Of a stretch of DNA of 64,000 bases, positions 1 through 64,000 are shown in pieces. The notes beneath the pieces were generated by a model. That model saw only the letters and a list, made by a program, of their open reading frames with translations, was not told where the DNA came from and made no database searches. The DNA is taken from contig CAWIZN010000033.1 in NCBI GenBank assembly GCA_963840495.1, positions 12,049 through 76,048 on the forward strand, written 5' to 3'. The DNA comes from an uncultured Candidatus Rokubacteria bacterium. GTDB taxonomy: Bacteria > Methylomirabilota > Methylomirabilia > Rokubacteriales > CSP1-6. A program made the translations under genes and the position numbers. Every line of letters begins with the position of its first letter. Positions within the stretch are counted from its first letter, which is position 1.

Positions 1-2
1 CC

Positions 3-248
3 ATGTATGCCTACGGGCCCGACAGGGCTCGAGCGGAGGAACGCATGGCCCGAACCGCCGGCCTCAAGAGGAAATCCTTCTTCGTCGAAGAGCGCACGCT
101 CAAGCGCGCCAAGAAGGCGCTAGGTGTGCCCACGGACGCCGAGGTGGTCCGTCTGTCCCTCGAGCGTGCGGCCGAGATGGAAGAGTTCTGGCGCTTCATG
201 CAGCAGAGCCGCCGCATTCTCAAGCCCGGAAGCATCAAGAGCCCGTAG
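3..248 (+). CDS. Type II antitoxin, VapB/ribbon-helix-helix-like, 81 aa. Start may instead be the ATG at 45.
   Basis: Small basic ORF (..KRKSFFVEERTLKRAKKALGVPTDAEVVRLSLERAA..). Its stop overlaps the GTG start of the downstream PIN-domain gene, the classic toxin-antitoxin layout. Confidence 0.5.
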   Translation: MYAYGPDRARAEERMARTAGLKRKSFFVEERTLKRAKKALGVPTDAEVVRLSLERAAEMEEFWRFMQQSRRILKPGSIKSP

Positions 249-249
249 A

Positions 250-663
250 GTGCCCTGGGCCATCATCGACAGCAGCGTCTACATCGGCCACTGGGAGCGC
301 GGGGCCCACCAGCGAGCGCTGGACGACGTCCGCAGAGCATTCATCGTCCGGCATTCCGCCGTCGTCCTGTCCGAGCTCCGGCGGGGCGCCCGGACGCGAG
401 AGGCCGGACGGCTCGTGGATGCGCTGTTCCGGCTCGCCCGCGTGCAATGGGAGCCGACGGCGGCCGACTGGTGGCAAGCCGGACGGCTCATACGTGTGAT
501 CGGAGACGCTCGCGGCTGGGATCGCGGCAAGCGGCGGGACTTCCAGAACGATGCGTTGATCGGCTTGACCGCGGTGCGCCACGGGGCGACGGTGGTCACG
601 GCGAACCACGCCGATTTCGAGCTCCTGGCTCGCGAGATCCCGCTGTCGCTGTTCCCGGTGTAG
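250..663 (+). CDS. vapC: PIN-domain ribonuclease toxin VapC
   Basis: GTG at 250 in the frame of ORF 124..663. N-terminal IIDSSVYI with conserved acidic residues, plus a C-terminal ..TVVTANHADFELLA.. PIN signature. Coupled to the upstream antitoxin. Confidence 0.6.
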   Translation: MPWAIIDSSVYIGHWERGAHQRALDDVRRAFIVRHSAVVLSELRRGARTREAGRLVDALFRLARVQWEPTAADWWQAGRLIRVIGDARGWDRGKRRDFQNDALIGLTAVRHGATVVTANHADFELLAREIPLSLFPV

Positions 664-792
664 CGTGCCGGCCACGGGTGCATCGCCGGTTGCCCTTGCC
701 CGGGCCGCGTGGTCCGCCATATCCTAGCGGAGCTTCCTCTCACCCCGGGGCGGGAGAGGGAGCGTGAGTCCACCACCCCAAGGAGAGACGCG

Positions 793-2271
793 ATGGCCTA
801 TTCTCGGGACTCGAAGTCGGCGAAGGTGCGGACGCAGCTCACTCACCCGGTGATCGACGGGGACGGGCACTGGCTGGAGCCGATCCCGATCTTCCTCGAC
901 TATCTCCGCCAGGTCGCCGGGCCCAAGATGACGGGCGCGGTCGAGAAGTTCATGAAGAAGGCGTCCGACACCACCTGGTACGACATCTCTCCGGCCGACC
1001 GGCTCGACCGGCGCCTCATGCGGCCGACGTGGTGGGGTGAGCCCGCCCGCACGCTCGACCGGGCCACCGCCATGATCCCGCGCCTGTTCTACGAGCGGCT
1101 CGACGACTTCGGCATCGACTTCGCCCTGGTCTACACCTCGCTCGGGCTCTTCTACGTGTCGAATCCCGACGAGGAGCTGCGGCGCGCGGTGGCCCGCGCG
1201 GTGAACCGCATGAACGCGGAGATGTTCGCCCCGTTCAAGGACCGGATGACGCCGGCGGCGGTGGTGCCGATGCACACGCCCGAGGAGGCGATCGAGGAGG
1301 CGACCTACGCCGTCCGCGAGCTCGGGCTCAAGGTGGTGATGATCGCCAATCACGTGCGGCGCCCGGTCCCGGCGGCGGCCGCGCTGGTGGCCGATCCCTT
1401 GACCCACGGGCGCATGTTCATCGACTCGCTCGGCTTCGAGAGCGCCTACGACTACGATCCGTTCTGGCGCACGTGTCTCGATCTGAAGGTGGCGGTCACC
1501 GCGCACTCCGGCAGCATGGGCTGGCACGGCCGCGAGTCGGTCGACAGCTTCACGTTCAACCACATCGGTCACTTCGCCAATGCCAGCCACGCCTTCGCGC
1601 GTGCCCTCATTCTCGGCGGCGTGACCCACCGCTTCCCCGATCTGCGCTTCGCCTTCCTCGAGGGCGGCGTGGGCTGGGCGTGCAACCTCGTCAGCGATCT
1701 CGTCGGGCACTGGGAGCGGCGGCGCCGCGAGGCGATGGAGGCGCAGACGCGCCCCACCAATATCGATCGCCAGGAGCTGGCCCGGCTCTTCCGCCAGTTC
1801 GGCGGGCGCGTGTACGAGGAGAAGACCGAGGAGATCTTCCGCTGCATCGCCCTCCCCGAGCCCTTCAAGACGGCTGAGGAGCTGACCGACCGGGCCTACC
1901 GGCAGCCCGCCTTCGACGACTTCGGGCGGGTGCCGGTGAAGTCCGCCGACGAGCTGCGGCAGCACTTCGCCGAGCGCTTCTACTTCGGCTGCGAGGCCGA
2001 CGACCCGATGACGGCCTGGGCCTTCGACCCCCATGGGAACCACCGGCTGCGCCCGATCTTCAGCTCCGACGTCGGGCACTTCGACGTCGTCGACATGACC
2101 GAGGTGCTCGAGGAGGCCTACGAGCTCGTCGAGCACGGGATGATCACCGAGGACGACCTCCGCGAGTTCCTCTTCACGAACCCGGCCCGCCTGCACACCG
2201 CGGCCAACCCCGACTTCTACAAGGGGACGGTGGTGGAGGACGCGGTGGCCAAGGAGCTCGCCCGCTTCTGA
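793..2271 (+). CDS. Amidohydrolase-2 family metal-dependent hydrolase (TIM barrel)
   Basis: ATG at 793 preceded by AAGGAGAG. The 492-aa protein has HWLEP.., H..D motifs and a DVGHFD signature typical of ACMSD-like amidohydrolases. The upstream in-frame extension from 709 is rejected. Confidence 0.6.
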   Translation: MAYSRDSKSAKVRTQLTHPVIDGDGHWLEPIPIFLDYLRQVAGPKMTGAVEKFMKKASDTTWYDISPADRLDRRLMRPTWWGEPARTLDRATAMIPRLFYERLDDFGIDFALVYTSLGLFYVSNPDEELRRAVARAVNRMNAEMFAPFKDRMTPAAVVPMHTPEEAIEEATYAVRELGLKVVMIANHVRRPVPAAAALVADPLTHGRMFIDSLGFESAYDYDPFWRTCLDLKVAVTAHSGSMGWHGRESVDSFTFNHIGHFANASHAFARALILGGVTHRFPDLRFAFLEGGVGWACNLVSDLVGHWERRRREAMEAQTRPTNIDRQELARLFRQFGGRVYEEKTEEIFRCIALPEPFKTAEELTDRAYRQPAFDDFGRVPVKSADELRQHFAERFYFGCEADDPMTAWAFDPHGNHRLRPIFSSDVGHFDVVDMTEVLEEAYELVEHGMITEDDLREFLFTNPARLHTAANPDFYKGTVVEDAVAKELARF

Positions 2272-2277
2272 CAGAAG

Positions 2278-2445
2278 CTCGCAGGATGCTCAAAAAGGTC
2301 CAGATGCGAGGCGGCGCCTCGAGGCGCCGCCTCGCAGAGGCGTCCATGTCTAGCGTCTCCGACGGCTCCTAGAGCACGAGTGGCACGGCCGCCGGGCGTC
2401 GTATCGACTCCGGCAGATGCGGCCTTTTCAGCATCCACGCTGAGG
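2278..2445. mobile_element. MITE-like element copy A. TIR consensus is CTCGCAGGATGCTCAAAAAGGTCCAGATGCGAGG.
   Basis: The 5' end ctcgcaggatgctcaaaaaggtccagatgcgagg and the reverse-complemented 3' end (..ccggcagatgcggccttttcagcatccacgctgagg) form imperfect ~30-bp terminal inverted repeats. The same termini recur at five other loci in this window. Confidence 0.6.
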
Positions 2446-2452
2446 AGAGACC

Positions 2453-4165
2453 ATGGTCACGCTCGAATTCCATGACCCGTCCGGCCGGCTCGAGGCGAGG
2501 CAGCCGCACGCGCCACGACTCGCCTCGCTCGAGGGCAAGCGCATCGGCTTCGTCAGCAATGAGCAGTGGCAGGCCTATCGCATGCTCCCGCTCCTCAAGA
2601 CGCTGCTCGAGCGCGATTTCGCCGGGATCGAGGTGCTGCCGATCGACGCCTTCCCGCAGGGCAATGCCCTGATCGGCACCGAGGAGACCGCGGCGCAGGT
2701 CAAGCAGAGCGGCGTCGACGCCGTCATCATCGGCAACGCTGCCTGAGGGTCTTGCGCAACCGCGTGCGGCCGGGCGGCCGCCAGGCTGGAAGCACAAGGC
2801 ATTCCGACGGTGACGCTGACGCGCGCGGATTTCGTGGGCGTCATGAAGAATGCCATCTCCGGCCTCGGGCTCGGGCCCGACGCCGCCATGGTGACCTTCC
2901 CGATCGAGCTGTTCCTGCCCGGCAGCGACATCGCGCCGGTCGAGGCGCGCAAGCGCGAGTTCTACGACGGGCTGACGCGCTGGACGTCGGACCTGGCCGG
3001 CGACGCGGGCGGGGAGATCCCCATGGTCTCCGTCCGCGGGGCGACGTTCGAGGACGCCCTGGTCAGGGCGAACAATCTGATGATCGCGAACCTGTGGGGC
3101 GACGGCCTGCCCCTGTGGCCGGCCACGCGCGAGCGCGTGGAGTGGATCCTGCGGGGCAGCACGCTGCCGCGCGCGCACGTGCTCGGCACGTTTCCGCCGC
3201 GCGGCGGGGTCGCCACCGTCGAGATCTGCGCCATCGCGCTCGCGATGGCGGGCGGGCGGCCCGAGTACCTGCCGGTGCTGGTGGCCGCGGTGGACGCCTT
3301 CCTCGATCCCGACTCCGGCAGCGAGCAGCTCCAGGCGGCATCGGGCAGCGCCTTTCCGGTGGTCATCGTCAATGGGCCGATCGGCCCGCAGATCCGGCTC
3401 AACTCCGGCTTCGGCTGCCTCGGTCCCGACCCACAGCGCCCCGCCGGGGCGAGCATCGGGCGCGCCCTCCGGCTCATGCAGCAGAATGTCGGCGGCGCGC
3501 GGCCGGGCGTCGGCACCATGGCCAACTACGGCGGCCTGCGCTACACGAACGTCGTCTTCGCCGAGGACGAGGACAACCTGCCCGCGGGCTGGCCGGCCCA
3601 CGGGGCGGACCGGCACGGCTTCGCACCAGGGCGCAGCTCGATCTCGCTCGCCTTCGCGAACGGCGCCACCAATATCCGGCGGCGCGGCGCCAAGAAGGAA
3701 ACGCCCGAGGAGGACGCGCTCCAGGGCATGCACCGCATGGCGGACTTCATGCGCGTGCCCAATCTGGCGGGGCTCGCCGGCTACGAGCGCGGCACGCCCG
3801 GCATCCTGATGATTCCCGGCGTGGTGGCCCAGACCATGGCCGGCCTCGGCTGGACCAAGCGCTCGATGCGCGAGTTCCTCTGGGAGCACTCGCGGATCCC
3901 GGCCGAGCACCTGCGCCGCGCCGGCGGCCACGCGTGGATCGAGATCGACGCGAGTGCCGTGACACGGCAGAGCCTGGCACTGGACCCGTGGCCGATCACG
4001 GCCTCGCCCGACAACATCGTCCTGATCGTGGCCGGCGGCGGCCATCCGACCAATAGCTACTGGCTACAGGGGTATAGCCCGGGTGTCGTCGGCCGCGAGA
4101 TCCACGTGCCGGAAGACTTCGGGCACCTGCTCGACGAGGCGGCGCGCGATCTGGGTGGGGGCTGA
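2453..4165 (+). CDS. UGSC-motif (seleno)protein. The in-frame TGA at 2744..2746 is read as selenocysteine and joins ORFs 2453..2746 and 2810..4165 (570 aa).
   Basis: Both ORFs are in the same frame and separated only by TGA. Translating through gives ..DAVIIGNAA-U-GSCATACGRAAARLEAQGIPTVTLTRADF.., a U-G-S-C motif. ATG 2453 follows GAGGAGAGA. A GC hairpin lies 20 nt after the UGA. Confidence 0.55.
2766..2781 (+). promoter_or_regulatory. Putative bacterial SECIS-like hairpin (gcggcc-gggc-ggccgc) downstream of UGA 2744..2746
   Basis: Perfect 6-bp GC stem with a 4-nt loop starting 20 nt 3' of the in-frame UGA. Flanking bases (cgcgt/cagg) could extend the structure. Confidence 0.35.
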
Positions 4166-4410
4166 CTACCTCTACAACCCGTCAGTGAAGTCGTCTCGGC
4201 CTGGGAGCCCCACGTCAAGAACTGGGCGCCCAACAATGGGTTCGACTATGGTGGGCGGATGATGGCGGCCTGGCTCGACCGTTGACGCTGGCAAAGCATC
4301 CCGGACGGGCCCGCCCGCTACAGACAATTCTCAAAAGTTGGAATGCCGAACTGAAACTTGTTTGACAGCCGCACGGAAGCGAGGCATGCTTTGACCGCAC
4401 CCTCCCAAGT

Positions 4411-4794
4411 ATGAAGTCGATACTTATCGCGGACGGCAACGCAAGTGTGGCGGAGATGTTCGCCTACGTCTTCGCCCGCCACGACTGGAACGTGACCAGG
4501 TACAGCGACGGCAAGCGCGCGGGCGAAGAGCTCAGTGGCAGAGCCCACTACGACGCGGTGCTCGTCAGTTATCGATTCGATGGCATCGACGGCGTGGAGC
4601 TGATCAGGCTGATTCGCGCGCTGGACCACCGCAAAGACATGCCGATAGTGATGGTGACCGGAACCGTAGACTTGGACGTAGTGGCCGCCGCACTGGCCGC
4701 CGGCGCTGATGACGTTGTGTACAAGCCCATCGACGTAGCCGTTCTCGTCGCCACGGTGAACAAGTGCCTCGAAAGGGGCAGGCATCACCCCTGA
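4411..4794 (+). CDS. Stand-alone CheY-like receiver domain protein, atypical: the phospho-acceptor Asp is replaced by Ser
   Basis: 127 aa. ILIADGN (canonical DD is DG), VLVSYRFDGIDG where the conserved phospho-Asp position is Ser, and conserved Thr (VTGT) and Lys (VYKP) are present. Local GC is lower (4.2-4.8 kb). Confidence 0.55.
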   Translation: MKSILIADGNASVAEMFAYVFARHDWNVTRYSDGKRAGEELSGRAHYDAVLVSYRFDGIDGVELIRLIRALDHRKDMPIVMVTGTVDLDVVAAALAAGADDVVYKPIDVAVLVATVNKCLERGRHHP

Positions 4795-4803
4795 GGCTGG
4801 ACG

Positions 4804-5805
4804 TCAGTCCACCATCAGCACGGCGGTGCCCTGCACCCGGTCTCCCGCCACGTCGGCGAGCGCGCGGTTCGCGTCGGCGAGCGCGTAGCGCCGCACGTGC
4901 GGGCGGATCGGGATGACGGCCGCCTCGCGGAGCAGCGCTTCGCCGTCCTCCCTGGTATTCGCCGTCACGCTCTGAAGCGTCTTCTCCCAGAAGAGATGGG
5001 GCTCGTAGCTCATGATCGGCACGTCAGTCATGTGGATGCCGGCGAGCGCCACCGTGCCCCCTTTGTCGACGGCCTGAAGCGCCCGCGGCACCAGCTCGCC
5101 GGCGGGGGCGAACACGATCGCCGAGTCCACCGCGACGGGGAGCTCGGAATCGGCGGCGCCCGCCCACTCGGCGCCCAGCTCGAGGGCGAGCCGCCGGTGG
5201 GCCGCATCGCGCGTCACGACGTAGACCGTGCATCCCCAGTGACGCGCCACCTGAATCGTGATGTGGGCCGATGAGCCAAACCCGTAGATCGCCAGGCGCG
5301 CGCCGCGCGCGGCCTGGCTGCGCCTGAGCGCGCGGTAGCCGATGATGCCCGCGCACAGGAGCGGCGTCGCGCCGGCATCGTCGAAGGACGAGGGGATCGC
5401 GTAGGCGAAGGCTTCCGGCACGCAGCAGTACTGGGCGTAGCCGCCGTCGTGGGTCCAGCCCGTGTACGTCGAGTCCGCGCAGAGGTTCTCGCGCCCGGTC
5501 GCGCAGAATCGGCAGCGGCCGCACGTGGACCGGAGCCAGGCGATGCCGACGCGGTCACCCGGTCTGAACCGCGTCGCGCCGGAGCCGGCCGCGTCCACCA
5601 CGCCCACGACCTGGTGGCCGGGAACGATGGGCAGCCGGCGGGGCGGCAGGTCGCCCTCGACGACGTGGAGGTCGGTGCGGCACGTGGCACAGGCGCGCAC
5701 ACGGACCCGCACCTCGCCGGGACCCGGGTCCGGCACCACCAGCTCGGTGGCCTCGAGCGGGGCGTCCGCTATCGGCCGCTGGACGCTGACGACCATCGCG
5801 CGCAT
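4804..5805 (-). CDS. Zinc-dependent alcohol dehydrogenase (MDR family), 333 aa
   Basis: ATG (cat at 5803..5805) gives MRAMVVSV.. Structural-zinc motif CGRCRFCATGRENLC, catalytic GHQVVG.., nucleotide-binding GFGSSAH. The rest of the 851-aa ORF upstream is antisense to the sigma-factor gene and is rejected. Confidence 0.7.
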   Translation of the reverse strand: MRAMVVSVQRPIADAPLEATELVVPDPGPGEVRVRVRACATCRTDLHVVEGDLPPRRLPIVPGHQVVGVVDAAGSGATRFRPGDRVGIAWLRSTCGRCRFCATGRENLCADSTYTGWTHDGGYAQYCCVPEAFAYAIPSSFDDAGATPLLCAGIIGYRALRRSQAARGARLAIYGFGSSAHITIQVARHWGCTVYVVTRDAAHRRLALELGAEWAGAADSELPVAVDSAIVFAPAGELVPRALQAVDKGGTVALAGIHMTDVPIMSYEPHLFWEKTLQSVTANTREDGEALLREAAVIPIRPHVRRYALADANRALADVAGDRVQGTAVLMVD

Positions 5806-5961
5806 CGTGCGCTGGTCGGAGCCGGCCGGCAGGTGGGAGCTCACACGGCGGATTGTGCCACACGGCCGAGCTGTAACGCCTCGGCTGCTCGTTCCACCTC
5901 CTTGGTGAGGACGGACGCGCCGTCCCGGCCGATCCCATTCACGCGTACGGAGGATAACGAT

Positions 5962-6711
5962 ATGAGTGCCGCCACCGATGCCGGAACGAGCATCCACGAG
6001 GTCGCCCCTGACGTGTTCCGCATCTCGACCTTCATCCCCGACTTCGGCCTGCAGTTCAACCAGTTCCTGGTCCGCGACGAGGCGCCACTCCTGTTCCATA
6101 CCGGGATGCGGAGCCTCTTCCCGGTGGTCCGGGACGCCGTCTCCAGGCTGATCGACCCGTCGACCCTCCGCTTCATCAGCTTCAGCCACTTCGAGGCGGA
6201 CGAGAGCGGCGCGCTGAACGAGTGGCTGGCGCTGGCGCCGCGGGCCGAGGCCGCCTGCAGCCAGGTCGGGGCCCTGGTCAGCGTGAATGACTTCGCCCTG
6301 CGGCCCGCGCGCGGTCTCGGCCAGGACGAGGTGATCGACACGGGCCGCCACCGCCTGCGCTTTCGCGCGACGCCGCAGGTGCCGCACGCCTGGGACGCCG
6401 GCCTGCTCTTCGACGAGACGACGGGCGCGCTCTTTTGCTCCGACCTGTTCCTTCAGCTCGGACAGATGGAGCCGTCGACCGAGTCGGACATCCTGGAGCG
6501 CGTCCGCGCCGGCTTTCTCGCCTTTCGCGGCACGCCCTTCGACCACGCCACGCCATACACGCCCAACACGCGGCCGCTGCTCGAGGGGCTGGCGGCGCTC
6601 GATCCTCGCGTGCTGCTGGCCATGCACGGGTCGACGTATGTCGGCGACGGCCGGAAGGCGATTCTCCAGCTGGCCGACCTGCTCGAAGAGATGTTCGGTG
6701 CGCCGGACTAG
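5962..6711 (+). CDS. MBL-fold protein resembling the di-iron beta-lactamase-like domain of flavodiiron/ODP proteins
   Basis: ATG 5962 after GGAGGA. 250 aa with an H-x-E-x-D-E (SHFEADESG) motif in the position of the HxHxDH/HxExDH site. The upstream extension to 5449 is rejected. Confidence 0.5.
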   Translation: MSAATDAGTSIHEVAPDVFRISTFIPDFGLQFNQFLVRDEAPLLFHTGMRSLFPVVRDAVSRLIDPSTLRFISFSHFEADESGALNEWLALAPRAEAACSQVGALVSVNDFALRPARGLGQDEVIDTGRHRLRFRATPQVPHAWDAGLLFDETTGALFCSDLFLQLGQMEPSTESDILERVRAGFLAFRGTPFDHATPYTPNTRPLLEGLAALDPRVLLAMHGSTYVGDGRKAILQLADLLEEMFGAPD

Positions 6712-6780
6712 CGCGCATGACGCGGACGGCCTCGCTCCGCGATACCGGACCGGGCCTCCGGGTCGCCGTCTCCTGCGCCC

Positions 6781-7398
6781 GTGCTCTGCGCTACATTGGG
6801 CGCCGTGCCCCACGCTGAGCCCGAGCCTCCGCCGGTCCCGGATGCCGAGCTGGCCCGCCGCATCGCGGCGCGGCCGGCCGGCGCCGCCACCGTTGAGGAG
6901 GCGGAGCTGTACCGGCGGCTGGCGCCGAGGGTTCGGCTCTACGGGCTCAAGCACCTGCGCAGCGAGGCAGCGGCCGCGGACCTGGCGCAGCACGTTCTGG
7001 TCCTCGCGATCGAGAAGCTGCGCACGGGCCAGGTGCGCGAGCCCGAGCGCATCGCGTCCTTCGTGCTGAGCACGGCGCGCCTGGTCGCGCGCGACTTGCG
7101 GCGGGCGACGGCCCGGCGCCGCGAGGACTCGACGCTCCTGGCGGGGGTCATCGAGACGATGCCCGCTGCCGAGGCGCCGCCGGAACCGCTCGACCTCGAC
7201 CGGCTCCGCCGCTGTCTCGACGCGCTGGCGGAGCGGGACCGCACCGTGATCGTCCTGAGCTTCTACGACGAGCGGACCTCGGGCCAGATCGCCGGGCAGC
7301 TCGGATTGACCGAAGGCAATGTCCGGGTCATCCGGCACCGGGCGCTGGCGCAGCTTCACCGCTGCCTGGAGCTGGCCCCAGCAGGGAGCTGGTCATGA
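6781..7398 (+). CDS. ECF (sigma-70 family, group IV) RNA polymerase sigma factor. Alternative start GTG ~6805.
   Basis: Region 2 (..DLAQHVLVLAIEKL..) and region 4 HTH (..TSGQIAGQLGLTEGNVRVIRHRALAQLHR..). Ends with ATGA overlap into the anti-sigma gene. Confidence 0.7.
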   Translation: MLCATLGAVPHAEPEPPPVPDAELARRIAARPAGAATVEEAELYRRLAPRVRLYGLKHLRSEAAAADLAQHVLVLAIEKLRTGQVREPERIASFVLSTARLVARDLRRATARRREDSTLLAGVIETMPAAEAPPEPLDLDRLRRCLDALAERDRTVIVLSFYDERTSGQIAGQLGLTEGNVRVIRHRALAQLHRCLELAPAGSWS

Positions 7399-7976
7399 GG
7401 GAACAGAGCTGCGCCGAGCCATTGTCGGGCGATCTCCTGGTCGAATACTGGCAGGGTGAGCTGACCGAGACCGAGGCGGAGCGGGTCGAGGCGCACTACC
7501 TGTCGTGTGAGGCCTGCGCGTCCAGGCTCGGCGCGCTCGCCGGCGTGGCCGCGGGCGTGGCGCGGTTGATGCGCGGCGGGCGCGTGCTGGGCTTCACGAC
7601 CGTCGCGGTGCTCGAACGGGCCGCGGCCGAGGGCGTCAAGATCGGGACCTATCGCATGGAGCCGGGCCAGAGCGCTCACTGCACGATCCGTCCCGAGGAC
7701 GACTGCAATGTGCTGCGGCTGCCGCTGGCGCTCCGGGGCATCGAGCGTGTCGACCTCGACCTGGTGAGGGTGGAGGCCGGTCGGGAGACCTCACGCCTCC
7801 ATTTCGAAGACGTGGTCCTCGATCGCGAGCGCGAGGAGATCGTCCTCCTGTACCCGGGCGACCTGCTGCGCCAGCTTCCCGAGCACACGTTCGAGATCGC
7901 GGCGCACGCCGTGGACGCCCGGGAGCGCCGCGCACTCGGACGCTACACCATGTTCCACTCGCCGTGGCGCGGCTGA
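7395..7976 (+). CDS. Anti-sigma factor with N-terminal zf-HC2 zinc-binding motif (cytoplasmic, ChrR/RsrA-like)
   Basis: HYLSCEAC motif (H-x3-C-x2-C). 4-nt start/stop overlap with the ECF sigma gene. No predicted TM segment. Confidence 0.6.
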   Translation: MREQSCAEPLSGDLLVEYWQGELTETEAERVEAHYLSCEACASRLGALAGVAAGVARLMRGGRVLGFTTVAVLERAAAEGVKIGTYRMEPGQSAHCTIRPEDDCNVLRLPLALRGIERVDLDLVRVEAGRETSRLHFEDVVLDREREEIVLLYPGDLLRQLPEHTFEIAAHAVDARERRALGRYTMFHSPWRG

Positions 7977-8016
7977 GGCGGCTCCGGCCGCGTTGCCGGC
8001 GCTTCGAGGCCGCCGC

Positions 8017-9516
8017 TCAGCGCATCCGCCAGCTCTTGTCCACGTAGCGGCGGCCGTCGACGGTCGACACCTGCAGGGCGGCGCGATACGCGCCGGCGTC
8101 CACGGTGTGCGTGCGCGTGTCGGCCGCGACCTGCTCGGCGTCGGGCCCGCCCGCGAGCGCCTCGACCAGGACGCGGCCGTCCATCCCCTGGCCCTCGTCG
8201 ATGCCGAGCACGGCGAGGACGGTCGGCGCCACATCCACGTTGCCGGCCGGCGCCGTCACCGTCGCGCCCTTCTTGAAGTCGACGCCCCAGGCCACGAGCG
8301 TATTGCGCACGTTCCACGGGCTCATGCCGCCGTGATCGCTGGCGAAGAGGGTCGCGCCGCCGCTGACGCAGGCGAGATCGGTCCCCGGCACGCCGAACGC
8401 GTTCGCCTCCGAGGTCCACGGAAACGTCACCAGCAGATCGGGCCCGCGCTCGGCGTTCGCCACGTGGATCACGTCCAGCGAGAACGTGCCGTCGACGGCG
8501 CCGCGCGGGTCGCCCGCCTCCCGGCCGGCGGTGAAGAGCACGCCTCCCCAGTCGCGCGACTGGACGAAGCGCGCGATGCGCGCGATCCGTTCGCGGTTCC
8601 GCCCCGCCACGTGCAGCGCGACCGCCTGCCCGCTGCTCGCCAGGACCACGTCGGCGGAGTCCGCGCTCGCCTTGAGCCCCGCGTCGATCAGCTCGCGCGC
8701 GACGTCGACACCGGCCGTATTGGTGGTGAAGCCGTGGTCCGACGCGACGAAGACGTCGGTCGACCCGGCCAGGCCGAGGCCGTCGAGGGCGGCCAGCACC
8801 TGCGCGATCTCGCGGTCGGCGTGCCGGAGCGCCTCGCGCGCGGCCGGCGACCCCACGCCCAGGGTGTGCTGCGTGTGGTCGGGCTCGGTGACCCAGTTGA
8901 TCACGACGGCCGGGGCCAGCTCCGGCAGCACGTACTCGCGCAGCACCCGCTGGGTCCACGTCACCGCCGCGTCGTAGCGCTCCGCCCCGCGGCCCTTCGG
9001 CGGCGCGGCCCCGAACTTGGCGAGGATCGCCGCGCTCACGTCGTCCGGCCACGCCACGCGCTGGCCCGGATCGAGGTAGCCGTTGACGAGCACCCCGACC
9101 CCCGCCGGCGCCCTGGGGTTCGTCAGCAAGGCGCTGCCCGTCGAGCCCGAGCTGACCGCGGCCAGACGGAGCCCGCGCGCCTCGAGCCGCTCCGCCAGCG
9201 TGCGAGTGAGGACGAGGCGCCCGCCCGTGGCGCGGTCGACCTCGAGCAGGCGGCGGTAGGCGGCCGTATCGAGCGCGCGCGCCGGATCGACATCCGGGAC
9301 GAAGATCTGGTTTCCGGCGATCCCGTGCGTCCCCGGCTGTGTCCCGGTGGCGAGCGTGGCCGCGTTCACGCGGGTGACGGTGGGGAACACGGCGTGGCTG
9401 TTCGCGAAGTCCACGCCCTCGACGCGCAGCCGGTGCAGGGTCGGGGTGTCGGCAGGGGTGATCGCATCGGGCCTGAGCCCATCGACCACGAAGACGATGA
9501 CGAGACGCGCGCTCAC
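8017..9516 (-). CDS. Alkaline-phosphatase-superfamily nucleotide pyrophosphatase/phosphodiesterase (NPP). Start set at GTG 9516; alternative ATG at 9582.
   Basis: [13 protein letters not shown] metal-binding motif at the N-terminus, THGIAG.., SDHG.. motifs. No signal peptide, so the GTG just before the VDG motif is preferred. ORF 8017..9780 overall. Confidence 0.6.
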
Positions 9517-9559
9517 CGGCGCCCCGCTTGCCCGGCCCGTGGCGCGCGGCTGCGCTAAG

Positions 9560-10883
9560 TTGGCGCGTGAGGACACTCCCATAGAGCATCTCGATCTCGC
9601 ACCGATTGCCCACCTGTCCGGCACGGTTCGCCTTCCGGGCTCGAAGAGCATCTCGAACCGAGTGCTCCTCCTCGCGGCGCTCGCGCACGGGGACACGCTG
9701 GTGCGCCATCTGCTCGACTCCGACGACACCGGCCACATGCTCACGGCCCTGGCGAAGCTGGGCGTATCCTGCGCGCCCATGGAAAGCCGAGACTACCGCG
9801 TGGCCGGCGTCGGCGGGACGTTCCCGGTGAAATCCGCGGAGCTGTTCATCGGCAATGCGGGCACCGCGGTGCGGCCGCTCACCGCCGCGCTGGCGTTCTC
9901 CGGCGGCCGCTATCGCCTCTCCGGCGTGCCGCGCATGCACGAGCGGCCGATCCGCGACCTCGTCGACGCCCTGCGAGGCCTCGGGGCCGATATCGCGTAC
10001 CTCGGCAAGGACGGGTTCCCGCCGCTCGAGATCCGTCCCGGTGCGCTCAGGAGCCCCGTCGCGGCGCGCGTGCGCGGCGACGTGTCGAGCCAGTACGTCA
10101 CCGCGCTGCTCATGGCGCTGCCGCTGGTCGGCGGCGGCACGATCGCGATCGACGGCGATCTGGTGTCCAAGCCCTACGTCGAGATGACGCTCAACCTGAT
10201 GGCCCGCTTCGGCGTGCCCGCCACGCGCACGGGCTGGTCGAGCTTCGCGGTCCCCGCCGCGTCGTACCGCTCGCCGCACGAGATTCACGTCGAGGGGGAC
10301 GCCTCGTCGGCCTCGTACTTTCTCGCCGCCGGCGCGATCAGCGGGACCCGAACGGGCGGTGCGGTCCGCGTGGAGGGGGTCGGCCGCTCCAGCATCCAGG
10401 GCGACGTGCGGTTCACGGAGGTGCTCGAGCGCATGGGCGCCACGGTGCGCGCTCGGCGAGAGCTGGATCGAGGTGGGCGCACGGGCGGGCTCGACATTGA
10501 CCGCGCTCGACGCGGACCTCAATCACATTCCCGATGCCGCCATGACGGCCGCGATGCTCGCGCTCTTCGCCGATGGCACGAGCGTGCTGCGGAATATCGG
10601 CAACTGGCGCGTGAAAGAGACGGATCGCCTCGCCGCCATGGCCACGGAGCTCCGAAAGCTCGGCGCGACCGTCGAGGAGGGGACGGATCATCTCCGGGTG
10701 ACGCCGCCCACCGCCTTCCGGGCGGCCACCATCGACACCTACGACGACCACCGCATGGCCATGTGCTTCTCGCTCGCCGCGCTCGGCGGCGTCTCCGTGC
10801 GCATCAACGACCCCGCCTGCGTGCGCAAGACCTTTCCCGAGTACTTCAGCGAGTTCCTTCGGATGGCGGTGGGCGAGCGCTGA
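9560..10883 (+). CDS. aroA: 3-phosphoshikimate 1-carboxyvinyltransferase (EPSP synthase), interrupted by a +1 frameshift near 10447 in a GCGCGC run
   Basis: N-terminal ..[30 protein letters not shown].. (ORF 9347..10951 frame). The C-terminal ..[67 protein letters not shown] is in the ORF 10359..10883 frame. One extra base in acggtgcgcGctcggc restores [14 protein letters not shown]. Confidence 0.7.
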
Positions 10884-10932
10884 GCGCCGGGCCGCGCGCC
10901 GACCGAACCCGCCGGCGCGCGGCCCGCCTATC

Positions 10933-11610
10933 TCACCCGAGGTCGATGTAGACCTCGCCGCGCTCTTCCTTCAGGCGATAGGTCGTCACCCCGCAGGTGG
11001 CATCTCCCATCGGGGCCCCGGTGCGGAGGTCGAACTGCCACATGTGCTCGAGACAGGTCAGCGTCGCCCCGTCGTGGACACCCTCTTCGAGCGGTATCGC
11101 CTCGTGGGCGCAGAGCGCCTGGCACGCGAACACCTCGTTCCCGGCGCGGGCGACGACCACGCTGGTGCCGTCGACGGTGAACTGCTTCAGGCCGCCGTCG
11201 GGCACCTCGTCGAGGCGGCACACGCGCTTCCAGGCCGCCGGCGGCGGCGCGGCCGCAGCAGGGACGGCCGGGGCGGGCGCCTTGTCGACCTCGACCTTGT
11301 TCGCCCCGGGCTTGCCCGGCTCATAGCGGAGCCGCTCCACGGGCCGTCCGCCGAGGATGTGCGAGGTGAGGATCTCGTCCAGGTCGGACGCCTGCACCCC
11401 GGCATACCAGACGTTGTCGGGATAGATCACCAGCATCGGGCCGTGGCCGCACTGGGAGAAGCAGCCGGCCTTGTTGACGCGCACCTCGACCTGCTTGCCG
11501 GCCTTCTGAACGCCCGCCCGCAGGGTCTTCACATACCCCTCGACGTCGGCCTGCTCCGGGCAGGTATCACCGCTCGTGCACACGAAGACGTGACACTCGT
11601 ACTGGCCCAT
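10933..11610 (-). CDS. Fusion ferredoxin: N-terminal thioredoxin-like [2Fe-2S] ferredoxin domain plus C-terminal Rieske [2Fe-2S] domain
   Basis: N-terminal CTSGDTC...CFSQC (thioredoxin-like ferredoxin pattern, vicinity ..[12 protein letters not shown]..). C-terminal CQALCAHE...CLEHMW (CxH...CxxH Rieske motif). 225 aa. Confidence 0.6.
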
Positions 11611-11635
11611 GGTCGCTCCTCTCGGTCGATCTCGA

Positions 11636-12673
11636 TTAGCTGAACTTATCGTAGCGGATATCGTCGGGCTTCAGGCGCGCCTCGCGCAGCAAGAGCCGCA
11701 GGCTCGCGTCGACCATCGGCGGCGGGCCGGCGACGTAGGCGCGAACGTCGGCGAAGCGTCCCTTCATGCGCTCGCCCGCCGCCGCGTGGACGAAGCCCCG
11801 GGCGAAGCCGAAGCTCGGATACGCGGCGGTGAGCGATGGCGGCACGTCCTCGTCGGACAGCGCCACCGTGACGGACAGCCGCGCGGAATGCCGGGCGCGG
11901 AGCGCCTCGAGCTCGTCCAGGAAAAAGCAGTCCCGCTCGGTGCGCACGCCGAAGAAGACGTGCCCGTCCCACGCCGAGAAGTGCTCCTCCCGGCCGGCGC
12001 GCGAGAGGATCGACATCATCCCCGCGATGCCGCTGCCACCGGCGATGCAGAGGAGGTGCTTGCCGAGGCCGGGGCGGAACGTGGCGTGGCCCAGCGGCCC
12101 GAAGACCCCGAGGCGGATGCCCGCGACGGCGTCACGGAAGAGCCACTCGCTCACCGCCCCGTCCGGCTTCTTCTTCACCACGAACGACAGGCACTCCGCG
12201 CGCCGATCGAAGTTGACCATGGAATAGGCGCGGGCCCCCGCGATGCCGGGCACGGTGAGCAGCGCGAACTGCCCCGCCTCGAAGTCGAGCGGCTCGTCGA
12301 GGCGGACGTCGAAGGCCACCACGTCGTGGGTCAGCCGCCGGTACGCCTCGATCACGCCACCGAGCGCCCGGGGCGCGGCCGTCTCCGCCTCGCCCGGCTT
12401 CAAGACACCCACCTCGAGCCGGCAGTCCTCGTGCGCCACGCTCTGGCACGTGAGGATCTCGGCGGCGCTCTTCAGGTGCCGGTGGCCGGGCGCGTCGGGC
12501 CAGTGGCTCTCGTGGCGCCCGCTCACGAGCGTGGCCTTGCAGGTGCCGCACGTGCCGGTCGCGCACTCGTAGGGCAGCTCGACGCCACTCCGGAGCGCGG
12601 CGTGCAGGATCTTCTCCCCGGCGGCGCACTCGAAGTCCCACGAGCCATTGCGGGCGCTGACCGCGATCTTCAT
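11636..12673 (-). CDS. Ferredoxin-NAD(P)+ reductase component with N-terminal plant-type [2Fe-2S] domain (BenC/XylZ-like oxygenase reductase)
   Basis: N-terminal CATGTCGTC...C ferredoxin motif, followed by FAD-binding (RAYSMVN) and NAD-binding (GGSGIAG) signatures. 345 aa. Confidence 0.65.
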   Translation of the reverse strand: MKIAVSARNGSWDFECAAGEKILHAALRSGVELPYECATGTCGTCKATLVSGRHESHWPDAPGHRHLKSAAEILTCQSVAHEDCRLEVGVLKPGEAETAAPRALGGVIEAYRRLTHDVVAFDVRLDEPLDFEAGQFALLTVPGIAGARAYSMVNFDRRAECLSFVVKKKPDGAVSEWLFRDAVAGIRLGVFGPLGHATFRPGLGKHLLCIAGGSGIAGMMSILSRAGREEHFSAWDGHVFFGVRTERDCFFLDELEALRARHSARLSVTVALSDEDVPPSLTAAYPSFGFARGFVHAAAGERMKGRFADVRAYVAGPPPMVDASLRLLLREARLKPDDIRYDKFS

Positions 12674-12805
12674 CCGTACAGTTATATACCAGCTTCGCGG
12701 GGCGGAGGCGGCGGCGAGTCCGGGCTCGCCCGGGGGCGGCGAAATCCGTGCACGACCGGGGGCCGCCGGGGTATAGATACGTCACCGGCAAGGAGGAGCC
12801 ATCCG

Positions 12806-13837
12806 ATGAACATCTTCAAGAGCATGGCGGTGAAGGATCTCGAGGAAGCCACGCGGGCCATCCCGGTCATCGACTTCGGACCGGCGTTCCGGGGGGACCC
12901 CGGCGGGCTCGAGGCCGTGGCCGGACAGGTGCGGCGCGCGAGCGAGCAGGTGGGCTTCTTCTACCTCGCCGGCCACGGGGTGCCGCAGGAGATCGTCGAC
13001 GCGGCCTTCCAGGCCTCGCGCGAGTTCCACGCCATGCCGATGGACGAAAAGCGGCGCCTCCCGATAAACGAGAACAATATCGGCTACCTCGCGCCGAACG
13101 AGAGCATCCAGGGCGCCTCCACCGTGCACAAGGCCACCCGCCCGAATCTCAACGAGAGCTTCTTCATCAGCCACGACCGCGGCGCCGCCCATCCCGACGT
13201 GGTCGCGGGCCTGCCGCTGCGCGGCCGCAACCAGTGGCCGGACGGGCATGACGGGATGCGCACCGCCATGATGCGGTACTTCACGACGCTCGAGGCCGTC
13301 GGCCAGCGCATGCTGCCCGTGCTGGCCCGCGCGCTCGAGATGCCCGCGGATGCCTTCGCGCCGTTCTTCACCGACGAGGCCCACGTCAACCTGCGCTTCC
13401 TCCACTACCCGCCGCAGGAGACCGACGACGACGAGCAGTTCGGCCAGGGCCCGCACACGGACAACTCGTTCATCACCATCCTGGCGCGGGAGGACGTGCC
13501 CGGGCTCGCCGTCCGGCTGCCGAGCGGCGAGTGGCTGGCGCCGCCGGTCATCGAGGGGACCTTCCTCGTCAACCTGGGCAATATGATGAAGCGGTGGTCG
13601 AACGACCGCTTCCTCTCGACCCCGCACGGCGTGCTGAACGACACGGGGACGGACCGCTACTCGATCGCCTTCTTCTACAGCCCCAATGTCGACAGCGTCA
13701 TCGAGTGCATGCCGAGCTGCGTCGGCCCCGACAATCCGCCGCGCTACGAGCCGGCCGTCTACCGCGACCTCGTCCTGGCGTTCTACAACGCCAACTACTT
13801 CCACCGGTCGGGATACGGCAAGGCCGCGGCGCTCTGA
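12806..13837 (+). CDS. 2-oxoglutarate/Fe(II)-dependent oxygenase (isopenicillin-N-synthase-like)
   Basis: ATG 12806 after AGGAGG. HxD...H facial triad (HTDNSF .. H..) and RxS motif (DRYSIAFF). 343 aa. The long upstream part of ORF 11609..13837 is rejected. Confidence 0.65.
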   Translation: MNIFKSMAVKDLEEATRAIPVIDFGPAFRGDPGGLEAVAGQVRRASEQVGFFYLAGHGVPQEIVDAAFQASREFHAMPMDEKRRLPINENNIGYLAPNESIQGASTVHKATRPNLNESFFISHDRGAAHPDVVAGLPLRGRNQWPDGHDGMRTAMMRYFTTLEAVGQRMLPVLARALEMPADAFAPFFTDEAHVNLRFLHYPPQETDDDEQFGQGPHTDNSFITILAREDVPGLAVRLPSGEWLAPPVIEGTFLVNLGNMMKRWSNDRFLSTPHGVLNDTGTDRYSIAFFYSPNVDSVIECMPSCVGPDNPPRYEPAVYRDLVLAFYNANYFHRSGYGKAAAL

Positions 13838-13928
13838 CTCGGCGCGCCGTCAGCCCAGATCGCAACTGATTCGATCCGGCTCCCTTCGAGGACACCATGC
13901 CGCCCAGCAGGTCCCCGATCGGGTCCTG

Positions 13929-16734
13929 CTACGTCACCAGCCGGAGGCCCTCGGGCAGGCTCTCGCCGAACGCGCGCACGCGCTCGACCTCGGAGGGCGG
14001 CCGGACCTCGATGAGTCGGATGGGCGGCTCGGGCAAGACCCCGGACGCCACCACTCGGTCGTAGACCTCGCGACCGAGGTCTTCGTCGACGTCCAGGGCC
14101 GGGTCGCCGGTGCGCGCGGCGATCTGCACGGCCGTTGCCGCGATGTCCGGGGACAGCGGGCCGAGATCGAGCAATGCGCGCACCCACTGCCCGGCCGTCT
14201 GCGCGTCCACGACGGTATTGAGCGGCCCGTACAGCGGCAGGCGGGCGCCCGTTCGCCCGAGCGCCCACAGCAAGCTGCCGTTGCGCGGCTCCCGCTTCAG
14301 CCGAGCCAGCAGCTCCGCGCCGAGCGCTCGCCGATGCGCCGCGGGCAGATCCTCCAGGCTCGCGAGCAGGCGCAGCGCTTCGCGCTCGACCTGGGGCGGC
14401 AGGCGCTTCGGTCGCTTGCCCGCCGCGGCCACGACAACGGGCGCCTGGCGATCGTAGATCTCGTGCTGCTGCCCGGGCGTGAGTCCGCCGGCGATGCGCT
14501 GCCACAGGACCAGCCACTCCGCCTGACACTGGACGTCTGCGGCAAACGCGGGCCCGGCGAGATACAGCCGGCGCGCATGCGTCATCCGCCAGTCGTCGAG
14601 CGTGGCGCCGAAGCCCGGGCGCAGGCAGTAGCCGAGGAGGTTCAGCCAGCGGGCCTCGTGCCGGGGCGATCGCCGCCGGCCATCCGGCACCTCGAGCAGG
14701 GCGTCGGCGATGGGCCGCAGCGCGCCGAGCGGCCAGGCCTGCCTGGCGAACCCGAGACGCTCCTCGAGGTGGGCCATGAGGGTATCCGGCGTGGCCGCGG
14801 CATTGGTGCTCCCGCCGAACAGCGCCTTCACGAGGGCGACCGCGCCGGCGACCGCGCCGGGATCGATCACCGCGGAGGTCGGCTCGGGCTCCTCTCCGCC
14901 GCGCCCGCGGCCCGCGCCCGCCGCCCGAAGCTGGAACTGCAGGCGCCAGCGGTGTCCGGTCGCGGGGGCGATGATCCACAGCTCGAGCGTGCCGAGCTCG
15001 GTGTAGACCACCTCGAGCACGACGCGGACGTCGGCGTGCCGGGAGCGCTGGCCGAAGCGCAGCTCGGTCACGAGCGGCGCGTGCCGGTGCGCGGAAGGAT
15101 CCGCGGTGGAGACGTCGCCGAACTCGGCGTGGCTCGTCAGGCTGGACACGAGGGTGAACGACAGCGGGCGGTTGGCCCTCACCACGAACTCCCGCGTCTC
15201 GAGCCGTCGCGTGGTGCCCTCCGGCGTGCCGCGCGGCAGCACGCAGACGACCTGTCGCTCGCCGTCACCCGCCCCGCCGCCGAGCGACAGAAAGCACGCG
15301 CGGGGAGTGCCGCCGCCGATGCGCAGCCCGAGGCCTCGCCGCACCAGGCCGGAGTACGCCGCGCCCTCGGCCACCGCCACCGCCGGCGCCGCGTTCGCGA
15401 GCACGCGCAGGGGCCACGGGCGGCCGTCGGCCTCGGCGAACCAGCCGGACACGACCTGGGCGAGACGCGTCTGCGTCTCTTCCGGCGTGAAGAAGCCCCC
15501 GTTGAGCAGCAGCACATCCGGGCGCACCGCGCCTCGATCGCCGGCCGCGGACAGGAACCTGGCGAGATGCCGGGTGATCGCCGGGTCGGCCGCGAACGGC
15601 AGACCGAGCTCTCGGAGCCCGCTCCGCCGCCCCGCGTCCGGCTCGGCGTCGATGGCGCAGGCCGGCAGGAAGCCGTCGAGCAGGAGCCGCACGACGTCCT
15701 CGCGCGCGAGGTCCACGGACAGGGCGCCGCCGACGACGGCGCCGCCGCTTCCGAGGAGCGACACCGTCGCCCGATCCACCGGCGGGGGCCCGAGCAGGCG
15801 CTCCTTCACCGCCGCGCACTGACGCCGGAGCGCCTGCTGCTGGCGCAGCGTCAGCCGCGCCTGGCCGAGCCGCTCCTGCACCAGCGCGGTCAGCGCGAGA
15901 TCGACGTTGTCGCCGCCCAGCAGCAGGTGCTCGCCGACCGCGATGCGCTCGAGCACCGGGCCGTCCGCCTCGGTGCGCACCGATACCAGGGTGAAGTCGG
16001 TGGTGCCGCCGCCGACGTCGCAGATCAGCACGCGGTCGCCGTCGCGGAGCGACGCGGCGAGCGACCCGCGGTTGGCCGCGATCCAGGCGTAGAGCGCGGC
16101 CGTCGGCTCCTCGACCATGGTCAGCTGCTCGATGCCGGCCGCCCGCGCCGCCTCGATCGTCAGCTCGCGGGCTTCCTCGTCGAACGATGCGGGCACCGTG
16201 AGCGTGACGGCCTGCCGCTCGAACGCCAGCGGCCCGGCAGCGACGCGGTGGTTCCAGGCGTCGCGCACGTGCCGGAGCACGGCGGCCGAGGCATCGACCG
16301 GCGACAGCGCGAAGCCGCCCGCCTCGCCTCCCCAGGGCAACACGCGGTGCGCGCCGATCGACGGCGTCGCTGCACAGCCACGACTTCGCCGATGACACGA
16401 GGCGGCCCGGCACGAGCGCCCCGTGGTCGCGCGCCCAGGCGCCGACGACGTGGGATGGGTGCTCCGCCCACGGCAGGTCGAACCGGCCCGAATCGCGCTC
16501 CTCGGGGCGGAGCAGATAGAGAAAGGACGGCAGCGTCGCCATCGGCGCCACTTCGCCCTCGGCCACGAGCTGGGGGACCTCGAACACGCGGACGCGCGGC
16601 GTGCCCGCGTCGGTCAGCTCGCGCAGGTCAGCAAAGGCGACGGCCGAGTTGGTGGTGCCCAGGTCGATGCCGATGACGAAGCGCGGCGTGCCGGGCTCGC
16701 CCTCGGCCAGCGGATCCGACATGGCGCCGGGCAC
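13929..16734 (-). CDS. Atypical Hsp70-family protein (~935 aa; NBD plus long C-terminal helical extension), frameshifted near 16345-16380
   Basis: N-terminal ..FVIGIDLGTTNSAVAFA.. (ORF 15265..16734). It continues in another frame (ORF 13929..16343) with ..VLICDVGGGTTDFTLVSV..IAVGEHLLLGGDNVDLAL.. One base change in gatcggcgcgcaCcgcgtgttg restores the frame. Confidence 0.65.
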
Positions 16735-16803
16735 CGATCAGGGCGCGGTGGCCCGCCGCATGCGGCGCTCGCCGAGGTCCCTCACCGCGCCACCTCGATC
16801 CGC

Positions 16804-18654
16804 TCAGCCGCGCGCCGCGTCCCGCTGCCGGATGTTCCACTCGAGCTTCCAGCGATGCGAGTCGTCGCGCGCGACGAGCCACAGCTCGATCGTGCCCACC
16901 TCGGTCACGCGGCTCTCGAGCCTCACGGGCAAGACGGTGTGCTCGCGTCCCGGCAGGCGTCAGCGTGACCTCGAGCGGATGGAGCTCGTCGATCTCGGTG
17001 CCCCAGTCCTCCACGAGGGTGCCGACGGTGTCCTGCTTGCGGGCCGCCGATGACAGGAACCGGAACTCCGCCGCCTCGCCGACCACGAGGCCGAACTCGC
17101 GCCCGGAGATCGTCGGCCTCGGTCCCCTCCTCCATGCCGAACGGCACGACGCACAGCGCCTTGATCGGGGCCTCGAGACCGGGCACCGCGGGCATGGCGC
17201 TCTCGATGCCGATGTAGTACGTGCTCGGGGCGCCGCCGCGGATGCGCACGCCGCGCCCGCGGCGGGTCAGCCCGTAGTAGGCGGCGCCGCGCGCGACCGC
17301 GTGGTCGAGGTCGGGCGCCTCGAGCACGCCGGCCTCGCCGAGCGGCGGGAACCCGTCGGCGACCAGCCACGCGTCGAGCGCGCCGCGCACCCGATCGCGC
17401 AGCGACGCCGCCTTCATGACGCCGCCGTTGAAGAGCACGTGGGTCGGCGCGGCCAGCCCGCTCGCGCCGCGGCGCAGCCGGATGCCCTGCTCGACGCTGT
17501 CCGCGGCCAGGTCGGCGAGGAACCGGGCGAGGTGCTTGGTGATCGCGGCATCGGCGGCATAGGGCAGGCCCAGCTCCTGCAGGCCGACCCGGCGCGTCCG
17601 CTGGGGCCGCGCATCGGCGCCGACCATCGGGAAGAAGCCCTCGACCAGCGTGTCGACCAGCTCGTCGCGCGTGAGCTCGGTGGAGATCGAGCCGCCGACC
17701 AGGCGCGTGCCCCGGCCCAGCAAGGTGACGGGCTGGGCATCGACGCGAGCGTCCTCGAAGAGCCGCTCCTTGGCGACCCGGCACTGGTGCCAGAGCTGCT
17801 GGAGCTGCCACGAGTCGATGCGGTGGCCGGCGCCCTCGAGCTTCTGCTGCAGCCGTCGCGCGAGCGCCAGGTCCATGTTGTCGCCGCCCAGCAGGATGTG
17901 CTCGCCCACGGCGACGCGGCGCAGCGCGAGCGACGCCGTCCTCCTCGCCGACCGCGATGAGGCTGAAGTCGGTGGTGCCGCCGCCCACGTCGCACACCAG
18001 CACCAGGTCGCCCACCTTCACGCGCTCGCGCCAGGCGTCGCCCTGCGCGGCGAGCCATGCGTAGAACGCCGCCTGGGGCTCTTCGAGGAGGCGCACGCCC
18101 GGCAAGCCGGCCTCCGCCGCCGCCTGGAGCGTCAGCTCCCGCGCCTCCTCGTCGAACGAGGCGGGCACGGTCACGAGCACCTCCTGGTCGCCGAGCGCCG
18201 CGCCGTCGGCGCCGCGCGCGTGCTGCCACGCGCGCGCCAGGTGCGCCAGGTACCGCGCCGACGCGAACACGGGCGACACGCGGCGAACGTCCTCCGGCGC
18301 CTGCCACGGCAGGATGTCGGCGGTCCGGTCCACCCCCGCGTGCGAGAGCCACGACTTCGCCGACGCCACCAGGCGGGCCGGATTCTCGGCGCCGCGCTTG
18401 CGCGCGAGCTCGCCGATCACCGCGTCGGCCTCGCCCTCCCACGGCAGCGCGATCGCCCCGGGCGCGAAATCCGCCGGACCCGGCAGGAAGAGGAACGACG
18501 GCAGGAGCGTGGGCGCGGCGACCTCGCCGGGGTTGACGAGCTGCGCGATGCCCTGCACGGCCGGCGAGGCCTCGTCGCCCGCGCTCGTGTCGACGTCCGC
18601 GAGCGCGCAGTTCGTCGTGCCGAGGTCGATGCCGATGATGAACCGGGCGTCCAT
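16804..18654 (-). CDS. Hsp70-family protein, paralog #2 (~615 aa), with at least three single-base frameshifts
   Basis: ORF 16960..18654 N-terminal FIIGIDLGTTNCALA..VCDVGGGTTDFSLIAVGEEDG. It shifts into the ORF 16923..17909 frame (..VAVGEHILLGGDNMDLALA..) and shifts twice more near 17085 and 16960 before ending ..WKLEWNIRQRDAARG*. Confidence 0.6.
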
Positions 18655-18655
18655 G

Positions 18656-19224
18656 TCAGCTGATTTCCACCTCGGCCGGCGTCACGACCTGCCGCGCAGC
18701 CGAGGCGGCCAGCGGCGGCAGGGCCGGCCGGCCGACGCGCCAGCCGCGGTGGCGCACGGTGCCGAGGTAGCTCGCCTGCTGGCCCACGTTGCCGACGAGC
18801 TTGACCGTGAAGGGGTCCACGGGGGCGCCCAGCGCGATGGTCTGGCCTTCCAGGTCGGCGAGAATCGGCTCGATGGGCAGGTAGCGATCGATCACCCGGC
18901 GGCAGCTCGCGTGCACCTCGCGCACCGCGGCGCCGACCTGCGCGTCGCTGTACGCGGCGACGTCCTCGAACAGGAAGTCGACCAGGCGGCCGTCGCGCTG
19001 GAGCAGGGCGAGCAATTGAATCGCGCGGTCACCCGGATCGTCCGCTCCGCCGCCGCGGGCGGGCCCGCGGTCGCCACGGCCGCGGCCGGGCGCGCCGCCC
19101 CCCGGGCGACGCGGATGGCGCGACCACCTCGACGATATCCGCCGGCACGATGCCCTTGAACAGCAGGGCGAAGAAGCACCTGAACGCGAACGCCACACGT
19201 CGACCGAAGCTCATCGCCGCCATG
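18656..19224 (-). CDS. DUF2760-like protein, third gene of the Hsp70 module; frameshifted in a C6/G-rich run ~19090
   Basis: N-terminal hydrophobic segment MSFGRRVAFAFRCFFALLFKGIV.. (ORF 19029..19328 frame). It joins ..LLQRDGRLVDFLFEDVAAYSDAQVGAAVREVHASCRRVIDRYLPIEPIL.. (ORF 18656..19198 frame). Confidence 0.5.
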
Positions 19225-19511
19225 GACCCCCCGAGGGAGCGCGTACGGGCAATCGGAAAGCCGCCCGTCGGGCTCGAGCGAACCACCCACGTTACCCCGC
19301 TCCACCTCTCGTGGGCAAGCATCCGCATGTATGCCGGTCTCCGTTGGTCGCCGGCGAAGCACTGGTGGACGCGTGCTCGACCGCCTTCGCGATCATCGGT
19401 CGAACGCTGCGCGCCGGCTGAGCAACTCGATGAGCCCGCGCGGGCCGAGCGCTTCCTGGGCGTCGCGACTATACTACTGGCGGCTCAGCATCCAACCTTC
19501 AGGAGGAGATC

Positions 19512-20489
19512 GTGACCAAGATCCTCACGCCCCCCCAGCCCGCGCCCGTCATGGACATCGCACGTGATCTGCTACCCGCCGGCATGGAGCTGGTCGTCGT
19601 CGATCCGAGCAAGCCGGAGTTCTACGATGCCGCCGGCGACGCCGAGTACTACCTGGGCTCGCCGCGCCTGGGCATCGGCAACGAGTTCTTTCGCGCCGCG
19701 CCCAAGCTGAAGCTCGTGCAGCTCACCAGCGCGGGCTACGATCGCGTCGACATCGAGGCTGCGCGCAAGGCTGGGGTGCCCGTTGCCAACAACGGTGGAT
19801 CCAACTCCGTCGCCGTCGCCGAGCACGCCGTCATGCTCATGCTCGCCGTGCTCAAGAGGCTCGTGTCGCTCCACAACAACATCGTGGCCGGCAAGTGGCG
19901 CAGCGCCGACTTCGCCGCCACCCGCCTCTACGAGGTCGAGGGCAAGCGGCTCGGCATCGTCGGTCTCGGCAACATCGGCAAGAAGGTCGCGCGCCGCGTC
20001 CGGGGCTTCGACATGGACGTTCGCTACTTCGACATCCTCCGGCTCAGCGAGGACCAGGAGGACGCGCTCGGCGTCCGCTTCGCCCTCCTCCCCGAGCTCC
20101 TCCGCACCTCCGACGTCGTGACCTTCCACGTGCCGCTGACCGACGTCACCCGCAAGATGATGTCCACGCGCCAGTTTGCGATGATGAAGCGCACCGCGGT
20201 GCTCATCAACACCTGCCGCGGCCCGGTCGTCGACGAGGACGCGCTGTATCAGGCGCTCACGTCGGGAACGATCGCCGCCGCCGGCCTCGACGTGATGGTG
20301 GAGGAGCCGCCGGCCCAGAACCACCCGCTCTTCTCGCTGCCAAACGTGACCCTCACGCCGCACAGCGCCGGGCCGACGTGGGACAACTGGACGAAGGCGT
20401 ACCGCAACGGCTTCGACAACATCCAGCGCGTGGAGGCCGGGCGTCCGCCGCTCTGGGTGGTCCCTGAGCTGCGCGGCCCGGCCGGATAG
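19512..20489 (+). CDS. D-isomer-specific 2-hydroxyacid dehydrogenase (NAD-binding)
   Basis: GTG 19512 after AGGAGGAG. GLGNIGKKVA NAD-binding motif and catalytic R..E..H triad region (..TPHSAG..). Confidence 0.7.
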   Translation: MTKILTPPQPAPVMDIARDLLPAGMELVVVDPSKPEFYDAAGDAEYYLGSPRLGIGNEFFRAAPKLKLVQLTSAGYDRVDIEAARKAGVPVANNGGSNSVAVAEHAVMLMLAVLKRLVSLHNNIVAGKWRSADFAATRLYEVEGKRLGIVGLGNIGKKVARRVRGFDMDVRYFDILRLSEDQEDALGVRFALLPELLRTSDVVTFHVPLTDVTRKMMSTRQFAMMKRTAVLINTCRGPVVDEDALYQALTSGTIAAAGLDVMVEEPPAQNHPLFSLPNVTLTPHSAGPTWDNWTKAYRNGFDNIQRVEAGRPPLWVVPELRGPAG

Positions 20490-20511
20490 GTGGAGCATCC
20501 GGCTCGATGAC

Positions 20512-21660
20512 ATGAGGGACAACACGCACTGGGTCGGCACCTGGACTGCGGCCCCTGCGCCCGCTGAAGGCGCCGCGTTCAGCAACCATACGCTGCGGAT
20601 GATCCCGCGGGTCAGTATCGGAGGCAGCCGGCTGCGCGTGCGCATCTCGAATGCCTATGGCACTCGCCCGCTGGCGGTCGGCGCGGCTTGCGTCGGCCTC
20701 CGCAGCACCGGGTCGGCGCTTGTGCCGGGCTCCAACCGACGGCTCACCTTCGGCGGCGAAACCCGGGCGACGATCGCCGCCGGCGCCCTTGTCGTCAGCG
20801 ATCCCGTCGAGCTGGGGTTCGCGCCGTTGTCGGACCTTGCGGTCAGCGTGCACCTGCCGGACGATTTGCCGGCGAGCTTCGGGATCACCGGGCGCTATGC
20901 GCGGCAGACCAACTACATATCGCCGCCGGGAGATTTCGCGGCCGAAGAGGTCATGCCGGTCGGCCGCCTCACCGACGACTGGTACTTCGTCTGCGGCATC
21001 GATGTCGTCGCGCCGCAAGAGACGGGCGCCATCGTCGCGGTCGGCGACTCGCTGACCGACGCCAACATCTCGACCCATGACGGCCACCACAGCTGGCCCT
21101 CGCAGCTCGCGCGCCGGCTCGTGGCGCGGCAGAGCGGGCGGCCGATGGCGGTGATGAACCAGGGACTCGGCGGGAACCGCATTCTGCACGATATCCGGGG
21201 CGATAGCGGCCTGCGCCGCTTCGACCGCGACGTGCTGGCGCAGCCCGGCGTCACCCATACCGTCATCATGCTGGGCACCAACGATCTGCGGAACCGTCCC
21301 GGCAAGCCCGAAGAAGAGGTCACCGCCGCGCAGATGATCGCCGGGCTGAAGCAATTCGCCGTACGCGGGCAGGCTCGCGGCATCACGGTCATCGGCGGCA
21401 CGCTGACCCCCTTCGAGAACGAGACCTTCCTCCCCGGCGCCTGGAACCCGAAGCGCGAGGCGGTACGCCAGGCGGTCAACGACTGGCTGCGCCAGACCGA
21501 CGCCTTCGACGCGATCGTCGATTTCGACCGGGCGTTGCGCGATCCCGACCATCCGACCCAAATGCTGCCGATCTACGATTGCGGCGACCACCTTCACCCG
21601 AGCGACCTGGGCTATCGCACGATGGGAGACGCGATCGACCTGTCGCTGTTCGACAAGTGA
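20512..21660 (+). CDS. SGNH/GDSL hydrolase family protein with N-terminal beta-sandwich extension
   Basis: VAVGDSLTD block I, GGNR block, and DxxH block (DHLHPS). 382 aa. Confidence 0.65.
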   Translation: MRDNTHWVGTWTAAPAPAEGAAFSNHTLRMIPRVSIGGSRLRVRISNAYGTRPLAVGAACVGLRSTGSALVPGSNRRLTFGGETRATIAAGALVVSDPVELGFAPLSDLAVSVHLPDDLPASFGITGRYARQTNYISPPGDFAAEEVMPVGRLTDDWYFVCGIDVVAPQETGAIVAVGDSLTDANISTHDGHHSWPSQLARRLVARQSGRPMAVMNQGLGGNRILHDIRGDSGLRRFDRDVLAQPGVTHTVIMLGTNDLRNRPGKPEEEVTAAQMIAGLKQFAVRGQARGITVIGGTLTPFENETFLPGAWNPKREAVRQAVNDWLRQTDAFDAIVDFDRALRDPDHPTQMLPIYDCGDHLHPSDLGYRTMGDAIDLSLFDK

Positions 21661-21682
21661 CCCTGACGGAGGGGCCCCGACC

Positions 21683-23413
21683 ATGACGAACGATGCGCTG
21701 CGTACGATTTTGCCGATCGCCGGCTGGGGCGAAGAGCGCGCCCGGGCGGTCGACATCACCGGTGGGGCCGATCCGATCTTGCCGACGCCGTTCCGCATCG
21801 GCGAGACGAGTGCCGCCGCGCTCGCCGCGGTCGGCCTCGCCGTCTCCGATCTGTGGGCGTTGCGCACCGGGCGTCGCCAGGAGGTCGCGGTCGATACGCG
21901 CCAGGCGACCGCCTCGCTCCGCAGCGGGCACTACATGCAGATGGACGGCGCGCCCGTGTCGACCGAGCGCAACACGGTGATGGGCGTCTATCCGGCCAAG
22001 CACGGTCGCTTCAGCTATCTCCACTGCAACTTCCCGAACCATCGCGCCGCCGCCCTCAGCGTGCTCGGCGTCCCGGAAGATCGCGAGGCGGTGCGCAAAG
22101 CGGTCGCGAAGTGGGACGCGCTCGAGCTCGAGGAGGCGATCATCGCCGCGAAAGGCGCCGGGGGCATGGTGCGCACCATGGACGAATGGGCCCGGCACCC
22201 GCAGGCCGCCGCGATCGCCTCGCTGCCGCTGATGGAGATCGTCAAGATCGGCGACAGCCCGGCGGAACAGCTTCCCGACGGCGATCGGCCGTTGTCGGGC
22301 GTCCGCGTGCTGGACCTGACACGGGTCCTCGCCGGGCCGACCTGCGCACGCACGCTGGCCGAGCACGGCGCCGACGTCTTGAAGATCACGGCGGCGCACC
22401 TGCCGAATCTCGGCTACCAGGAATACGATACCGGTCACGGCAAGCTCTCCGCCCAGCTGGATCTGCGTGAGCCCAAGGATGTCGAGACTCTGCGCGGACT
22501 GGTCCGCGAGGCCGATGTGTTCTCGCAGGGCTACCGGCCGGGCACCCTGGGCGATCGCGGATTTTCGCCCGAGGCGCTGGCGAAATTGCGGCCGGGCATC
22601 GTCGTCGTCTCGCTGTGCGCCTTCAGCCATGTCGGGCCGTGGGCATCACGCCGCGGCTTCGACACGGTGGTGCAGACGGTCAGCGGCATCACGAGCCGCC
22701 AGGGTGAGCTGTTCCCGGGCGCGGAGCCGGGCCCGCAGTTCTATCCGGTGTCGGCGATCGACTATCTGACCGGCTATCTGATGGCCTTCGGCGCGCTGGT
22801 GGCCCTCGCTCGCCGCGCGCGCGAGGGCGGTAGCTGGCTCGTGCGCATCTCGCTGGCGCAGACCGGGCGCTGGCTCGTCGGGCGGGGCCAGGTGGCGGAG
22901 GCCGAGCTCAAGGATGTGCCGAAGGAATTCACCCCCGAGGAGCTGAAGCGCTGGTCGATGACGAGCGCCACCCCGATGGGCCGGCTGCACCATCTCGGGC
23001 CGGTGCTGCGCCTCTCCGAGACGCCGCCGCGCTGGGCCCGGCCCTCGGTGCCGCTCGGCTACAACGAGCCGGTGTGGCCGGCCCGGGCCAGTAGTCAGAT
23101 CACGACGGTCACGACACGTCGATCCCGAGCCCGAAGTCGGGCGTTGACTGATGTTGAACTGCGCCCGATCGTCTCGACGGCTGTCGCGGGCGGCCTCCGC
23201 GTCAACGTAGAAGTGGTCGGGCGGAAAACGCTCCGAGAGAGGTCGCGGGAGGCGGTCGAGGGTGAGCGCCACGACGATGTCCACCGATCGCGCGTCGAGG
23301 CGGGGCTCGCCGTATACATCGCCGCATGGGAGCCGCACGACCATGTACGTGAGGCCGAGGCCGTCCAAGACCTCGACGAGATATCGGCTAGCAGCTCGGC
23401 CTGTGTCACCTAG
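21683..23413 (+). CDS. CoA-transferase family III (CaiB/BaiF) protein. The 3' end is uncertain; the last ~100 codons are probably a stop-less high-GC artefact or hide a frameshift.
   Basis: ..PLSGVRVLDLTRVLAGPTCARTLAEHGADVLKI.. signature at residue ~205. The first ~200 aa resemble the C-terminal part of family III transferases. The tail after ~23090 is low-complexity and antisense to another ORF. Confidence 0.5.
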   Translation: MTNDALRTILPIAGWGEERARAVDITGGADPILPTPFRIGETSAAALAAVGLAVSDLWALRTGRRQEVAVDTRQATASLRSGHYMQMDGAPVSTERNTVMGVYPAKHGRFSYLHCNFPNHRAAALSVLGVPEDREAVRKAVAKWDALELEEAIIAAKGAGGMVRTMDEWARHPQAAAIASLPLMEIVKIGDSPAEQLPDGDRPLSGVRVLDLTRVLAGPTCARTLAEHGADVLKITAAHLPNLGYQEYDTGHGKLSAQLDLREPKDVETLRGLVREADVFSQGYRPGTLGDRGFSPEALAKLRPGIVVVSLCAFSHVGPWASRRGFDTVVQTVSGITSRQGELFPGAEPGPQFYPVSAIDYLTGYLMAFGALVALARRAREGGSWLVRISLAQTGRWLVGRGQVAEAELKDVPKEFTPEELKRWSMTSATPMGRLHHLGPVLRLSETPPRWARPSVPLGYNEPVWPARASSQITTVTTRRSRARSRALTDVELRPIVSTAVAGGLRVNVEVVGRKTLRERSREAVEGERHDDVHRSRVEAGLAVYIAAWEPHDHVREAEAVQDLDEISASSSACVT

Positions 23414-23614
23414 AAGCCTCCGGGCGACCCGGCTTCGGATCTCTTCGGGAGACCAATCTGGATGCTGGTACGCGAAGTACGCGGTGAGGCGGTCCCGGGC
23501 CAATTCCCAGCTCTCGTGTCCCAGGCGCAGCCGCTCCATGCCGGACATCGAACGGAGGGCGCGGGCGACGACGGGATCGACAGCCTGGATCGGTGCCTCG
23601 TCGCCGTGCGTCAT
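23120..23614 (-). CDS. Hypothetical protein. The 3' end is not determinable because no in-frame stop occurs until 22646.
   Basis: ATG 23614 gives the coherent sequence MTHGDEAPIQAVDPVVARALRSMSGMERLRLGHESWELARDRLTAYFAYQHPDWSPEEIRSRVARRLLG..LTYMVVRLPCGDVYGEPRLDARSVDIVVAL.. Composition is protein-like for ~165 aa. Confidence 0.3.
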
Positions 23615-23749
23615 GCAGTCATGATACGCCAGGGGTGGCGGCGCGAGTGCCCGGAGACCGTGTCCACGATCTACTCCATGTGAACGCCGAGCCGGGTGAG
23701 CTCCGCGCGAGCCGGCTCGAGCGACCAGTTGGTGCTGACCCCGGTGTTC

Positions 23750-24571
23750 TCACACCTGGCCGAGGTAGACGAGGTACTCGGCCTTGAGCACGCGCTCGAG
23801 CAGGAGCAGCAGGACCGCGCCGGGCACCATCAGGACCAGCGCGGTGACCGAGGCGATCTGCATCTCGTAGCCCACGCTCGCCGTGTACATGTAGACGGGC
23901 AGGGTCGTCACGAACGGGGCGCCGACCAGGAGCGTGCCGGTGAACTCGTCGAGGGAGTAGAGAAAGACCAGGACGGCGCTCGCGATCATGCCGGGGACGG
24001 CGAGCGGGAGCGAGATGGTCACAAACGTCCGCGTGACCGAGGCGCCGAGGTTGTGGGCGGCCTCCTCCAGCTCGGGGCCGATGGCGCGGAAGACGGCGGT
24101 CATGGTCCACACCGCGAAGACGAGCCCGCCCACGAGGTGAACGAGGACCACACCCGAGACCGTGCCGGCCAGCCCGAACCGATAGAACTCGCGCGTGGCG
24201 CTGGCGAAGACGGGGAGCTGCGGGAACGCCTGGGGCAGCAGGAACGCGAGCAGGATCACGGTCCGGCCGGGGAACGACAGGCGCGCCAGCGCATAGCCGA
24301 GCGGAACGGCGAAGAGCAGGGCGAGCGCGGTCACGATCAGCGCGATCATCAGGCCGGTCCGGAGGGGTTCGAGAAAGTCGCCTGTCAGCATGCGCTCCCA
24401 GTATCGAAACCCCCAGCGCTGCGGCCACGGGCTCGGATAGGTCCACCGCTCGGCGAGGGACCAGACGGCGAGGCTCGCGAGCGGTCCCAGGATCAGAAAC
24501 GCCGCGACGGCCAGACCACCCAGCCGCGCGCCCAGGGTCAGGAGACTCCGCGCACGCGCGTTCATCCGCAC
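23750..24571 (-). CDS. ABC transporter permease (PotC-like, polyamine/solute family)
   Basis: Six TM segments and an EAA-like loop (..AHNLGASVTRTFVTISLPLAVPG..). Confidence 0.7.
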   Translation of the reverse strand: MRMNARARSLLTLGARLGGLAVAAFLILGPLASLAVWSLAERWTYPSPWPQRWGFRYWERMLTGDFLEPLRTGLMIALIVTALALLFAVPLGYALARLSFPGRTVILLAFLLPQAFPQLPVFASATREFYRFGLAGTVSGVVLVHLVGGLVFAVWTMTAVFRAIGPELEEAAHNLGASVTRTFVTISLPLAVPGMIASAVLVFLYSLDEFTGTLLVGAPFVTTLPVYMYTASVGYEMQIASVTALVLMVPGAVLLLLLERVLKAEYLVYLGQV

Positions 24572-24607
24572 ACGCGCTCCGGACCAGGCCGGTCGCGCAC
24601 CGCGCGC

Positions 24608-25315
24608 TCATCGGGTCAGCCGGCGGATGTACACCAGCGCCGCCCCGGACGCCAGGAGGTAGGCCACGACGCCGAGCGCCGAGGCCGTGGCGAAGTCACC
24701 GTGCTGGCCGAAGCGGTAGTAGACGTCGATCATCAGCATCTGCGGTCCCCCGCCCCGGCCCATCATGAGCGGGATCGAAAACGACGCCAGCATCGACGAG
24801 AAGATGAGGATGGCGGTCACCGCGAGGGCGGGGCCTGCCATGGGCACCAGCACGTCCTTCGTCACGCGCAGTGAGCCCGCGCCGAACTGGCGCGCCGCCT
24901 CGAGGTAGCTCTCGTCGGTTCCGCGAAACGCGCCGAGCAGCAGGAGCGCCGCCAGCCCCAGGTGCTTCCAGGCCAGCGCCATGGCGATGCCCGCCCAGGA
25001 CGATGAAAAGCCCGGCAGATACGGGCTCCAGAAGACGCGCAGCGCATGCCCCACGACCACGAAGGGCACGAAGAGCGGGACCTTCAGCAGGAGCTCGATC
25101 GGGCCCCAGGCGCGCATCCTGAGCCACCCGCAGACGGGAATGGCCACGCCGAAGGTCATGGCCGTCCCCGCCGCGGCGACGCCGACGGTGTAGAGCACGT
25201 CGCCCGCGTAGAGCCGCCGCACGGTGTCGTAGTTGGCGAGAGTCCACTGGCCCTCGCGTGAAAAGCTGGCGATGACCGAGGCGCCGAGCGGCCACAGGAA
25301 CACCCCGCCGAGCAC
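24608..25315 (-). CDS. ABC transporter permease (PotB-like). The true start is probably further upstream (~25380), but there is no canonical in-frame start codon.
   Basis: Multi-TM protein with EAA motif (..EAARQFGAGSLRVTKDVLVPMAGPAL..). The reading frame stays open up to the binding-protein stop; the first canonical start is GTG 25315. Confidence 0.6.
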   Translation of the reverse strand: MLGGVFLWPLGASVIASFSREGQWTLANYDTVRRLYAGDVLYTVGVAAAGTAMTFGVAIPVCGWLRMRAWGPIELLLKVPLFVPFVVVGHALRVFWSPYLPGFSSSWAGIAMALAWKHLGLAALLLLGAFRGTDESYLEAARQFGAGSLRVTKDVLVPMAGPALAVTAILIFSSMLASFSIPLMMGRGGGPQMLMIDVYYRFGQHGDFATASALGVVAYLLASGAALVYIRRLTR

Positions 25316-25365
25316 GGCGAGGGCGGGGGCGCAGAGCGCGCCCCACAGCCACCGCTCGGCCGGGC

Positions 25366-26493
25366 TCAGCGCACGATCTCCTCGTAGGCGAGCGAGATGA
25401 GGTCGTGGTACTCCTTGAGCGGCATTTGCCGCGAGTAGCGCGCCAGGTCCTGGGCGCTCACGCCCTTGAACAGGAGATCCCGGCTCTTCGGCGTGATCAG
25501 CGCGAGCACCTTCTCCGGATCCACACCCGGATACCAGCCGAAGCGCTCGACGATCGCCTTGGCCTGCACCTCGGGCGTGGCGATGTAGTCGACGTAGCGG
25601 GCGGCCGTCTCCTTCTGCGCGGCCTCCCTCGGCACGACGAGATAGAGCGGATAGATCGGCAGGCCGGGCGCGGGCAGCGCGGGCGTGACGGCCGGATCCA
25701 TCCGGCCCTCGTTCTTCCAGGCCACGAGCTGGTCGATCCACACGACGCCCATCCAGATCTCGCCGCGGTTCAGCGCGTCCAGCGTGCCCGCATTGCCATT
25801 GGTGATGACCGCCTGCTTGTTGAAGTCGCGGAGCGCGGTGATGGCCTCGCGGATGGCCGGCTCCTTGCCCTTGTCGAAGGGCCCCTGGGTCAGCTCCTTG
25901 TAGAGCCCGGTCTTCCAGTACACCCAGCCGATGGTGAAGCCGACACCGCTCACGCCGCCCTTGATGCCGTTGTAGCCGAAGCGCCCCGGGTTGGCCTTGA
26001 CCCACGCGGCGAGCTCGTCGAACGACTTGGGCGGAGCGGACACCTTCGACGGGTGATAGGCGATGGCGATCTGGTTGTGGAACATCGGGACCACGTAGCC
26101 GTCGACGGTGACGCCGAAGGCCTCCTTCACCTCGGCGCCCTTGACCAGCGCGGCGTTCTTCATCTGCGGGACGTAGCGCAGGAGCAGCCCCTCCTTCACC
26201 ATCTGGGACGCGACGGCCATGCTCACGAGCGCCACGTCGATGTCCCACGGCTTGCGGCCGGCGTCGGCCTGCGCCTTGATCTTGGTGTAGATGGCGCGGC
26301 TCGCCGGCTCGCCGGTGCCCGTGCCGACCACGTTCAGCTCGACGTCGGGCGCGGTCGCGCGGAAGCCCGGGCCGAGCAGAGTCTTGTGCACCTCGACCAC
26401 GTTCACGTCGGCGCCGATGGCGACGTTGAGCCGGGTGGCCGCGGACGCGGGCACGACGAGGGCGAGGATGAGGACGAGGGCGCGCAGCAGCAT
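25366..26493 (-). CDS. ABC transporter periplasmic substrate-binding protein (PotD/PotF-like)
   Basis: N-terminal signal peptide MLLRALVLILALVVPASAA. 375 aa typical of a cluster-D solute-binding protein. Confidence 0.65.
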   Translation of the reverse strand: MLLRALVLILALVVPASAATRLNVAIGADVNVVEVHKTLLGPGFRATAPDVELNVVGTGTGEPASRAIYTKIKAQADAGRKPWDIDVALVSMAVASQMVKEGLLLRYVPQMKNAALVKGAEVKEAFGVTVDGYVVPMFHNQIAIAYHPSKVSAPPKSFDELAAWVKANPGRFGYNGIKGGVSGVGFTIGWVYWKTGLYKELTQGPFDKGKEPAIREAITALRDFNKQAVITNGNAGTLDALNRGEIWMGVVWIDQLVAWKNEGRMDPAVTPALPAPGLPIYPLYLVVPREAAQKETAARYVDYIATPEVQAKAIVERFGWYPGVDPEKVLALITPKSRDLLFKGVSAQDLARYSRQMPLKEYHDLISLAYEEIVR

Positions 26494-26511
26494 GGTGGCT
26501 TCTCCTCTGGA

Positions 26512-27543
26512 TCACGCCGCCGGAAACACGCGGGTGCGCTCCGGCGGGACGGAGACTGTGACGGGTCCGGGCGCGGCGGGCACCGGGCCGTCCACCATCA
26601 GGACGGCGTCCCCCACCCGGACATAGTGGCGATAGTAGGCGCCGAGGAAGAGGCTCTCCTCGAGCGTGCCGGACAGCGTGGCGCCCGCCGGCGCGCCCGG
26701 CGCCAGGGCGAGATCGGACGAGCGGAGGACGACCACGGCCCGCCCGCGCACCGGACCCGTGTACGCGAGGCTCTGACCGGCGAGCTGGAGCACGCCGGCC
26801 TCCGCGCGCGCCTCGAGGCTATTGCCCACGCCGAGGAAGTCCGCGGCGAACTCGCTCGCCGGGTCGAGGTAGACGTCCTCCGGCGTCCCCGACTGGATGA
26901 CGTGCCCCGCGTTCATCAGCACCACGCGGTCGGCGATCGCGAGCGCCTCCTCCTGGTCGTGGGTGACGTAGATGGCGGTGATGCCGACGCGCTTCTGCAA
27001 TCGCCGCACCTCGACGCGCAGGCGCTGGCGCACCTTGGCGTCGAGATTGCTGAGCGGCTCGTCGAGCAGGAGCACGCGCGGCTCGACGACGAGCGCGCGC
27101 GCCAGCGCCACGCGCTGCTGCTGGCCGCCGGAGAGCGCGCCGGGCTTGCGCCGCGCCACGTCGTCCACGGCGCCGATCGCCACCAGCTCGAGCGCGGCCC
27201 GCACGCGAGCGCGCACGGCCTCGGCGGGCACGCGCTTCAGGCGCAGGCCATAGGCGACATTGTCGAAGACGGTCATGTGCGGCCAGAGCGCATAGCTCTG
27301 GAACACCATCGCGGTGCCGCGCTGCTGGGGCGGAAGGCTGGTGACGGCGTCACCGTCGAAGCGGACGGCGCCCCCGTCCACGGTGACGAAGCCCGCGATG
27401 GCGCGCAGGAGCGTGGTCTTGCCGCAGCCGGAGGGCCCGAGGATGGCCGTGAGCTTGCCCGCGGCGAAGTCGAGCGAGACGTCCCGCAGCGCTTCCACGT
27501 GACCGTAGCGCTTGCTGACGGCCTCCACGCTGACGCGCACCAC
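26512..27543 (-). CDS. ABC transporter ATP-binding protein (PotA-like, with C-terminal TOBE/MOP domain)
   Basis: Walker A GPSGCGKTT, ABC signature LSGGQQQRVALARAL, Walker B LLLDEP, H-loop. It forms an operon with the binding protein and two permeases. Confidence 0.75.
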   Translation of the reverse strand: MVRVSVEAVSKRYGHVEALRDVSLDFAAGKLTAILGPSGCGKTTLLRAIAGFVTVDGGAVRFDGDAVTSLPPQQRGTAMVFQSYALWPHMTVFDNVAYGLRLKRVPAEAVRARVRAALELVAIGAVDDVARRKPGALSGGQQQRVALARALVVEPRVLLLDEPLSNLDAKVRQRLRVEVRRLQKRVGITAIYVTHDQEEALAIADRVVLMNAGHVIQSGTPEDVYLDPASEFAADFLGVGNSLEARAEAGVLQLAGQSLAYTGPVRGRAVVVLRSSDLALAPGAPAGATLSGTLEESLFLGAYYRHYVRVGDAVLMVDGPVPAAPGPVTVSVPPERTRVFPAA

Positions 27544-27590
27544 GCCGGGAGGCTAGCACGGGCGCTCGCGGCCGGTCAACGACGCGGAGC

Positions 27591-28157
27591 GTGACGGCAC
27601 TGGCCGCGGTTCTCGCCGCGCCGCCGATGCGCTATCCTGCACCCGCGATGCCCGCGTCCTACCTCTCCCCCAAGACCGCGATCCGCCCGAGCCCCATCGA
27701 AGGGCGGGGCCTGTTCGCGCGCCGAGCCATTCGCAAGGGCGAGGTCGTCGCGATCAAGGGCGGCCATATCCTCGATCGCCGGGCGCTGGCGCGGGTCAAG
27801 GGCAAGATCGCGCAGTCCTTCATCCAGATCGCCGACGGCTTCTTCATCGGTGCCGCCACCGCCGCCGAGGTGAAGCGGAACAAGCTCTTCATCAACCACT
27901 CCTGCGCGCCCAATGTCGGCATCCTCGGCCAGATCATCTTCGTCGCCATGCGCGACGTCCGCGCGGGCGAGGAGCTGACCTATGACTGGGCGATGGAGGA
28001 AAACATCCCGGCGAGGACCGAGTGCCGCTGCGGCGCCGCCACGTGCCGGAAGATCCTGACGGGTCGAGACTGGACCAAGCCCGCGCTCCGGCGGAAGTAC
28101 CGGCGATACCTCTCGGCCTATCTCGGGGAGAAGACGCGGCGGGCGGCCAAGACCTAA
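27591..28157 (+). CDS. SET-domain protein (putative lysine methyltransferase). Start may be ATG 27627 or 27648.
   Basis: IEGRGLFARRAI..GEVV..., NHSCAPN and ELTYDW motifs, and a C-terminal Cys cluster (post-SET CRCGAATCRK). Confidence 0.6.
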   Translation: MTALAAVLAAPPMRYPAPAMPASYLSPKTAIRPSPIEGRGLFARRAIRKGEVVAIKGGHILDRRALARVKGKIAQSFIQIADGFFIGAATAAEVKRNKLFINHSCAPNVGILGQIIFVAMRDVRAGEELTYDWAMEENIPARTECRCGAATCRKILTGRDWTKPALRRKYRRYLSAYLGEKTRRAAKT

Positions 28158-28363
28158 CCCGCGCGGAGATAGCCGCGATGTGGTCCCCCGTGCCCGAGAC
28201 CTGCATCCGGGTCGTCTCGGCTTCCTCGTCCAGGCCGCCCTGATCCTGACCTCGCCCGTCCCGCATCTCGCGCGCCAGCCCGACGTGGTCGGCTGACGCG
28301 GAGCCCGACCGCCGACGCGCCGCGGTTGCCAAGGCGTGCGCGAGCGATGGTTGAATACGCGCC

Positions 28364-30033
28364 ATGACCACGGCCGATCTCGTCCTCACCGGCGGCAAGA
28401 TCCTCACGCTCGATCGACACTCGCGCATCGTGCAGGCGCTCGCCGTCCGCGGCGGGCGCATCGCCGCGCTCGGCCGGGACATCCGAGATCGCGGGCCTCA
28501 TCGGTCCCGACACGCGCCGCCTGGACCTCCGCGGCCGCCTCGCCGTGCCCGGGCTCATCGACGGCCATGCCCACATGGACCGCGAGGGCCTCAAGCTCCG
28601 CTGGCCATCACTCGCCGCCGCGCGGTCCATCGGCGATATCTTGCAGATCGTCGAGGCCGAGGTGCGCCGCACGCCGCATGGCGAGTGGATCGTGACCATG
28701 CCCATCGGCGAGCCCCCGATGTACGAGGGCGTGCCGGGGAATCTCGCGGAGAATCGCTGGCCGACGCGCCACGACCTGGACCGGGTCGCGCCCGACCATC
28801 CCGTCTACATCCGCGCCATCTGGGGGCACTGGCGCAATACCCTGCCCCTGGTCTCCATCGCCAATACGAAGGCGCTCGAGCGCGCGGGCATCGGGCGCGA
28901 CACGCGGCCGCCCGCGCCGTCCATCGAGATCGAGCGCGACGCTCTAGGGCGACCCGACCGGCGTCCTCGTCGAGCAGACGTACAAGCCGCTGGTCGAGCA
29001 CACGCTGATGGCGGTGGCGCCGCGCTTCACCCTGGAGGATCGCGTGGCCGGCCTCGCCGAGTCCATGCGCATCTACAATCGCTGCGGCACCACCAGCGTC
29101 TTCGAGGGCCACGGCATCTCGAACGAGGTCCTCGCGGCGTACCAGGCCCTGCGCGAGCGGGGCCGGCCGAGCGTGCGGGCGCATCTGCTGTGGAGCCCGG
29201 CCTGGCCGTCCGCCGATGCCGCGCCCGTGCTCGACCTCGTGCGGAGCTGGGGCGCCTGGCTGAGCCGCCGCGGGCTCGGCGACGAGTACCTGCGCGTGGG
29301 CGGGCTCTACACGGAATCGGACTACTCGGAGGAGAACCGCCTGCGCGCGGCCACCGCGCCCCAGACGGGCTGGGCCGGCTTCTCCTACCAGGCGGCCCTG
29401 CCCGAGGACGTCATGGTCGAGATGATGATCGAGGCCGCGCGGAGCCACATCCGCGTCGGCAGCTTCACGCCGAATATCCTCGACCTCTACGAGCGCGTGA
29501 ACCGCGCCGTGCCCATCGCCGACCGGCGGTGGGTCATCGAGCATATCGGCGTCTACGGCCCGGATGAGATCCGCCGCATCCGCGACCTCGGCCTCGTCCT
29601 GACCGCGTATACCGGCCGGTACATCTGGAAGGACGGCGCCATGCTCGCGCGCCAGCTCGGGCCCGCGGGCGCCTCGCGCATCGCCCCGCTGCGCGCGCTG
29701 CTCGAGGCCGGCGTCCACGTCGCGCTGTCGACGGACAATGTGCCGCCCTCGCTCTTCGACGCGATCCACCACGCCGTGACGCGCAAGCCGCGCGGCGCCG
29801 CCGAGCCCGTCGGGCCCGACCAGTGCCTGTCGCGCGAGGAAGCGCTCGCGTGCGCCTCGCGCGAGGGCGCCTATCTCACCTTCGAAGAGGACGACAAGGG
29901 CACCCTCGAGCTCGGCAAGCTCGCCGACATCGCCGTCCTCGACCAGGATGCGCTCACGGCGCCCGAGGACGCGCTGCCCGACATCCGCGCCGACCTGGTG
30001 ATCGTCGGCGGCGAGGTCGTCCTCGCTACCTGA
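28364..30033 (+). CDS. Amidohydrolase (YtcJ-like metal-dependent hydrolase) with two single-base frameshifts near 28490 and 28950
   Basis: Three consecutive ORFs (28364.., 28545.., 29008..) jointly give DLVLTGGKILTLD..AVRGGRIAALG / ..PGLIDGHAHMDREG.. / ..GTLELGKLADIAVLD.. Removing one G from ctaGGGcgac restores ..ERDALGDPTGVLVEQTYKPLVEHTLMAVAP.. Confidence 0.6.
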
Positions 30034-30268
30034 TCACCCCGGCCCATCGCGGCAGGGACAGCGTGATGCCGGGGAAGACGATGAGCCCGGAAGGGGCCCG
30101 CGAACAGAGCGAGACACAAAGCCCGTTCTATGACAGCGGCAGTCAGCAAAGGCCAGGGATGATCGTCGCATTGCGCTCCAGCAATTCCGGGCGCATCCTA
30201 GCCGGACGGCAAAGGCCCGACCGACCCGCGACGTTGGTGACCGCGCGCCGGCGTCGAGGAGTTCCATC

Positions 30269-30535
30269 ATGACCGATGCGCCCGACCAGGCACTCGAGTC
30301 CCGTGTATGGGTAGACGTGATCGACCCCGCGACCAAGGACGGCCGTCTTGCCGTCACCAACTGGGACGAGCAGATGCCCGTCGAATGGGCGGTTCCAGCC
30401 CCGGCGCGGGAGAGCGACCTCGTCCTCGGCTGGGTCACCGGCGGCACCGGCTTCCGCTATCTGCTCACATCCAAGGGGCGCCGCGAACACCCTCGGCCGA
30501 CGAGCACGGGCCCCAGCAGGGGACGCTGGCCGTGA
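30269..30535 (+). CDS. Hypothetical protein inside the ~1.1-kb inserted segment, possibly frameshifted and continuing to ~30730
   Basis: ATG after a GAGGAG-like site. 88 aa, and coding-like sequence continues in another frame (..LAVIEPILPSLRMPRLKVDATLRSWWLVRYNMQGVV..). Confidence 0.25.
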   Translation: MTDAPDQALESRVWVDVIDPATKDGRLAVTNWDEQMPVEWAVPAPARESDLVLGWVTGGTGFRYLLTSKGRREHPRPTSTGPSRGRWP

Positions 30536-31100
30536 TCGAGCCGATCCTACCCTCGCTCCGGATGCCACGGCTCAAGGTCGACGCGACACTCAGGTCCTGG
30601 TGGCTGGTGCGCTACAACATGCAGGGCGTCGTCCGCGCGCAGGAGAGCAGCCTGACGCGGGACCGCCAGTCGGGGCGCATTCCTCCGGCTGCTGGAGAGC
30701 GTCGCGCCGAAGGCCGCGGCGAAGCTGTGGGGCCAGGGCGCCGACGCCGAGGCGGCGGCGGCGGCAATCGGCCCCGGACACCCTCACCGATGATGTCGCC
30801 GTGCCTCGACGAGGGCTCCACCACTCCCGTGCAGATGACCGTCACGCGCACGCTCGGGAGCGTGCTGGCGCGGGCCTCCGCCATCAACGAAAAGATGAAT
30901 TCGGGATGCAGGAACGCGGTGAGCCCTGGACGACCATGCCCGCGGCCCGCGTCGCCGAATGGCTGGACCCCGTCGGACGATACACCTTCAATCTGACGCG
31001 GTCGGCGGTCGGGGCCGACGGTGCCGGCCGAAATACCGACGCCAGAGGCACCGCCATGAGCTCAGGAATGGTTGATTCGTCGGCGGCGAGGTCGTCCTCG

Positions 31101-32384
31101 CTACCTGATCGCCCCGGCCCAGCGCGGCAGGAACAGCGTGAGCCCGGGGAAGACGATGAGCAGGAGCAGTCCCGCGAGCAGCGCGAGCAGATAGGGCCAG
31201 TAGGCCTTGAAGTGCTGGCCCACCGAGATATTGGCGAAGCGCAGCGCCATCAGGAGGCCGACGCCGATCGGCGGCAGGAAGAGCCCGATCCCCACCGCCG
31301 CGGTCAGGACGATATTGAAGTGCACCGGGTGGATGCCCACCTCCTTGGCGATGGGAAACACCACGGGCACGAGCACCACCGCGGCGGGTAGCCCTTCCAG
31401 CACCATTCCGAAGAGGATCACGATGAGGCTCACGGCGACCAGGAAGAGCCACGGCGTGGACGCCAGCGGCCCGAGCACCTCGCCCAGCATCCGCGGCACG
31501 CCGAGCATGCCCATGAGGAACTGGTAGACGCTGGCGACGGCGAGGAGGAAGATGACCGCCGCGGTGAGGAGCGCGCTCTCGTAGATGAGCTTCAGCATCT
31601 CGCGCCACGTCACGTTCTTGTAGTAGAAGAACGCCGCGGCCATGGCATAGGCGGCCACCAGCGCGCCCGCCTCGGTGGCGGTGAACACGCCGAAGAAGAA
31701 CCCCAGCACGATGATGACGGGGACGACCAGCGGCACGAGCGATGCCCTTCCTGCTTCGATGAAGCGCGGCCAGGTCGGAGGCTCGTCCTTGGGCCAACTG
31801 AGGCGATGCGCCTGCAGGAGGATCACCGCCATCAGGCAGAGGGCGCTCACCGCCGCGGGGATGAAGCCGCCGAGGAAGATCCCGACCACGGAGGTGTCGG
31901 TGATCTGGCCGAGCACGATCATGAAGATGGCGGGCGGCACCAGGATGCCCATGGCGGAGGCCGAGGCCACGAGCGAGACGGCGTGCTCCGGCTTGTAGCC
32001 GGCGCGCAGCATGGGCGGCGTCAGCATGGAGCCGATGGCCGACACGTCCGCGATGGTCGAGCCCGAGATGCCCGAGAAGAAGTACTCGGCCAGCACCACC
32101 GACATGCCGAGCCCGCCCCGCACCCAGCCCACGAGCACGCGCGCCAGATTGACGAGCGCATACGACATCCCACAGCGCTCCATGAGATTGCCGGCGAACA
32201 CGAAGGTCGGGATGGCCAGGAGCACCCAGTGCTGGGTCCCCGCCACCAGGCTCGACGGCAGCTTCTCCAGCGAGAAGTTGCCGATGAGGAGCCCGACGAA
32301 TCCCGAGAGGCCGAGGGCGAAGACGATGGGCATCGACAAGGCGGCGAGCACGACGAACGACAGCCCGACCGCAGCGAACAGCAC
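31101..32384 (-). CDS. dctM: TRAP transporter large permease subunit
   Basis: 427 aa with 12+ TM segments and a typical DctM sequence. 4-nt overlap with dctQ. Confidence 0.75.
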   Translation of the reverse strand: MLFAAVGLSFVVLAALSMPIVFALGLSGFVGLLIGNFSLEKLPSSLVAGTQHWVLLAIPTFVFAGNLMERCGMSYALVNLARVLVGWVRGGLGMSVVLAEYFFSGISGSTIADVSAIGSMLTPPMLRAGYKPEHAVSLVASASAMGILVPPAIFMIVLGQITDTSVVGIFLGGFIPAAVSALCLMAVILLQAHRLSWPKDEPPTWPRFIEAGRASLVPLVVPVIIVLGFFFGVFTATEAGALVAAYAMAAAFFYYKNVTWREMLKLIYESALLTAAVIFLLAVASVYQFLMGMLGVPRMLGEVLGPLASTPWLFLVAVSLIVILFGMVLEGLPAAVVLVPVVFPIAKEVGIHPVHFNIVLTAAVGIGLFLPPIGVGLLMALRFANISVGQHFKAYWPYLLALLAGLLLLIVFPGLTLFLPRWAGAIR

Positions 32385-32387
32385 GGC

Positions 32388-32912
32388 TCAGTGGCCCTCG
32401 GGGCCCTGCAGCGCGGGCCAGCGCCCGCGCCAGCCGTCCGCGATCGACGCGAGGCTGTAGATCACGATGAGCACTCCGCCCGCCACGGACGACAGGTAGA
32501 GCCAGCGCAGGTTCAAGTCGAGCGCGGGGGACCACGACTGGCTGTTCAGCTCCGCCACCCGCCAGCCGAACACGGCGATGAGGACGCCGAACGCGGCGAT
32601 GAGCAGGTAGTGGATGGTGAAGACGGCCAGGCGCACGCGAGCGGGCAGGCGGTCGGTGATCATCTGGACGGAGAAGTGGATGCCCTTGCGGATGCCGATG
32701 GCCGCGCCGATGAACGACATCCACGCCAGGCACAGCTCGCCGATCTCCTCCACCCAGAAGAAGCGGATGGACGGCAGATCGAAGACCGCGGACGCCTTGG
32801 TCATGACGTAGCGCAGGAACACGCCGGTGAGCATGTCGGCGATGGCCACGAGCATCAGGACCGTGACGACCACGTGGGGCGTGGCGGCGATGACCCGCGC
32901 GAGCCGTCTCAT
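32388..32912 (-). CDS. dctQ: TRAP transporter small permease subunit
   Basis: ATG (cat 32910..32912) gives MRRLARVIAATPHVVVTVLMLVAI.. 174 aa with four TM segments, immediately upstream of dctM. Confidence 0.65.
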   Translation of the reverse strand: MRRLARVIAATPHVVVTVLMLVAIADMLTGVFLRYVMTKASAVFDLPSIRFFWVEEIGELCLAWMSFIGAAIGIRKGIHFSVQMITDRLPARVRLAVFTIHYLLIAAFGVLIAVFGWRVAELNSQSWSPALDLNLRWLYLSSVAGGVLIVIYSLASIADGWRGRWPALQGPEGH

Positions 32913-32985
32913 GGCCCGCGGATCGTAGACCGCCCCGCGATCGGAAGTCAAGCGCCGCCCTCGCTCGCTAGCAGGATACGGAAAA

Positions 32986-33162
32986 CTCGCAGGATGCTCA
33001 AAAAGGTCCAGATGCGAGGCGGCGCCCGACGGCCGCACGCGAGGCGTAGTCTCGGCTGCTCGAGTCGCGGATCTGGATCGCCGGGCATCGTGGCTCGCCA
33101 GCGTGAGCGTGCGGCCGCGGGACGCCGAACCGCAGATGGGCCTTTTTCAGCATCCTGCGAGG
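32986..33162. mobile_element. MITE-like element copy B in the dctQ/dctP divergent intergenic region
   Basis: 5' ctcgcaggatgctcaaaaaggtccagatgcgagg. The 3' ..cgcagatgggcctttttcagcatcctgcgagg is its near-perfect reverse complement. Confidence 0.65.
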
Positions 33163-33262
33163 CTTGACTTTGCCGGGCGGATCATCGCCTATAGAGACGC
33201 CCGGGCCGGGGGCGCCGCCGGCCGCTGCCACGCGATGACGCGTCGCTACCAAAGGAGGCCCT

Positions 33263-34270
33263 ATGCGCGGATTGCTTCGCGGTTTCGCCGTCGTCACGCT
33301 CATCGCCGCGGTGACCGTCGCCGCCGGCGTCTCGTCCGTCTCGAGCCAGGCCAAGCCCGCGCCGAAGAAGCTCGACATCGCCTACCTCACGGCCCCGCCC
33401 GAGTCGGGGGCCACCGGGCTGAAGTTCATGGCCGAGGAGGTGACGAAGCGCTCCAACGGGGCGATCAACATGGTCTTTCATGGCGGGACGCTCCTCAACA
33501 AGGAGCTCGAGATCATGGATGCGGTGAAATCGGGCAACGTCGCCATCGGCTGCCCGAGCGGCGCCGCCTCGACGGTGTTCCCCGAGATGGGCGTCTTCCT
33601 GACGCCGTATCTCGTCCGCGACTACCAGCACGCCTACGCGATGTTCAATGGCCAGATCGGCAAGGACCTCGACGAGACCTTCCAGAAGAAGTACAAGCTC
33701 AAGGTGCTGTTCTTCTTCGACTACGGCTTCCGCCACTTCTGGAACAGCAAGCGGCCCATCAATAACCCCGCCGATCTCAAGGGCCTCAAGATGCGCGTGC
33801 AGCAGGGACGCGTCTTCGCCGACACCGTGAACGGCCTCGGCGCGAGCGCGGTGCCGATGCCGTGGGGTGAGGTCATCCCCGCCGCCCAGCAGGGCGTCAT
33901 CGACGGCGCCGACCTGCCCATCGTCAACATCAACGCGCTCAAGATCTACGAGGTCTCGAAGTTCACCTCGATGACCTTCCACAACTACGGGCCCACCGTC
34001 GTCGTGATGAACCTCGACATCTGGAAGGGCCTCCCCGCCGACCAGCAGAAGCTCATCCTGGACATGTCGATGGAGGCCCAGAAGAAGATCCGGGAGGCCA
34101 CCGAGAGCGTGGACAACTTCGCCAAGGCCAAGGAGATCCTCGAGGCCAAGGGCATGAAGGTGAATCAGGCCGACGTCTCCTCGTTCCGCAAGCTGGCCGA
34201 GGAGAAGATCTGGCCCCAGTACAAGCAGCAGTACGCCGAGATGTGGGACAAGATCGTCAACACCAAGTAG
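33263..34270 (+). CDS. dctP: TRAP transporter substrate-binding protein (DctP family)
   Basis: ATG after AAGGAGG. Signal peptide MRGLLRGFAVVTLIAAVTVAAG, DctP-family length and motifs. Confidence 0.7.
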   Translation: MRGLLRGFAVVTLIAAVTVAAGVSSVSSQAKPAPKKLDIAYLTAPPESGATGLKFMAEEVTKRSNGAINMVFHGGTLLNKELEIMDAVKSGNVAIGCPSGAASTVFPEMGVFLTPYLVRDYQHAYAMFNGQIGKDLDETFQKKYKLKVLFFFDYGFRHFWNSKRPINNPADLKGLKMRVQQGRVFADTVNGLGASAVPMPWGEVIPAAQQGVIDGADLPIVNINALKIYEVSKFTSMTFHNYGPTVVVMNLDIWKGLPADQQKLILDMSMEAQKKIREATESVDNFAKAKEILEAKGMKVNQADVSSFRKLAEEKIWPQYKQQYAEMWDKIVNTK

Positions 34271-34283
34271 GAGGCGGCGACCC

Positions 34284-34763
34284 ATGGCGCTCAAGCGCTC
34301 CCAGATCACCCTGAGCGACGATGAGATGCAGGCGTTCTTCGACGAGGAGCGCGTGGTGACGATCGCGACGATCGGGCCCAATGGCCGCCCGCACCTCATG
34401 CCGCTCTGGTACGTCGTCGACAAGGGGCTGATCGCGGGGTGGACGTTCGGCAAGTCGCAGAAGGTCCGGAACCTCGAGCGGGTGCCGCAGGCGACGCTCC
34501 AGATCGAGGCCGGGCGCGACCGCTATCAGGAGCTGCGCGGGGTGATGCTCGAGTGCGACGTCGAGATCCTCCGCGACCAGGCCGACGTGGAGGCCATCGG
34601 CCTCGCGCTCGCGCGCCGCTACGCCGGGCTACCGGCGGGCGCCGACGTCTCCGCCGAGGCGAGGGCGGGGGTGCTCAAGCAGGCGCCCAAGCGCGTGGGG
34701 CTGCGCTTCACCCCGACCCGCGTGGTGAGCTGGGACCACCGAAAGCTCGGCGGGGGCTACTGA
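34284..34763 (+). CDS. Pyridoxamine-5'-phosphate-oxidase-fold (PPOX class, possibly F420/FMN-binding) protein
   Basis: 159 aa. ..VVTIATIGPNGRPHLMPLWYVV.. is the split-barrel FMN-binding fold signature. Confidence 0.55.
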   Translation: MALKRSQITLSDDEMQAFFDEERVVTIATIGPNGRPHLMPLWYVVDKGLIAGWTFGKSQKVRNLERVPQATLQIEAGRDRYQELRGVMLECDVEILRDQADVEAIGLALARRYAGLPAGADVSAEARAGVLKQAPKRVGLRFTPTRVVSWDHRKLGGGY

Positions 34764-34794
34764 CCTCGGCGCGCCGGCCGCGACGTCGGTCGGC

Positions 34795-35787
34795 TCAGTT
34801 GCCGAGCATGTCCTTGATGGCCTCGAGCACCGGATTGGGCGACGACGGCCTGGTCGCCGTCGCGGGCCGGCCCGGCTTGCGAACGTACTTCGCGACACAG
34901 TCGTACTGATCCCATCCTTTCAGGGGGAAATTCAGGTCGACGGCCTTCCATTTCGGATGGCCGTTCTTCTTGAGCCACTCGAGGCCGTCGGACATCGCCA
35001 GCGCGAACCGCCCGATCACCTCGCAGTCCCTCTGGCGGAAGTCGAAGGAGACGAGGACGGCCTTGACCGCCACCGTGGTGATAGGCGTCGCCTGCCACGT
35101 GTAGGTGCCCGCGGGAATCTCGACGACGGGATAGAACTCCGCGATGCTCTTGTTGGTGATCGGGATGAGGGCGAGGCCATCGTCGGCCGTCACCTTCTCG
35201 GTCAGGAGTCGGACGGGATAGCCCGCCACGTAGAACATGGCGTCGATGCGCCCGGCCTTCAGCTCCGCGAGCGCCTCGTCGGTGTCGATCGGGACCATCT
35301 CCTTGGGCACGACCTCCGACGTCTTGAAGAGGAGCCGGCTGGTGAGATACGTACCGCTGCCCTCGCGCCCGATGGCGACGCGTCTGTCCGCGAGGTCGTC
35401 GAAGGTGGCGATATCGCGACGGCCGAGGAGATGGATCTCCTCGTTGTAGAGCGGGAACACCATCTTCGTCTTGCTCGCGATTCGCTTCAAGACCGGATCC
35501 GTCTGAATCCGGCTGACGAAGGCCAGGACGTCGGCCTGGACGATCCCCATCTGAACGCCGGGCCGCTGGTACACCGCGTAGATGTTCTCCACCGACCCTC
35601 GAGACGGATACACGGTCAAGTCAATGGCCTGTGGCTTGATCAGCGCCTGCAGGTTCAAGCCGAACTGATAGTAGGTCCCCTTGTCACTCCCCGTGATCAG
35701 GCCCAGGCTCTCCGCGGCCAAGGCCATCTGTCCGGCCATCGCGAATAGGGCGATGCCGACCCCCAACCCCACCAGCCCTCTCCTCAT
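34795..35787 (-). CDS. TAXI-family TRAP transporter solute-binding protein
   Basis: ATG (cat 35785..35787) after AGGAGG. Signal peptide MRRGLVGLGVGIALFAMAGQMALA. The ..LITGSDKGTYYQFG.. motif is typical of TAXI/Imp binding proteins. Confidence 0.6.
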   Translation of the reverse strand: MRRGLVGLGVGIALFAMAGQMALAAESLGLITGSDKGTYYQFGLNLQALIKPQAIDLTVYPSRGSVENIYAVYQRPGVQMGIVQADVLAFVSRIQTDPVLKRIASKTKMVFPLYNEEIHLLGRRDIATFDDLADRRVAIGREGSGTYLTSRLLFKTSEVVPKEMVPIDTDEALAELKAGRIDAMFYVAGYPVRLLTEKVTADDGLALIPITNKSIAEFYPVVEIPAGTYTWQATPITTVAVKAVLVSFDFRQRDCEVIGRFALAMSDGLEWLKKNGHPKWKAVDLNFPLKGWDQYDCVAKYVRKPGRPATATRPSSPNPVLEAIKDMLGN

Positions 35788-35991
35788 GGCACGTTCCTCC
35801 TTCCCCACTGGCAAACCGTTGGTATCCGGCAACCAGTGATTGGGTCGAACGGTATGCCCGAAGCGGGCCTCGGTCAAGTGGACCTAGCGCAGTGGTCATT
35901 TGAGCGAGGCGAAGGTGTGACAAACACCGGATGCGCGGCGCGCGCTTGTCTCGCTCGCGAGGGTCGTGCTACAACTGCCGCGGAGACTATC

Positions 35992-36984
35992 ATGCCCCAT
36001 GCATCGGTTGACGGCATCAAGCTCTACTACGAGGAAGCGGGGACGGGCGCGCCGCTCGTCTTCGTCCACGAGTTCGCCGGGGATGCCCGGAGCTGGCACC
36101 TGCAGATGCGCTTCTTCGCCCGGCGCTACCGGTGCATCGCCTTCAATGCCCGCGGCTATCCGCCCTCGGACGTGCCCGACGATCCCGGCGCCTACTCCCA
36201 GCAGCGCGCCGTCGACGACATCAAGGGCGTGCTCGACCACCTGGGCATCGCCAAGGCCCACGTGTGCGGGCTGTCGATGGGCGGCTACGCCACGCTGCTC
36301 TTCGGCCTCAAGTATCCCGAGCGCGCGCTGTCGCTCGTCGTCGCGGGCTGCGGCTACGGCAGCGTCATCGCCGACCGCGAGGCGTTCAAGAAGGACTCCG
36401 ACCTCGTCGCCCGGCGCTTCGAGGCCGACGGCATGGCGAAGGTGGCGGAGTTCTACAGCCGGGGCCCGACGCGCGTGCAGTTCATCGACAAGGACCCGCA
36501 GGGCTGGCAGGAGTTCCACGACCAGTTCGCCGCCGGCTCCGCCCGCGGCCATGCCTTGACCCTGCGCGGGGTGCAGATGACGCGCCCGTCCGTCTTCGAG
36601 CTCGGCGAGCAGATGGAGCGCCTCGAGACGCCGACGCTGGTGATGACCGGCGACGAGGACGAGCCCTGCCTCGAGCCGAACGTCTTCATGAAGCGCAAGA
36701 TCCCCGCGGCCGGACTCGTCGTCCTCCCCAAGGCGGGCCACACCATCAACCTCGAGGACCCCGAGGCCTTCAACCGCGCCGTCCTCGACTTCCTCACCGC
36801 CGTCGACGCCGGCCGCTGGCCGCGCCGCAATCCCGCCTCGCTCGCCAAGTCGGCGATCCTGCCTTCGCATTCCGCAGTCCGTCGAGCTCGCGTAGCGCGC
36901 CGGGCGTATGGCAGATACTCGGCTCGCCGGTCTCCGGGCACAGACCACGGTGAGGAACTGATCCGGTGGGCGGGGGACGTATGA
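35992..36984 (+). CDS. Alpha/beta-hydrolase fold protein
   Basis: HEFAG oxyanion region, nucleophile elbow GLSMGG, catalytic D/H near the C-terminus (..GHTINLEDP..). Confidence 0.65.
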   Translation: MPHASVDGIKLYYEEAGTGAPLVFVHEFAGDARSWHLQMRFFARRYRCIAFNARGYPPSDVPDDPGAYSQQRAVDDIKGVLDHLGIAKAHVCGLSMGGYATLLFGLKYPERALSLVVAGCGYGSVIADREAFKKDSDLVARRFEADGMAKVAEFYSRGPTRVQFIDKDPQGWQEFHDQFAAGSARGHALTLRGVQMTRPSVFELGEQMERLETPTLVMTGDEDEPCLEPNVFMKRKIPAAGLVVLPKAGHTINLEDPEAFNRAVLDFLTAVDAGRWPRRNPASLAKSAILPSHSAVRRARVARRAYGRYSARRSPGTDHGEELIRWAGDV

Positions 36985-38033
36985 GTTACGCGATACCGCT
37001 GGCCAATCCCAGCCGAGCACTGACGGTGACGGCGCGCGCCGGGCTGGGTAACCGGCTGAAGGTTCTTCTGTCGGGGATAGCCCTGGCCGAAGCAAGCCGG
37101 CGCGCCTTTACGATGGTGTGGCCGCGGACGCACGGCTGTAATTGTTCGTTTGACCGTTTGTTTCAGAACGGCTGGAATGTCACGGAGGAGAGGCTGGCGG
37201 ATGAAGAGCGAGTGATCGAGTTGAGTTTTTGTCCTTGGCTTCGCTTTCCCGATTTATTGAGCAGGACCGAGCAGGAGATTGTGGTCCGCCATCATAGTTG
37301 GCTGATCCAGCCGCAACGTTTTGCAACGCATGCGGAACTGGCCAAGCGCTGCGAAGAGCTGATGGGTGAACTGGCACCTGTTCCTCTCGTCGAGGAGCAG
37401 GTGGCCGCCTTTCAGACCGCGTCGTTTCGGCCCACGATGATCGGCGTCCACCTGCGGCGAGGTGATATGGTCACGGCCCGGCCACACAGGGTGGGCAATC
37501 TGCACGCGGCGTTGCAGGTCGTCGATCGCTGGTTGGAGCAGGAGCCGGAAGCCGGCATTTTTCTGTGTACCGATGACGGGGCCAATGATCACAGGGGAGG
37601 TCAAGAGATTCGCCGTGAGGGTATCCACGACGAGTTTGGCAGACGCTACGGGTCGCGCGTCGTTAGCAGGCAACCACGGAGCCTGGACCGCAATCAGCCG
37701 GAAGCTATCGAGGATGCGCTGGTGGATCTGTGGTTGCTGCGGAAAACGGATCTGTTCGTGGGGACGGCCGGTAGCACATTCTCTGAGATGGCCGTTTATG
37801 GACGCACTGTTCCGGCGGTGATGACGGCCGATCCCACGCCGCGTTATCAACAGCACGAGCGCTGGCTCAAACGAACAGGAGTACGTTACTTGCTGCGCGC
37901 GTTCATCTGGGCCGAGTTTGGGCACGACGCGCCCTGTTTCATGCTCTGGCGGCGCTATCGGCGGCGGTTGCGGTCAGCGGTTCGCGCTCTTGCGTCGGGC
38001 CTTTGGTCGCGCCCAGGGCGAAAGCGAGTGTAG
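36981..38033 (+). CDS. GT11-like glycosyltransferase (alpha-1,2-fucosyltransferase-like) in a low-GC island. The 3' end may be shorter.
   Basis: AGLGNRLKVLLSG (GGLGNQ-like), GVHLRRGDM (HxRRGD motif I), IFLCTDDG, GTAGSTFSEMA (STFS motif). GC is ~57% versus ~70% in the flanks. Confidence 0.45.
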   Translation: MSYAIPLANPSRALTVTARAGLGNRLKVLLSGIALAEASRRAFTMVWPRTHGCNCSFDRLFQNGWNVTEERLADEERVIELSFCPWLRFPDLLSRTEQEIVVRHHSWLIQPQRFATHAELAKRCEELMGELAPVPLVEEQVAAFQTASFRPTMIGVHLRRGDMVTARPHRVGNLHAALQVVDRWLEQEPEAGIFLCTDDGANDHRGGQEIRREGIHDEFGRRYGSRVVSRQPRSLDRNQPEAIEDALVDLWLLRKTDLFVGTAGSTFSEMAVYGRTVPAVMTADPTPRYQQHERWLKRTGVRYLLRAFIWAEFGHDAPCFMLWRRYRRRLRSAVRALASGLWSRPGRKRV

Positions 38034-39098
38034 GCAACGTGTGCCTGGCTGCGGCGCCAGCCGGTCAGGAGCGCTCGGAGCGCACGAGGCGCGCGCGCGG
38101 CGGTGAGCGCTTGGAGCTTGCCGAAGGCCGTCGCGCGGGGGAGATATTTCATCCCGCAATCGGGCGCTAGGATGAGGCGCTCCGGTGGCACCCTCGTGAG
38201 CCCGGCGCGGATCCGCGCCGCCACTTGGTCCGGCGTTTCGACGGCCGGGTCGGCGAGGTCGATCACGCCGAGGATGATCGTCTTGCCGGAGAGATCGGCG
38301 AGGATGCCCAGGTCCAGCTTGGGCTGCGCGGCCTCGATGGAGATCTGCGCGGCGGTGGTCGCCGCGAGCTCGGGCAGGAACGAGTAGCCGCTGGGCTTCT
38401 GGTGCCGGACGACCGCCGCGTACCCGAAGCAGAGGTGCAGCGCGGTCGGGACGGTGATCCCCGCGAGCGCCCGGTTGATCGCGGGCACGGCAAAGCGCTT
38501 GGCCGCCTCGGGGTCGTTGCGGAGCCAGGGCTCGTCGAGCTGGATGACGTCCGCGCCCGCCGCCTGGAGGTCATGCGCCTCGGCGTTCACCGCCGCGGCG
38601 AAGTCCATGGCCATCTCCTCCACGTCGCGGTAGAACTCATTCCGGGCCTGCTGGGCCATCGTGAACGGGCCGGGCAGCGTGATCTTGGCGGGGCGATCCG
38701 TGTTGCGGCGGAGGAACTGCATGTCCCGCAGCTCGACCGGGTGCGAGCCGAACGATCCGGCCGACCACCCGCGGCACCGCGGTCTCGTCGCCGGTGCGAT
38801 TGCGGATCACGCCGGGGTTGTCGACGTCCACGCCGTCGAGCGCGGTGGCGAACCGGTTCGAATAGCTCTCGCGCCGGATCTCGCCGTCGCTCACGATGTC
38901 GATGCCGGCTCGCTCCATGTCGCGGATGGCGACCACGGTGGCATCGTCCTGCGCTTGCTCCAGGAAGGCCTCGGGCACCCGCCACATCGCCTGCAGGCGG
39001 ACGCGCGGAACGCCCTTCGACAGCATCGCCCGGTCGACGAGCCAGTCGGGCTGCGGATAGCTGCCGACCACCGTGGTCGTGAGCACCGGCGGCGCCAT
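37955..39098 (-). CDS. Cobalamin-independent methionine-synthase-like (MetE C-terminal domain family) protein, frameshifted near 38730
   Basis: ORF 38637..39098 gives ..VVGSYPQPDWL..RDMERAGIDIVSDGEIRRESYSNRF.. ORF 37955..38722 continues ..LRRNTDRPAKITLPGPFT..HLCFGY..APDCGMKYLPR.. Confidence 0.55.
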
Positions 39099-39132
39099 GC
39101 CGACCGTGTCGTCGGCCGCTCGGCGGATCAGC

Positions 39133-40821
39133 TCACGCGGCGCGGATGACGCGGCCGGCGCCCGAGACCGCGGCCGGCTCGGGCAGGCGCCCGTCGGAGA
39201 TGATCGACCGGCCGTTCACGAACGACCACTGAATCCCGCTGGCGCGCGAGATGTAGCGCGGGCCCCCGTCCGGCATGTCGTGGACGATCTCTTCCTCGTG
39301 GCAGGCGATGGTCTTCGGATCGAAGACCGTGATGTCCGCGGCGAGCCCGGGCGCGAGCCGGCCGCGATCGGGGATGCCGAAGATCTCGGCGGGCGCGCTG
39401 GTGATGAGGCGCACCGCGGCCTCGACCGACAGGGCCTGGCGCTCGCGCACCCAGGTCCCGAGGAGCTCGCTCGTCTGGCCGGCCTCCGAGAACATCGTGA
39501 TGTGGGCGCCCGCGTCCGACAGCCCGAGCACCGCGCGCGGGTGCGTGAAGATCTCGGCCACCGCGCCGGCATCGGTGTTCATGGTGGCCGTCTGGAACTC
39601 GGTCCGGAAATCGTCCTCGAGGGCCAGGTCGAAGAAGGCGTCGACCACGTCCTTGCCCATGTCCCGGGCCACCTCGACGATGGTGCGGCCTTCGAGCGCC
39701 TGGAGCTCGGGCTTGACCGCGCGCTTGACCCGCAAGGGGGCGACGTCGCCGTTGAACAGCGCGGTGCGGCTGACGTTCTGCCGGAACTCCGCGCGGAAGG
39801 CCGGGTCGGCGAAGATCGCGCGCCACTCGGAGGGCTTGGCCTCGAGCACGCGCCGCCAGGCCTTGTAGCGCCCGAACACGAAGCCGTTCATCAGGGTGAA
39901 GGTCGAGGTCAGCGGCGAGCACGTGCCCTGCGGGTGCAGGTGCAGGCCCTCGCGCCAGGCCGCGTCCACCCTGGCGAGGATCTGGCGGTGCTCGTCGGGC
40001 CGGACGGGGTTGTGGCGCACCGAGACCATCGTGACCGGCCGCCGGGCGGCGCGGGCGAGCTCCATGTAGCGATCGACCTCGGCCACGCGGTCGGCCCGGC
40101 TGCCGCCGATGGTGAGCTCGACGATGCCGCGGCCGGTCGAGCCCATCACGCCGGCCAGGTATTCGAGCTCGTGGTCCGTGCCGAGCCGACTGGGCACGGG
40201 CCGCCCGCGGTCACCCACGTGGTTCATATTGGTCGTCGACGAAAAGCCGATGGCCCCGTCACCCATCGCCCGCCGCACTTCATCCCCCATCCGCGTCAGC
40301 TCGTCATCCGTCGCTTCGCGCTCCCACGCCGCGTCGCCCATGACGAACTGGCGGACCGCGGAGTGGCCGATGAACGGGGCCACGTTCACCCAGAGGGGGA
40401 GGCGGTCGATCGCGTCCAGGTACTCGCGGAAGGTCTCGAACTCCCACTGGATTCCCTTCTGCATCGCCTCGAGCGACATGCCCTCGACGTACTCGAGCAT
40501 CTTCATCAGGGTCAGGCGATCCTGGGGCCGGCAGGGGGCCATGGTGAAGCCGCAGTTGCCGGTGACGATGGTCGTGACCCCGTGCCACGAGGTGCACGAC
40601 GCGCTCGGGTCCCAGGTGAGCTGGGCGTCGTAGTGCGTGTGCGGGTCGATGAACCCGGGCGCCACGACGAGATCGCGCGCGTCGACCTCTCGCGTGCCCC
40701 GGCCGGTCACCGTGCCGACCTCGGCGATGCGGCCGCCGGAGACGGCGAGGTCGCCGGTGTGTCCGGGGGCACCGGTGCCGTCGACGATGAAGCCACCGCG
40801 GATCACGAGGTCGTGCGCCAT
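39133..40821 (-). CDS. N-acyl-D-amino-acid deacylase (D-aminoacylase) family amidohydrolase
   Basis: 562 aa. PGFIDPHTHYD metal-binding motif, ..GNCGF.. and the family-typical C-terminal domain. Confidence 0.7.
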   Translation of the reverse strand: MAHDLVIRGGFIVDGTGAPGHTGDLAVSGGRIAEVGTVTGRGTREVDARDLVVAPGFIDPHTHYDAQLTWDPSASCTSWHGVTTIVTGNCGFTMAPCRPQDRLTLMKMLEYVEGMSLEAMQKGIQWEFETFREYLDAIDRLPLWVNVAPFIGHSAVRQFVMGDAAWEREATDDELTRMGDEVRRAMGDGAIGFSSTTNMNHVGDRGRPVPSRLGTDHELEYLAGVMGSTGRGIVELTIGGSRADRVAEVDRYMELARAARRPVTMVSVRHNPVRPDEHRQILARVDAAWREGLHLHPQGTCSPLTSTFTLMNGFVFGRYKAWRRVLEAKPSEWRAIFADPAFRAEFRQNVSRTALFNGDVAPLRVKRAVKPELQALEGRTIVEVARDMGKDVVDAFFDLALEDDFRTEFQTATMNTDAGAVAEIFTHPRAVLGLSDAGAHITMFSEAGQTSELLGTWVRERQALSVEAAVRLITSAPAEIFGIPDRGRLAPGLAADITVFDPKTIACHEEEIVHDMPDGGPRYISRASGIQWSFVNGRSIISDGRLPEPAAVSGAGRVIRAA

Positions 40822-40899
40822 GAGAACGCCTCCTTTGGTCCCTGCTGTCGCGAGAGATGGGGCTCACCCGAGCCACGAGGCAGTATAATCCCGGCCCAT

Positions 40900-41829
40900 A
40901 TGGAAGACATCTACTGCTTCGCCGGCAATTCGCTCGACCGGGTCAGCGCCCGCCGGAATGACGACAAGTGGATCGCCACGCTGCTGGCGGACCCCGGGAC
41001 GCGGCTCCTCGCCCTGCGCGACCTGAAGCCGCTCGTGCGCGGCCCGGAAAAGCCGGCGCTCGATTGGCAGCCGGCGGCCTCGTGGCGCGGGCAGATCGAG
41101 GCGGGCGCCATCCTGATCCTGCTCGGCATCGACGACGACGGGCGCGCGCACTTCGCGATCGACGCGAGCGGCGCCAGCACCGCGCCGGACATCGACACCG
41201 AGCTGATCGACGTGCGCACCCTCGCCCCGACGATCCCGACCGGCGAGGCGGCGATCCTCGCCGAGGCCCGCTCGCTGATCGACTGGCACACGCGGCATCG
41301 CTTCTGCGCCCAGTGCGGATCGCCGACGCGAGTGGCGTCGGCCGGCTGGGTGCGGCGCTGCCCCGATTGCCGCGCGTCGCACTTCCCGCGCACCGATCCG
41401 GTCGTCATCATGCTCGCGGTCCGCGGTGACCGCGCCCTGCTCGGCCGCAACCGCCAGCGCCCGGGCGGCCGCTTCTCCTGCCTCGCGGGCTTCGTGGAGC
41501 CGGGCGAGACGCTGGAAGAGGCCGTGCGCCGCGAGGTCCACGAGGAGGCCGGCATCCGCTGCGGGCGGGTGCGGTACCTGGCCGCGCAGCCCTGGCCGTT
41601 CCCGTCGAGCCTCATGATGGGGTTCCTCGCCGAGGCGCTGACCGAGGAGATCACCGTCGACCCCGAGGAGATCGCCGAGGCGCGCTGGTTCCACAGGGAC
41701 GAGATGCGCGAGATGGTGGCACGCGCCGCGACGGGCCCCGACGATCCGACGAAGGTGTCGCTGCCGGCGCCGATCGCCATCGCCCACCACATCTGCCGCC
41801 GCTGGGCCACCGGGCTCGACAACATCTGA
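40900..41829 (+). CDS. nudC: NAD+ diphosphatase (NADH pyrophosphatase), Nudix family with zinc ribbon
   Basis: CAQCGSPT..CPDC zinc ribbon, Nudix box GFVEPGETLEEAVRREVHEEAGI, and the NudC-specific SQPWPFPSS motif. TATAAT at 40884..40889 lies upstream. Confidence 0.75.
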   Translation: MEDIYCFAGNSLDRVSARRNDDKWIATLLADPGTRLLALRDLKPLVRGPEKPALDWQPAASWRGQIEAGAILILLGIDDDGRAHFAIDASGASTAPDIDTELIDVRTLAPTIPTGEAAILAEARSLIDWHTRHRFCAQCGSPTRVASAGWVRRCPDCRASHFPRTDPVVIMLAVRGDRALLGRNRQRPGGRFSCLAGFVEPGETLEEAVRREVHEEAGIRCGRVRYLAAQPWPFPSSLMMGFLAEALTEEITVDPEEIAEARWFHRDEMREMVARAATGPDDPTKVSLPAPIAIAHHICRRWATGLDNI

Positions 41830-41841
41830 TCCCGGCCGGCT

Positions 41842-42003
41842 AGCAGCCTGTCGGAGAAACGGTGCCCTCGGCTAGCAGGCGATGAGAAGGGTCCAGATGC
41901 GAGGCGGCGCCCGAAGGCTGCCGTCGAGGCGTAGTCTCTGTACGTTGAGCCGGCTGCTCGAGGGCGCCAACGAAGCAGATGGGCCCTTATCATCGCTCTA
42001 GGC
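41842..42003. mobile_element. MITE-like element copy C between the nudC and amidase 3' ends
   Basis: ..agcagcctgtcggagaaac..ggctagcaggcgatgagaagggtccagatgcgagg .. cagatgggcccttatcatcgctctagg. The termini are inverted repeats (agcgatgataagggcccatctgc vs ggcgatgagaagggtccagatgc). Confidence 0.55.
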
Positions 42004-42019
42004 GCGGCGGCCGGCGCTG

Positions 42020-43420
42020 CTACGATACGGGCGGGTGCCGGTGGTGCCAGTCGGTGAGGGCCTGGTAGGCGCGGGCCGCGGCGAGGATGGTGTTCTCCTC
42101 CCAGGCGCGGCCCATCAACTGCAGGCTCGTGGGCAGGCCGCGGTCGCCGAAGCCATTGGGCACGATCACCGCGGGGAGGCCGGCGCCATTGCCGACGGCG
42201 CCCATGACGTCGGGGGCCGATCCGCCGAGCGCGCTCCTGAAGTCGCGGTCGAGCGGCGGCGCGACGGTGGGGCGCCCGGGCGCCACCAGCGCGTCGAAGC
42301 GCCTGAGCAGGGCATCGGCCTCGCGCGCCATCACACGGCGCAGCCGCAGCGCCTTCATGTAGTCCTTCGCGAGGATGGCGTCGCGCGCGTACGCGGTGTA
42401 GTGATCCTCCGGCGCCGTCAGCTCCGCGATCGCGCCGCTCTCGATCAGCTCCTCGAAGGCGCTCGCCGCCTCGACGTGCAGGATGGTGCGCGTGATGATC
42501 TCCCAGGGCAGATCCGGCAGGTGGACCTCCTCGACCGTGCCGATCCGGCGAAGCACCTCGAGCGAGGCCTCGAAATTGGCGCGCACCGCCTCGTCGCACC
42601 CCGCACTCACGTTTTCGAGCACGCCGAAGCGAAAGCGCTGGGGCGCGGCGTCCCCGCCCGCGTAGCGAAACGGCCGCGCCGTCGTGGTGGGATCGGCCGC
42701 GTCGGGACCGGCGATGGCGTCGAGCACGAGGCCGCAATCATCCGCGGTGAGGGCGATCGGGCCCAGCTTGTCGAGCGTCCAGCACAGCGCCATGGCGCCG
42801 TGGCGGCTGACGCGGCCGTAGCTCGGCCGGAGGCCGGCGATGCCGCAATAGCCCGCGGGCCCGAGAATCGACCCCCACGTTTCCGAGCCGATGGCGAACG
42901 GCACGAGACCCGCCGAGACGGCCGAGCCCGAGCCACTCGACGAGCCCCCGCTCCAGGCGTCGAGATTCCACGGATTGATGCCGGGTCCGGTGAACGAGGC
43001 ATGAGGCTGGCGATAGCCCATGCCGCCCGCCAGCTCCACCATGGCCAGCTTGGCGCAGAGGACGGCGCCCGCCGCCTCGAGCTTCCTGATGACGGTGGCG
43101 TCCTCGTCGAAGCGCTGGTCCTTCAGCGGCGCCGCGCCCCAGGAGGTCGGGATGCCTTCGGACGTCGCGAGCAGGTCCTTGGCGCCATACGGAATGCCGT
43201 GGAGCGGGCCGAAGTCGCGGCCGGCCGCAAGCTCCCGCTCGGCGCGCCGCGCCTGGTCCATCGCGCGCTCGCGCGTGAGCGTGACGACGGCATTGTAGCG
43301 GGGGCCGAGCGTCTCGAGCCGATGGAGGAACGTCTCGGCGAGCTGGACCGGCGACACCGCGCCCGCGCGGATCATTCCCCCGAGCTGGCGAAGCGGGACG
43401 AAGACCGGCTCGTCGCTCAC
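42020..43420 (-). CDS. Amidase-signature family amidase (GatA/AtzE-like)
   Basis: GTG start (cac 43418..43420). GGSSSGSG amidase-signature motif with the K..S..S catalytic region. 466 aa. Confidence 0.7.
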   Translation of the reverse strand: MSDEPVFVPLRQLGGMIRAGAVSPVQLAETFLHRLETLGPRYNAVVTLTRERAMDQARRAERELAAGRDFGPLHGIPYGAKDLLATSEGIPTSWGAAPLKDQRFDEDATVIRKLEAAGAVLCAKLAMVELAGGMGYRQPHASFTGPGINPWNLDAWSGGSSSGSGSAVSAGLVPFAIGSETWGSILGPAGYCGIAGLRPSYGRVSRHGAMALCWTLDKLGPIALTADDCGLVLDAIAGPDAADPTTTARPFRYAGGDAAPQRFRFGVLENVSAGCDEAVRANFEASLEVLRRIGTVEEVHLPDLPWEIITRTILHVEAASAFEELIESGAIAELTAPEDHYTAYARDAILAKDYMKALRLRRVMAREADALLRRFDALVAPGRPTVAPPLDRDFRSALGGSAPDVMGAVGNGAGLPAVIVPNGFGDRGLPTSLQLMGRAWEENTILAAARAYQALTDWHHRHPPVS

Positions 43421-43422
43421 GA

Positions 43423-43636
43423 GCAGCCTGTCGGAGAAACCCAGCTAGAGCGATGAGAAGGGTCCAGCTGCGAGGCGGCGCCCGATGGCCGCACGCGAGG
43501 CGTACTCGCGTAGGGGGAGTGCGGGGCCATGTCTGGGCCCCGCAGACGAAAGTTCGTCGGCCCGCTTGTCTCGCGCGTTACGTGGCACGGCGGCGAGGGA
43601 CGCCGTACCTCCGCAGATGGGCCCTTATCATCGCTC
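43423..43636. mobile_element. MITE-like element copy D (long subfamily) inserted between the small AtzG/GatC-like gene and the amidase gene
   Basis: gagcagcctgtcggagaaac..gagcgatgagaagggtccagctgcgagg ... cctccgcagatgggcccttatcatcgctc. It is a near-identical inverted copy of element E at 52771. Confidence 0.6.
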
Positions 43637-43880
43637 AGTCGGCCCGGAACGGGACGAAGGGCTGCATCGGCTCGTCGGAATTCGCGAGCTTCACGGCGCG
43701 CAGCGCGCGGGCACCGGTCACGACAGCCTCGATGCCCTTGCGCACGTCCTCGAGCTGCGCGGGTGTGAGGCGAGCGCCGTAGCGCTCGGCGACCATGGCG
43801 AAGAGGCGATCGACTTCGTTCGATCCGAGACCGGATTCTTCCATGCGCTGAGTGACTCGTCCTCGCTCGCAGCGGCACAT
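43635..43880 (-). CDS. Small GatC/AtzG-like (DUF4089-like) protein, 81 aa, likely partner of the downstream amidase
   Basis: ATG 43880 lies 7 nt after the ADH stop. ..LTPAQLEDVRKGIEAVVTGARALRAVKLANSDEPMQPFVPF.. fits the pattern of GatC-like helper subunits found with AtzE-type amidases. Family assignment is from memory. Confidence 0.4.
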   Translation of the reverse strand: MCRCERGRVTQRMEESGLGSNEVDRLFAMVAERYGARLTPAQLEDVRKGIEAVVTGARALRAVKLANSDEPMQPFVPFRAD

Positions 43881-43887
43881 GCGCGCC

Positions 43888-44913
43888 TCAGCCGAGGTCG
43901 ACCAGCACCTTCATCACGGGCCCGCCCGCGAGGGCTTCCTCCATGCCTTTCTGGAGATCCTCGAGCGGGATGCGGCGGCTCACGAGCGGACCGACGGGGA
44001 CGGCGCCCGTCGACGCCAGGCGGATGGCCTCCTCCCAGTCGGATCGCGCGTAGAGGCGGCTGCCGTGCATGGTGAGCTCACGGGCGAACATCGGATAGAG
44101 GTTCACGAGCATGGGCTCGGCGTGGATGGCCACGACGCTGATGGCGCCCCAGACACGCACCACCTCGGTGATGAGACGCACCGCCGCGGCATTGCCCGTC
44201 ACCTCGAACGCGACGTCGGCGCCGTCGCCGCCGGTCCAGTCCTCGACCGTGCGGACCACGTCCCGGCCGGCGGCCCCCGGATCGGGACGGAAGACCTCGA
44301 GCCCGAAGCCCTTCAGGAGATCGATGCGGAAGGGGTTGACCTCCAGCACCAGCACGCGGGCGCCGCGGTGGCGGGCGACGAGCGCGATGAGACAGCCGAT
44401 GGGGCCGCCGCCGAAGACGACGACAGCGTCGCCCGCCTTGACCTGCGCGCGCGTCACGTCGTGAGTGGCGATGGCAAGAGGCTCCATCAGCGCCGCGTGA
44501 TCGTCGCTGAGCGTGTCGGGCACCTTGATGAGCCGCGCCGTGGGCACCGTCCAGTACTCCTGCATGCCACCGGGGACATCCACGCCCAGGACCTTGAGCT
44601 GATAGCAGATGTAGTCAGCGCCCATCCGGCAGGCGCGGCACTGGCCGCAGACCCGGAGCGGCTCGACGACGACGCGATCCCCCGCGGCGAAGCCGCTGCC
44701 CGCCGGCGCCTCGGCAACCTCGGCGAAGGTTTCGTGACCGATGATCCCGCCCTTGGGCACCCGATGATCGAGATGGCCCTGGTAGATGTGCAGGTCCGTG
44801 CCGCAAATGCCCACGCGGCGGACGCGCAGCAGCGCCTCGCCGGCCTGGGCCGTGGGCATCGTGGCGGGGGCCGTCTTGAAGGTCTGGTTGCCGTGGTAGT
44901 AGGACGCTCGCAT
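43888..44913 (-). CDS. Zinc-binding dehydrogenase (threonine/sorbitol dehydrogenase-like MDR)
   Basis: GHETFAEV catalytic Zn site, structural Zn CGQCRACRMGADYIC, NAD-binding GGGPIGCL. 341 aa. Confidence 0.7.
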   Translation of the reverse strand: MRASYYHGNQTFKTAPATMPTAQAGEALLRVRRVGICGTDLHIYQGHLDHRVPKGGIIGHETFAEVAEAPAGSGFAAGDRVVVEPLRVCGQCRACRMGADYICYQLKVLGVDVPGGMQEYWTVPTARLIKVPDTLSDDHAALMEPLAIATHDVTRAQVKAGDAVVVFGGGPIGCLIALVARHRGARVLVLEVNPFRIDLLKGFGLEVFRPDPGAAGRDVVRTVEDWTGGDGADVAFEVTGNAAAVRLITEVVRVWGAISVVAIHAEPMLVNLYPMFARELTMHGSRLYARSDWEEAIRLASTGAVPVGPLVSRRIPLEDLQKGMEEALAGGPVMKVLVDLG

Positions 44914-45000
44914 GGTGCCTCTCCTCGACCGATGTCGCTGCCGTCAGTCCGCTCGAGGCCATGAGCGCATCACGGCGAGGCGCCGACTCGGATCAGCGCA

Positions 45001-45783
45001 TCACGGAGGCCACTCGATAGGAGGCTCTTGCTCCCCCTCCTCACCCATCACCAATGCTTCATAGGATCGCACGACTTCCTTCGACGGACCCAGCGCCGCC
45101 ATGCGACCGTTGACGATCAGGGCCGCGCGATCGCACCGGTTCTCGATGAACTGGAGGTTGTGGGAGGCGACCAGGTAGGTGCAGCCCGTCCTCCGCCCTT
45201 TCTTGAGCCGTTTGAGGCACTTCCGCCGGAAATGCTCGTCCCCCGCGGCCAGGACCTCGTCGATCAGGAAGACGTCGGGCGTGACCTCGAGCGCGATGGA
45301 GAATCCCAGCCGGACCTGCATGCCCGACGAGTAGTTCTTGACCGGCACGTCGATGAACTGGCCGAGCTCGGCGAATTCGATGATGCTCGATTCGAGCGCG
45401 CGGATCTCTCGCGTCGTGAACCCGAAGAGCGCGGCGCCCAGGTAGATGTTCTCGCGGCCGGTCAGCTCCTGGTGGAAGCCAACGCCCAACCCGAGCAGAG
45501 GGGCCACGCGCCCCCGGACGCGAATGGCCCCGGCCGTCGGCTGGAATATGCCCGCGACGATCCGGAGGAGGGTCGACTTGCCCGCGCCATTGGCCCCGAT
45601 GAGCCCGAACATCTCACCGGCCTCCACGGCGAAGCTGATGTCGTGCAGCGCCCAGAACTGCTCCCGGGCCTCGCGCAGGTGAGGGCGGAGCAGCCCGAGC
45701 GCTCGTTCCTTCAGGAGGTATTGGCGGTTCGTGCGCAGGACGAAGGCTTTGCTGACACCGGCGCACTCGATCACCGGAGCCAT
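45001..45783 (-). CDS. ABC transporter ATP-binding protein of polysaccharide/O-antigen exporter (Wzt/TagH-like)
   Basis: Walker A GANGAGKST, signature YSSGMQVRLGFSIAL, Walker B FLIDEVLAAGD. Confidence 0.7.
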   Translation of the reverse strand: MAPVIECAGVSKAFVLRTNRQYLLKERALGLLRPHLREAREQFWALHDISFAVEAGEMFGLIGANGAGKSTLLRIVAGIFQPTAGAIRVRGRVAPLLGLGVGFHQELTGRENIYLGAALFGFTTREIRALESSIIEFAELGQFIDVPVKNYSSGMQVRLGFSIALEVTPDVFLIDEVLAAGDEHFRRKCLKRLKKGRRTGCTYLVASHNLQFIENRCDRAALIVNGRMAALGPSKEVVRSYEALVMGEEGEQEPPIEWPP

Positions 45784-46577
45784 CAGAGCTCCTCGGCGAA
45801 GCGCGGCTGATAGCGGATGAACACCAACAGGCTCGAGCCCAACGCGATGGACACCCAGAGCGCCATCAGCCCGAGCTGGGCTGCCGACGGCGCCTGGCCG
45901 TCGAGGACGGCCGTCCGCACGACGCCGATGAACGGGGTCAACGGGTTCGCCCAGATGACGGCCTGCAGGAACGGTGGGGCCATCTGCGGCGAGTAGAAGA
46001 CGGGCGTCGCCCAGAAGAGCATCGGGAGGGCGACGTCAAGGATGTCGCGCGTATCCCTGAAGAAGACCCCCGCCGTGGCGATCCAGAACGCCGTGGCCAG
46101 CGTGAACACCGTGAAGGCCACGATCGCGCCCGCCATCCAGAAGAGGTGCCACGAGATCTTCCCTCCCCACAAGGCGATCAACAGCGGCAGGGCGATGCCC
46201 ACCGCGATGAGATGGTTGAACAGGTGGTAGAGCACCTTGGTGAGCGGCAAGATCTCCAGCGGAAACAGGGCTCGCTTCACCATGGAATCGCTCTCGATGA
46301 TGCACGTGGCCGCCGAGGAGATCGACCGAGAGAAGAACGTCCACATCAGGAATCCGAGCAGGAAGAAGCCGAGAAAGTCCGGGATCGCCACGCGGAAGAT
46401 ATGCCGGAAGATGACGAAGTACACGACGATGGTGAACAGCGGGTTCATCAGCGTCCAGCCGATCCCCAGGTACGTGCCCCGCGACTTGGTCTTGATCTCC
46501 CGGAGCACCAGGTACTTGAGGAGCGTGCGATAGGCGAACACCCACCGCAACCGGGCCGCGGGCGACGTGGCGGTCAC
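45783..46577 (-). CDS. ABC-2 type transporter permease (Wzm-like). Start set at GTG 46577.
   Basis: ..LLKYLVLREIKTKSRGTYLGIGWTLMNPL.. ABC-2 N-terminal motif and 6 TM segments. 1-nt overlap with the downstream ATPase gene. The region around the start contains 17-bp direct repeats. Confidence 0.6.
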   Translation of the reverse strand: MTATSPAARLRWVFAYRTLLKYLVLREIKTKSRGTYLGIGWTLMNPLFTIVVYFVIFRHIFRVAIPDFLGFFLLGFLMWTFFSRSISSAATCIIESDSMVKRALFPLEILPLTKVLYHLFNHLIAVGIALPLLIALWGGKISWHLFWMAGAIVAFTVFTLATAFWIATAGVFFRDTRDILDVALPMLFWATPVFYSPQMAPPFLQAVIWANPLTPFIGVVRTAVLDGQAPSAAQLGLMALWVSIALGSSLLVFIRYQPRFAEEL

Positions 46578-46635
46578 GGGTGCAGTCCTCGGACCTCGGG
46601 CCGCGGGCGACGTGGCGATCGGCGCGAAGAAGCCC

Positions 46636-47628
46636 TCACTCGGGAGCCTCGGTCCGCGCCGCGGCCGCTCCCCGCCCCGGGCTCCGCTCCCCGAGCCGGC
46701 CTCTCGCAAAGTCGACCACTCCGCTGGCGAGGGCCCGGAGGAACTCGGGCCGGCCCCGCAGGCACGCGAGCACGGTAAAGAAACCCACCCAGCGCACGAG
46801 GAAGTTCGGCACGATCCCAATCCAGTGATACCAGGTCCCGTGCCGGCGCATGACCTCGAGCAGGTTCCGGGTGCTGTAGTAGATGCTCCGGGACAGACGG
46901 TCGCTGTCGGCCACTGCATGGTGCACCCGGGCCCGCGGCACGACCAGAACGCTGAAGCCGGCATTCCTGGCCCGGAGCGAAAAGTCGAGATCCTCGCAGT
47001 AGGCGAAGAGGCGGGCGTCGAGAGAGCCAACGCTCCGGACCACCGCCGGTCTGATGAGCATCGCACAGCCCGTGGCGTAGTCCACCTCCCGCGGTGAGCC
47101 GGGCCCTGCGATGTCCGATCTCCTCCGCGCCTGAACCGGAATGCCTGACCAGAGCGAGAACGACCCGCCCACGTACCAGGGCCGTGGCGGCTTGGTCATG
47201 GAGACGATATGAGGAGAGAGCAGCCCGGTTTCGGGCGAGTCGGCGGCGGCCTTGACCAGAAGATCGAGACACGACGATTCCACGACGGCGTCGTTGTTCA
47301 AGAGCAGGATGAAATCTGCACCGCAGGCCGCGGCCAGGGAAATGCCGCGGGCGCACCCCTCGGCAAACCCGAGGTTCCGAGCGGGGCGGTCAATCTCGAT
47401 GTCCAGCGAGGGGAGCCGCGCGGCCAGCGATCGACCCAGCGATTGAGCGTTGTCGATCAGGAAGACGGTCCTCTTGCCCGAGAAGGAGTCCCGGGACAGA
47501 GACTCCAAACACCGCATCGTCAACTCTTCAGGTCCCCAGTGCAAGACGATCACCGCGACATGCGGGATTGGGTTCGAGCCCCCTGCACCGCCGGGCCCGG
47601 GAGGGACGCGGGACGAGAGCGTGCTCAC
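46636..47628 (-). CDS. Family-2 glycosyltransferase
   Basis: ..VAVIVLHWGPEELTMRCLESL.., DNA.. (DXD-like LIDNAQ), ..LNNDAVV.., ..CAMLIRPAVV.. are typical GT2 (GT-A) signatures. Confidence 0.65.
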   Translation of the reverse strand: MSTLSSRVPPGPGGAGGSNPIPHVAVIVLHWGPEELTMRCLESLSRDSFSGKRTVFLIDNAQSLGRSLAARLPSLDIEIDRPARNLGFAEGCARGISLAAACGADFILLLNNDAVVESSCLDLLVKAAADSPETGLLSPHIVSMTKPPRPWYVGGSFSLWSGIPVQARRRSDIAGPGSPREVDYATGCAMLIRPAVVRSVGSLDARLFAYCEDLDFSLRARNAGFSVLVVPRARVHHAVADSDRLSRSIYYSTRNLLEVMRRHGTWYHWIGIVPNFLVRWVGFFTVLACLRGRPEFLRALASGVVDFARGRLGERSPGRGAAAARTEAPE

Positions 47629-47969
47629 GACCGGCCCGTCACGATGGCTCGACAGGCCGGCTGCTCACGCAGAGGTCTTGCATCAAGAAGAGCGTTCGCA
47701 AAGCACAATAGGCATTACAAAACCAGTAGCGACTGATCCCCGCAACGTTTCTGAGCAGGCCCGATGATCTCATCGATTTACGCCTCGCGCCAGCTTTTCC
47801 ACCGATGCGCGCCCGGCACCATTCCTCATCCTCACCCGCCGCGATTGATGAAGTCCAGGCCAGCCGAGCGTCGCGGTTGCGGGCGAGCGGATCGCGGCCT
47901 ATCATCGCCGTGCGCGCTCGCAGCGCGCGATCCGGCGCCGCCGGCGCCACCCCTCACCACGGAGGACCC

Positions 47970-48773
47970 ATGACCTACGGCGACGTCCTGTACGAGAAGA
48001 AGGGCGGCATCGCGTGGATCACCATCAACCGGCCCGAGGTGCGGAATGCGTTCCGGACGCGCACCGTCGCCGAGCTCACCGATGCCTTCATCGACGCCCG
48101 CTGGGATCCGTCGATCGGCGTCGTCGTGCTGACGGGTGCGGGCGACAAGGCGTTCTGCTCGGGCGGTGACCAGAAGGAGCGCGGCCAGGGCGGCTACGCC
48201 AAGGACGGTGCCGGGGGGACCGCGGCCGAGCGGCCGATGGACGTGGAAGCGCTTCACAACGCGATCCGCCACATCCCGAAGCCCGTCATCGCCATGGTCA
48301 ATGGGTTCGCCATCGGCGGCGGACACGTGCTTCACGTGCTCTGCGATCTCTCGATCGCCTCGGACACCGCCATCTTCGGCCAGACGGGCCCGCGCGTGGG
48401 CAGCGTGGACGCGGGCCATGGCACGGGGTTTCTCGCGCGCGTCGTGGGCGAGAAGAAGGCGCGCGAGATCTGGTACATGTGCCGGCAGTACGGGGCGCAG
48501 GAGGCGCTCGCGATGGGGCTCGTGAACAAGGTGGTGCCCCACAAGGACCTGCGCGCCGAGGTGGAGAAGTGGTGCGCCGAGCTGCTCGAGAAGAGCCCGA
48601 CCGCGCTCGCCCTCGCCAAGCAGTCGTTCAACGTCGATTCCGAGCAGCGGGCGGGTGTGGCCCAGTTCGCGGGCACCGCGCTCAACCTCTACTACCAGAC
48701 CGAAGAGGCCATGGAGGGGCGCAACGCCTTCGTGGAGAAGCGGCCGGTGAACTTCGGAAAATTCAGGACGTAG
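47970..48773 (+). CDS. MenB/BadI-family enoyl-CoA hydratase/isomerase (dihydroxynaphthoyl-CoA synthase / 2-ketocyclohexanecarboxyl-CoA hydrolase-like)
   Basis: ATG after GGAGGA. ..[16 protein letters not shown].. and ..[23 protein letters not shown].. closely match the MenB/BadI signature. Confidence 0.7.
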
Positions 48774-48776
48774 GGA

Positions 48777-50375
48777 TTGGCGAATCCGTTCTGGCGCAAC
48801 GAGAGCCTCGAGACCTATCTCGATCGCTGGGCGACCGAGCGGCCCGACAAGACCGCCATCGTCGACGGGCGCGGCCGGTACACGTATGCGCAGGTCGCGC
48901 GGGACGTCGAGCGGATCGCCCACGGCCTCCGCGCCCATGGCGTGACGCCCGGCAGCGCCATCTCGTGCCAGCTTCCCAACTGGAGCGAGCTGATCCTCCT
49001 GTTCCTCGCGGCAAGCCGGCTCGGCGCCGTGATCAACCCGATCCCCCCCACGTACCGGGCGAGCGAGCTGCGCTTCATGGTGAACCTGCTCGAATCGCGG
49101 GTCATGGTGATCCCCGAGGTCTTCCGCGGCTTCCGCTACACGGACATGCTCGCGGACCTTCGCCATGATCTGCCGACCGTCGAGCACGTGTTCGTGGCGC
49201 GAGGCGCACCGGGCGCGGGCATGCTGCCCTGGGGCGTGCTCGCCGATGCCGCCTGGGAGGCGCGGGCGGGCAGGCAGACGCTTCCGGGAAGCGACCCGAG
49301 CCGTGTGCACGAGGTGGTCTTCACCTCCGGGACGACGGGCGAGCCGAAGGGCGTGATGCACACGCCGAATACCACACTGGCGACCATCTACTCCCTGATC
49401 GAGCGGCTCGGCTTCTCCGAGCGCGACGTCATCCTGATGTCCTCCACGCTCGCCCATCAGACCGGGTATCTCTACGGGTACTGCCTCAATTTCCTGCTCG
49501 GGGCAACGGCGGTGTTTCTCGACATCTGGAATGTCGAGGAGGCGGCGCGGCTGATCGAGACGGAGCGCGTCACCTTCACCATGGGCGCCACCCCGTTCCT
49601 CCAGGACCTGACCTATGCGTCGACGACGCGCGACCTGTCGTCCCTCCGGCTCTTCATCTCGGCGGGGGCGTCGATCCCGCGCCCGCTCGTGAAGGACGCG
49701 CGGGCGCGGCTCGGCTGCGTGATCTCCGCGGGCTGGGGCATGACGGAGAACGGGCTCGCGACGTGCAACGGCCTCACCGACCCGGAGGAAAAGGTCGTCG
49801 GCACCGACGGCCTCCCGCTCCCCGGCATGGCCCTGCGCGTCGTCGACGACGCCGAACGCGACGTCCCCACGGGCAGCGAGGGTGATCTCCTCGTCAAGGG
49901 GCCCGCGCAGTTCGTCGGGTACTGGAAGCGCCCTGAATTCACCCGCGAGGGCCATACCGCCGACGGCTGGTTCAAGACGGGGGATCGCGCGACGCTCGAT
50001 CCCGACGGGTACGTCTCCATCACCGGGCGGTCCAAGGACGTGATCATCCGCGGCGGGGAGAATATCCCGGTAGCCGAGGTCGAGAACGCGCTCTTCACCC
50101 ATCCCAAGGTCGCGGGCGTCGCCGTCGTCGCCATGCCCGATCCGCGGTTGCAGGAGCGGGCCTGCGCCTTCGTGATCCCGAAGGATGGCGAGACGGTGAC
50201 TCTCGCCGATCTGGTGGCTCACCTCGACGCCAAACAACTCGCGAAGATGAAGTTCCCGGAGCGCCTCGAGATCGTCTCGGAGTTCCCGATGACGCCGAGC
50301 GGGAAGGTCCAGAAGTACCGCCTCCGTCAGATCGTGAAGGAAAAGATCGAGACGGAGGCGCGGCAACCCCGCTGA
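48777..50375 (+). CDS. AMP-dependent acyl-CoA synthetase/ligase (AliA-like)
   Basis: TTG start. AMP-binding motif FTSGTTGEPKGV, ..GWGMTE.., ..GDLLVKG..GYW.., ..DGWFKTGD.., PSGKVQK. Confidence 0.7.
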   Translation: MANPFWRNESLETYLDRWATERPDKTAIVDGRGRYTYAQVARDVERIAHGLRAHGVTPGSAISCQLPNWSELILLFLAASRLGAVINPIPPTYRASELRFMVNLLESRVMVIPEVFRGFRYTDMLADLRHDLPTVEHVFVARGAPGAGMLPWGVLADAAWEARAGRQTLPGSDPSRVHEVVFTSGTTGEPKGVMHTPNTTLATIYSLIERLGFSERDVILMSSTLAHQTGYLYGYCLNFLLGATAVFLDIWNVEEAARLIETERVTFTMGATPFLQDLTYASTTRDLSSLRLFISAGASIPRPLVKDARARLGCVISAGWGMTENGLATCNGLTDPEEKVVGTDGLPLPGMALRVVDDAERDVPTGSEGDLLVKGPAQFVGYWKRPEFTREGHTADGWFKTGDRATLDPDGYVSITGRSKDVIIRGGENIPVAEVENALFTHPKVAGVAVVAMPDPRLQERACAFVIPKDGETVTLADLVAHLDAKQLAKMKFPERLEIVSEFPMTPSGKVQKYRLRQIVKEKIETEARQPR

Positions 50376-50376
50376 G

Positions 50377-51141
50377 ATGGCGGAGACGCTGCCGCTCGCG
50401 GGGCGGGTCGCCCTGGTCACGGGGGCGAGCCGCGGCATCGGCCGCGCCGTCGCCCTGGCGCTCGGCGCCGCGGGCGCCGCGGTGGCATGCTGCGCGCGCT
50501 CCGCGGAGCAGGTCGAGGCGACGGCGGCGGAGGTCAGCGGACATGGCGGCCGCGCGCGCGGCTTCCGGCTCGACGTCACCCGCCGGAACGAGATCGACAC
50601 CGTCGTGGCGGACATCGGCGCCGCGCTCGGTCCGATCGACATCCTCGTCAACAATGCGGGCATCACGCTCGACAAGCGGTCCGTCGAGGTCACCGACGAG
50701 GAGTGGGACGACGTCCTCGCGACCAACCTCACCTCGACGTTCAAGCTGGCGCGCGCGGTCGCGCCGGGCATGATGGAGCAGCGCCGGGGCAAGATCATCA
50801 ATATCGGCTCGATGTACGGCAAGATCGGCGTCCCGCGCTACGCCGCCTACTGCGCGAGCAAGGCCGCGGTGGAGGCCCTCACGCGGAGCCTCGCCGTCGA
50901 GTGGGCGCGCCACGGCATCCAGGTCAACTGCCTCGCTCCCGGGTACGTCAACACGGACATCCCGCGGGAGGCCATGGCCGACGAGAAGCTCCGGACGCTC
51001 TTTCTGTCCAGGGTCCCGGCCCGCCGGATCGGCGAGCCGGAGGAGGTCGCCACGCTCGCCGTCTATCTGGCCTCGGCGGCCTCGGACTTCATGACCGGGC
51101 AAACCGTCTATCTCGACGGGGGCCAGACCATCGCGTGGTAA
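50377..51141 (+). CDS. SDR-family oxidoreductase (3-hydroxyacyl-CoA / BadH-like dehydrogenase)
   Basis: TGASRGIGRA Rossmann motif, NNAG, catalytic S..YxxxK (YCASKAA). Confidence 0.7.
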   Translation: MAETLPLAGRVALVTGASRGIGRAVALALGAAGAAVACCARSAEQVEATAAEVSGHGGRARGFRLDVTRRNEIDTVVADIGAALGPIDILVNNAGITLDKRSVEVTDEEWDDVLATNLTSTFKLARAVAPGMMEQRRGKIINIGSMYGKIGVPRYAAYCASKAAVEALTRSLAVEWARHGIQVNCLAPGYVNTDIPREAMADEKLRTLFLSRVPARRIGEPEEVATLAVYLASAASDFMTGQTVYLDGGQTIAW

Positions 51142-51162
51142 TCGCCGCATGAGGAGACCTCA

Positions 51163-51960
51163 ATGGAGCTAAATCTGCGCAACAAGAGCGTCATCGTCAC
51201 GGGCGGCGGATCCAATATCGGCCGGGCCATCAGCCTGGCATTCGCCCGCGAGCGCGTGCACCTGAGCGTCGCCGAGATCGACGAGGGCCAGGGGGAGAAG
51301 ACCGCCGCCGAGGCTCTGCGTCTGGGCGCCGCCTCCGCCCAGGTGGTCAAGACGGACGTGACGAACTGGGAGAGCGTCCGCGCCATGGTGAAAGCCGTGG
51401 AGGTCCGGCACGGCAAGGTGGACGTGCTCGTCAACAATGTCGGCTGGACCTATGACCGGCTCTTCATGGAGAAGACCCGAGAGGAGTGGGACAAGGAGGT
51501 GCAGCTCAACCTCTGGGGCATGATCAATTGCACGCGCGCCGTCCTCGACGGCATGATCGAGAAGAAGTCGGGCGCCATCGTCAGCATGGGCTCGGACGCC
51601 GGGCGCATGGGAGAGTTCCGCGAGGCGGTGTACGGAGCGTGCAAGGCCGGCATCATCGCGCTCAGCAAGAGCCTCGCTCGCGAGGTGGGGCGCCATGGCA
51701 TCCGGCTCAACGTGGTCTGCCCCGGGATGACCATTCCCGAGTCCGACGACGACATCGGCGGGCTGAGCATGTGGGCGCAGGACGCCAACCGCGCGTTCTC
51801 CACGCCGGAGATGAAGGCGCGGATCGCGAAGGCGTATCCGCTCCGCCGCGTCGGGACACCGGAGGACGTGGCGCCGGCCGTCCTCTTCCTCGCCTCGGAC
51901 GCGGCGAGCTTCGTCACGGGCCAGACGCTCAGCGTGAGCGGCGGCTACACCATGATGTGA
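51163..51960 (+). CDS. SDR-family oxidoreductase (second copy)
   Basis: TGGGSNIGRA, NNVG, YGACKAG catalytic tetrad region. Confidence 0.65.
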   Translation: MELNLRNKSVIVTGGGSNIGRAISLAFARERVHLSVAEIDEGQGEKTAAEALRLGAASAQVVKTDVTNWESVRAMVKAVEVRHGKVDVLVNNVGWTYDRLFMEKTREEWDKEVQLNLWGMINCTRAVLDGMIEKKSGAIVSMGSDAGRMGEFREAVYGACKAGIIALSKSLAREVGRHGIRLNVVCPGMTIPESDDDIGGLSMWAQDANRAFSTPEMKARIAKAYPLRRVGTPEDVAPAVLFLASDAASFVTGQTLSVSGGYTMM

Positions 51961-51983
51961 GCGGCCAGACAGGAGATCACCCG

Positions 51984-52771
51984 ATGGACCTCGCCACCGT
52001 CAAATTCGAGCGTCGACGGCGGGATCGCCCGCGTCGTCCTGAACCGCCCTGCGCAGCTCAATGCCATCAGCCCTTCGCTGCTCGCAAGACCTCGACCGGG
52101 TGTGCGACGAGGTGGAGCGGAACCCCGCCGTGCGCGCGATGACGCTCACCGCCGCGGGGCGCGCCTTCTGCGCGGGCGCCGACCTCAAGGCGGTGCGCGA
52201 GCTGTCGCCGGATCCCGTGAAGTGGAACGAGTTCATGCGCCTGTGGCACCGCGTGTTCAATCGCCTGGAAGCATTGCCCGTCCCCGTCGTCGCGGGGGTC
52301 CACGGCTTCGCCCTCGCCGGCGGCCTCGAGCTGGCGCTCGTCGTCGATCTGGTCGTGGCCGATGAGTCTGCTCGGCTCGGCGATCAGCACGCCAATTTCG
52401 GCCTCGTCGCGGGCGGGGGCGGCAGCCAGCGTCTCCCGCGTCTGATCGGAGCGCGACGGGCCAAGGAGCTGATGCTGCTCGGCGGCTGGCTCAACGCCGC
52501 CCAGTCGCTCGAGTGGGGGCTCGTGAACCGGGTGGCGCCGGCGGGCCGCCTCGAGGCGGAGGTGGACGAGCTGGCGACCTCGCTCGCCGACAAGAGCCCC
52601 TCCGGCAACCGCACGGTCAAGGCGCTCGTCGACCGCGGGCTCGACATGGACCTGGGCAAGGGCCTCGCGCTCGAGCTCGATCTCGTCGCCGAGCACATGC
52701 GCTCTGCCGATGCCGCAGAGGGACTCCGCGCCTTCGCCGAGAAGCGCGCGCCCGTCTTCCGCTCGACGTAG
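51984..52771 (+). CDS. Enoyl-CoA hydratase (crotonase family), two single-base frameshifts within the first 100 nt
   Basis: ATG 51984 (MDLATVKFE..). Correcting frames gives ..VDGGIARVVLNRPAQLNAISPSLL..DLDRVCDEVERNPAVRAMTLTAAGRAFCAGADLK.. ending ..FAEKRAPVFRST. ORF 52061..52771 is the main body. Confidence 0.6.
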
Positions 52772-52955
52772 AGCGATGATAAGGGCCCATCTGCGGAGGT
52801 ACGGCGCCCTCGACAGCCGGCCACGTAACGCGCGAGACAATCGGGCCGACGAACTTTCGTCTGCGGGGCCCAGACATGGCCCGCACTCCCCCTACGCGAG
52901 TACGCCTCGCGTGCTGCCATCGGGCGCCGCCTCGCAGCTGGACCCTTCTCCGCTC
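52771..52955. mobile_element. MITE-like element copy E (inverted orientation relative to D) between the enoyl-CoA hydratase and acyl-CoA dehydrogenase genes
   Basis: Begins gagcgatgataagggcccatctgcggagg and ends ..cctcgcagctggacccttctc. The internal segment is the reverse complement of element D's interior (gtaacgcgcgagacaatcgggccgacgaactttcgtctgcggggcccagacatggcc). Confidence 0.6.
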
Positions 52956-52975
52956 AGGCTCCTAGGAGAAGAGCC

Positions 52976-54127
52976 ATGGACTTCACGCTGACATCCGAGC
53001 AGGACGAGCTGGTCCGCACGCTTCGAGGCTTCGCGAAGAAGGAGCTTGCCCCGCGATCATCCGAGTGGGACCGGAGCGGCGAGTTCCCGTGGGATGCGTG
53101 GAAGAAAATGGGGGAGCTGGGGCTCCTCGGGCTCCGGACCCCTGCGGCCTACGGGGGTCAAGAGGCCGATCTCCTCACCATGGGCATCGCCAGCGAGGAG
53201 ATCGCGCGCGGGGACTTCAGCTGCACCTACGGCATCCAGCTCGCCGGCCTCGCCGGAGAGATCCTGGGGAAGAGCGGCAGCGACGAGATCAAGGCGCGCT
53301 GGTTGCCCTCCACCGCGCGTGGGGAGACCATTGTCGCCCTCGCCCTGACCGAGCCCGGCGTCGGCTCCGACGCCGCCAGCCTGTCCTGTCGCGCCGTGCG
53401 CGACGGCGACGCGTACCTGATCACGGGCGAGAAGTCCGGGATCAGCCTCGGAATGGTCGCGCAGGCGGCTATCGTGTTCGCGCGCACCGACGCCGATGCC
53501 AAGGCGCGGGGCGTGACCGCGTTTCTGGTCCCGCTCGACCTGCCCGGCATCTCGCGAAGCCCCCTCCGGGATCTGGGAACCCGCGCGATAGCGCGCGCCG
53601 TGCTCTCCTTCGATCACGTCCGGGTCCCGGCGTCCCACCGGCTCGGAGCGGAGGGCACGGGCTTCTATCAGGTCATGCAGGGCTTCGACTACAACCGAGT
53701 CCTCATCGCGCTCTCCTGCCTCGGCGTGGCGCAGATTTCCCTCGAGGAGACCATGGCCTACGTGAAGGAGCGCCGGACGTTCGGGCGAGCACTCGCCACC
53801 TACGAAGGCGTATCGTTTCCCATCGCGGAGGCGGCGACGCATGTCGACGCGTGCCGGCTGCTCTCGTACCGCGCGCTCTGGCTTGCCGACCGCGGCGAGC
53901 CATATACGAAGGAATCGGCGATGGTGAAGTGGTGGGGGCCGAAGCTCTCGGTGGAGACCATCCATCAGTGCCTGCTGCTCCACGGCCACTACGGCTATAC
54001 CGACGAGCTGCCGTTCGAACAGCGCCTGCGGGACGTGATCGGGCTCGAGATCGGGGACGGAACCGCCGAGATCATGAAGGTCGTCGTCGCTCGCGAGCTG
54101 ATGGGGCGCGCGAGCCTGCCCTACTAG
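52976..54127 (+). CDS. Acyl-CoA dehydrogenase
   Basis: 383 aa. ..ALTEPGVGSDAASL.. and a C-terminal ..DVIGLEIGDGTAEIMKVVVAREL.. (catalytic Glu region). Confidence 0.7.
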   Translation: MDFTLTSEQDELVRTLRGFAKKELAPRSSEWDRSGEFPWDAWKKMGELGLLGLRTPAAYGGQEADLLTMGIASEEIARGDFSCTYGIQLAGLAGEILGKSGSDEIKARWLPSTARGETIVALALTEPGVGSDAASLSCRAVRDGDAYLITGEKSGISLGMVAQAAIVFARTDADAKARGVTAFLVPLDLPGISRSPLRDLGTRAIARAVLSFDHVRVPASHRLGAEGTGFYQVMQGFDYNRVLIALSCLGVAQISLEETMAYVKERRTFGRALATYEGVSFPIAEAATHVDACRLLSYRALWLADRGEPYTKESAMVKWWGPKLSVETIHQCLLLHGHYGYTDELPFEQRLRDVIGLEIGDGTAEIMKVVVARELMGRASLPY

Positions 54128-54167
54128 TCCGCCCCGCACCGGCCTCGAGCCCGCCGGAAAAGAGAAA

Positions 54168-54196
54168 GGGCTCCAGGGGTTACCCCCTGGAGCCCT
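54168..54196. terminator. Bidirectional intrinsic-terminator hairpin GGGCTCCAGGGG-tta-CCCCTGGAGCCC
   Basis: Perfect 12-bp GC-rich inverted repeat between the convergent acyl-CoA dehydrogenase gene and the repeat-protein gene fragment, preceded by an A-rich and followed by a T-containing tract. Copy 2 at 56929..56956. Confidence 0.6.
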
Positions 54197-54215
54197 GCTA
54201 TTGCTGACGGCGTAC

Positions 54216-54650
54216 TTACTTCTTCAGCAGGGCCATCGCGGCCTTGGCCTTCTCGGAGGCCACGTCGGCCTTGCCGGCCTTGCAAGCGGCCTCAGCCTCG
54301 GTCACGAGCGCCGTGGCCTTCTTCGTGTCGGCGCCGCGAGTAGCGGCAGCAGCCTGAGTCTTGCCATCCTGACTCCGAGGAGACTGGATGTCCTGGCTCC
54401 GCGGCGACTGGATGTCCTGGCTCCGCGGCGACTGGATGTCCTGGCTCCGAGGCGACTGGACGTCCTGGCTGCGCGGCGACTGGATGTCCTGGCTCCGCGG
54501 CGACTGGATGTCCTGGCTCCGGGGCGACTGGATGTCCTGGCTCCGCGGCGACTGGATGTCCTGGCTCCGGGGCGACTGGATGTCCTGGCTCCGCGGCGCC
54601 TGCACGTCCTGGCTCCGGGGCGACTGGATGTCCTGACTCCGCGGCGCCTG
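54216..54650 (-). pseudogene. 5'-truncated second copy of the SPRSQDIQ-repeat protein gene (3' 435 bp only), truncated by the IS element
   Basis: Encodes ..(SPRSQDIQ)x11..GKTQAAAATRGADTKKATALVTEAEAACKAGKADVASEKAKAAMALLKK*. ~520 bp are near-identical to 56912..57590. The frame runs into the IS left end with no start. Confidence 0.5.
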
Positions 54651-56888
54651 CTAGCTAGTTTCTGTGTCGAAAAAGAAATAGTCTAATAGGGCAAGTGGTT
54701 ACGGCGCAGATCGCCGTGTTGGCCGCGGGGCCCTCGCCTCCATTTCATTGGGATTTGGCGCGCGGCGCGGCCCGACGGGCGCGCCTTGCGGCGCACGCGA
54801 GGGCGGACGGGCGCCGTCCCGAACCGCAGCGCGGCCAGCTCCAAGCCCGCCGCGATCCACGCCTCCACGAGGGTGCGCAGCCGCTCGTAGGTGCGCAACT
54901 GCTGCCGCGTCGTCGCCACGTTCTCGCGGCGCACGAACTGCGTGTGGCTGCGCCCCTGCCAGGTGAAGCTCACCTGGTAGTACGGCCCGTGCTTGCGCGG
55001 GGGATCGGCCTTGCACGCACAGCCGGCCTTGCCGCACACGTTGTACTGTTCGGAGAGCGTGCCCGGCCGGAGGTCGCCCAGCGTCAGCAGTTCCTGCTTC
55101 AGCGTCGTCGATCTTCGCTTCCAGATGGGCCTGGCGGGTCCCTGTCGTCATCGCGGCCCTCATCGTAGCGCGAAATCGTGTTGACGCGGTGCGGGCCGAC
55201 GCAGTAGAATCCGGCAGCATTATAGTGCTGTCGGGTCCATTCCTTCACTCGGAGAGCGTGCCGATGCGTCTGTCCTGTCCGCCCGCAGCCCAGCTTCGCC
55301 GACCTCGAACTGCAGCGGCAGGGCCTCGCCGTGGATGCCACCCTGCACGCGATCGGCGAGCTCCTCGATGCGCAGCCCGGATTGGTCGACCTGGTCCGCC
55401 AGGATTTGGTGCGCGACTTGCGCCAGCCCCACACCGGGCGCGACGGCCTCACGGCCGAGCAGACGCTGCGCGCCTACGTGTTGAAGCACGTGAAGAACTG
55501 GGATCTGCGGGAGCTGCGCGAGCGCACCGCCGATGGCTTCACCCTGCGCGACTTCACGCGGTTCTTCAGTGCCCCCGTGCCCACGCACAAGGCGTTCCAC
55601 CGCGCGTTCTGTCGGCTGCGGCCCGAGACCGTGCGCGCCCTCAACGAGGCCGTGGTGCGCGCGGCCGTGGCGCAGGGGCTGGAGGATGGCCACCAGCTCC
55701 GCTCCGACACGACGGTCGTGGAGACGAACATCCACTTCCCGACCGACTCGGGCTTGCTGTGGGATGGGGTGCGCGTGCTCACGCGCCTCGTCGGCAAGCT
55801 GCAGGCGTTGCTGCCCGAGCTGGCGGTCCCTTTCGTCAACCATACGCGCCGGGCCCGCCGCCGGATGCAGGAGATCGAGCGGCTGACGCCCACGCAGCGC
55901 CAGACGCAGCAGGTCCCCAAGTACCGCGCCTTGATCACGCTCACGACGACAGGTCCTCGCCGCCGCCCGCGCGGTGGCCGCGGCGGCGCGCGCCGCGCCG
56001 GGCCCCGATCCGCTCACCGGCATCCAGGTGGACGCCCTGGCGACGGAGATCACCACGTATGGCGAGCGGATTGATCGGGTGATCGCGCAGGCGCGCCGCC
56101 GCGTCCTGCAGGGCGAGACGGTGGCCACCGCGGACAAGCTCTTCTCGATCTTCGAGCCCCACACGGACCTGATCAAGCGCGGCAAGGCCCAGCGGCCCGT
56201 GGAGTTCGGCCACAAAGTCCTCCTGAGCGAGAGCGGGCACGGCCTGATCACCGACTACCGCGTGCTCGAGGGCAATCCCACAGACGATCAACACGTCGCC
56301 CCGTCGCTGGCGCACCACATCGCGCTCTTCGGGGGCCCGCCCACGCTCGCGGCGCACGACCGCGGCTTCTACAGCCTCGCGGCGATCGAGGCCTGTCAGG
56401 CCGCGGGCGTGACCACCGAGTGCATCCCGCAGCGCGGCGGCCGCAAGACGCCGGAGCGGGCGGCGCATGAGAAGAGCCGCGCGTTTCGCCGCGGCCAACG
56501 CTTTCGCGCCGGCATTGAAGGGCGGATCTCGGTGCTCTTCCGCGGGCGGGGGATGAAGCGCTGTCTGCTGCACGGGCGCGAGCGCTTCGAGCTCTTCGTC
56601 GGGCTCGCCGTGCTCGCCAACAACTTGCTGGTCATCGCCGACTTGCGTCAAGCGGCGCGCGGCGCGGAGACGGCGCGCCGCGTAGCCGCTCTCTTCGTCT
56701 GCCGGCGCGCCGGAGCAGCGGTCGACGTCTCGGTCTCGGCATCGGCGCGCGCGGTCCGTGCCCTCATCAACCCCCACGCATGTCTCTTCACGCTGTTCGA
56801 AACTCGTCGTACATCTCTGGCGGGTCACCGTCTCCTGAGTCTCTGGCTTTTCCCACACTTCAGCTGTTTCGACACAGAAACTAGCTAG
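54651..56888 (+). mobile_element. Insertion sequence (~2.2 kb) with 22-bp TIRs CTAGCTAGTTTCTGTGTCGAAA, possible CTAG target duplication, and a DDE (DDE_Tnp_1, IS4/IS5-superfamily-like) transposase
   Basis: Left end ctagctagtttctgtgtcgaaa (54651..) and right end tttcgacacagaaactagctag (..56888) are perfect inverted repeats. Internal ORFs 55264/55331..56074 and 55974..56888 encode a transposase with HFPTDSGLLWD and HDRGFYS DDE motifs. A minus-strand ORF 54683..55039 (Cys-rich, 118 aa) lies in the left arm. Confidence 0.7.
55264..56888 (+). CDS. DDE transposase of the IS element, interrupted by at least two frameshifts (~55295 and ~55975). The tail beyond ~56650 is probably a stop-less artefact.
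   Basis: MRLSCPPAAQ.. shifts into ..SFADLELQRQGLAVDATLHAIGELLD..ETNIHFPTDSGLLWD.., then shifts again into ..IQVDALATEITTYGERIDRVIAQ..EFGHKVLLSESGHGLITDYRVLEGNPTDDQHV..AHDRGFYS... Confidence 0.5.
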
Positions 56889-56928
56889 CCGCCCGGCCGT
56901 AGAGACTCGGCGGAGCGAAAAAGAGAAA

Positions 56929-56956
56929 GGGCTCCAGGGGTGACCCCCTGGAGCTC
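56929..56956. terminator. Intrinsic-terminator hairpin GGGCTCCAGGGG-tga-CCCCTGGAGCTC downstream of the repeat-protein gene
   Basis: 12-bp inverted repeat (one mismatch), duplicate of the hairpin at 54168. Confidence 0.55.
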
Positions 56957-56976
56957 TGCTATTGCGGACGACGTCG

Positions 56977-58113
56977 TTACTTCTTCAGCAAAGACATCGC
57001 GGCCTTGGCCTTCTCGGAGGCCACGTCAGCTTTGCCGGCCTTGCACGCGGCCTCGGCCTCGTTCACGAGCGCCGTGGCCTTCTTGGTGTCGGCTCCGCGA
57101 GTAGCGGCAGCAGCCTGAGTCTTGCCATCCTGACTCCGAGGAGACTGGATGTCCTGGCTCCGCGGCGACTGGATGTCCTGGCTCCGCGGCGACTGGATGT
57201 CCTGGCTCCGCGGCGACTGGATGTCCTGGCTCCGCGGCGACTGGATGTCCTGGCTCCGCGGCGACTGCATGTCCTGGCTCCGCGGCGACTGGATGTCCTG
57301 GCTCCGCGGCGACTGGATGTCCTGGCTGCGGGGCGACTGGATGTCCTGGCTCCGCGGCGACTGGATGTCCTGGCTCCGCGGCGACTGGATGTCCTGGCTC
57401 CGCGGCGACTGGATGTCCTGGCTGCGCGGCGACTGGATGTCCTGGCTCCGCGGCGACTGGATGTCCTGGCTCCGGGGCGACTGGATGTCCTGACTCCGCG
57501 GCGCCTGCACGTCCTGGCTCCGCGGCGACTGGATGTCCTGACTCCGCGGCGCCTGCACGTCCTGGCTACGCGCACCCGCTAGCGAGCGGGGAGCCTGGAT
57601 GTCCTGCGTGCGAGGGGACTGCACATCCTGGCTGCGCGGCGACTGGATGTTCTGGCTCCGGGGCGACTGGATGTCCTGGCTCCGCGGCGACTGGATGTCC
57701 TGGCTCCGGGGCGACTGGATGTCCTGGCTCCGCGGCGCCTGCACGTCCTGGCTGCGCGGCGACTGGATGTCCTGGCTCCGCGGCGCCTGCACGTCCTGAC
57801 TACGCGCACCCGCTAGCGAGCGGGGAGCCTGGATATCCTGCGAGCGAGGGGACTGCACATCCTGGCTGCGCGGCGCCTGAATGTTCTGGCTCCGGGGCGA
57901 CTGGATGTCCTGGCTACGAGGGGACTGCACGTCCTGCCGCGCTCCCGCCAGGGACCGCGGGGCCTGGACCTCATCCGTCCGCGCCGTCATCTGCTTCAGC
58001 ATCGCCTTGGCCGCGTCGACATCCGGGCAAGAGGCGGTCTGAGCCGAGCCAACGGTCGGGGAAAACGAGACGAGGAACGCGAAACTCAACACTGCGGAAA
58101 TTGCCTTCTTCAT
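56977..58113 (-). CDS. Secreted tandem-repeat protein: signal peptide, short Cys-containing N-terminal domain, ~34 octapeptide repeats (SPRSQDIQ/APRSQDVQ), Lys/Ala-rich C-terminal tail
   Basis: ATG (cat 58111..58113) after AAAGGA gives MKKAISAVLSFAFLVSFSPTVGSAQTASCPDVDAAKAMLKQM.. It is followed by 24-bp units (ctggatgtcctggctccgcggcga on the + strand) and ends ..GKTQAAAATRGADTKKATALVNEAEAACKAGKADVASEKAKAAMSLLKK*. The upstream extension to 58188 is rejected. Confidence 0.65.
   Translation of the reverse strand: MKKAISAVLSFAFLVSFSPTVGSAQTASCPDVDAAKAMLKQMTARTDEVQAPRSLAGARQDVQSPRSQDIQSPRSQNIQAPRSQDVQSPRSQDIQAPRSLAGARSQDVQAPRSQDIQSPRSQDVQAPRSQDIQSPRSQDIQSPRSQDIQSPRSQNIQSPRSQDVQSPRTQDIQAPRSLAGARSQDVQAPRSQDIQSPRSQDVQAPRSQDIQSPRSQDIQSPRSQDIQSPRSQDIQSPRSQDIQSPRSQDIQSPRSQDIQSPRSQDIQSPRSQDIQSPRSQDMQSPRSQDIQSPRSQDIQSPRSQDIQSPRSQDIQSPRSQDIQSPRSQDGKTQAAAATRGADTKKATALVNEAEAACKAGKADVASEKAKAAMSLLKK
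57125..57950. repeat. ~34 copies of a 24-bp coding tandem repeat with very few variants (ctggaCgtcc, cTgcatgtcc, cgcgGggcgac, cgcgCacccgctagcgagcggg spacer-like variants at 57560 and 57800)
   Basis: Direct inspection. The unit CTGGATGTCCTGGCTCCGCGGCGA repeats head-to-tail. Two longer variant units (gctacgcgcacccgctagcgagcggggagcctggat..) occur about every 10 units. Not CRISPR: no unique spacers, and the repeats are in-frame coding. Confidence 0.8.
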
Positions 58114-58440
58114 GTGCGATCGTCCTTTCTGTGTGGGGCCTGTTTCAGAATTGTCGCCGAGCCTCCCACCAGGCTCGACCCCGTTCAACCGTTCTACCCG
58201 CCAACCCGGCTCGCCTGCCGTCTGTCACGCTTCCTGCGAACGCTCGCTAGGGGTGCAGGAGCGATGCCATGCCCGCCCAATGCCAGAGACTTCATATGTT
58301 TCAAGGGTTTATGGCTTCTACGCCCGGGTCGGCTGGGCATTCCAGGTGGCGTTCTGCCGCTTGGGGCCGAGCCACCTACCCGGCAAACTGCAAGGGTCAG
58401 GTCGTCGCTGTCCGGGACCTACTTCGCGGCCTTCGCCTCA

Positions 58441-59300
58441 TAGCGGAACTTCGACATCTCGGCGAGTTGATCGAGCGTCATCACTCCCTCCCGGGTCTGG
58501 CCATTGATGACCCAGGTAGGAAACGACTTCACCCCGGCTTGCCGGCAGAGGTCGGGCCGGGGATTGGCGCCCTTCGGGTCGCACTCCACATACGGGATGT
58601 CCTTCGCCGCGGGCCCGAACCGGGCCTTTTGCTCTTGGCACGCCGGTCACCAGAACGCGCCGTACATCACCGCTTTCGTGTCGGCGAGGTGACGCGCGAG
58701 CGCGGATTGGTAGCCCGGCGGAGCGGAGAAGGGAGCGGCAAACACGAAGGCGGCGACGACGACGGCGCCCACGGCAGCGAGCCCTCCGTTCGTGGCGAGC
58801 CGGGCCGAGCTCATCGCCGGCTTCCGGTTCCGCGCCGCGGGCCGGCGCATCACGAGGACCGCGAGCATTGCGATCAAAATGACGGCTGACGTGAGACACC
58901 AGACACAGGTCGCGCCGAGATCGAACACGGACAGCCAAGTGAGGTAGGCCGAAAACCCCACACCACCTGCGGCCAACGCGAACGCGATCGGCCAATTGCG
59001 CGGCGTGAGCCCCATCCAGGCAAGGACGCCGATCGCCACGTAGGTGGCGAGGCCCCAGAGTGCCGTCGGCACCCACAGGAATGTCGCGTACCGACTCGCC
59101 TGCACGATGTCGCATCCGCTGCCCGCGACGCAGAGCGCCGCTCCGGAACCGCTCAACTTGAGCCAGGTAAGATAGGCCGCGACGAGCATGCCGGCCGCGG
59201 CGAGCCCGCTCAGCACCCAGTCCGGGCGCTCGACGGGTGACGCTGCGGGCTCGGTCTTGCGTTTGACCTCGACCTTGCGCTTGCGATCGACGTGAGCCAT
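58441..59300 (-). CDS. VKOR-thioredoxin-like fusion protein with in-frame UGA (58647..58649) at the first Cys position of the C-terminal CxxC, read as selenocysteine (motif W-U-P-A-C)
   Basis: ORF 58647..59300 has VKOR TM helices with CVAGSGCD and CVWC motifs and ends ..MYGAFW-TGA. The same frame continues PACQEQKARFGPAAKDIPYVECDPKGANPRPDLCRQAGVKSFPTWVINGQTREGVMTLDQLAEMSKFRYEAKAAK* (thioredoxin fold). Confidence 0.5.
58612..58626 (-). promoter_or_regulatory. Putative SECIS-like hairpin GGCCCG-GUU-CGGGCC 20 nt downstream of UGA 58647..58649
   Basis: Perfect 6-bp stem, U-containing loop, immediately 3' of the in-frame UGA on the coding (minus) strand. Confidence 0.35.
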
Positions 59301-59481
59301 GCCTTCCTCCCGGCGATTATCGCACGGCCCGGGGTGGATGCCTCCTCAGCCGCGCGCGCCCGTCTTCTTCGCCGCCCTGGTCACGGCGGCAAGCGCGCCC
59401 TGCGTCGCCCTTTTCCGCTTCCTCGAGCGGGGTGCGCCCAAGGCGCAACAGCGGGTGTAGATTGAGATCGAGAGTCCAGTC

Positions 59482-59877
59482 ATGAACGTCATCGATATCC
59501 CCGCTACACTCAGCGCCTTCGGCGCGCCTCCGGCGCCCGCGACCGCGACCGTGCAGAATCAAAGCCCCGCGGAGCGCCTCCGGCGAACCGCCGCCGGCGG
59601 CGGCCTTTGCGCGGGCCTGGCCTTGGTCAGCCTGTTCATCCCCGTCGCGCACTTCATCCTGGTGCCCACGTTCATCGGGGCGGGCATTGCGGTGGCCGTC
59701 GCTCGAGCCCGTGAGGACACGAGGCTTCTCCGGGTGCATGGCGTCTGCCCGCGATGTGTGACGGCACAGGATTTCGAGGGCGGCGGCCGGTTCACCCCGA
59801 CGCGAAGCCTCGACTGCCCGAAGTGCCACACCAACCTGATCCTGACCGCGAGCCTGGAGCGGCCCGCGCAGGGCTGA
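59482..59877 (+). CDS. Small membrane protein with C-terminal zinc ribbon (CPRC...CPKC), hypothetical
   Basis: 131 aa. One or two hydrophobic helices (LCAGLALVSLFIPVAHFILVPTFIGAGIAVAVA) followed by CxxC-x27-CxxC. Directly upstream of the B12-binding radical SAM gene. Confidence 0.4.
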   Translation: MNVIDIPATLSAFGAPPAPATATVQNQSPAERLRRTAAGGGLCAGLALVSLFIPVAHFILVPTFIGAGIAVAVARAREDTRLLRVHGVCPRCVTAQDFEGGGRFTPTRSLDCPKCHTNLILTASLERPAQG

Positions 59878-59887
59878 GGCACGATCC

Positions 59888-61278
59888 GTGAGGGCGCCAG
59901 GCGAGATCCTGCTCATCGCCGGCTATGAGCTCGGCCATCAGCCGCTCGCGGTCGCATGGCCGGCCGCCTTCCTCGAGCGGCTCGGTTATCAGCCGGCCGT
60001 GATGGACGTGTCGGTGGAGGCCTTCGACGCCCGGCGCGCCAGGCAGGCGAAGCTCGTGGCCGTGTCGGTGCCCATGCACACCGCCCTGCGCATCGGCGTC
60101 ACGGTCATCGACCGTGTGCGCGCGGTGAACCCCGACTGCCACCTGTGCTTCTACGGCCTGTACGCGAGCCTCAATGCCGAGTATCTCCTCGGCCATGGCG
60201 CCGACAGCGTGATCGGCGGCGAGGCAGAAGGCCCGCTCGGCGAGCTGGCAACCGCGCTCGAGACCGGCGCGGCCACGCCGAGCTCGGTCGAGGACAAAGG
60301 CGCAACCGGCCGGGCCCTATCTCAGGCGCCTCGACTTTCCCGTCCCGAGCCGCGCGCAGCTTCCTGCCCTTCAGACGTACGTGAAGATCGAGCGCGGCGG
60401 CCGGCAAGATCCGGCCGGGTACGTCGAGGCGAGCCGCGGCTGCCGGCATCTCTGCCGGCACTGCCCGATCCCGCCGGTCTATGGCGGCCGGTTCTTCGCG
60501 GTGCCGCGCGACGTCGTCCTCGCGGACATCCGGCAACAGGTGGCGGCGGGCGCCACTCACATCACCTTCGGCGACCCCGACTTTCTGAACGGGCCCACGC
60601 ATGCGCTCCGGCTGGCGCGCGAGCTCCACGCGGAGATGCCGGCGCTCACCTTCGACTTCACCGCGAAGATCGAGCACCTGATCGCCCATCGGGACCTCCT
60701 GAAGGAGCTCGCGGCCTGCGGAGGCATCTTCGTCGTCTCCGCCGCCGAGTCGCTGAGCCCGGCGGTCCTCGAGCACCTCGACAAGGGCCATACGCGGGCC
60801 GATATCGTCCAGGCGATCCAGGCGGCGCGCGGGGCGGGCATCGCCTTCCGGCCGACCTGGGTCGCGTTCACGCCTTGGACCACCCTGACCGACTACCGGG
60901 AGATGCTCGATTTCATCGAGGCGCGAGGAGCTGATCGACCACGTCGAGCCCGTCCAGTACGCGCTCCGGCTCCTCGTCCCGCCCGGCTCGCTGCTCGTCG
61001 ACAGCGCCGCGATGCGCCCGTACCTGGGCGCGCTCGAGGAGGGGACGTTCTCCTATCGCTGGGAGCACCCCGATCCCCGGATGGACGCGCTGCAAGAGGC
61101 CGTGATGGCGCGCGTGACCCGGGCGGCGGAGACCCGGGAAGATCCCGCCGTGACCTTCGACCACGTGAGGGCGCTCGCGAATGAGGCGGCGGGAGCCGCG
61201 GTGGCGCGGGCCGCGGCGGCCCAGCTCGCCGCCGACCGGCCGCGCCCGCCCCGGCTCACCGAGCCGTGGTTCTGCTGA
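59888..61278 (+). CDS. B12-binding-domain radical SAM protein, with two single-base frameshifts (~60300 and ~60915)
   Basis: N-terminal cobalamin-binding-like domain (ILLIAGYELGHQPLAV..). After the first shift, ..RPYLRRLDFPVPSRAQLPALQTYVKIERGGRQD..ASRGCRHLCRHCPI (CxxxCxxC radical SAM core). After the second, ..EELIDHVEPVQYALRLLVPPGSLLVDSAAMRPYLGALEEGTFSYRWEHPDP.. Confidence 0.55.
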
Positions 61279-61361
61279 GCGGAGCCGACACGGGGCCAGT
61301 TGGCCCTGAGCGGGAAATCGAGTACAGTGGTGATCTGATCCACCCCCAGAGAGGTGACGCC

Positions 61362-61641
61362 ATGAGCACAGAGCTCACGACCCGAGTGCAAGAGCTGATC
61401 GATTCCACCATCAATCCCGGCGGTCGCTGGGCATGGTGGCTTCGTCCAGCTCATCGACGTGAAGGAAAACAAGGTGTATCTGCAGATGGGCGGCGGATGC
61501 CAGGGCTGTGGCGCCGCTGACGTCACGCTGAAGTCCGGCATCGAGCGCCTGATCAAGGAAGAGATCCCCGAGATCGAGGAAGTGCTGGATACGACGGACC
61601 ACGAGTCCGGGTCGAATCCGTACTACACGCCTCAAAAGTAG
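61362..61641 (+). CDS. NifU-like Fe-S cluster assembly/carrier domain protein (Nfu-type), with one frameshift at ccCGGCGG ~61425
   Basis: ATG after AGAGAGGTGA gives [19 protein letters not shown].. After removing one G it reads ..[55 protein letters not shown].. (CxxC Nfu motif). Confidence 0.6.
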
Positions 61642-61675
61642 CGGTCCCCGGCCCCAGGCCTCAGGGGCCTCGAGG

Positions 61676-61990
61676 TCAGCCGGCGCGCCCGCTCGACGGA
61701 ACAGCGGGCGCGCCAGCCCTGAAGCGCGCCGCGCGGCGGCGCACCCACTCCCAGCCGCGGACCGCCAGCAATACCACCAGGATCCCGCGTAGTAGTACGG
61801 ATCGGGATTGGCCTTCTTCGCCAGCCAGAGGTAGTGCAGGACGGCGCAGACGCCGATCACGTAGGCCAGCCGGTGGAGACGCTGCCAGTTTCGGCCGCCG
61901 AGTCGCTTGATCGCGGCCGTGGTCGAGGTGGCGGCGAGCGGCAGCATGAGGATGAGCGCGGCGAGTCCTACCGTGAGAACCGGCAGGCGG
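61676..61990 (-). pseudogene. msrQ: MsrQ/YedZ-like (ferric-reductase-type heme b membrane subunit) C-terminal fragment, 5'-truncated at MITE F and frameshifted at a G-run
   Basis: ..LAALILMLPLAATSTTAAIKRLGGRNWQRLHRLAYVIGVCAVLHYLWLAKKANPDPYYYAG / ILVVLLAVRGWEWVRRR..* matches the last two TM helices of MsrQ. Upstream coding is replaced by MITE sequence. Confidence 0.45.
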
Positions 61991-62106
61991 CTCAGACGGG
62001 TCCAGCTGCGAGGCGGCGCCCGAAGGCAGCCGGCGAGGCGTAGTCGCTCTACGTTGAGCCGGCTGCCGAGGGCGCCGTACCTCCGCAGATGGGCCTTTTT
62101 CAGCCG
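61990..62106. mobile_element. MITE-like element copy F (short subfamily). Its 3' TIR contains the stop codon of the RDD gene.
   Basis: ..gacgggtccagctgcgaggcggcgcccgaaggc...gccgtacctccgcagatgggcctttttcagc. Near-identical to copy C's interior and copy B's 3' end. Confidence 0.55.
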
Positions 62107-62543
62107 CCCGCGCGGACGACCCGTGTCCCGGCGAGCCAGTCAGCGAGCCCTCGCCGCTCGCGCGTGACGAGCATGCCGAGGCCGGCGAGTCCGAGCGTCA
62201 CGATCGAGACGCAACCACCGAGGCACCGCGCGAGCGCGCGGCCATAGCCGGGCGCCCCGCCGTCGCGTCGCACCACCGCGATCCCCAGCGCCATGCGCCC
62301 CGGGGTCTGCCCGCAGCCGCCGACGAATGCGACGTGATACACGACGTGCAGGACGATGCCGAGTACCAGGATGGCCGCGAGCAGGAGCGCCGCGTCCCCG
62401 AGCTCGAGGGGCGAGGTACGGAAGCCCCATACGCCGACCACGATGCACATCGCGCTCCAGAGCCATACGAGCGCACCGATCGCCCCGTCGAGTGCGGCGG
62501 CGGCCCCACGGCGCCAGAAGCCCGCCGTCGTGAGGTCGGTCAC
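62100..62543 (-). CDS. RDD-family membrane protein
   Basis: GTG start gives VTDLTTAGFWRRGAAAALDGAIGALVWL.. with ..GQTPGRMALGIAVVRRDG.. and ..RGLADWLAGTRVV (the R-D-D region). The stop codon tca 62100..62102 lies within the MITE TIR. Confidence 0.55.
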   Translation of the reverse strand: MTDLTTAGFWRRGAAAALDGAIGALVWLWSAMCIVVGVWGFRTSPLELGDAALLLAAILVLGIVLHVVYHVAFVGGCGQTPGRMALGIAVVRRDGGAPGYGRALARCLGGCVSIVTLGLAGLGMLVTRERRGLADWLAGTRVVRAGG

Positions 62544-64000
62544 GGTTTGGCGGCGGTGGGGACCAGCGCCGGCGGCGGCTCCGCCGACGACGCGGCGCCG
62601 TAGAGACGCCGGTACTCGTCCCACGACAGCATCACCCGCTTGACGAACGCGCGCGTCTCGTTGAACGGGATCTGCTCGACCCAGACTTCGAGATCGTCGG
62701 AGCGGCGGCTGCCCCACCACTCGCGCACGCGGGTGGGACCGGCATTGTACGCGGCGGCGGCGAGCCGCGCGTCGCCGAACTCGCGGAGGAGACCCGACAG
62801 GTACCCCGAGCCCATGTCGAGATTGGCGGCGGGGTCGTCGAGCAGATCGCCGTTGTTGAACGGCAGCCGGCGCGCCTGCGCCATTGGCCGCGCGGTGTCC
62901 GGCATGAGCTGCATGAGCCCGCGCGCGCCGACACGCGAGCGCGCCTGCGGGTAGAACGAGGACTCCTCCCGGACCACCGCCGCCACCAGCAGAGGGTCGA
63001 TGATGGCGCGCCCTGCCGCCTCGGTGAGCTCGGCTCGCCATCCGAGCGGGTAGTACATCTCCCAGAACGCGCGCGGCAGGCTCGCGAGACCGCTCCGTGC
63101 ATAGGGCTGGAAATGCCGGCGGAGAATGCGCAGCGCCAGATGGTGGCGCGATTCCTGAGCGTAGACCGACGACAGCGCGTAGAGCCGCTTCGGCTCGCCG
63201 AGGGAGCGGCGGGTCAGCTCGTCCATCTCCTCGTCCGCGAAGCCCGGGAGCCCCACGGCGCGGAGCGCCTCGACGCGGGCGAATCGCGGATCCGCCTCGA
63301 GGAGCTCGCGCCCATCGGCGGGGAGCGTCAGAGCGACCCCCGTCGCGCGGGGCGGCGACGCCGCGCGGCGGGAGGCGAGGATGCCGTAGTAGCTCCGCGG
63401 CCCATCGGCCTGCACCTGCGCGAACTGACGCGCGGCCGCATCGCCGTCGCCGCGCTGCTCGTGAGCGCGCCCGATCCAGTACGCCGCGGCCTCGCGGTGC
63501 GCCTGTCCACCGCGCACGGCAGCCAGCCGCCCCCACCGAGCCGCCGCCTCGGCATGGGCGCCGCGGAACCAGGACAACCAGCCCAGCCGCCACAGGGCGC
63601 TGCCACCCTCTTCCTGATCCGGATAGTCGGCGGCGAGCTTCTGGTAGACGGCCTCGGCATCCGGAAGGCGCCCCGCGCTCTCGAGGGTACGGGCCTTGAG
63701 GCCGAGCCCCTCCGCCGCCTCCGGGCTCTTCGGATACTCGCGCACGAGCTTGTCGAGCGTCGCGAGCGCCAGGTCACTGCTCTTCCTCTGCTGAAGCCGC
63801 GCGAGATCGAGGAGCCACGGCGCGCGGCGATCGGCGGGCAGCTCACCGAGGGCCCGGTTCACGGTCGCCGTGGCGGCATCGACCCGGCCCGCGCGCCGCG
63901 CGGCATCGGCGACGATCTTGAGCGCCCGGGCGGCGAGATCGGCCGGGAGCTTCGCGTCGAGAAGCGCCTCGGCCTCGCTCCGCGCCGAGTCCCCGGCCCC
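62540..64000 (-). CDS. Soluble lytic murein transglycosylase (SLT domain with TPR-like N-terminal region). 5'-partial: the start lies beyond the window end.
   Basis: ..VVREESSFYPQARSRVGARGLMQLMPDTA.. is the SLT catalytic motif. Upstream TPR-like helical repeats. The frame is open to position 64000. Confidence 0.65.
   Translation of the reverse strand, partial: GAGDSARSEAEALLDAKLPADLAARALKIVADAARRAGRVDAATATVNRALGELPADRRAPWLLDLARLQQRKSSDLALATLDKLVREYPKSPEAAEGLGLKARTLESAGRLPDAEAVYQKLAADYPDQEEGGSALWRLGWLSWFRGAHAEAAARWGRLAAVRGGQAHREAAAYWIGRAHEQRGDGDAAARQFAQVQADGPRSYYGILASRRAASPPRATGVALTLPADGRELLEADPRFARVEALRAVGLPGFADEEMDELTRRSLGEPKRLYALSSVYAQESRHHLALRILRRHFQPYARSGLASLPRAFWEMYYPLGWRAELTEAAGRAIIDPLLVAAVVREESSFYPQARSRVGARGLMQLMPDTARPMAQARRLPFNNGDLLDDPAANLDMGSGYLSGLLREFGDARLAAAAYNAGPTRVREWWGSRRSDDLEVWVEQIPFNETRAFVKRVMLSWDEYRRLYGAASSAEPPPALVPTAAKP

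Follow-up and report, generated by a model that had tools for sequence, protein, structure and literature searches.

A palindromic, probably mobile repeat family of MITE-like character between the genes of Rokubacteria

What is the sequence that recurs between the genes of this Rokubacteria fragment, and is it a mobile DNA element or a structured RNA? In this study we analysed a 64-kb stretch of DNA (the window, by which the whole of the stretch is meant), for which a preliminary description had proposed six copies of a recently active, non-autonomous MITE-like transposon or, as an alternative, a family of structured repeat RNAs. The six copies lie where they had been placed, to within a few bases, and their limits were refined (Table 1). 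The count is exact. Matches to the 22-nt core GGTCCAG[A/C]TGCGAGGCGGCGCC number six, five on the plus strand and one on the minus strand, against 0.01 expected from dinucleotide-preserving shuffles, and each of the six copies also has the 3' motif GCAGATGGGCCYTTWTCA, for which chance alone would give 0.05. A profile HMM built from 67 copies of other genomes returned the same six copies and nothing else in the 64 kb, while a repeat finder grouped them independently (families D3, D4 and D16, inverted pairs I1-I9). The element measures 130-215 nt, within the limit of about 400 bp usual for MITEs, and has no transposase or other coding capacity. All six copies are intergenic, and at most a few terminal bases overlap a gene, at a stop codon.

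The palindromic element is best read as a previously undescribed family of MITE-like repeats of the ERIC/Correia type, specific to Rokubacteria (Methylomirabilota). Searches of the literature on repeats or MITEs of Rokubacteria and Methylomirabilota returned nothing relevant, and the phylum is not mentioned in a large MITE survey (PMC11602168). With Rfam, the whole window gave no match at the gathering threshold, and copy F in E-value mode gave only chance models of the miRNA/snoRNA type (E 0.5-7, far under thresholds).

Table 1. Copies of the repeat in the window, their invariant cores and the parts of the canonical unit
Feature	Position	Strand	Description
Copy A	2272..2440	+	Long form, partly degenerate; interior rearranged, 3' core with 2 mismatches
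5' core in copy A	2297..2318	+	Invariant 22-nt core GGTCCAG[A/C]TGCGAGGCGGCGCC
Copy B	32972..33158	+	5' partial arm (CAGGATACGGAAAAC), then hairpin; long form
Copy C	41844..41997	+	Partial arm 41844-41871, internal CTAG 41872-41875, short-form hairpin 41876-41997
Copy D	43424..43638	+	5' partial arm, CTAG (43445-43448), long-form hairpin
Copy E	52772..52961	-	Inverse orientation of D; long form
Copy F	61982..62111	+	Short-form hairpin between two minus-strand genes
5' core in the other five copies	33005, 41890, 43461, 61999 (+); 52923-52944 (-)	+ / -	Invariant 22-nt core
Canonical unit, 5' half			C(T/G)AG, optional partial arm CAGG(A/C)TGC(T/G)GAAAAAC, outer arm GCAGGCTGCTCAAAAAGG, constant core GGTCCAGATGCGAGGCGGCGCCCGA, variable inner stem
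Canonical unit, apex			Constant apical hairpin GAGGCGTAC-loop-GTACGTTGAG
Canonical unit, 3' half			Inner stem, GAGGGCGCCAACGAAGCAGATGGGCC, outer arm CCTTTTTCAGCAGCCTGC, then (C)TAG
Ends expected of an autonomous partner element			CTAG-CAGG(C/A)TGCTGAAAAAGG and its inverse

The anatomy of the element differs in part from the first proposal, which had assumed terminal inverted repeats of about 30 bp around unrelated interiors. The inverted ends are present, but the copies are imperfect palindromes over their full length, and each of them folds into one long interrupted hairpin (z from -4.8 to -10 against shuffles). The long 5' string thought to be common to the six copies occurs in A and B only; common to all is the subterminal core, and the outermost arms vary between copies, with the changes matched on both arms. 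The outer arm takes the form GCAGGCTGCTCAAAAAGG / CCTTTTTCAGCAGCCTGC or, in another subfamily, ..GAGAAGGG / CCCTTATC.., and the invariant core contains internal loops, among them CAGATG opposite CAGATG. On the 5' side, 39 of 98 copies (about 40%) carry the extra partial arm given in Table 1. The division into short (C, F) and long subfamilies stands, the long forms of the window being A, B, D and E, and E is indeed an inverted copy of D (92-99% identity over about 185 nt). Among 96 copies of other genomes the core-to-core distance peaks sharply at 95 nt (90-100 nt in 68 of them), with a second class at about 156 nt and rarer forms up to 221 nt. In the long forms, additional modules sit either at the apex or within the 5' half. 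Many MAGs share a 156-nt module; the one carried by A, D and E was met nowhere except in the window and in close relatives of it.

Conservation of the hairpin was examined on 57 short-form copies. Their consensus structure comprises 46 pairs with 98% of the cells paired, and changes on both sides occur at 24 of the 46. None of 500 shuffles matched any of the observed covariation measures, and in slid controls, with the partner moved by 1-3 columns, pairing was only 30-49%. The outer arms (helix 1), which are the terminal inverted repeats, pair in 95% of cells. A compensating change is visible even between genomes of 94% identity, at copy C, as GATG/CATC against GAGG/CCTC, and copy C of the related contig L099 carries a compensatory arm change. 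The fold is also asymmetric between strands: three pairs are fixed as G·U, the CAGATG/CAGATG loop forms tandem G·A pairs, and at variable pairs G·U was counted 50 times and A·C 8 times (nominal p 2e-8, which overstates the significance because the copies are related). Stability favours the forward strand over its complement in all 57 copies, the mean difference being 15 kcal/mol. We infer that the hairpin is maintained by selection and that it is selected in single-stranded form. Compensation could also come about without selection, through template-switch repair of quasi-palindromes, but such repair would not keep G·T pairs on one strand.

Presence of the element is not limited to the window. 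The exact core was found in at least 98 further 8-kb contig blocks from about 30 MAGs, nearly all labelled Rokubacteria, Rokuibacteriota or Methylomirabilota, so the search for copies elsewhere that the preliminary description had called for was amply answered. Groundwater, grassland and Danish soils are the sources of these MAGs, some of which were assembled from short reads and others from long reads. A few core-bearing MAGs are labelled Limnocylindria, Acidoferrum, Binatia or Actinomycetes; in a check that covered the Limnocylindria, Acidoferrum and Actinomycetes MAGs, the flanks were 72-95% identical to Rokubacteria MAGs or to the window, and these three labels are therefore probably wrong. 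Carrier genomes hold roughly one copy per 10-40 kb, and viral contigs gave no match. No copy was present in about 730 kb of 79 metagenome loci with amidase orthologues (72-83% aa identity), and C, D, E and F are all missing in L180/L181, which are syntenic with the window from 42 to 64 kb at about 78% nucleotide identity. Elsewhere copies are kept at orthologous sites even where flank identity between the genomes is as low as 64-90%. Several genes closely homologous to the flanking ones were met on contigs of 1.4-2.5 kb.

Comparison with close relatives, among them three contigs 93-97% identical to the window (L099, L179 and L076), showed that the genomic context of the copies is not fixed. 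The site of copy D is empty in L179 (94-97% nucleotide identity), where CTCACGAG is followed directly by TCGGCG and the stop of a small ORF overlaps the amidase start as GTGA. In the window the same place holds a 215-nt insert, consisting of partial arm and hairpin and bounded by AG..AG, and in L099 only the partial arm and outer stem are left, 152 nt of the centre being symmetrically gone. At the site of E, L179 has a 19-nt spacer and no element, in place of 190 nt bounded by TAG..TAG in the window, with 9 nt unaligned. Copy B is missing in five relatives (DctP 88-98% aa identity), in which the remainder of the regulatory spacer is conserved. Copy C has the same orientation in L099 as in the window; in L179 the CTAG flanks are the same, and the entire unit between them, asymmetric partial arm included, is turned round and contains another inner stem, which indicates a separate insertion or replacement and not descent. 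For the partly degenerate copy A, the 99%-identical relative L187 has an intact long-form orthologue with an interior of the D/E type, and a relative of the same gene order (upstream gene 84% aa identity) has a 13-nt spacer at this site. Between copy F and its orthologue in L076, the two arms, the inner stem and the 3' loop have all changed in concert, at several bases.

Similar events were noticed away from the window. L082 carries an extra copy with CGAG on both flanks where L056 and L054 have none, L024 and L003 are filled where L068 is empty, and L056 and L054 hold copies in opposite orientations at one site. At some orthologous sites one MAG has the short form and another the long form, and interior-deleted mini-hairpins occur in L011 and L082. 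The element is thus gained, lost, inverted or replaced between genomes of 93-98% identity, and its centre is lost by symmetric deletion, as in long palindromes. With sites B, D and E empty in relatives and C inverted, there is clear presence/absence polymorphism. The two findings named at the outset as refuting mobility, a fixed context with no such polymorphism and a lack of copies elsewhere in the genome, are both contradicted. Three of the six window copies lie exactly at synteny breakpoints.

The sequences at the borders of the copies point to a preferred target. The tetranucleotide CTAG is strongly avoided in the window (26 seen, 177 expected), and 8 of the 26 are in or at elements, which cover less than 2% of the sequence. 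Behind the 3' end, TA follows in 42 of 78 copies and TAG in 33 of 78; before the 5' partial arm, CTAG stands in 21 of 39 and TA in 28 of 39. The element inserts at C(T/G)AG, a rare tetranucleotide, or immediately beside it. When the flanks were inspected for target duplications, CTAG/TA was found strongly enriched, and lengths of 2, 3 or 4 bp are compatible with the data. The two sides differ by one base at B (CTAG against CGAG), D (CGAG against CTAG or CAG) and E, and both the empty site of D, CACGAGTCGG, and the CGAG flanks in L082 have GA and not TA. Non-coding character, inverted arms, C(T/G)AG/TA flanks and the occurrence of both orientations agree with the original view of a recently active MITE-like element.

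The same preference accounts for the position of the copies relative to genes. CTAG contains TAG on both strands, and in a genome of 70% GC C(T/G)AG is mostly a TAG stop, hence the copies abut stop codons and gene ends. The C(T/G)AG preference likewise explains that the 3' side of the element faces a gene end in 68 of 89 cases (68 against 21) and that 28 copies are in convergent and 6 in divergent contexts. Between tandem genes, 13 copies are sense and 22 antisense, D, E and F of the window being antisense. Orientation relative to GC skew is biased towards the C-rich strand (49 against 23 loci), a weak effect that is confounded with gene strand.

In the window, copy A occupies the space between the stop of the Amidohydro_2 gene (2269-2271) and the ATG of the UGSC selenoprotein gene (2453), in sense orientation. 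It had been credited with most of the GAGGAGAGA ribosome-binding site of the latter gene, a view that the data do not support: the conserved end of the element, ...CAGCATCC(ACGC), is reached at about 2440, and the GAGGAG ribosome-binding site is just outside. An SD-like GGAGG directly after the element end, before unrelated genes, was also seen in L187 and several other loci. Copy B, with CTAG on the left (32968-32971) and CGAG on the right, is located in the regulatory spacer of the divergent dctQ and dctP genes, and copy C, flanked by CTAG at 41840 and 41998, between convergent NUDIX and amidase genes. Copy D, as described at first, starts 3 nt from the amidase GTG; the empty allele reveals that it was inserted into the 4-nt GTGA overlap of the small ORF and the amidase start and split it, antisense to both, so that the stop of the small ORF is now in element sequence. 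Copy E lies between the TAG stop of the enoyl-CoA hydratase gene (52769-52771) and a CTAG (52962-52965), just before the ribosome-binding site and ATG of the acyl-CoA dehydrogenase gene. Its end at this ribosome-binding site had been located correctly; the site itself, GGAGAAGAG, is native, as the empty allele has GGAGAGGAG at equal distance from the ATG. The stop codon of the RDD gene is contained in copy F, as had been noted, and reads TCA at 62100-62102 in the 3' arm.

Taken together, the copies probably belong to a palindromic element of the ERIC/Correia type, broadly speaking a MITE, which is mobile but not autonomous. The transposase that moves it would act in trans from another place in the genome. 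Its flanks fit a 2-bp (T/G)A duplication with ends GCAGG...CCTGC, in the style of IS630/Tc1-mariner, or alternatively a 4-bp C(T/G)AG duplication with ends CAGG...CCTG, in the style of IS5; we favour a DDE enzyme of the kind found in IS630 or IS5, and a single-strand route by an HUH enzyme may be considered as well. The single-stranded form in which the hairpin is selected could be ssDNA during movement or replication, or RNA co-transcribed with neighbouring genes, in which case it may serve as a 3'-end or stability hairpin. Long forms arise as the apex accepts extra modules. For a simple MITE the element is atypical, since conservation is highest in the subterminal and not in the terminal parts and the outer arms vary with compensation. 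Subterminal conservation, compensated arms and persistence at orthologous sites with flanks of 64-90% identity point to structure as the object of selection, or to a single-strand mechanism, rather than to a DDE enzyme that simply recognises the ends. In view of the strong covariation and the strand-specific G·U bias, a structured repeat RNA, the alternative put forward at the outset, may be an added property of this mobile element.

A partner enzyme was searched for in several ways. Pfam revealed no transposase among about 40 ORFs of the window; the ORFs between neighbouring copies are all ordinary genes, with no transposase and no Y1/HUH gene near any copy, and the gene tables of L179-L181 list no transposase. 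An orphan terminal arm next to a long ORF was not found in 739 kb, where five weak arm matches were obtained, two of them mini-hairpins, i.e. interior-deleted copies. Neither the window nor fragments totalling about 1.5 Mb yielded an autonomous IS with the same ends. This lack is weak evidence, because MAG fragments are a poor place for IS copies, which are usually lost in assembly. Two extra segments of L076 (1.1 kb and 1.4 kb), considered as possible IS, contain ordinary genes of the MFS and molybdopterin-oxidoreductase types, and a 123-nt indel between L017 and L078 is unrelated to the element. An exact-protein look-up of the acyl-CoA dehydrogenase (ACAD) of the window gave no match. The identities of attC, retron msr/msd and ωRNA/HEARO were rejected, as the copies lack an integrase, RT or TnpB context and match nothing in Rfam.

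Other readings of the element deserve weighing against this one. An element of the REPIN/REP-like or PATE-like kind, moved as ssDNA by an HUH tyrosine transposase (RAYT or IS200/IS605 TnpA), seems to us quite unlikely. Such an enzyme would read the imperfect hairpin on one strand, cut beside a C[T/G]AG guide and insert without a true target duplication, which would suit a fold that is specific to one strand (G·T fixed at three pairs and, at variable pairs, counted 50 times against 8 for A·C, tandem G·A, a forward strand that is always the more stable one), as well as a tetranucleotide that stands at the left flank, recurs as the final bases of the element and is not always identical (D, B). 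A family spanning the whole lineage with no visible IS partner and the weak orientation bias are also in its favour, the latter being, however, confounded with gene strand. The usual REP/RAYT system was rejected on two grounds: the unit is one composite palindrome of 130 nt with three helices, and not a GTAG-headed REP hairpin of 20-40 nt or two same-strand end hairpins, and no Y1 transposase or other HUH gene is located between or beside the copies examined. Moreover, the same palindromic CTAG is usually present at both ends, as a duplication would give, and the extra copy of L082 has an identical CGAG on each side.

That the element is primarily a structured RNA, such as a 3'-UTR or intercistronic hairpin, a bidirectional terminator, an mRNA stabiliser or a small RNA gene, with mobility incidental, we consider very unlikely. 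Three strongly covarying helices and the invariant internal loops, the G·U bias, the enrichment at gene 3' ends and the maintenance of copies at orthologous sites with divergent flanks would all be expected of it, and in the A5/T5 subfamily the GC-rich stem lies between A5 and T5, as in bidirectional terminators. Against this, copies are missing, inverted or replaced in genomes of 93-98% identity and missing in syntenic relatives, and in tandem contexts the stable strand is more often antisense than sense (22 against 13, with D, E and F antisense), on which account a strand-fixed cis-RNA was rejected. A plain intrinsic terminator was likewise discarded: T5 follows the long stem only in the A5/T5 subfamily (A, B, F), the GAGAAG/CTTATC subfamily lacks a T-run, as do C, D and E, and a terminator/promoter scan of 41000-54000 found no terminator at these three copies and no promoter-like site in the region, although a simple scanner is unable to score an interrupted stem of 50 bp. 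Rfam, too, is silent. Chance likeness of GC-rich intergenic palindromes, or an artefact of assembly or binning, has only the GC content of the window (70%) to recommend it; with the exact core present six times against 0.01 expected, with occurrences in independent groundwater, grassland and Danish soil assemblies of both read types, and with covariation above all controls, we attach practically no weight to it.

A broader view, which we hold to be unlikely though worth stating, is that the element is a strand-specific structured nucleic acid with its fold under selection, either a hairpin-guided ssDNA mobile element of non-classical IS200/REP layout or a mobile RNA module recruited at gene ends. 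Were this true, the position of element edges at synteny breaks would make it a driver of rearrangement in a phylum of large genomes, and the RNA module could have, for example, a role in the formation or stability of transcript 3' ends.

Returning to the MITE-like reading, repeats of this class are characterised by terminal inverted repeats, target duplications, stable folds, location at gene 3' ends and comparisons of empty and filled sites (PMC3184786). ERIC, an imperfect palindrome of about 127 bp with TA at both termini, variants by internal insertion and sites filled or empty among relatives (PMC3184786), is the closest match. Both are whole-length palindromes of about 130 nt that are intergenic, often co-transcribed and found in either orientation, with longer variants produced by insertion at fixed internal points and with orthologous sites either filled or empty; the likeness is one of features, a sequence relationship not being expected, and the host phylum is different. 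The Rokubacteria element departs from ERIC in its C(T/G)AG flank, in the one-sided partial arm of about 40% of copies and in its quantified G·U strand asymmetry. To our knowledge, the classical ERIC family has no known transposase partner.

Correia elements (CREE/NEMIS) of Neisseria and RUP of Streptococcus pneumoniae measure 100-160 bp, have inverted ends and tens to hundreds of copies, fold as long hairpins in mRNA and were inferred to be mobile from differences between close strains (PMC3184786). They resemble our element in size, inverted ends, dispersal of copies and hairpin; yet Correia elements have conserved ends with promoter and IHF motifs, whereas here the termini are variable and compensated, the invariant core is subterminal and no promoter-like motifs were found. 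Insertion of Correia and RUP elements duplicates TA, and RUP is linked to IS630-Spn1. The IS630/Tc1-mariner and IS5 families are candidate parents by virtue of targets centred on CTAG/TA and a possible duplication of 2 or 4 bp, although D was inserted at CGAG, which has no TA, and no transposase gene with these ends was found. The terminal CAGG presumably resembles mariner and Tc1 ends, and we take the arms GCAGGCCGCCGATAAGGGCCC and CAGGCTGCTCAAAAAGG to resemble the Himar1 ITR ACAGGTTGGATGATAAGTCCCC and the Tc1 end CAGTGCTGGCCAAAAAG; these likenesses serve as leads only. With REPIN/REP-RAYT and bcr1 the element shares dispersed hairpin repeats inherited with the lineage and a compensated fold. 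Recognition in REP-RAYT systems is strand-specific; a GTAG-headed REP unit of 20-40 nt is nevertheless absent from the Rokubacteria element, and no RAYT was seen near its copies. In bcr1 of Bacillus cereus compensatory base changes keep the fold (PMC3184786), and its 5-bp direct repeats are a difference from the element described here.

Rokubacteria are an uncultured phylum of soil and groundwater, for which no repeat family was described in the literature searched. Such an abundant repeat explains breaks of contigs and is therefore of relevance for assembly and binning, and it provides a lineage marker together with polymorphic sites for strain typing. Annotation is affected as well, since some gene ends and starts are partly derived from the element, as seen in the RDD stop, the stop of the small ORF that precedes the amidase gene and the operon junctions split by D and E. 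Given the copies located at synteny breakpoints, three of six, the family probably contributes to rearrangement. Its strand-asymmetric covariation makes it a convenient case for distinguishing selection on ssDNA from selection on RNA in palindromic MITEs. Current concepts are left unchanged by these results, which extend a known class of repeats to a new phylum.

In MAGs labelled Limnocylindria, Acidoferrum and Actinomycetes the element was found at loci L015, L019, L026, L061 and L065 (SMAG_U14396), L007, L018 and L056 (SMAG_U12481) and L076 (MFD02159.bin.1.72). The sequences flanking these copies match either Rokubacteria MAGs or the window at 72-95% identity, and for this reason the labels look wrong.

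Features of the window, with public metagenome or MAG loci (L-numbers) used for comparison
Feature	Position	Strand	Remark
PIN-domain ORF	124-663	+	left edge of the window
Synteny break at copy A	2440/2441		vs L187; different downstream gene after A
UGSC-family ORF with in-frame continuation	2453-4165	+	
Two neighbouring Hsp70-like paralogues	13929-18654	-	
85-nt direct repeat	30002-30086 and 31077-31161		94% identical
Divergent dctQ/dctP spacer	32940-33240		compared with L182-L186
Synteny break at copy C	41844		vs L099; different upstream sequence before C
Octapeptide-repeat gene, second paralogue	~54216-54650	-	secreted protein, nearly all tandem octapeptides
Octapeptide-repeat gene, larger	56977-58188	-	secreted protein, nearly all tandem octapeptides
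DNA repeats of octapeptide genes	54223-54771 and 56984-57676		
Synteny break at copy F	61978		vs L076; 1.4-kb gene pair before F in L076, missing in window

Repeat families with a spacing of ~1972 nt are explained by the adjacent Hsp70-like paralogues, the first of which carries DUF3731 at its C-terminus ('DnaK-related protein'). The larger octapeptide-repeat protein contains QSPRSQDI ~35 times, encoded by 24-nt DNA repeats; where the window has two paralogues, the close relative L179 has a single gene, whose 401-aa product gave no match in a Pfam search. The PIN-domain ORF is possibly the toxin of a toxin-antitoxin pair. The UGSC-family ORF, which follows copy A, has a TGA stop at 2744-2746 and is open again in the same frame at 2810-4165; in line with what the preliminary description assumed, it is probably a selenocysteine read-through protein.

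The dctQ/dctP spacer of the window and L182-L186 has a conserved TATAGA box and conserved boxes in inverted arrangement, AGTCAAG ... CTTGACT, and copy B occupies the sole variable stretch between these motifs; its insertion may therefore have been tolerated because the conserved motifs were spared. One copy of the 85-nt direct repeat spans the dctM stop, and the repeat may be what is left of a duplication of the 3' end of dctM; the ORFs between its two copies had no match in Pfam.

When the window was compared with 93-99% identical relatives, an element edge was the exact synteny breakpoint three times, at copies A, C and F; the gene pair preceding F in L076 is of the molybdopterin oxidoreductase type. 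Element copies may serve as recombination points.

Follow-up and report, generated by a model that had tools for sequence, protein, structure and literature searches.

The three genes at positions 13929-19224 of the window (the whole 64,000-nucleotide stretch of an uncultured Candidatus Rokubacteria bacterium that was analysed) appear to form a specialised Hsp70-type ATPase operon, distinct from DnaK, HscA, HscC and YegD. The operon is widely conserved and functionally unstudied, and it resembles a chaperone-type machine that does without its customary DnaJ and GrpE partners. Our best reading, a tentative one, is that it encodes a membrane-tethered two-Hsp70 remodelling machine which works independently of J-proteins and GrpE.

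Organization of the locus

The genes are co-directional on the minus strand, in the order A, B, C. A DUF2760-Hsp70-Hsp70 trio had been placed here by the initial annotation, and the gene coordinates and Pfam matches agree with it, save that its end coordinate, 19224, was off by 1 (gene A begins at 19223). The module has a G+C content of 74-75%, the highest in the window. The features are:

19223-18656, minus strand: gene A, DUF2760 protein, 189 aa once corrected (Pfam, AF2 model, alignment, intact L001 orthologue)
18659-19030, minus strand: DUF2760 domain of gene A, 124 aa, an uninterrupted frame used as the search query
18654-16804, minus strand: gene B, Hsp70-like ATPase, 615 aa once corrected (Pfam HSP70; stop codon verified)
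16722-13929, minus strand: gene C, Hsp70-like ATPase with DUF3731, 930 aa once corrected (start verified)
13938-14669, minus strand: DUF3731 match inside gene C (PF12531, E 1.4e-67)
19224-19511: 288 bp intergenic region between gene A and a divergent 2-hydroxyacid dehydrogenase gene, presumed to hold the operon promoter

Upstream of gene A no sigma-70, CIRCE, HAIR, sigma-32 or sigma-54 consensus was found, nor did the region upstream of the operon contain a recognisable promoter motif for heat shock or membrane stress.

Frameshifts in the present assembly

In the window no intact ORF exists for gene A, B or C. All three are interrupted in the present assembly, a correction to the initial annotation. 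Six 1-bp indels across 5.3 kb were identified by comparison with the metagenome contig L001, which has 95.8% nucleotide identity and carries A, B and C all intact (its gene A and gene B orthologues are full-length, at 189 and 615 aa):

near 19099, minus strand: 1-base deletion in gene A
near 19046, minus strand: 1-base deletion in gene A
17934, minus strand: extra G, frameshift in gene B
17114, minus strand: extra G, frameshift in gene B
16958, minus strand: extra G, frameshift in gene B
16343, minus strand: extra G, frameshift in gene C

Undoing them yields proteins of 189, 615 and 930 aa. The substitutions relative to L001 are distributed 47/40/123 over the three codon positions, so that 123/210 are at the third, and the codon changes comprise 111 synonymous and 79 non-synonymous ones. 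This pattern shows that the module genes are under purifying selection. The frameshifts are most likely assembly errors and not biology, because the L001 genes are intact, aroA and other housekeeping genes of the window are frameshifted likewise and the module is under purifying selection. The breaks in the housekeeping genes fall at Pfam positions 281/288 in aroA, 130/133 in an amidohydrolase and 88/115 in a MetE-like synthase.

It is improbable that the cluster is instead a decaying pseudogene locus of this genome, with the six indels being real mutations. Such decay would account for their density (six in 5.3 kb versus about six candidate frameshifts in the remaining 58.7 kb) and for the fact that all four insertions are a G after C, unlike the classic homopolymer error. 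However, the predominance of third-position changes relative to an intact relative argues against it, as do the split housekeeping genes. Several related MAG loci also give similarly fragmented matches, and indel errors are expected to be commoner where G+C is highest, as it is in the module.

Genes B and C encode Hsp70-type ATPases without a lid

Pfam HSP70 matches genes B and C with E-values of 2e-15 and 7e-15. The N-terminal ~460 aa of both proteins adopt the Hsp70 nucleotide-binding fold; the top PDB matches in Foldseek are DnaK and BiP (E 4e-23 to DnaK), at 16-20% identity to solved Hsp70s. The motifs sought for this domain were phosphate-1 (DxGTTNS), phosphate-2 (DxGGGTxD), adenosine (GG) and the catalytic Lys/Glu. 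Together with the Pfam and Foldseek matches, their presence places both proteins in the Hsp70 superfamily. The catalytic set (D8, T11-N13, K70, E171, D194, G196-T199 and D201) is 97-100% conserved, counted over 67 B and 61 C orthologues, and both proteins are predicted from these residues to be catalytically competent. The proposal of two atypical Hsp70 paralogues stands, and both motifs quoted for them, FIIGIDLGTTNCALA and FVIGIDLGTTNSAVAFA, were found in the paralogues. That they are only distantly related does not: B and C share 41-42% identity over about 600 aa, which is moderate.

As had been suspected, neither protein is an ordinary DnaK or HscA; the NCBIfam scores and the missing lid both bear this out. 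The NCBIfam DnaK models score 40-65 bits versus cut-offs of 648-1019, matching only about residues 16-300. The HscA models TIGR01991 and NF003520 score 78-88 bits (cut-offs 709 and 620), and the YegD model NF008673 scores 23-33 bits (cut-off 331). The DnaK and HscA matches cover just the N-terminal ~300 aa, or half of the nucleotide-binding domain. In an alignment with a DnaK reference sequence, T occupies the column of the J-contacting R167 in 94-97% of orthologues, and the VLLLD linker is absent, its columns reading A-P-L-K-A in B and being gapped or variable in C. Canonical DnaK identity was rejected on scores of ~10% of the cut-offs and on the missing lid, VLLLD linker and R167. HscA identity was rejected on its 78-88 bits and its context, as no isc or hscB genes were found in the flanks, and a YegD-type protein (ATPase domain only) was rejected on its 23-33 bits.

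After the ATPase domain both proteins continue into a beta-rich domain of ~125 aa, whose Foldseek TM-scores do not establish that it superposes on SBD-beta. In sequence, no resemblance of this domain to the substrate-binding domain of DnaK could be detected. An alpha-helical lid was sought in B and C and is absent from both: gene B ends after the beta-rich domain, and C runs on into DUF3731.

The gene C model (AF2, pLDDT 81.5) comprises the nucleotide-binding domain (aa 1-465), a beta-sandwich (470-600), a disordered linker (600-620) and an all-helical region (620-930). The helical extension had been described as unlike the DnaK substrate-binding domain and lid. It is Pfam DUF3731 (PF12531, "DNA-K related protein"), matched C-terminal to the HSP70 domain. 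The score is 228.6 bits, the gathering cut-off being 25 bits, and the match covers the complete profile (positions 1-248 of 248). It spans aa 559-802 of an 804-aa ORF and so lies in the last 250 aa of gene C, and the domain ends with a conserved FGESLPxGLRLV C-terminus. Gene C has >7900 homologues. DUF3731 of the window is 39-55% identical to most Acidobacteriota, Binatia and beta-proteobacterial copies and 29% identical to that of Bradyrhizobium.

Gene A is a DUF2760 protein

The small ORF had been called DUF2760-like, and it does belong to Pfam DUF2760 (PF10816): it scores 141.3 bits (E 1.8e-41) over positions 4-124 of the 124-position profile, with a gathering cut-off of 25 bits. The intact orthologue scores 137.8 bits. 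The protein (AF2 model, pLDDT 78) consists of an N-terminal helix of hydrophobic/amphipathic character (aa 6-23), a disordered linker of the Pro/Ala type, the C-terminal DUF2760 domain and a conserved PAEVEI tail. The C-terminal PAEVE tail is invariant and is kept even in variants with only A+B or A+C.

At least one TM-like segment is present in 98/146 diverse DUF2760 proteins and two in 77/146, which strengthens the option of a membrane-associated system put forward in the initial annotation. In one two-TM member (P0131), a by-eye reading of charges puts the DUF2760 domain on the cytoplasmic side. The helix in the window gene A is short and contains Arg/Lys. It could be an in-plane anchor or a pseudo-substrate peptide, or the protein could be not membrane-bound.

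A Foldseek search of the DUF2760 fold against the PDB gave no match (best E 1.5), and no similarity to solved structures was found by sequence or by fold. Alignment by hhalign to GrpE of E. coli and to the J-domain of DnaJ gave a probability of <1%, and the invariant residues of the family alignment contain no HPD motif. These three results argue against DUF2760 as a GrpE or J-domain co-chaperone.

Conservation of gene order

Among the 68 genome loci whose downstream sequence was long enough to show it, the order is A-B-C in 65 and A-C in 3, so DUF2760 is linked to Hsp70-like genes in 68/68. Plasmids of the alpha- and beta-proteobacteria (Bradyrhizobium and Comamonadaceae) show the A-B-C order as well, and so do contigs from Desulfobacterales and others. 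The trio thus recurs across genomes, Proteobacteria included, as the initial annotation had stated. In the plasmid collection, DUF3731 lies on the same strand in 10/11 DUF2760 records, ~4.6 kb apart where checked.

The surroundings of the module are variable. All-vs-all clustering of flanking ORFs revealed no conserved neighbours; Pfam detected 161 families upstream (the commonest in 4/137 ORFs) and 140 downstream (none in >2/129 ORFs). DnaJ and GrpE are absent among the commonest Pfam flank families listed for about 70 loci, and the window flanks are metabolic, so the claim that no dnaJ or grpE lies adjacent holds. Synteny with the 95.8%-identical L001 stops exactly at the gene C stop codon. 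The module is also found on conjugative plasmids, and the Thiodictyon plasmid pTs485 carries an A+B variant inside a defence island, flanked by DUF1156/DUF3780 and PLD anti-phage genes, by VapC and by a TIR protein. The conjugative plasmids and this defence island are as compatible with an accessory or conflict role as with the proposed remodelling machine. No module genes were found in 50,697 phage genomes or 2.9 million viral contigs. No function had been assigned to the trio, and no mention of DUF2760 or DUF3731 was found in the literature searched.

Proposed mechanism and alternatives

In the proposed machine gene A would be the membrane-associated subunit, by TM helices in most relatives and by the short hydrophobic/amphipathic helix here. 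Its cytoplasmic DUF2760 domain with the PAEVE tail would dock the soluble B and C proteins on the inner side of the membrane. B and C may be paired as Hsp70 is with Hsp110 or Ssz1, each regulating the other in place of DnaJ and GrpE, and the helical DUF3731 domain of C may serve as a client- or partner-binding platform. Driven by ATP, the machine would remodel proteins associated with the membrane or extract them from it. The physical contacts between A, B and C, the regulation through a B-C heterodimer, the client and the cellular role are inferred.

The module could also be an anti-phage or conflict system, in which the Hsp70-like NTPases sense invader protein or RNA and DUF2760 is a membrane-damaging effector. 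Small effectors of this kind occur in many abortive-infection systems. We consider this unlikely. Several points are in its favour: the module is autonomous, with flanks that differ in every lineage and synteny with L001 that ends at the gene C stop codon; it occurs on conjugative plasmids; its A+B variant lies within the pTs485 defence island; there is a weak partial PADLOC match to the candidate PDC-M61B (E 1.5e-6); and CnuD of CoCoNuT (PMC11090510) resembles gene C in architecture. However, PADLOC-DB v2 gives nothing for A and only partial PDC-M61B matches for B and C (25 and 13.5 bits), and the commonest PADLOC matches listed among 266 flanking ORFs of about 70 loci are generic Ser/Thr kinases (5) and Cas6 (2). 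The flanks are metabolic or housekeeping in the window and at every distant locus inspected, the module lacks nuclease, toxin and NADase domains, the phage and viral collections do not contain it, and its sequences are under purifying selection and well conserved from phylum to phylum. The defence option raised in the initial annotation has therefore gained almost no support.

Two further readings have very little probability. B and C as ordinary stress chaperones (DnaK, HscA or HscC paralogues) relying on host DnaJ and GrpE, with DUF2760 an unrelated neighbour, would fit the best NCBIfam models (HscA and DnaK), the DnaK and BiP folds and the intact ATPase residues. This is largely refuted by scores of about one tenth of the cut-offs over half of the nucleotide-binding domain, by the missing alpha-lid, VLLLD linker and R167 equivalent, by an upstream region without CIRCE, HAIR or sigma-32 sites and by the DUF2760 linkage, which is complete in the genome loci with room and extends to other phyla. 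Just as improbable is a cytoskeletal or scaffolding role, in which B and C would form actin-like (ASKHA) filaments and A would hold these at the membrane. FtsA and MreB have membrane-targeting helices, which a separate membrane anchor recalls, and weak MreB_Mbl matches were found on B and C in Pfam and NCBIfam. But these matches are sub-threshold and reflect the fold common to the superfamily, the structural matches are Hsp70s and not actins, and K70, the catalytic Lys specific to Hsp70s, does not vary.

Comparison with known systems

B and C share with the DnaK-DnaJ-GrpE system the nucleotide-binding fold with its catalytic residues and a beta-rich domain after the ATPase. They differ from it in having no lid, VLLLD linker or J-contact arginine, and in being linked to DUF2760 instead of a J-domain or GrpE gene. 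E. coli HscC is a specialised Hsp70 with a shortened or absent lid, encoded beside the membrane-anchored J-proteins DjlB/DjlC. The module is similar in that a lid-poor Hsp70 paralogue has a dedicated, putatively membrane-anchored partner encoded next to it, but it has two Hsp70s, its partner lacks a J-domain or HPD, and HscC has no DUF3731.

In the type III CoCoNuT restriction systems, CnuD combines an Hsp70-like NBD/SBD with HEAT-like helical repeats, to which it is fused or linked (PMC11090510). By this description its gross architecture of Hsp70-like ATPase, beta domain and helical domain is that of gene C. However, its Walker-like motifs are degenerate whereas those of B and C are intact, and it sits with a McrB-like GTPase (CnuB), CnuC, McrC and HEPN genes. 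McrB, McrC and HEPN are absent from the window flanks and from the commonest flank families listed for about 70 loci. The function of the Myxococcus/Anaeromyxobacter "DnaK derivates" is an open question according to a review that also mentions HscC (PMC13580251). One M. xanthus protein, StkA, is 540 aa long and linked to SCP2-like and PhaE-like genes (PMC4319316). These are likewise bacterial Hsp70 folds without a lid or with extra C-terminal domains, but StkA has no linked DUF2760 or second Hsp70.

The Hsp70-Hsp110 (Sse1) and Ssz1-Zuo1 RAC pairs (PDB 3C7N and 6SR6) are among the fold matches. These pairs are eukaryotic, and in them the nucleotide cycle of one protein is controlled by its partner. 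As in the module, two diverged Hsp70-fold proteins occur together, one with an enlarged helical C-terminal part. Unlike them, B and C both keep full catalytic sets, their heterodimer is putative, and the helical DUF3731 domain has no sequence relationship with the lid of Hsp110. In the mtHsp70-Tim44 import motor, a dedicated non-J protein tethers the Hsp70 ATPase to the inner face of a membrane. The module differs in that no translocon genes are linked to it and DUF2760 resembles no solved structure, but the proposed combination of an Hsp70 ATPase with a non-J membrane tether would be the same.

Organisation of the module

The region has a G+C content of 72-75%, which makes mechanically generated ORF lists crowded with spurious frames. 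Three-frame translation and Viterbi segmentation by codon usage uncovered an unbroken minus-strand coding block from 19223 to 13929, within which the frame changes too often to reflect gene boundaries alone. Among database sequences, the long gene has its nearest homologue (95% identity) on L001, an 11.8-kb ENA metagenome contig which has the same gene order as the window and contains intact proteins of 189 aa (DUF2760), 615 aa (HSP70) and 930 aa (HSP70 + DUF3731). In the alignment of the window with L001 (5,376 columns, 95.8% identity) six single-base indels are found inside the coding region. Editing these six positions regains ORFs of 189, 615 and 930 aa.

Genes of the module, with lengths after correction
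19223-18656, minus strand: gene A, 189 aa, DUF2760 (Pfam E 1.8e-41)
18654-16804, minus strand: gene B, 615 aa, HSP70 (Pfam)
16722-13929, minus strand: gene C, 930 aa, HSP70 (Pfam) + DUF3731

Indels relative to L001, and other split genes in the window
about 19099, minus strand: missing base, gene A
about 19046, minus strand: missing base, gene A
17934, minus strand: extra G, gene B
17114, minus strand: extra G, gene B
16958, minus strand: extra G, gene B
16343, minus strand: extra G, gene C
~10448; ~28947; ~38753; ~60296 and ~60923: other split genes, frames switch without stop codons

The Pfam family DUF3731 ("DNA-K related protein") covers the final 250 aa of gene C (E 1.4e-67). The initial annotation had described two atypical Hsp70 paralogues with a DUF2760-like protein, and this observation holds: Pfam detects DUF2760 once and HSP70 twice, in the order that is intact on L001. 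Its hedged interpretation of the module also stands. A full-text literature search found no mention of DUF2760 or DUF3731 in the library covered. Nothing specific was found in the literature on atypical or defence-related Hsp70 proteins.

The module's neighbours in the window encode a 2-hydroxyacid dehydrogenase, a GDSL lipase, a CoA-transferase, a 2OG-Fe(II) oxygenase, a ferredoxin reductase, a Rieske protein and aroA. Around the module, neither direct nor inverted terminal repeats were detected, and the long "repeats" inside it represent the paralogy of B and C. The whole 64 kb (1-64000) contains no tRNA, tmRNA or Rfam matches at gathering thresholds. Elsewhere in the window, a 355-aa ORF (36966-38033, plus strand) with lower G+C and atypical codon usage, scored as non-coding by the coding model, is part of a region (32-38 kb) where G+C falls to 65-67%; it may have been horizontally acquired.

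Frameshifts in the window copy

The six frameshifts are probably not biological; the window's copy of the module comes from an error-prone assembly. In the same segmentation, unrelated genes elsewhere in the window also switch frame without stop codons. The domains of aroA (EPSP synthase), an amidohydrolase and a cobalamin-independent methionine-synthase-like (MetE-like) protein are split across frames at Pfam profile positions 281/288, 130/133 and 88/115, respectively, which indicates single-base indel errors across the assembly. Fragmented matches of a similar kind are found in several related MAG loci. Substitutions between the window and L001 are dominated by third codon positions (47/40/123 by position), with 111 synonymous vs 79 non-synonymous codon changes, and the concentration at third positions shows the module genes to have been under purifying selection. 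A recent pseudogenization of this copy is improbable, but some room is kept for it because the indel density is higher in the module (6 in 5.3 kb) than in the rest of the window (about 6 in 58.7 kb), and because all four insertions (17934, 17114, 16958 and 16343) are a G directly after a C on the minus strand and not homopolymer-length errors. A systematic basecalling artefact could explain these insertions, as could chance at 75% G+C.

A B12-binding/radical-SAM-like gene in the window is apparently split into three frames. An IS5-like transposase (55277-56642, plus strand; DUF772 + DDE_Tnp_1) changes frame near 55948; the break could be a further frameshift from sequencing or genuine to the element.

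Distribution and variants

The module, a self-contained operon, is phylogenetically widespread and not limited to one genome: a pattern scan of a one-genome-per-species collection uncovered at least 592 DUF2760 loci, of which the best 80 were taken for analysis. These 80 are mostly from Acidobacteriota, together with Binatia, Entotheonella, Eisenbacteria, Sumerlaeia and one delta-proteobacterial MAG. In 65 of 68 loci whose downstream sequence reaches 5.3 kb or more, gene A, two Hsp70-like genes and DUF3731 follow one another in that order; the other three have A and then one Hsp70-DUF3731 gene. Direct examination places the operon in Acidobacteriota, Alpha- and Betaproteobacteria and Desulfobacterales; Binatia, Entotheonella and the delta-proteobacterial MAG likely carry copies as well. 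The triad was also found in two other distant contig sets besides the Desulfobacterales contigs.

Three loci from Binatia and Eisenbacteria (L066, L077 and L078) lack gene B: their DUF2760 protein contains TM-like hydrophobic segments, and the next gene is one Hsp70-DUF3731 gene which is about equally similar to B and C. Gene A with a single Hsp70-DUF3731 gene may be the ancestral form, B having arisen by later duplication.

Conjugative plasmids of Bradyrhizobium and one Comamonadaceae plasmid annotate the triad as [quoted passage not shown], and Burkholderia and Caballeronia carry the operon on replicons of 1.3-3.5 Mb. Since the Burkholderia, Caballeronia and Bradyrhizobium carriers are all cultured isolates, the operon should be testable in tractable hosts. 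Of 11 DUF2760 records in a plasmid collection, 10 also have DUF3731, on the strand of DUF2760 and, in the cases with checked coordinates, about 4.6 kb from it; the exception is the Thiodictyon plasmid pTs485 with A and B only. On this plasmid (L082, Ca. Thiodictyon syntrophicum) DUF2760 and a 615-aa Hsp70-like protein occupy 8698-11216 with no DUF3731 gene, inside a defence island with DUF3780, DUF1156, PLD anti-phage proteins, VapC and a TIR-domain protein. DUF2760 was not found in 50,697 phage genomes or 2.9 million viral contigs.

Flanking genes and regulation

All-vs-all clustering of flanking ORFs found no neighbour shared across loci. The upstream flanks contain 161 Pfam families, of which the most frequent occurs in 4 of 137 ORFs; the downstream flanks contain 140, none in more than 2 of 129 ORFs. 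Neither DnaJ nor GrpE is among the commonest flank families listed. Upstream of gene A in 79 loci, CIRCE, HAIR, sigma-32 and sigma-54 motifs gave 0-1 matches. On the Desulfobacterales contigs L087-L089 an MlaE/MlaF/MlaD-type lipid-transport operon is divergent from the triad, and an IS110 transposase lies after it; this one case is of note given the membrane connection proposed for the triad.

The module matches no listed defence system. A PADLOC scan of A, B and C gave no defence signal, nor did one of 266 flanking ORFs, where the commonest matches listed were generic Ser/Thr kinases and two Cas6; a role in conflict or defence is unlikely.

Homology between the window and L001 stops at most 4 bases from the gene C stop codon (window 13925-13931, L001 5366-5370), and the genes downstream of gene C are wholly different. 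Such a breakpoint exactly at the module border hints that the module was rearranged or transferred as a unit, though a chimeric contig would look the same. The comparison of borders covers the gene C side, L001 itself ending 73 nt upstream of gene A.

The Hsp70-like proteins B and C

B and C are paralogues that share 41-42% identity across some 600 aa. Against the NCBIfam DnaK and HscA models they score 40-88 bits, where the cut-offs are 620-1019 bits, and the matches are confined to their first ~300 residues. In a comparison covering DnaK, HscA and YegD, they belong to none of these three families. The AlphaFold2 model of the 930-aa gene C protein (65-sequence alignment, mean pLDDT 81.5) contains three domains:

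Predicted domains of the gene C protein
aa 1-465: nucleotide-binding domain, Hsp70-type
aa 470-600: beta-rich domain, followed by a disordered linker
aa 620-930: all-helical domain of about 16 helices (DUF3731)

The top Foldseek matches of this model are DnaK and BiP structures (E about 1e-23), with TM-scores of 0.6-0.7 on targets of 520-540 residues; these scores are no proof of superposition between the beta domain and SBD-beta. With hhalign the beta domains of B and C are clearly homologous to each other and show no similarity to DnaK, the latter a weak negative. Pfam searches at relaxed E-value detected no HEAT or TPR matches in the beta domains or DUF3731, and a profile search found no DUF3731 relatives among PDB sequences. 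Conservation of DUF3731 spans Acidobacteriota and Alpha- and Betaproteobacteria, with an invariant core E-x-x-W...G...RPGxG...D..R, and the motif at the extreme C-terminus of gene C, FGESLPxGLRL(V) (window 13932-13970), is strongly conserved.

When 67 B and 61 C orthologues were aligned with E. coli DnaK, all the catalytic or nucleotide-binding residues examined (D8, T11-N13, K70, E171, D194, G196-T199, D201 and G341-G342) were 97-100% conserved in B as well as in C. The J-domain contact R167 of DnaK is Thr in 94-97% of the orthologues, and the VLLLD linker is missing. B and C are lid-less Hsp70-fold ATPases and, judged by these conserved residues, catalytically intact. It is highly improbable that they are ordinary chaperones, and an actin-like scaffold is likewise hard to credit.

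CnuD of CoCoNuT, an Hsp70-like protein with a HEAT-like part, is similar in architecture to gene C, but its gene context is different (PMC11090510). The M. xanthus stk locus was considered as the same module and rejected, as StkA + SCP2-like + PhaE-like is a different architecture (PMC4319316). A survey of M. xanthus Hsp70 proteins found no relevant gene pairs.

Gene A and the DUF2760 family

The DUF2760 family comprises 1,729 clusters at 50% identity. The domain is always on the C-terminal side of the protein, and the N-terminal part varies in length. Family members end in a nearly invariant PAEVE[ILV]x tail (gene A: window 18659-18680), which is retained in variants without B or without C. 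By Kyte-Doolittle analysis, 98 of 146 diverse members have at least one TM-like segment and 77 have two: DUF2760 proteins are usually membrane-anchored. In P0131, the sole two-TM member examined by eye, basic residues flank the cytoplasmic sides, which by our reading places its DUF2760 domain in the cytoplasm.

The window's gene A protein has only a short hydrophobic motif, RRVAFAFRCFFALLFKG. Its AlphaFold2 model (pLDDT 78) contains an N-terminal helix (aa 6-23), a disordered Pro/Ala linker, three helices and a small four-stranded sheet. A single N-in helix would put the DUF2760 domain outside the cell, and the helix is therefore read as a putative in-plane amphipathic anchor. Foldseek searches of this fold gave no significant match in either the PDB (best E 1.5) or BFVD, and a profile search found no DUF2760 match among PDB sequences. 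With hhalign, DUF2760 showed no similarity to GrpE or to a J-domain, both weak negatives.

A possible membrane-associated Hsp70 machine

Hsp70s are thought to require a J-domain protein and a nucleotide-exchange factor. This operon joins two Hsp70-fold ATPases with intact catalytic residues to two domains of unknown function and includes neither cofactor. The module is best viewed as a specialised Hsp70 system whose partners are non-canonical; it is genuinely uncharacterised and merits experimental work. A 2026 review counts what bacterial "DnaK derivates" do among the open questions (PMC13580251), to which the triad is a well-defined and genetically compact entry.

Tentatively, A would hold B and C at the cytoplasmic face of the membrane, B and C would control each other's nucleotide cycle in place of DnaJ and GrpE, and DUF3731 would contact a client or partner; this arrangement is plausible, if somewhat short of an even chance. 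Eukaryotic Hsp70s have EEVD tails, and by that analogy the conserved C-termini of A (PAEVE[ILV]x) and C (FGESLPxGLRL(V)) are candidate tails for docking into a groove. More speculatively, DUF2760 could represent a new class of Hsp70 cofactor, a membrane-anchored subunit which together with a lid-less Hsp70 pair and DUF3731 would form an ATP-driven machine independent of J-proteins and GrpE and acting on membrane-associated clients. The mutual regulation suggested for B and C would resemble that in Hsp70-Hsp110 and Hsp70-Ssz1, where the partners regulate the nucleotide cycle. If true, the machine would be a bacterial counterpart of Tim44-mtHsp70 or Hsp70-Hsp110 in logic, not in ancestry.

Follow-up and report, generated by a model that had tools for sequence, protein, structure and literature searches.

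What does a bacterium make of a gene in which one 24-bp unit is written out more than thirty times, and is such a gene an oddity of one genome or a member of something larger? The question is raised by a locus of an uncultured Candidatus Rokubacteria bacterium that lies in the window, i.e. the whole stretch of 64,000 nucleotides of DNA analysed here. The gene (copy A) and its parts are arranged on the reverse strand as follows.

58123..58128 (-): Shine-Dalgarno-like AAAGGA, 9 nt before the ATG (read from the sequence)
56977..58113 (-): repeat-protein gene, copy A, full-length, 378 aa plus stop
58042..58113 (-): signal peptide, Sec-type, aa 1-24 (MKKAISAVLSFAFLVSFSPTVGSA, then QT; sequence inspection)
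57964..58041 (-): N-terminal cap segment, aa 25-50, with Cys28 and helix 30-49; motif CPxEVxxAKxML (AF2, alignments)
57121..57963 (-): repeat array, aa 51-331, 33 units (TRF, unit parsing, AF2, codon comparison)
56980..57120 (-): C-terminal cap segment, aa 332-378, with helices 333-358 and 362-377 and Cys357; motif LVxEAEAACKAG...K (AF2, alignment A1)
56931..56954 (-): terminator-like hairpin and T-run behind copy A

The gene and its repeat array

The mechanically called open reading frame of copy A extends upstream as far as TTG at 58188, but the evidence favours the ATG at 58113 as the start: AAAGGA is located 9 nt 5' of it, and the orthologues P0121, P0123 and P0127 from other samples start with the identical MKKAISAVLSF. 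The reading frame and start proposed in an earlier note on this DNA are thus borne out, and its succession of signal peptide, N-terminal domain, array and Lys/Ala-rich tail is correct. On inspection, the signal peptide exhibits a KK n-region, a hydrophobic core and small residues at -3 and -1, a pattern that is kept in the family alignments A1 and A2. A lipoprotein was rejected because the lipobox [LVI][ASTVI][GAS]C is absent; the window protein reads Q-T-A-S-C, and the residue preceding the Cys is N, Q, K, D or P in its relatives. The strongly supported prediction for the product of copy A is a Sec-exported, non-lipoprotein envelope protein of a Methylomirabilota/Rokubacteria bacterium. An Rfam search of the entire window returned zero matches.

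TRF reported a period of 24 with 34.2 copies at 57128-57936, in agreement with the near-identical 24-bp array of about 34 repeats described before, but parsing from 57963 to 57121 yields 33 xPR units, namely 30 octapeptides (24 bp) and three APRSLAGAR units (39-42 bp), a number that refers to the units as assembled and depends on read support in the homogenised 3' block of copy A. The octapeptide SPRSQDIQ predominates with 17 units, followed by APRSQDIQ (4), SPRSQDVQ (3), SPRSQNIQ (2) and one each of APRSQDVQ, SPRTQDIQ, SPRSQDMQ and SPRSQDGK. Two slightly longer variant units had been claimed, but there are three: APRSLAGARQDVQ at aa 51, which is the first unit, and APRSLAGARSQDVQ at aa 96 and 174. 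The identical 24-mer TCGCCGCGGAGCCAGGACATCCAG accounts for 11 units, and the longest stretch of consecutive identical units is five. Codon differences among the units amount to 26 synonymous versus 13 non-synonymous changes, on 5.3 synonymous and 18.7 non-synonymous sites, and Ser is encoded by AGC as well as TCG; the array motif is under purifying selection. Charges are balanced, each unit carrying one Arg and one Asp.

Copy-number variation among close relatives, which the earlier note had anticipated, is seen at the orthologous locus. The window has 33 units, a 198-kb metagenome contig of the same species (L085) 36 and a MAG representing a 92% relative (L045) about 28. The order of units 1 to 17 is identical in all three, and the 3' block has been homogenised differently, with ATC in the window copy and GTG in L085. 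Another example is the pair of near-identical proteins P0112 and P0095, which have two and four units, respectively. It is strongly supported that the array lengthens and shortens by whole 24-bp units with local homogenisation and that selection retains the peptide motif. The suspected "phase-variation-like" polymorphism therefore holds for length and fails for on/off switching: the 24-bp unit is divisible by three, like the longer ones of 39 and 42 bp, so slippage alters the length of the protein and cannot toggle the gene.

Distribution, signature and predicted structure of the family

The motif had not been recognised from any characterised family, and indeed none matches, but the protein is no isolated oddity and belongs to a large, phylum-restricted family. 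The protein-database search found hundreds of repeat relatives, with 131 and 305 matches in two word-based searches and 614 family clusters at 50% identity in an exhaustive one. Species-representative genomes contain 112 confirmed family loci, nearly all of them titled Rokubacteria/Methylomirabilota. The family is almost confined to soil Ca. Rokubacteria/Methylomirabilota and its members are annotated only as 'hypothetical protein'; the named relatives of the adjacent acyl-CoA dehydrogenase are Methylomirabilota as well. No relevant publication emerged from literature searches with the motif strings and on repeat proteins of Rokubacteria. Judged from these sequences, the family motif is old and phylum-wide, not a recent lineage-specific invention.

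The family, as defined by alignments A1 and A2, has a signature of four parts: the CPxEV helix, APRSLAGAR, an [AS]PRx(1-3)Q[DE][VI]Q array with a period of 7-10 and 2 to ~40 units, and the EAEAACKAG tail. Periods of 7 to 10 residues occur across the family, yet P, R, Q, D/E, V/I and Q are retained; units without V/I, such as AARGENPQ, exist. In the window protein the signal peptide ends in small residues followed by Q/A-x-x-C, and MKKAISAVLSFAFLVSFSPTVGSA plus QTASC aligns with the family on inspection. The CPxEVxxAKxML helix is represented by CPDVDAAKAMLKQM, with C28 conserved in at least 90% and A35 invariant. The array opens with QAPRSLAGAR and continues with [AS]PRx(1-3)Q[DE][VI]Q units, and the LVxEAEAACKAG...LK hairpin reads ALVNEAEAACKAGKADVASEKAKAAMSLLKK, its C357 being invariant in A1. 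The Cys residues noticed in the N-terminal segment and in the tail (aa 357) match the two conserved Cys columns of the family. The APRSLAGA segment comprises five invariant columns in A2 (A51, P52, A56, G57, A58), and R53, S54 and L55 are conserved in at least 90%.

The family members P0121, P0020, P0025 and P0231 (Ca. Rokubacteria bacterium CSP1-6) have the same signal peptide, Cys-bearing CPxEV helix, APRSLAGAR opening, array and Cys-bearing hairpin as the window protein. The latter differs from most members in having PRS where they have PRG (Ser for Gly) and in its location outside the main syntenic locus, beside a VKOR-thioredoxin gene. Its 33 units represent the long end of the family, in which only some MAG loci reach 30-40. 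Four large proteins matched by the profile (P0255, P0310, P0355 and P0337) are not members and were treated as convergent, because they lack the caps and have look-alike repeats only.

The AF2 model of the window protein contains helices at 30-49 (block pLDDT 94), 333-358 and 362-377 (pLDDT 94-96), and the same three helices are predicted for the short orthologue P0121. The array has a pLDDT of ~45 and no secondary structure, in accordance with the disordered repeat region expected earlier. These predictions strongly support that order in the mature protein is confined to the N-terminal helix (Cys28) and the C-terminal helical hairpin (Cys357), and that the intervening ~280 residues are an intrinsically disordered, charge-balanced [AS]PRSQD[IV]Q array. 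A Foldseek search of the PDB with the P0121 model retrieved as top matches generic three-helix bundles of ~80 residues (~94 columns aligned, E > 0.8), which is weakly compatible with the three helices forming one bundle. The N-terminal and tail segments do contain one Cys each, as had been noted, but they are probably not two unrelated domains: topology suggests that the confidently predicted helices from both ends pack into one small cap. Cys28 immediately precedes helix 1, and the antiparallel helix 2 has Cys357 at its end, which suggests that both Cys lie at the same end of the bundle, where a disulfide may form. Such a Cys28-Cys357 bond would close the array into a loop.

A PDB sequence search with the window protein gave no match, and a Pfam search with a short mature homologue gave none at E<=1. 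The sole PDB profile match is the N-terminus of Atg38 (PDB 5kc1), an MIT/TPR-like hairpin with a likeness to the C-terminal hairpin LxxxAExxCxxGxxxxAxxKxxxAxxxL of the family. Homology is not supported (E 0.037 over 31 residues).

Genomic context and the possible role of the array

The main syntenic block of the family has the order SecA-RecN-NADK-rhomboid-M16-M16, followed by the repeat gene and then by an HtrA-like protease gene or HIT/ABC. None of the main-block neighbours occurs within the 64-kb window, and the window copy is a paralogue outside this block; others are L017, L021 and L001-L004. Its genomic context is common only to L045 and L085, so a VKOR neighbour does not characterise the family. 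In about 40 of 80 main loci a Trypsin_2/HtrA-like gene begins on the same strand, -4 to ~+100 bp from the stop of the repeat gene, and P0105 represents a read-through call from the repeat gene into the HtrA-like protease gene. Upstream of the repeat gene, this block also contains the M16 peptidase gene pair and the rhomboid gene. A protease gene is absent beside the window copy, beside its two orthologues and in about half of the main loci; the protease link may be lineage-specific, or plain conserved gene order within one phylum.

We tentatively propose that the exported capped-repeat protein serves to display a short motif multivalently to a partner in the envelope, possibly a protease. The conservation of the motif despite a period of 7 to 10 residues and the purifying selection within the array point to a short linear motif with a function of its own rather than to composition alone, and on the same grounds "spacer", the term chosen in the earlier note, is too weak. 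The array would accordingly present its motif many times over instead of acting as a passive spacer. A protease is regarded as the likeliest partner class because about half of the main loci have the HtrA-like gene right next to the repeat gene or overlapping it, and because of the sites in the units: each would offer one aliphatic residue, the usual P1 preference of HtrA, and one Pro-Arg. The protein could be a multi-site substrate, a decoy or a regulator of an HtrA-like, membrane-anchored S1 protease. Units of the AARGENPQ type, which have no V/I, are a poor fit to the HtrA site.

The array might instead be a passive hydrophilic polymer, an entropic spacer, brush or water-holding filler in the periplasm or at the surface (e.g. 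for desiccation tolerance in soil), whose caps anchor or close it and whose motif matters little. This reading is rather doubtful, yet it accommodates the predicted disorder, the strict family-wide charge balance of one Arg and one acidic residue per unit, the scattering of paralogues over unrelated contexts and the tolerance of 2 to ~40 units, which would suit a passive role as well as display. The disordered resilin-like polymer (GRGDSPYS)n is likewise a charge-balanced octapeptide repeat and shares with the window array eight-residue units with one Arg, one Asp, Ser and Pro, but the window unit has no aromatic residue and belongs to a natural exported protein of a bacterium. A pure spacer normally keeps its composition and not its sequence, whereas P, R, Q, D/E, V/I and Q are conserved here where the caps are only ~50% identical and the period differs. 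The synonymous excess in the array is a further argument against passivity, as is the APRSLAGA run, which with its five invariant and three at least 90% conserved columns in A2 is as conserved as any part of the caps.

Multivalent display also has to be weighed against a polyprotein precursor, in which envelope proteases (HtrA-like, M16) would cleave at every unit to give dozens of identical octapeptides with a signalling or other bioactive function. The signal peptide followed by many near-identical short units, the selection on the peptide sequence and the protease genes clustered at the main locus (an HtrA-like one downstream, and upstream two M16 and one rhomboid) are all consistent with it, as is a weak match, below the threshold, to thiovarsolin, a repetitive RiPP precursor. 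We nevertheless consider it improbable, given that no modification enzymes are conserved beside the gene, that the protease is missing at many loci and in the window, and that conserved two-Cys caps would be superfluous for a mere precursor. The adjacency of the upstream peptidases may be plain synteny, because their block also holds the housekeeping genes for SecA, RecN and NAD kinase. Yeast alpha-factor and fungal dikaritin precursors are multi-copy secreted peptide precursors that resemble the window protein in having a signal peptide and then many copies of one short peptide, but the window protein has no dibasic processing sites and does have conserved structured caps. More improbable still is the specific version of a bacterial equivalent of such eukaryotic precursors, Sec-exported and cut per unit by the HtrA-like protease and the M16 pair, with slippage setting the octapeptide dose.

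A thiovarsolin-type RiPP precursor (NCBIfam NF033878) as such was rejected, the match of 21.6 bits being below the cut-off of 35. Such a precursor would be expected as a cytoplasmic leader/core protein beside YcaO/TfuA-type modification genes, and the Sec signal peptide of the window protein is ill-fitting for a cytoplasmic precursor. The neighbours of copy A that were examined are the VKOR-Trx gene, a radical SAM gene and the acyl-CoA dehydrogenase gene.

A second copy, look-alike repeats and wider meaning

The same 24-bp repeat recurs 2.3 kb downstream of copy A, behind an insertion sequence, in a second gene (copy B) that had been missed in the earlier note. The region is composed as follows.

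54655..56884 (no strand assigned): IS5-like insertion sequence, 2230 bp, with 18-bp inverted ends CTAGTTTCTGTGTCGAAA and CTAG at 54651-54654 and 56885-56888
55331-56074 and 55974-56888 (+): split DUF772/DDE transposase of the IS5-like element
54683-55039 (-): DUF6788 ORF in the IS5-like element
54216..54650 (-): copy B, 5'-truncated second repeat gene, 12 units plus C-terminal tail, no start codon and no signal peptide
54167..54196 (-): terminator-like hairpin behind copy B, immediately ahead of the acyl-CoA dehydrogenase gene
52976-54127 (+): acyl-CoA dehydrogenase gene, convergent with copy B

Full-length copies of the IS5-like element, 87-92% identical, are present in soil metagenomes, where their flanks end in NTA(G/A). 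The tail of copy B and its downstream sequence are 96.5% identical to L045, compared with 91.6% for the tail of copy A, and the tail protein of copy B is identical to that of L085; it is the B tail, not the A tail, that is orthologous to the related genomes.

Could the array length, or the arrangement of copy A, insertion sequence and copy B, be a mis-join of repeats from different strains, so that the gene as written exists in no cell? Many short-read contigs of the family break within the array (matches start at contig position 1-3), P0121 resembles a collapsed three-unit version, and contigs are classically mis-joined at IS elements. Copy A differs from copy B by 7.5% in the tail, where it forms an outgroup to B and L045; both flanks are 96-97% identical to L085. 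A scan of JGI metagenomes with the IS end found many IS copies and neither the A-tail/IS nor the IS/array junction. Such an artefact is unlikely all the same. The long array is taken as real because two independent contigs, L045 (~28 units) and L085 (36 units), have arrays of comparable size in which units 1 to 17 follow the same order; moreover, the reading frame of copy A is clean and uninterrupted, and the IS/array junction must exist in some genome, since copy B could not assemble otherwise.

A triple-stranded beta-helix like the needle of phage T4 gp5, which the match of the window protein to Pfam Gp5_trimer_C (PF22178; E 8.8e-16, 58.5 bits, cut-off 30.9 bits) and precomputed matches on some relatives might suggest, can be dismissed as extremely improbable: when the eight residues of the unit are shuffled, two of the resulting arrays still reach 54.4 and 51.9 bits (two others 26.7 and 22.5), members with a 7-, 9- or 10-residue period do not score, AF2 predicts no strands, the PDB holds no sequence match, and every unit has a proline and a single hydrophobic residue. 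These shuffled-unit and other-period controls refute PF22178, a VxGxxxxx octapeptide beta-helix, as evidence of homology and identify the match as a periodicity artefact; the C-terminal beta-helix of T4 gp5 shares only the eight-residue periodicity with the window protein.

In-frame tandem-repeat proteins have been described as the TRPs of Ehrlichia (PMC3417381) and as amino-acid tandem repeats of archaeal Borgs (PMC9879509). The window protein has in common with both the near-perfect nucleotide repeats in multiples of three, the disordered polar repeat regions and the fast change of copy number. In contrast to them, its motif is old, phylum-wide and under purifying selection, it is predicted to be Sec-exported rather than released by type 1 secretion, and its array separates the two parts of what is probably one small helical cap. 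This cap, possibly disulfide-stapled, would be split by a hypervariable disordered loop in which the motif remains constant while period and number drift, a design in which selection for a short linear motif can be told apart from selection for length.

Provided that the protease link is correct, the family would represent a new class of substrates or regulators for PDZ-less, membrane-anchored HtrA-like proteases. Tryptic digestion should give many copies of one peptide, SQDIQSPR, and existing soil metaproteomes could reveal whether and where the protein is made. Rokubacteria/Methylomirabilota are abundant uncultured bacteria of soil and groundwater, and most of their lineage-specific proteins are uncharacterised. 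The presence of the family in most sampled members, at a fixed genomic position and with one to three copies per genome, makes it a candidate lineage-defining component of the envelope and an easy marker.

The repeat gene and its predicted fold

The open reading frame at 56977–58113 on the minus strand (copy A, 378 aa) is real and uninterrupted. Read mechanically, it would begin farther upstream, with a TTG (58188). Support for 58113 as the true ATG start comes from an AAAGGA motif 9 nt upstream and from the N-terminus MKKAISAVLSF, which is shared by orthologues from other samples (P0121, P0123, P0127). An earlier note had counted about 34 repeats. Tandem Repeats Finder reported 34.2 copies (period 24 bp, 57128–57936), and the translation parses into 33 units starting with [AS]PR (57963 to 57121). 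Octapeptides account for 30 of the 33; SPRSQDIQ occurs 17 times, and the others vary by S/A, I/V/M, D/N or S/T, with SPRSQDGK as the last unit. The longer variant units mentioned in the same note are present, but there are three instead of two, namely APRSLAGAR(S)QDVQ at aa 51, 96 and 174, the first of which opens the array. An identical 24-mer is found in 11 units, with consecutive identical runs of up to five. Both cysteines of the note are in place: the first follows the signal peptide, and the second (aa 357) lies within the Lys/Ala-rich tail.

The AlphaFold2 model of copy A (family alignment A1) contains helices at residues 30–49, 333–358 and 362–377 (pLDDT >90), and the array is predicted to be disordered, as suggested earlier, with a pLDDT of about 45 throughout and without secondary structure. 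The same three helices are predicted for the short orthologue P0121 (89% identical, three units; pLDDT about 80). Foldseek retrieved only generic three-helix bundles from the PDB (E >0.8), and its top matches, bundles of about 80 residues with about 94 aligned columns, suggest that the three helices pack together. Cys28 immediately precedes helix 1 and Cys357 sits where the antiparallel helix 2 ends, which would put both at the same end of the predicted bundle; a possible disulfide between them could close the array into a loop.

Array evolution and the surrounding locus

The codons of the copy A array that differ from the modal unit comprise 26 synonymous and 13 non-synonymous changes, corresponding to a crude ratio of about 0.14 given 5.3 synonymous and 18.7 non-synonymous sites per unit. 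This synonymous excess, the use of both AGC and TCG for Ser, the conservative nature of the non-synonymous changes and the dominant positions of the family units (Q5 80%, D/E6 78%, V/I7 69%, Q8 86%; R is invariant by construction, as it was used to delimit units) argue for a constraint on the peptide motif beyond composition alone.

The orthologous locus is present in two contigs, L085 and L045, with a VKOR-thioredoxin gene upstream and an acyl-CoA dehydrogenase gene downstream. Both flanks of L085 are 96–97% DNA-identical to the window, which places it in the same species as the window source, and it harbors a single gene with 36 units; L045 is 89–95% identical and has about 28. The expected repeat-number variation is hence found in close relatives (33, 36 and about 28 units). 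Units 1–17 have an identical order in the window and L085, but the 3' block differs in unit number and has been homogenised to ATC (Ile) in the window and to GTG (Val) in L085, which is direct evidence for its recent, independent expansion and homogenisation. The suggested phase-variation-like polymorphism holds with respect to length, but not for expression switching: all units are multiples of three, so that slippage alters length and leaves expression unswitched.

In the product of the upstream gene (58419–59300, minus strand), a VKOR domain is joined to a thioredoxin-like one. The codon for the first Cys of its CxxC motif is replaced by an in-frame TGA (58647–58649; YGAFW-TGA-PAC), and L085 and L045 share both the TGA and the reading frame beyond it. 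Beginning 22 nt past the TGA is a hairpin (GGCCCG-GUU-CGGGCC); its folding energy is ordinary for its G+C content (z −0.06), and Rfam returned no SECIS match. The product looks like a selenocysteine-containing disulfide-bond-forming enzyme. At about 59356/59357 the window lacks about 1.1 kb that is present between a 131-aa ORF and the VKOR gene in L085 and L045, and holds a gene called MFS transporter in L085; this reflects either a deletion in the window or an insertion in the two relatives. The B12-binding/radical SAM gene (59888–61276, plus strand) is intact in L085 (462 aa). Its frame is broken in the window by two single-base insertions (60289 and 60924), each an extra C before GAGG. The window version may be a pseudogene, or the insertions may be systematic sequencing errors, in which case they would hint at an error-prone long-read assembly.

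The following features are located downstream of copy A:

56931–56954: terminator-like hairpin after copy A
54655–56884: IS5-like element of 2230 bp, with inverted ends of 18 bp, flanked on either side by CTAG
54216–54650, minus strand: copy B, 5'-truncated, with 12 units and tail, directly after the IS element
54167–54196: second terminator, after copy B and followed by the convergent acyl-CoA dehydrogenase gene

The IS element encodes a split DUF772/DDE transposase, and a DUF6788 ORF is present as a passenger. Its copies (87–92% identity) are common in soil metagenomes and their flanks end in NTA(G/A); because the element always sits between NTAR sites, the CTAG match on both sides is no proof of a simple insertion. 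The first units of copy B exactly repeat the succession found after an APRSLAGAR unit, and the sole CTAG of the array lies in that unit. The tail and downstream sequence of copy B are 96.5% identical to L045, and at the protein level its tail does not differ from the L085 tail. The copy A tail is only 91.6% identical to L045 and 92.5% to copy B, with mostly synonymous differences, and represents the outgroup of both (7.5% divergence from copy B). L045 and L085 contain one gene each without the IS element. The simplest reading of these sequences suggests a crossover inside the IS element between two haplotypes, one with the element at the CTAG that closely follows an intact gene and the other with the element inside the array. 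The crossover would have arisen either in a cell or in the assembler as a chimera, and under both scenarios a single gene with a B-type tail is the ancestral state.

A capped-repeat family in Rokubacteria

A word-based search with the whole copy A protein gave 131 matches, and a query of both protein ends joined by two units gave 305. When 1.84 billion cluster representatives were searched exhaustively with a profile, 614 matched at E≤0.001, of which 247 reached E≤1e-10. Scanning one genome per species confirmed 112 family loci, 80 of which were kept for comparison. Nearly all of these 80 are titled Candidatus Rokubacteria, Rokuibacteriota or Methylomirabilota; the few in otherwise-named bins are suspected to be mis-binned contigs. 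The neighbouring acyl-CoA dehydrogenase likewise has its named relatives in the Methylomirabilota, and the window is therefore assigned to this phylum despite the ‘Actinomycetes’ label of L045, its closest MAG contig. L045 (CAWFIT010000006.1, from a MAG titled ‘uncultured Actinomycetes bacterium’) is syntenic with the window and carries a family that is elsewhere restricted to Rokubacteria; the contig was probably mis-binned or its bin mislabelled.

The family signature (alignments A1 and A2) starts with a signal peptide, which is followed by the helix CPxEVxxAKxML, by QAPRSLAGAR and by an array with the consensus [AS]PR-x(1-3)-Q-[DE]-[VI]-Q; it ends with the tail LVxEAEAACKAGDMxxAxxKAxAAxxxLK. 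Of the two Cys, the C-terminal one is invariant, and conservation of the N-terminal one is at least 90%. Most lineages have a repeat period of 8, others one of 7, 9 or 10 (APRSQQE, SPRGNQDVQ, APRSSTQDVQ), and members have 2 to about 40 units. In the sources searched they are only named ‘hypothetical protein’, Pfam gave no match at E≤1 for a short mature homologue, and the PDB sequence search with copy A gave none. Membership of a large, unannotated and phylum-restricted family is strongly supported. Exported, disordered in-frame tandem-repeat proteins with variable copy number are a well-known kind; Pfam, NCBIfam and the searchable literature contain no description of the present family, of its split helical cap or of its conservation across the phylum.

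A thiovarsolin RiPP identity was rejected (match under the cut-off), as was a relation to Atg38, for which the family-profile PDB search gave just a 31-residue hairpin match (E 0.037). The profile search also retrieved P0337 (475 aa), an unrelated protein with its own signal-like N-terminus, a hydrophobic C-terminal segment and about 25 octapeptides TPRQ(V/I)D(V/L)Q; this similar motif without the family caps is possibly convergent.

Protease neighbourhood and proposed role

In most family loci the repeat gene belongs to one syntenic block. Genes for SecA, RecN, NAD kinase, a rhomboid and a pair of M16 peptidases precede it on the opposite strand, and it is followed either by a same-strand Trypsin_2 protease gene or, directly, by a convergent HIT or ABC gene. 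The protease gene starts −4 to about +100 bp from the repeat-gene stop in about 40 of the 80 loci, and the overlap on one strand suggests co-expression. Its catalytic domain matches DegP, DegS and HtrA structures (E 1e-8 to 1e-10), and, judging from its sequence, the protein seems to combine a transmembrane segment with a rhodanese-like C-terminus, an arrangement that looks unusual for an HtrA-type protease. The main locus (L005–L084, about 3 kb around the repeat gene) is flanked by protease genes on both sides, and at least one of its upstream M16 peptidases has a lipobox-like signal. The protease neighbour is missing from many family loci, and the window harbors neither such an HtrA-like protease nor an M16 gene; the window copy is a paralogue. 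One MAG contains three family copies (L005, L017, L021). The protease adjacency is the sole functional lead for the family.

Export of the protein, its small ordered ends, the disorder and charge balance of the array, selection on the motif and rapid in-frame changes in length are established or strongly supported. We propose that a helical cap, perhaps stapled by the disulfide, would hold the array as a loop for the multivalent display of its motif to an envelope partner. This partner may tentatively be the protease, with the repeat protein as its substrate, decoy or regulator, a reading ranked first since the two genes are adjacent in an operon-like manner and each unit offers one aliphatic residue and one Pro-Arg. 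A passive hydrophilic spacer or filler is a somewhat doubtful explanation of the array, and a polyprotein precursor of octapeptides is improbable. A gp5-like beta-helix is rejected, because two shuffled-order arrays of the same eight residues reach 54.4 and 51.9 bits (26.7 and 22.5 bits for two others) and members with a 7-, 9- or 10-residue period have no gp5 score; the match of copy A to the Pfam model of the T4 gp5 C-terminal beta-helix (58.5 bits, cut-off 30.9) is a resonance of two 8-residue periodicities and not homology. The capped-repeat proteins are less a surprise than a solid, testable uncharacterised family.
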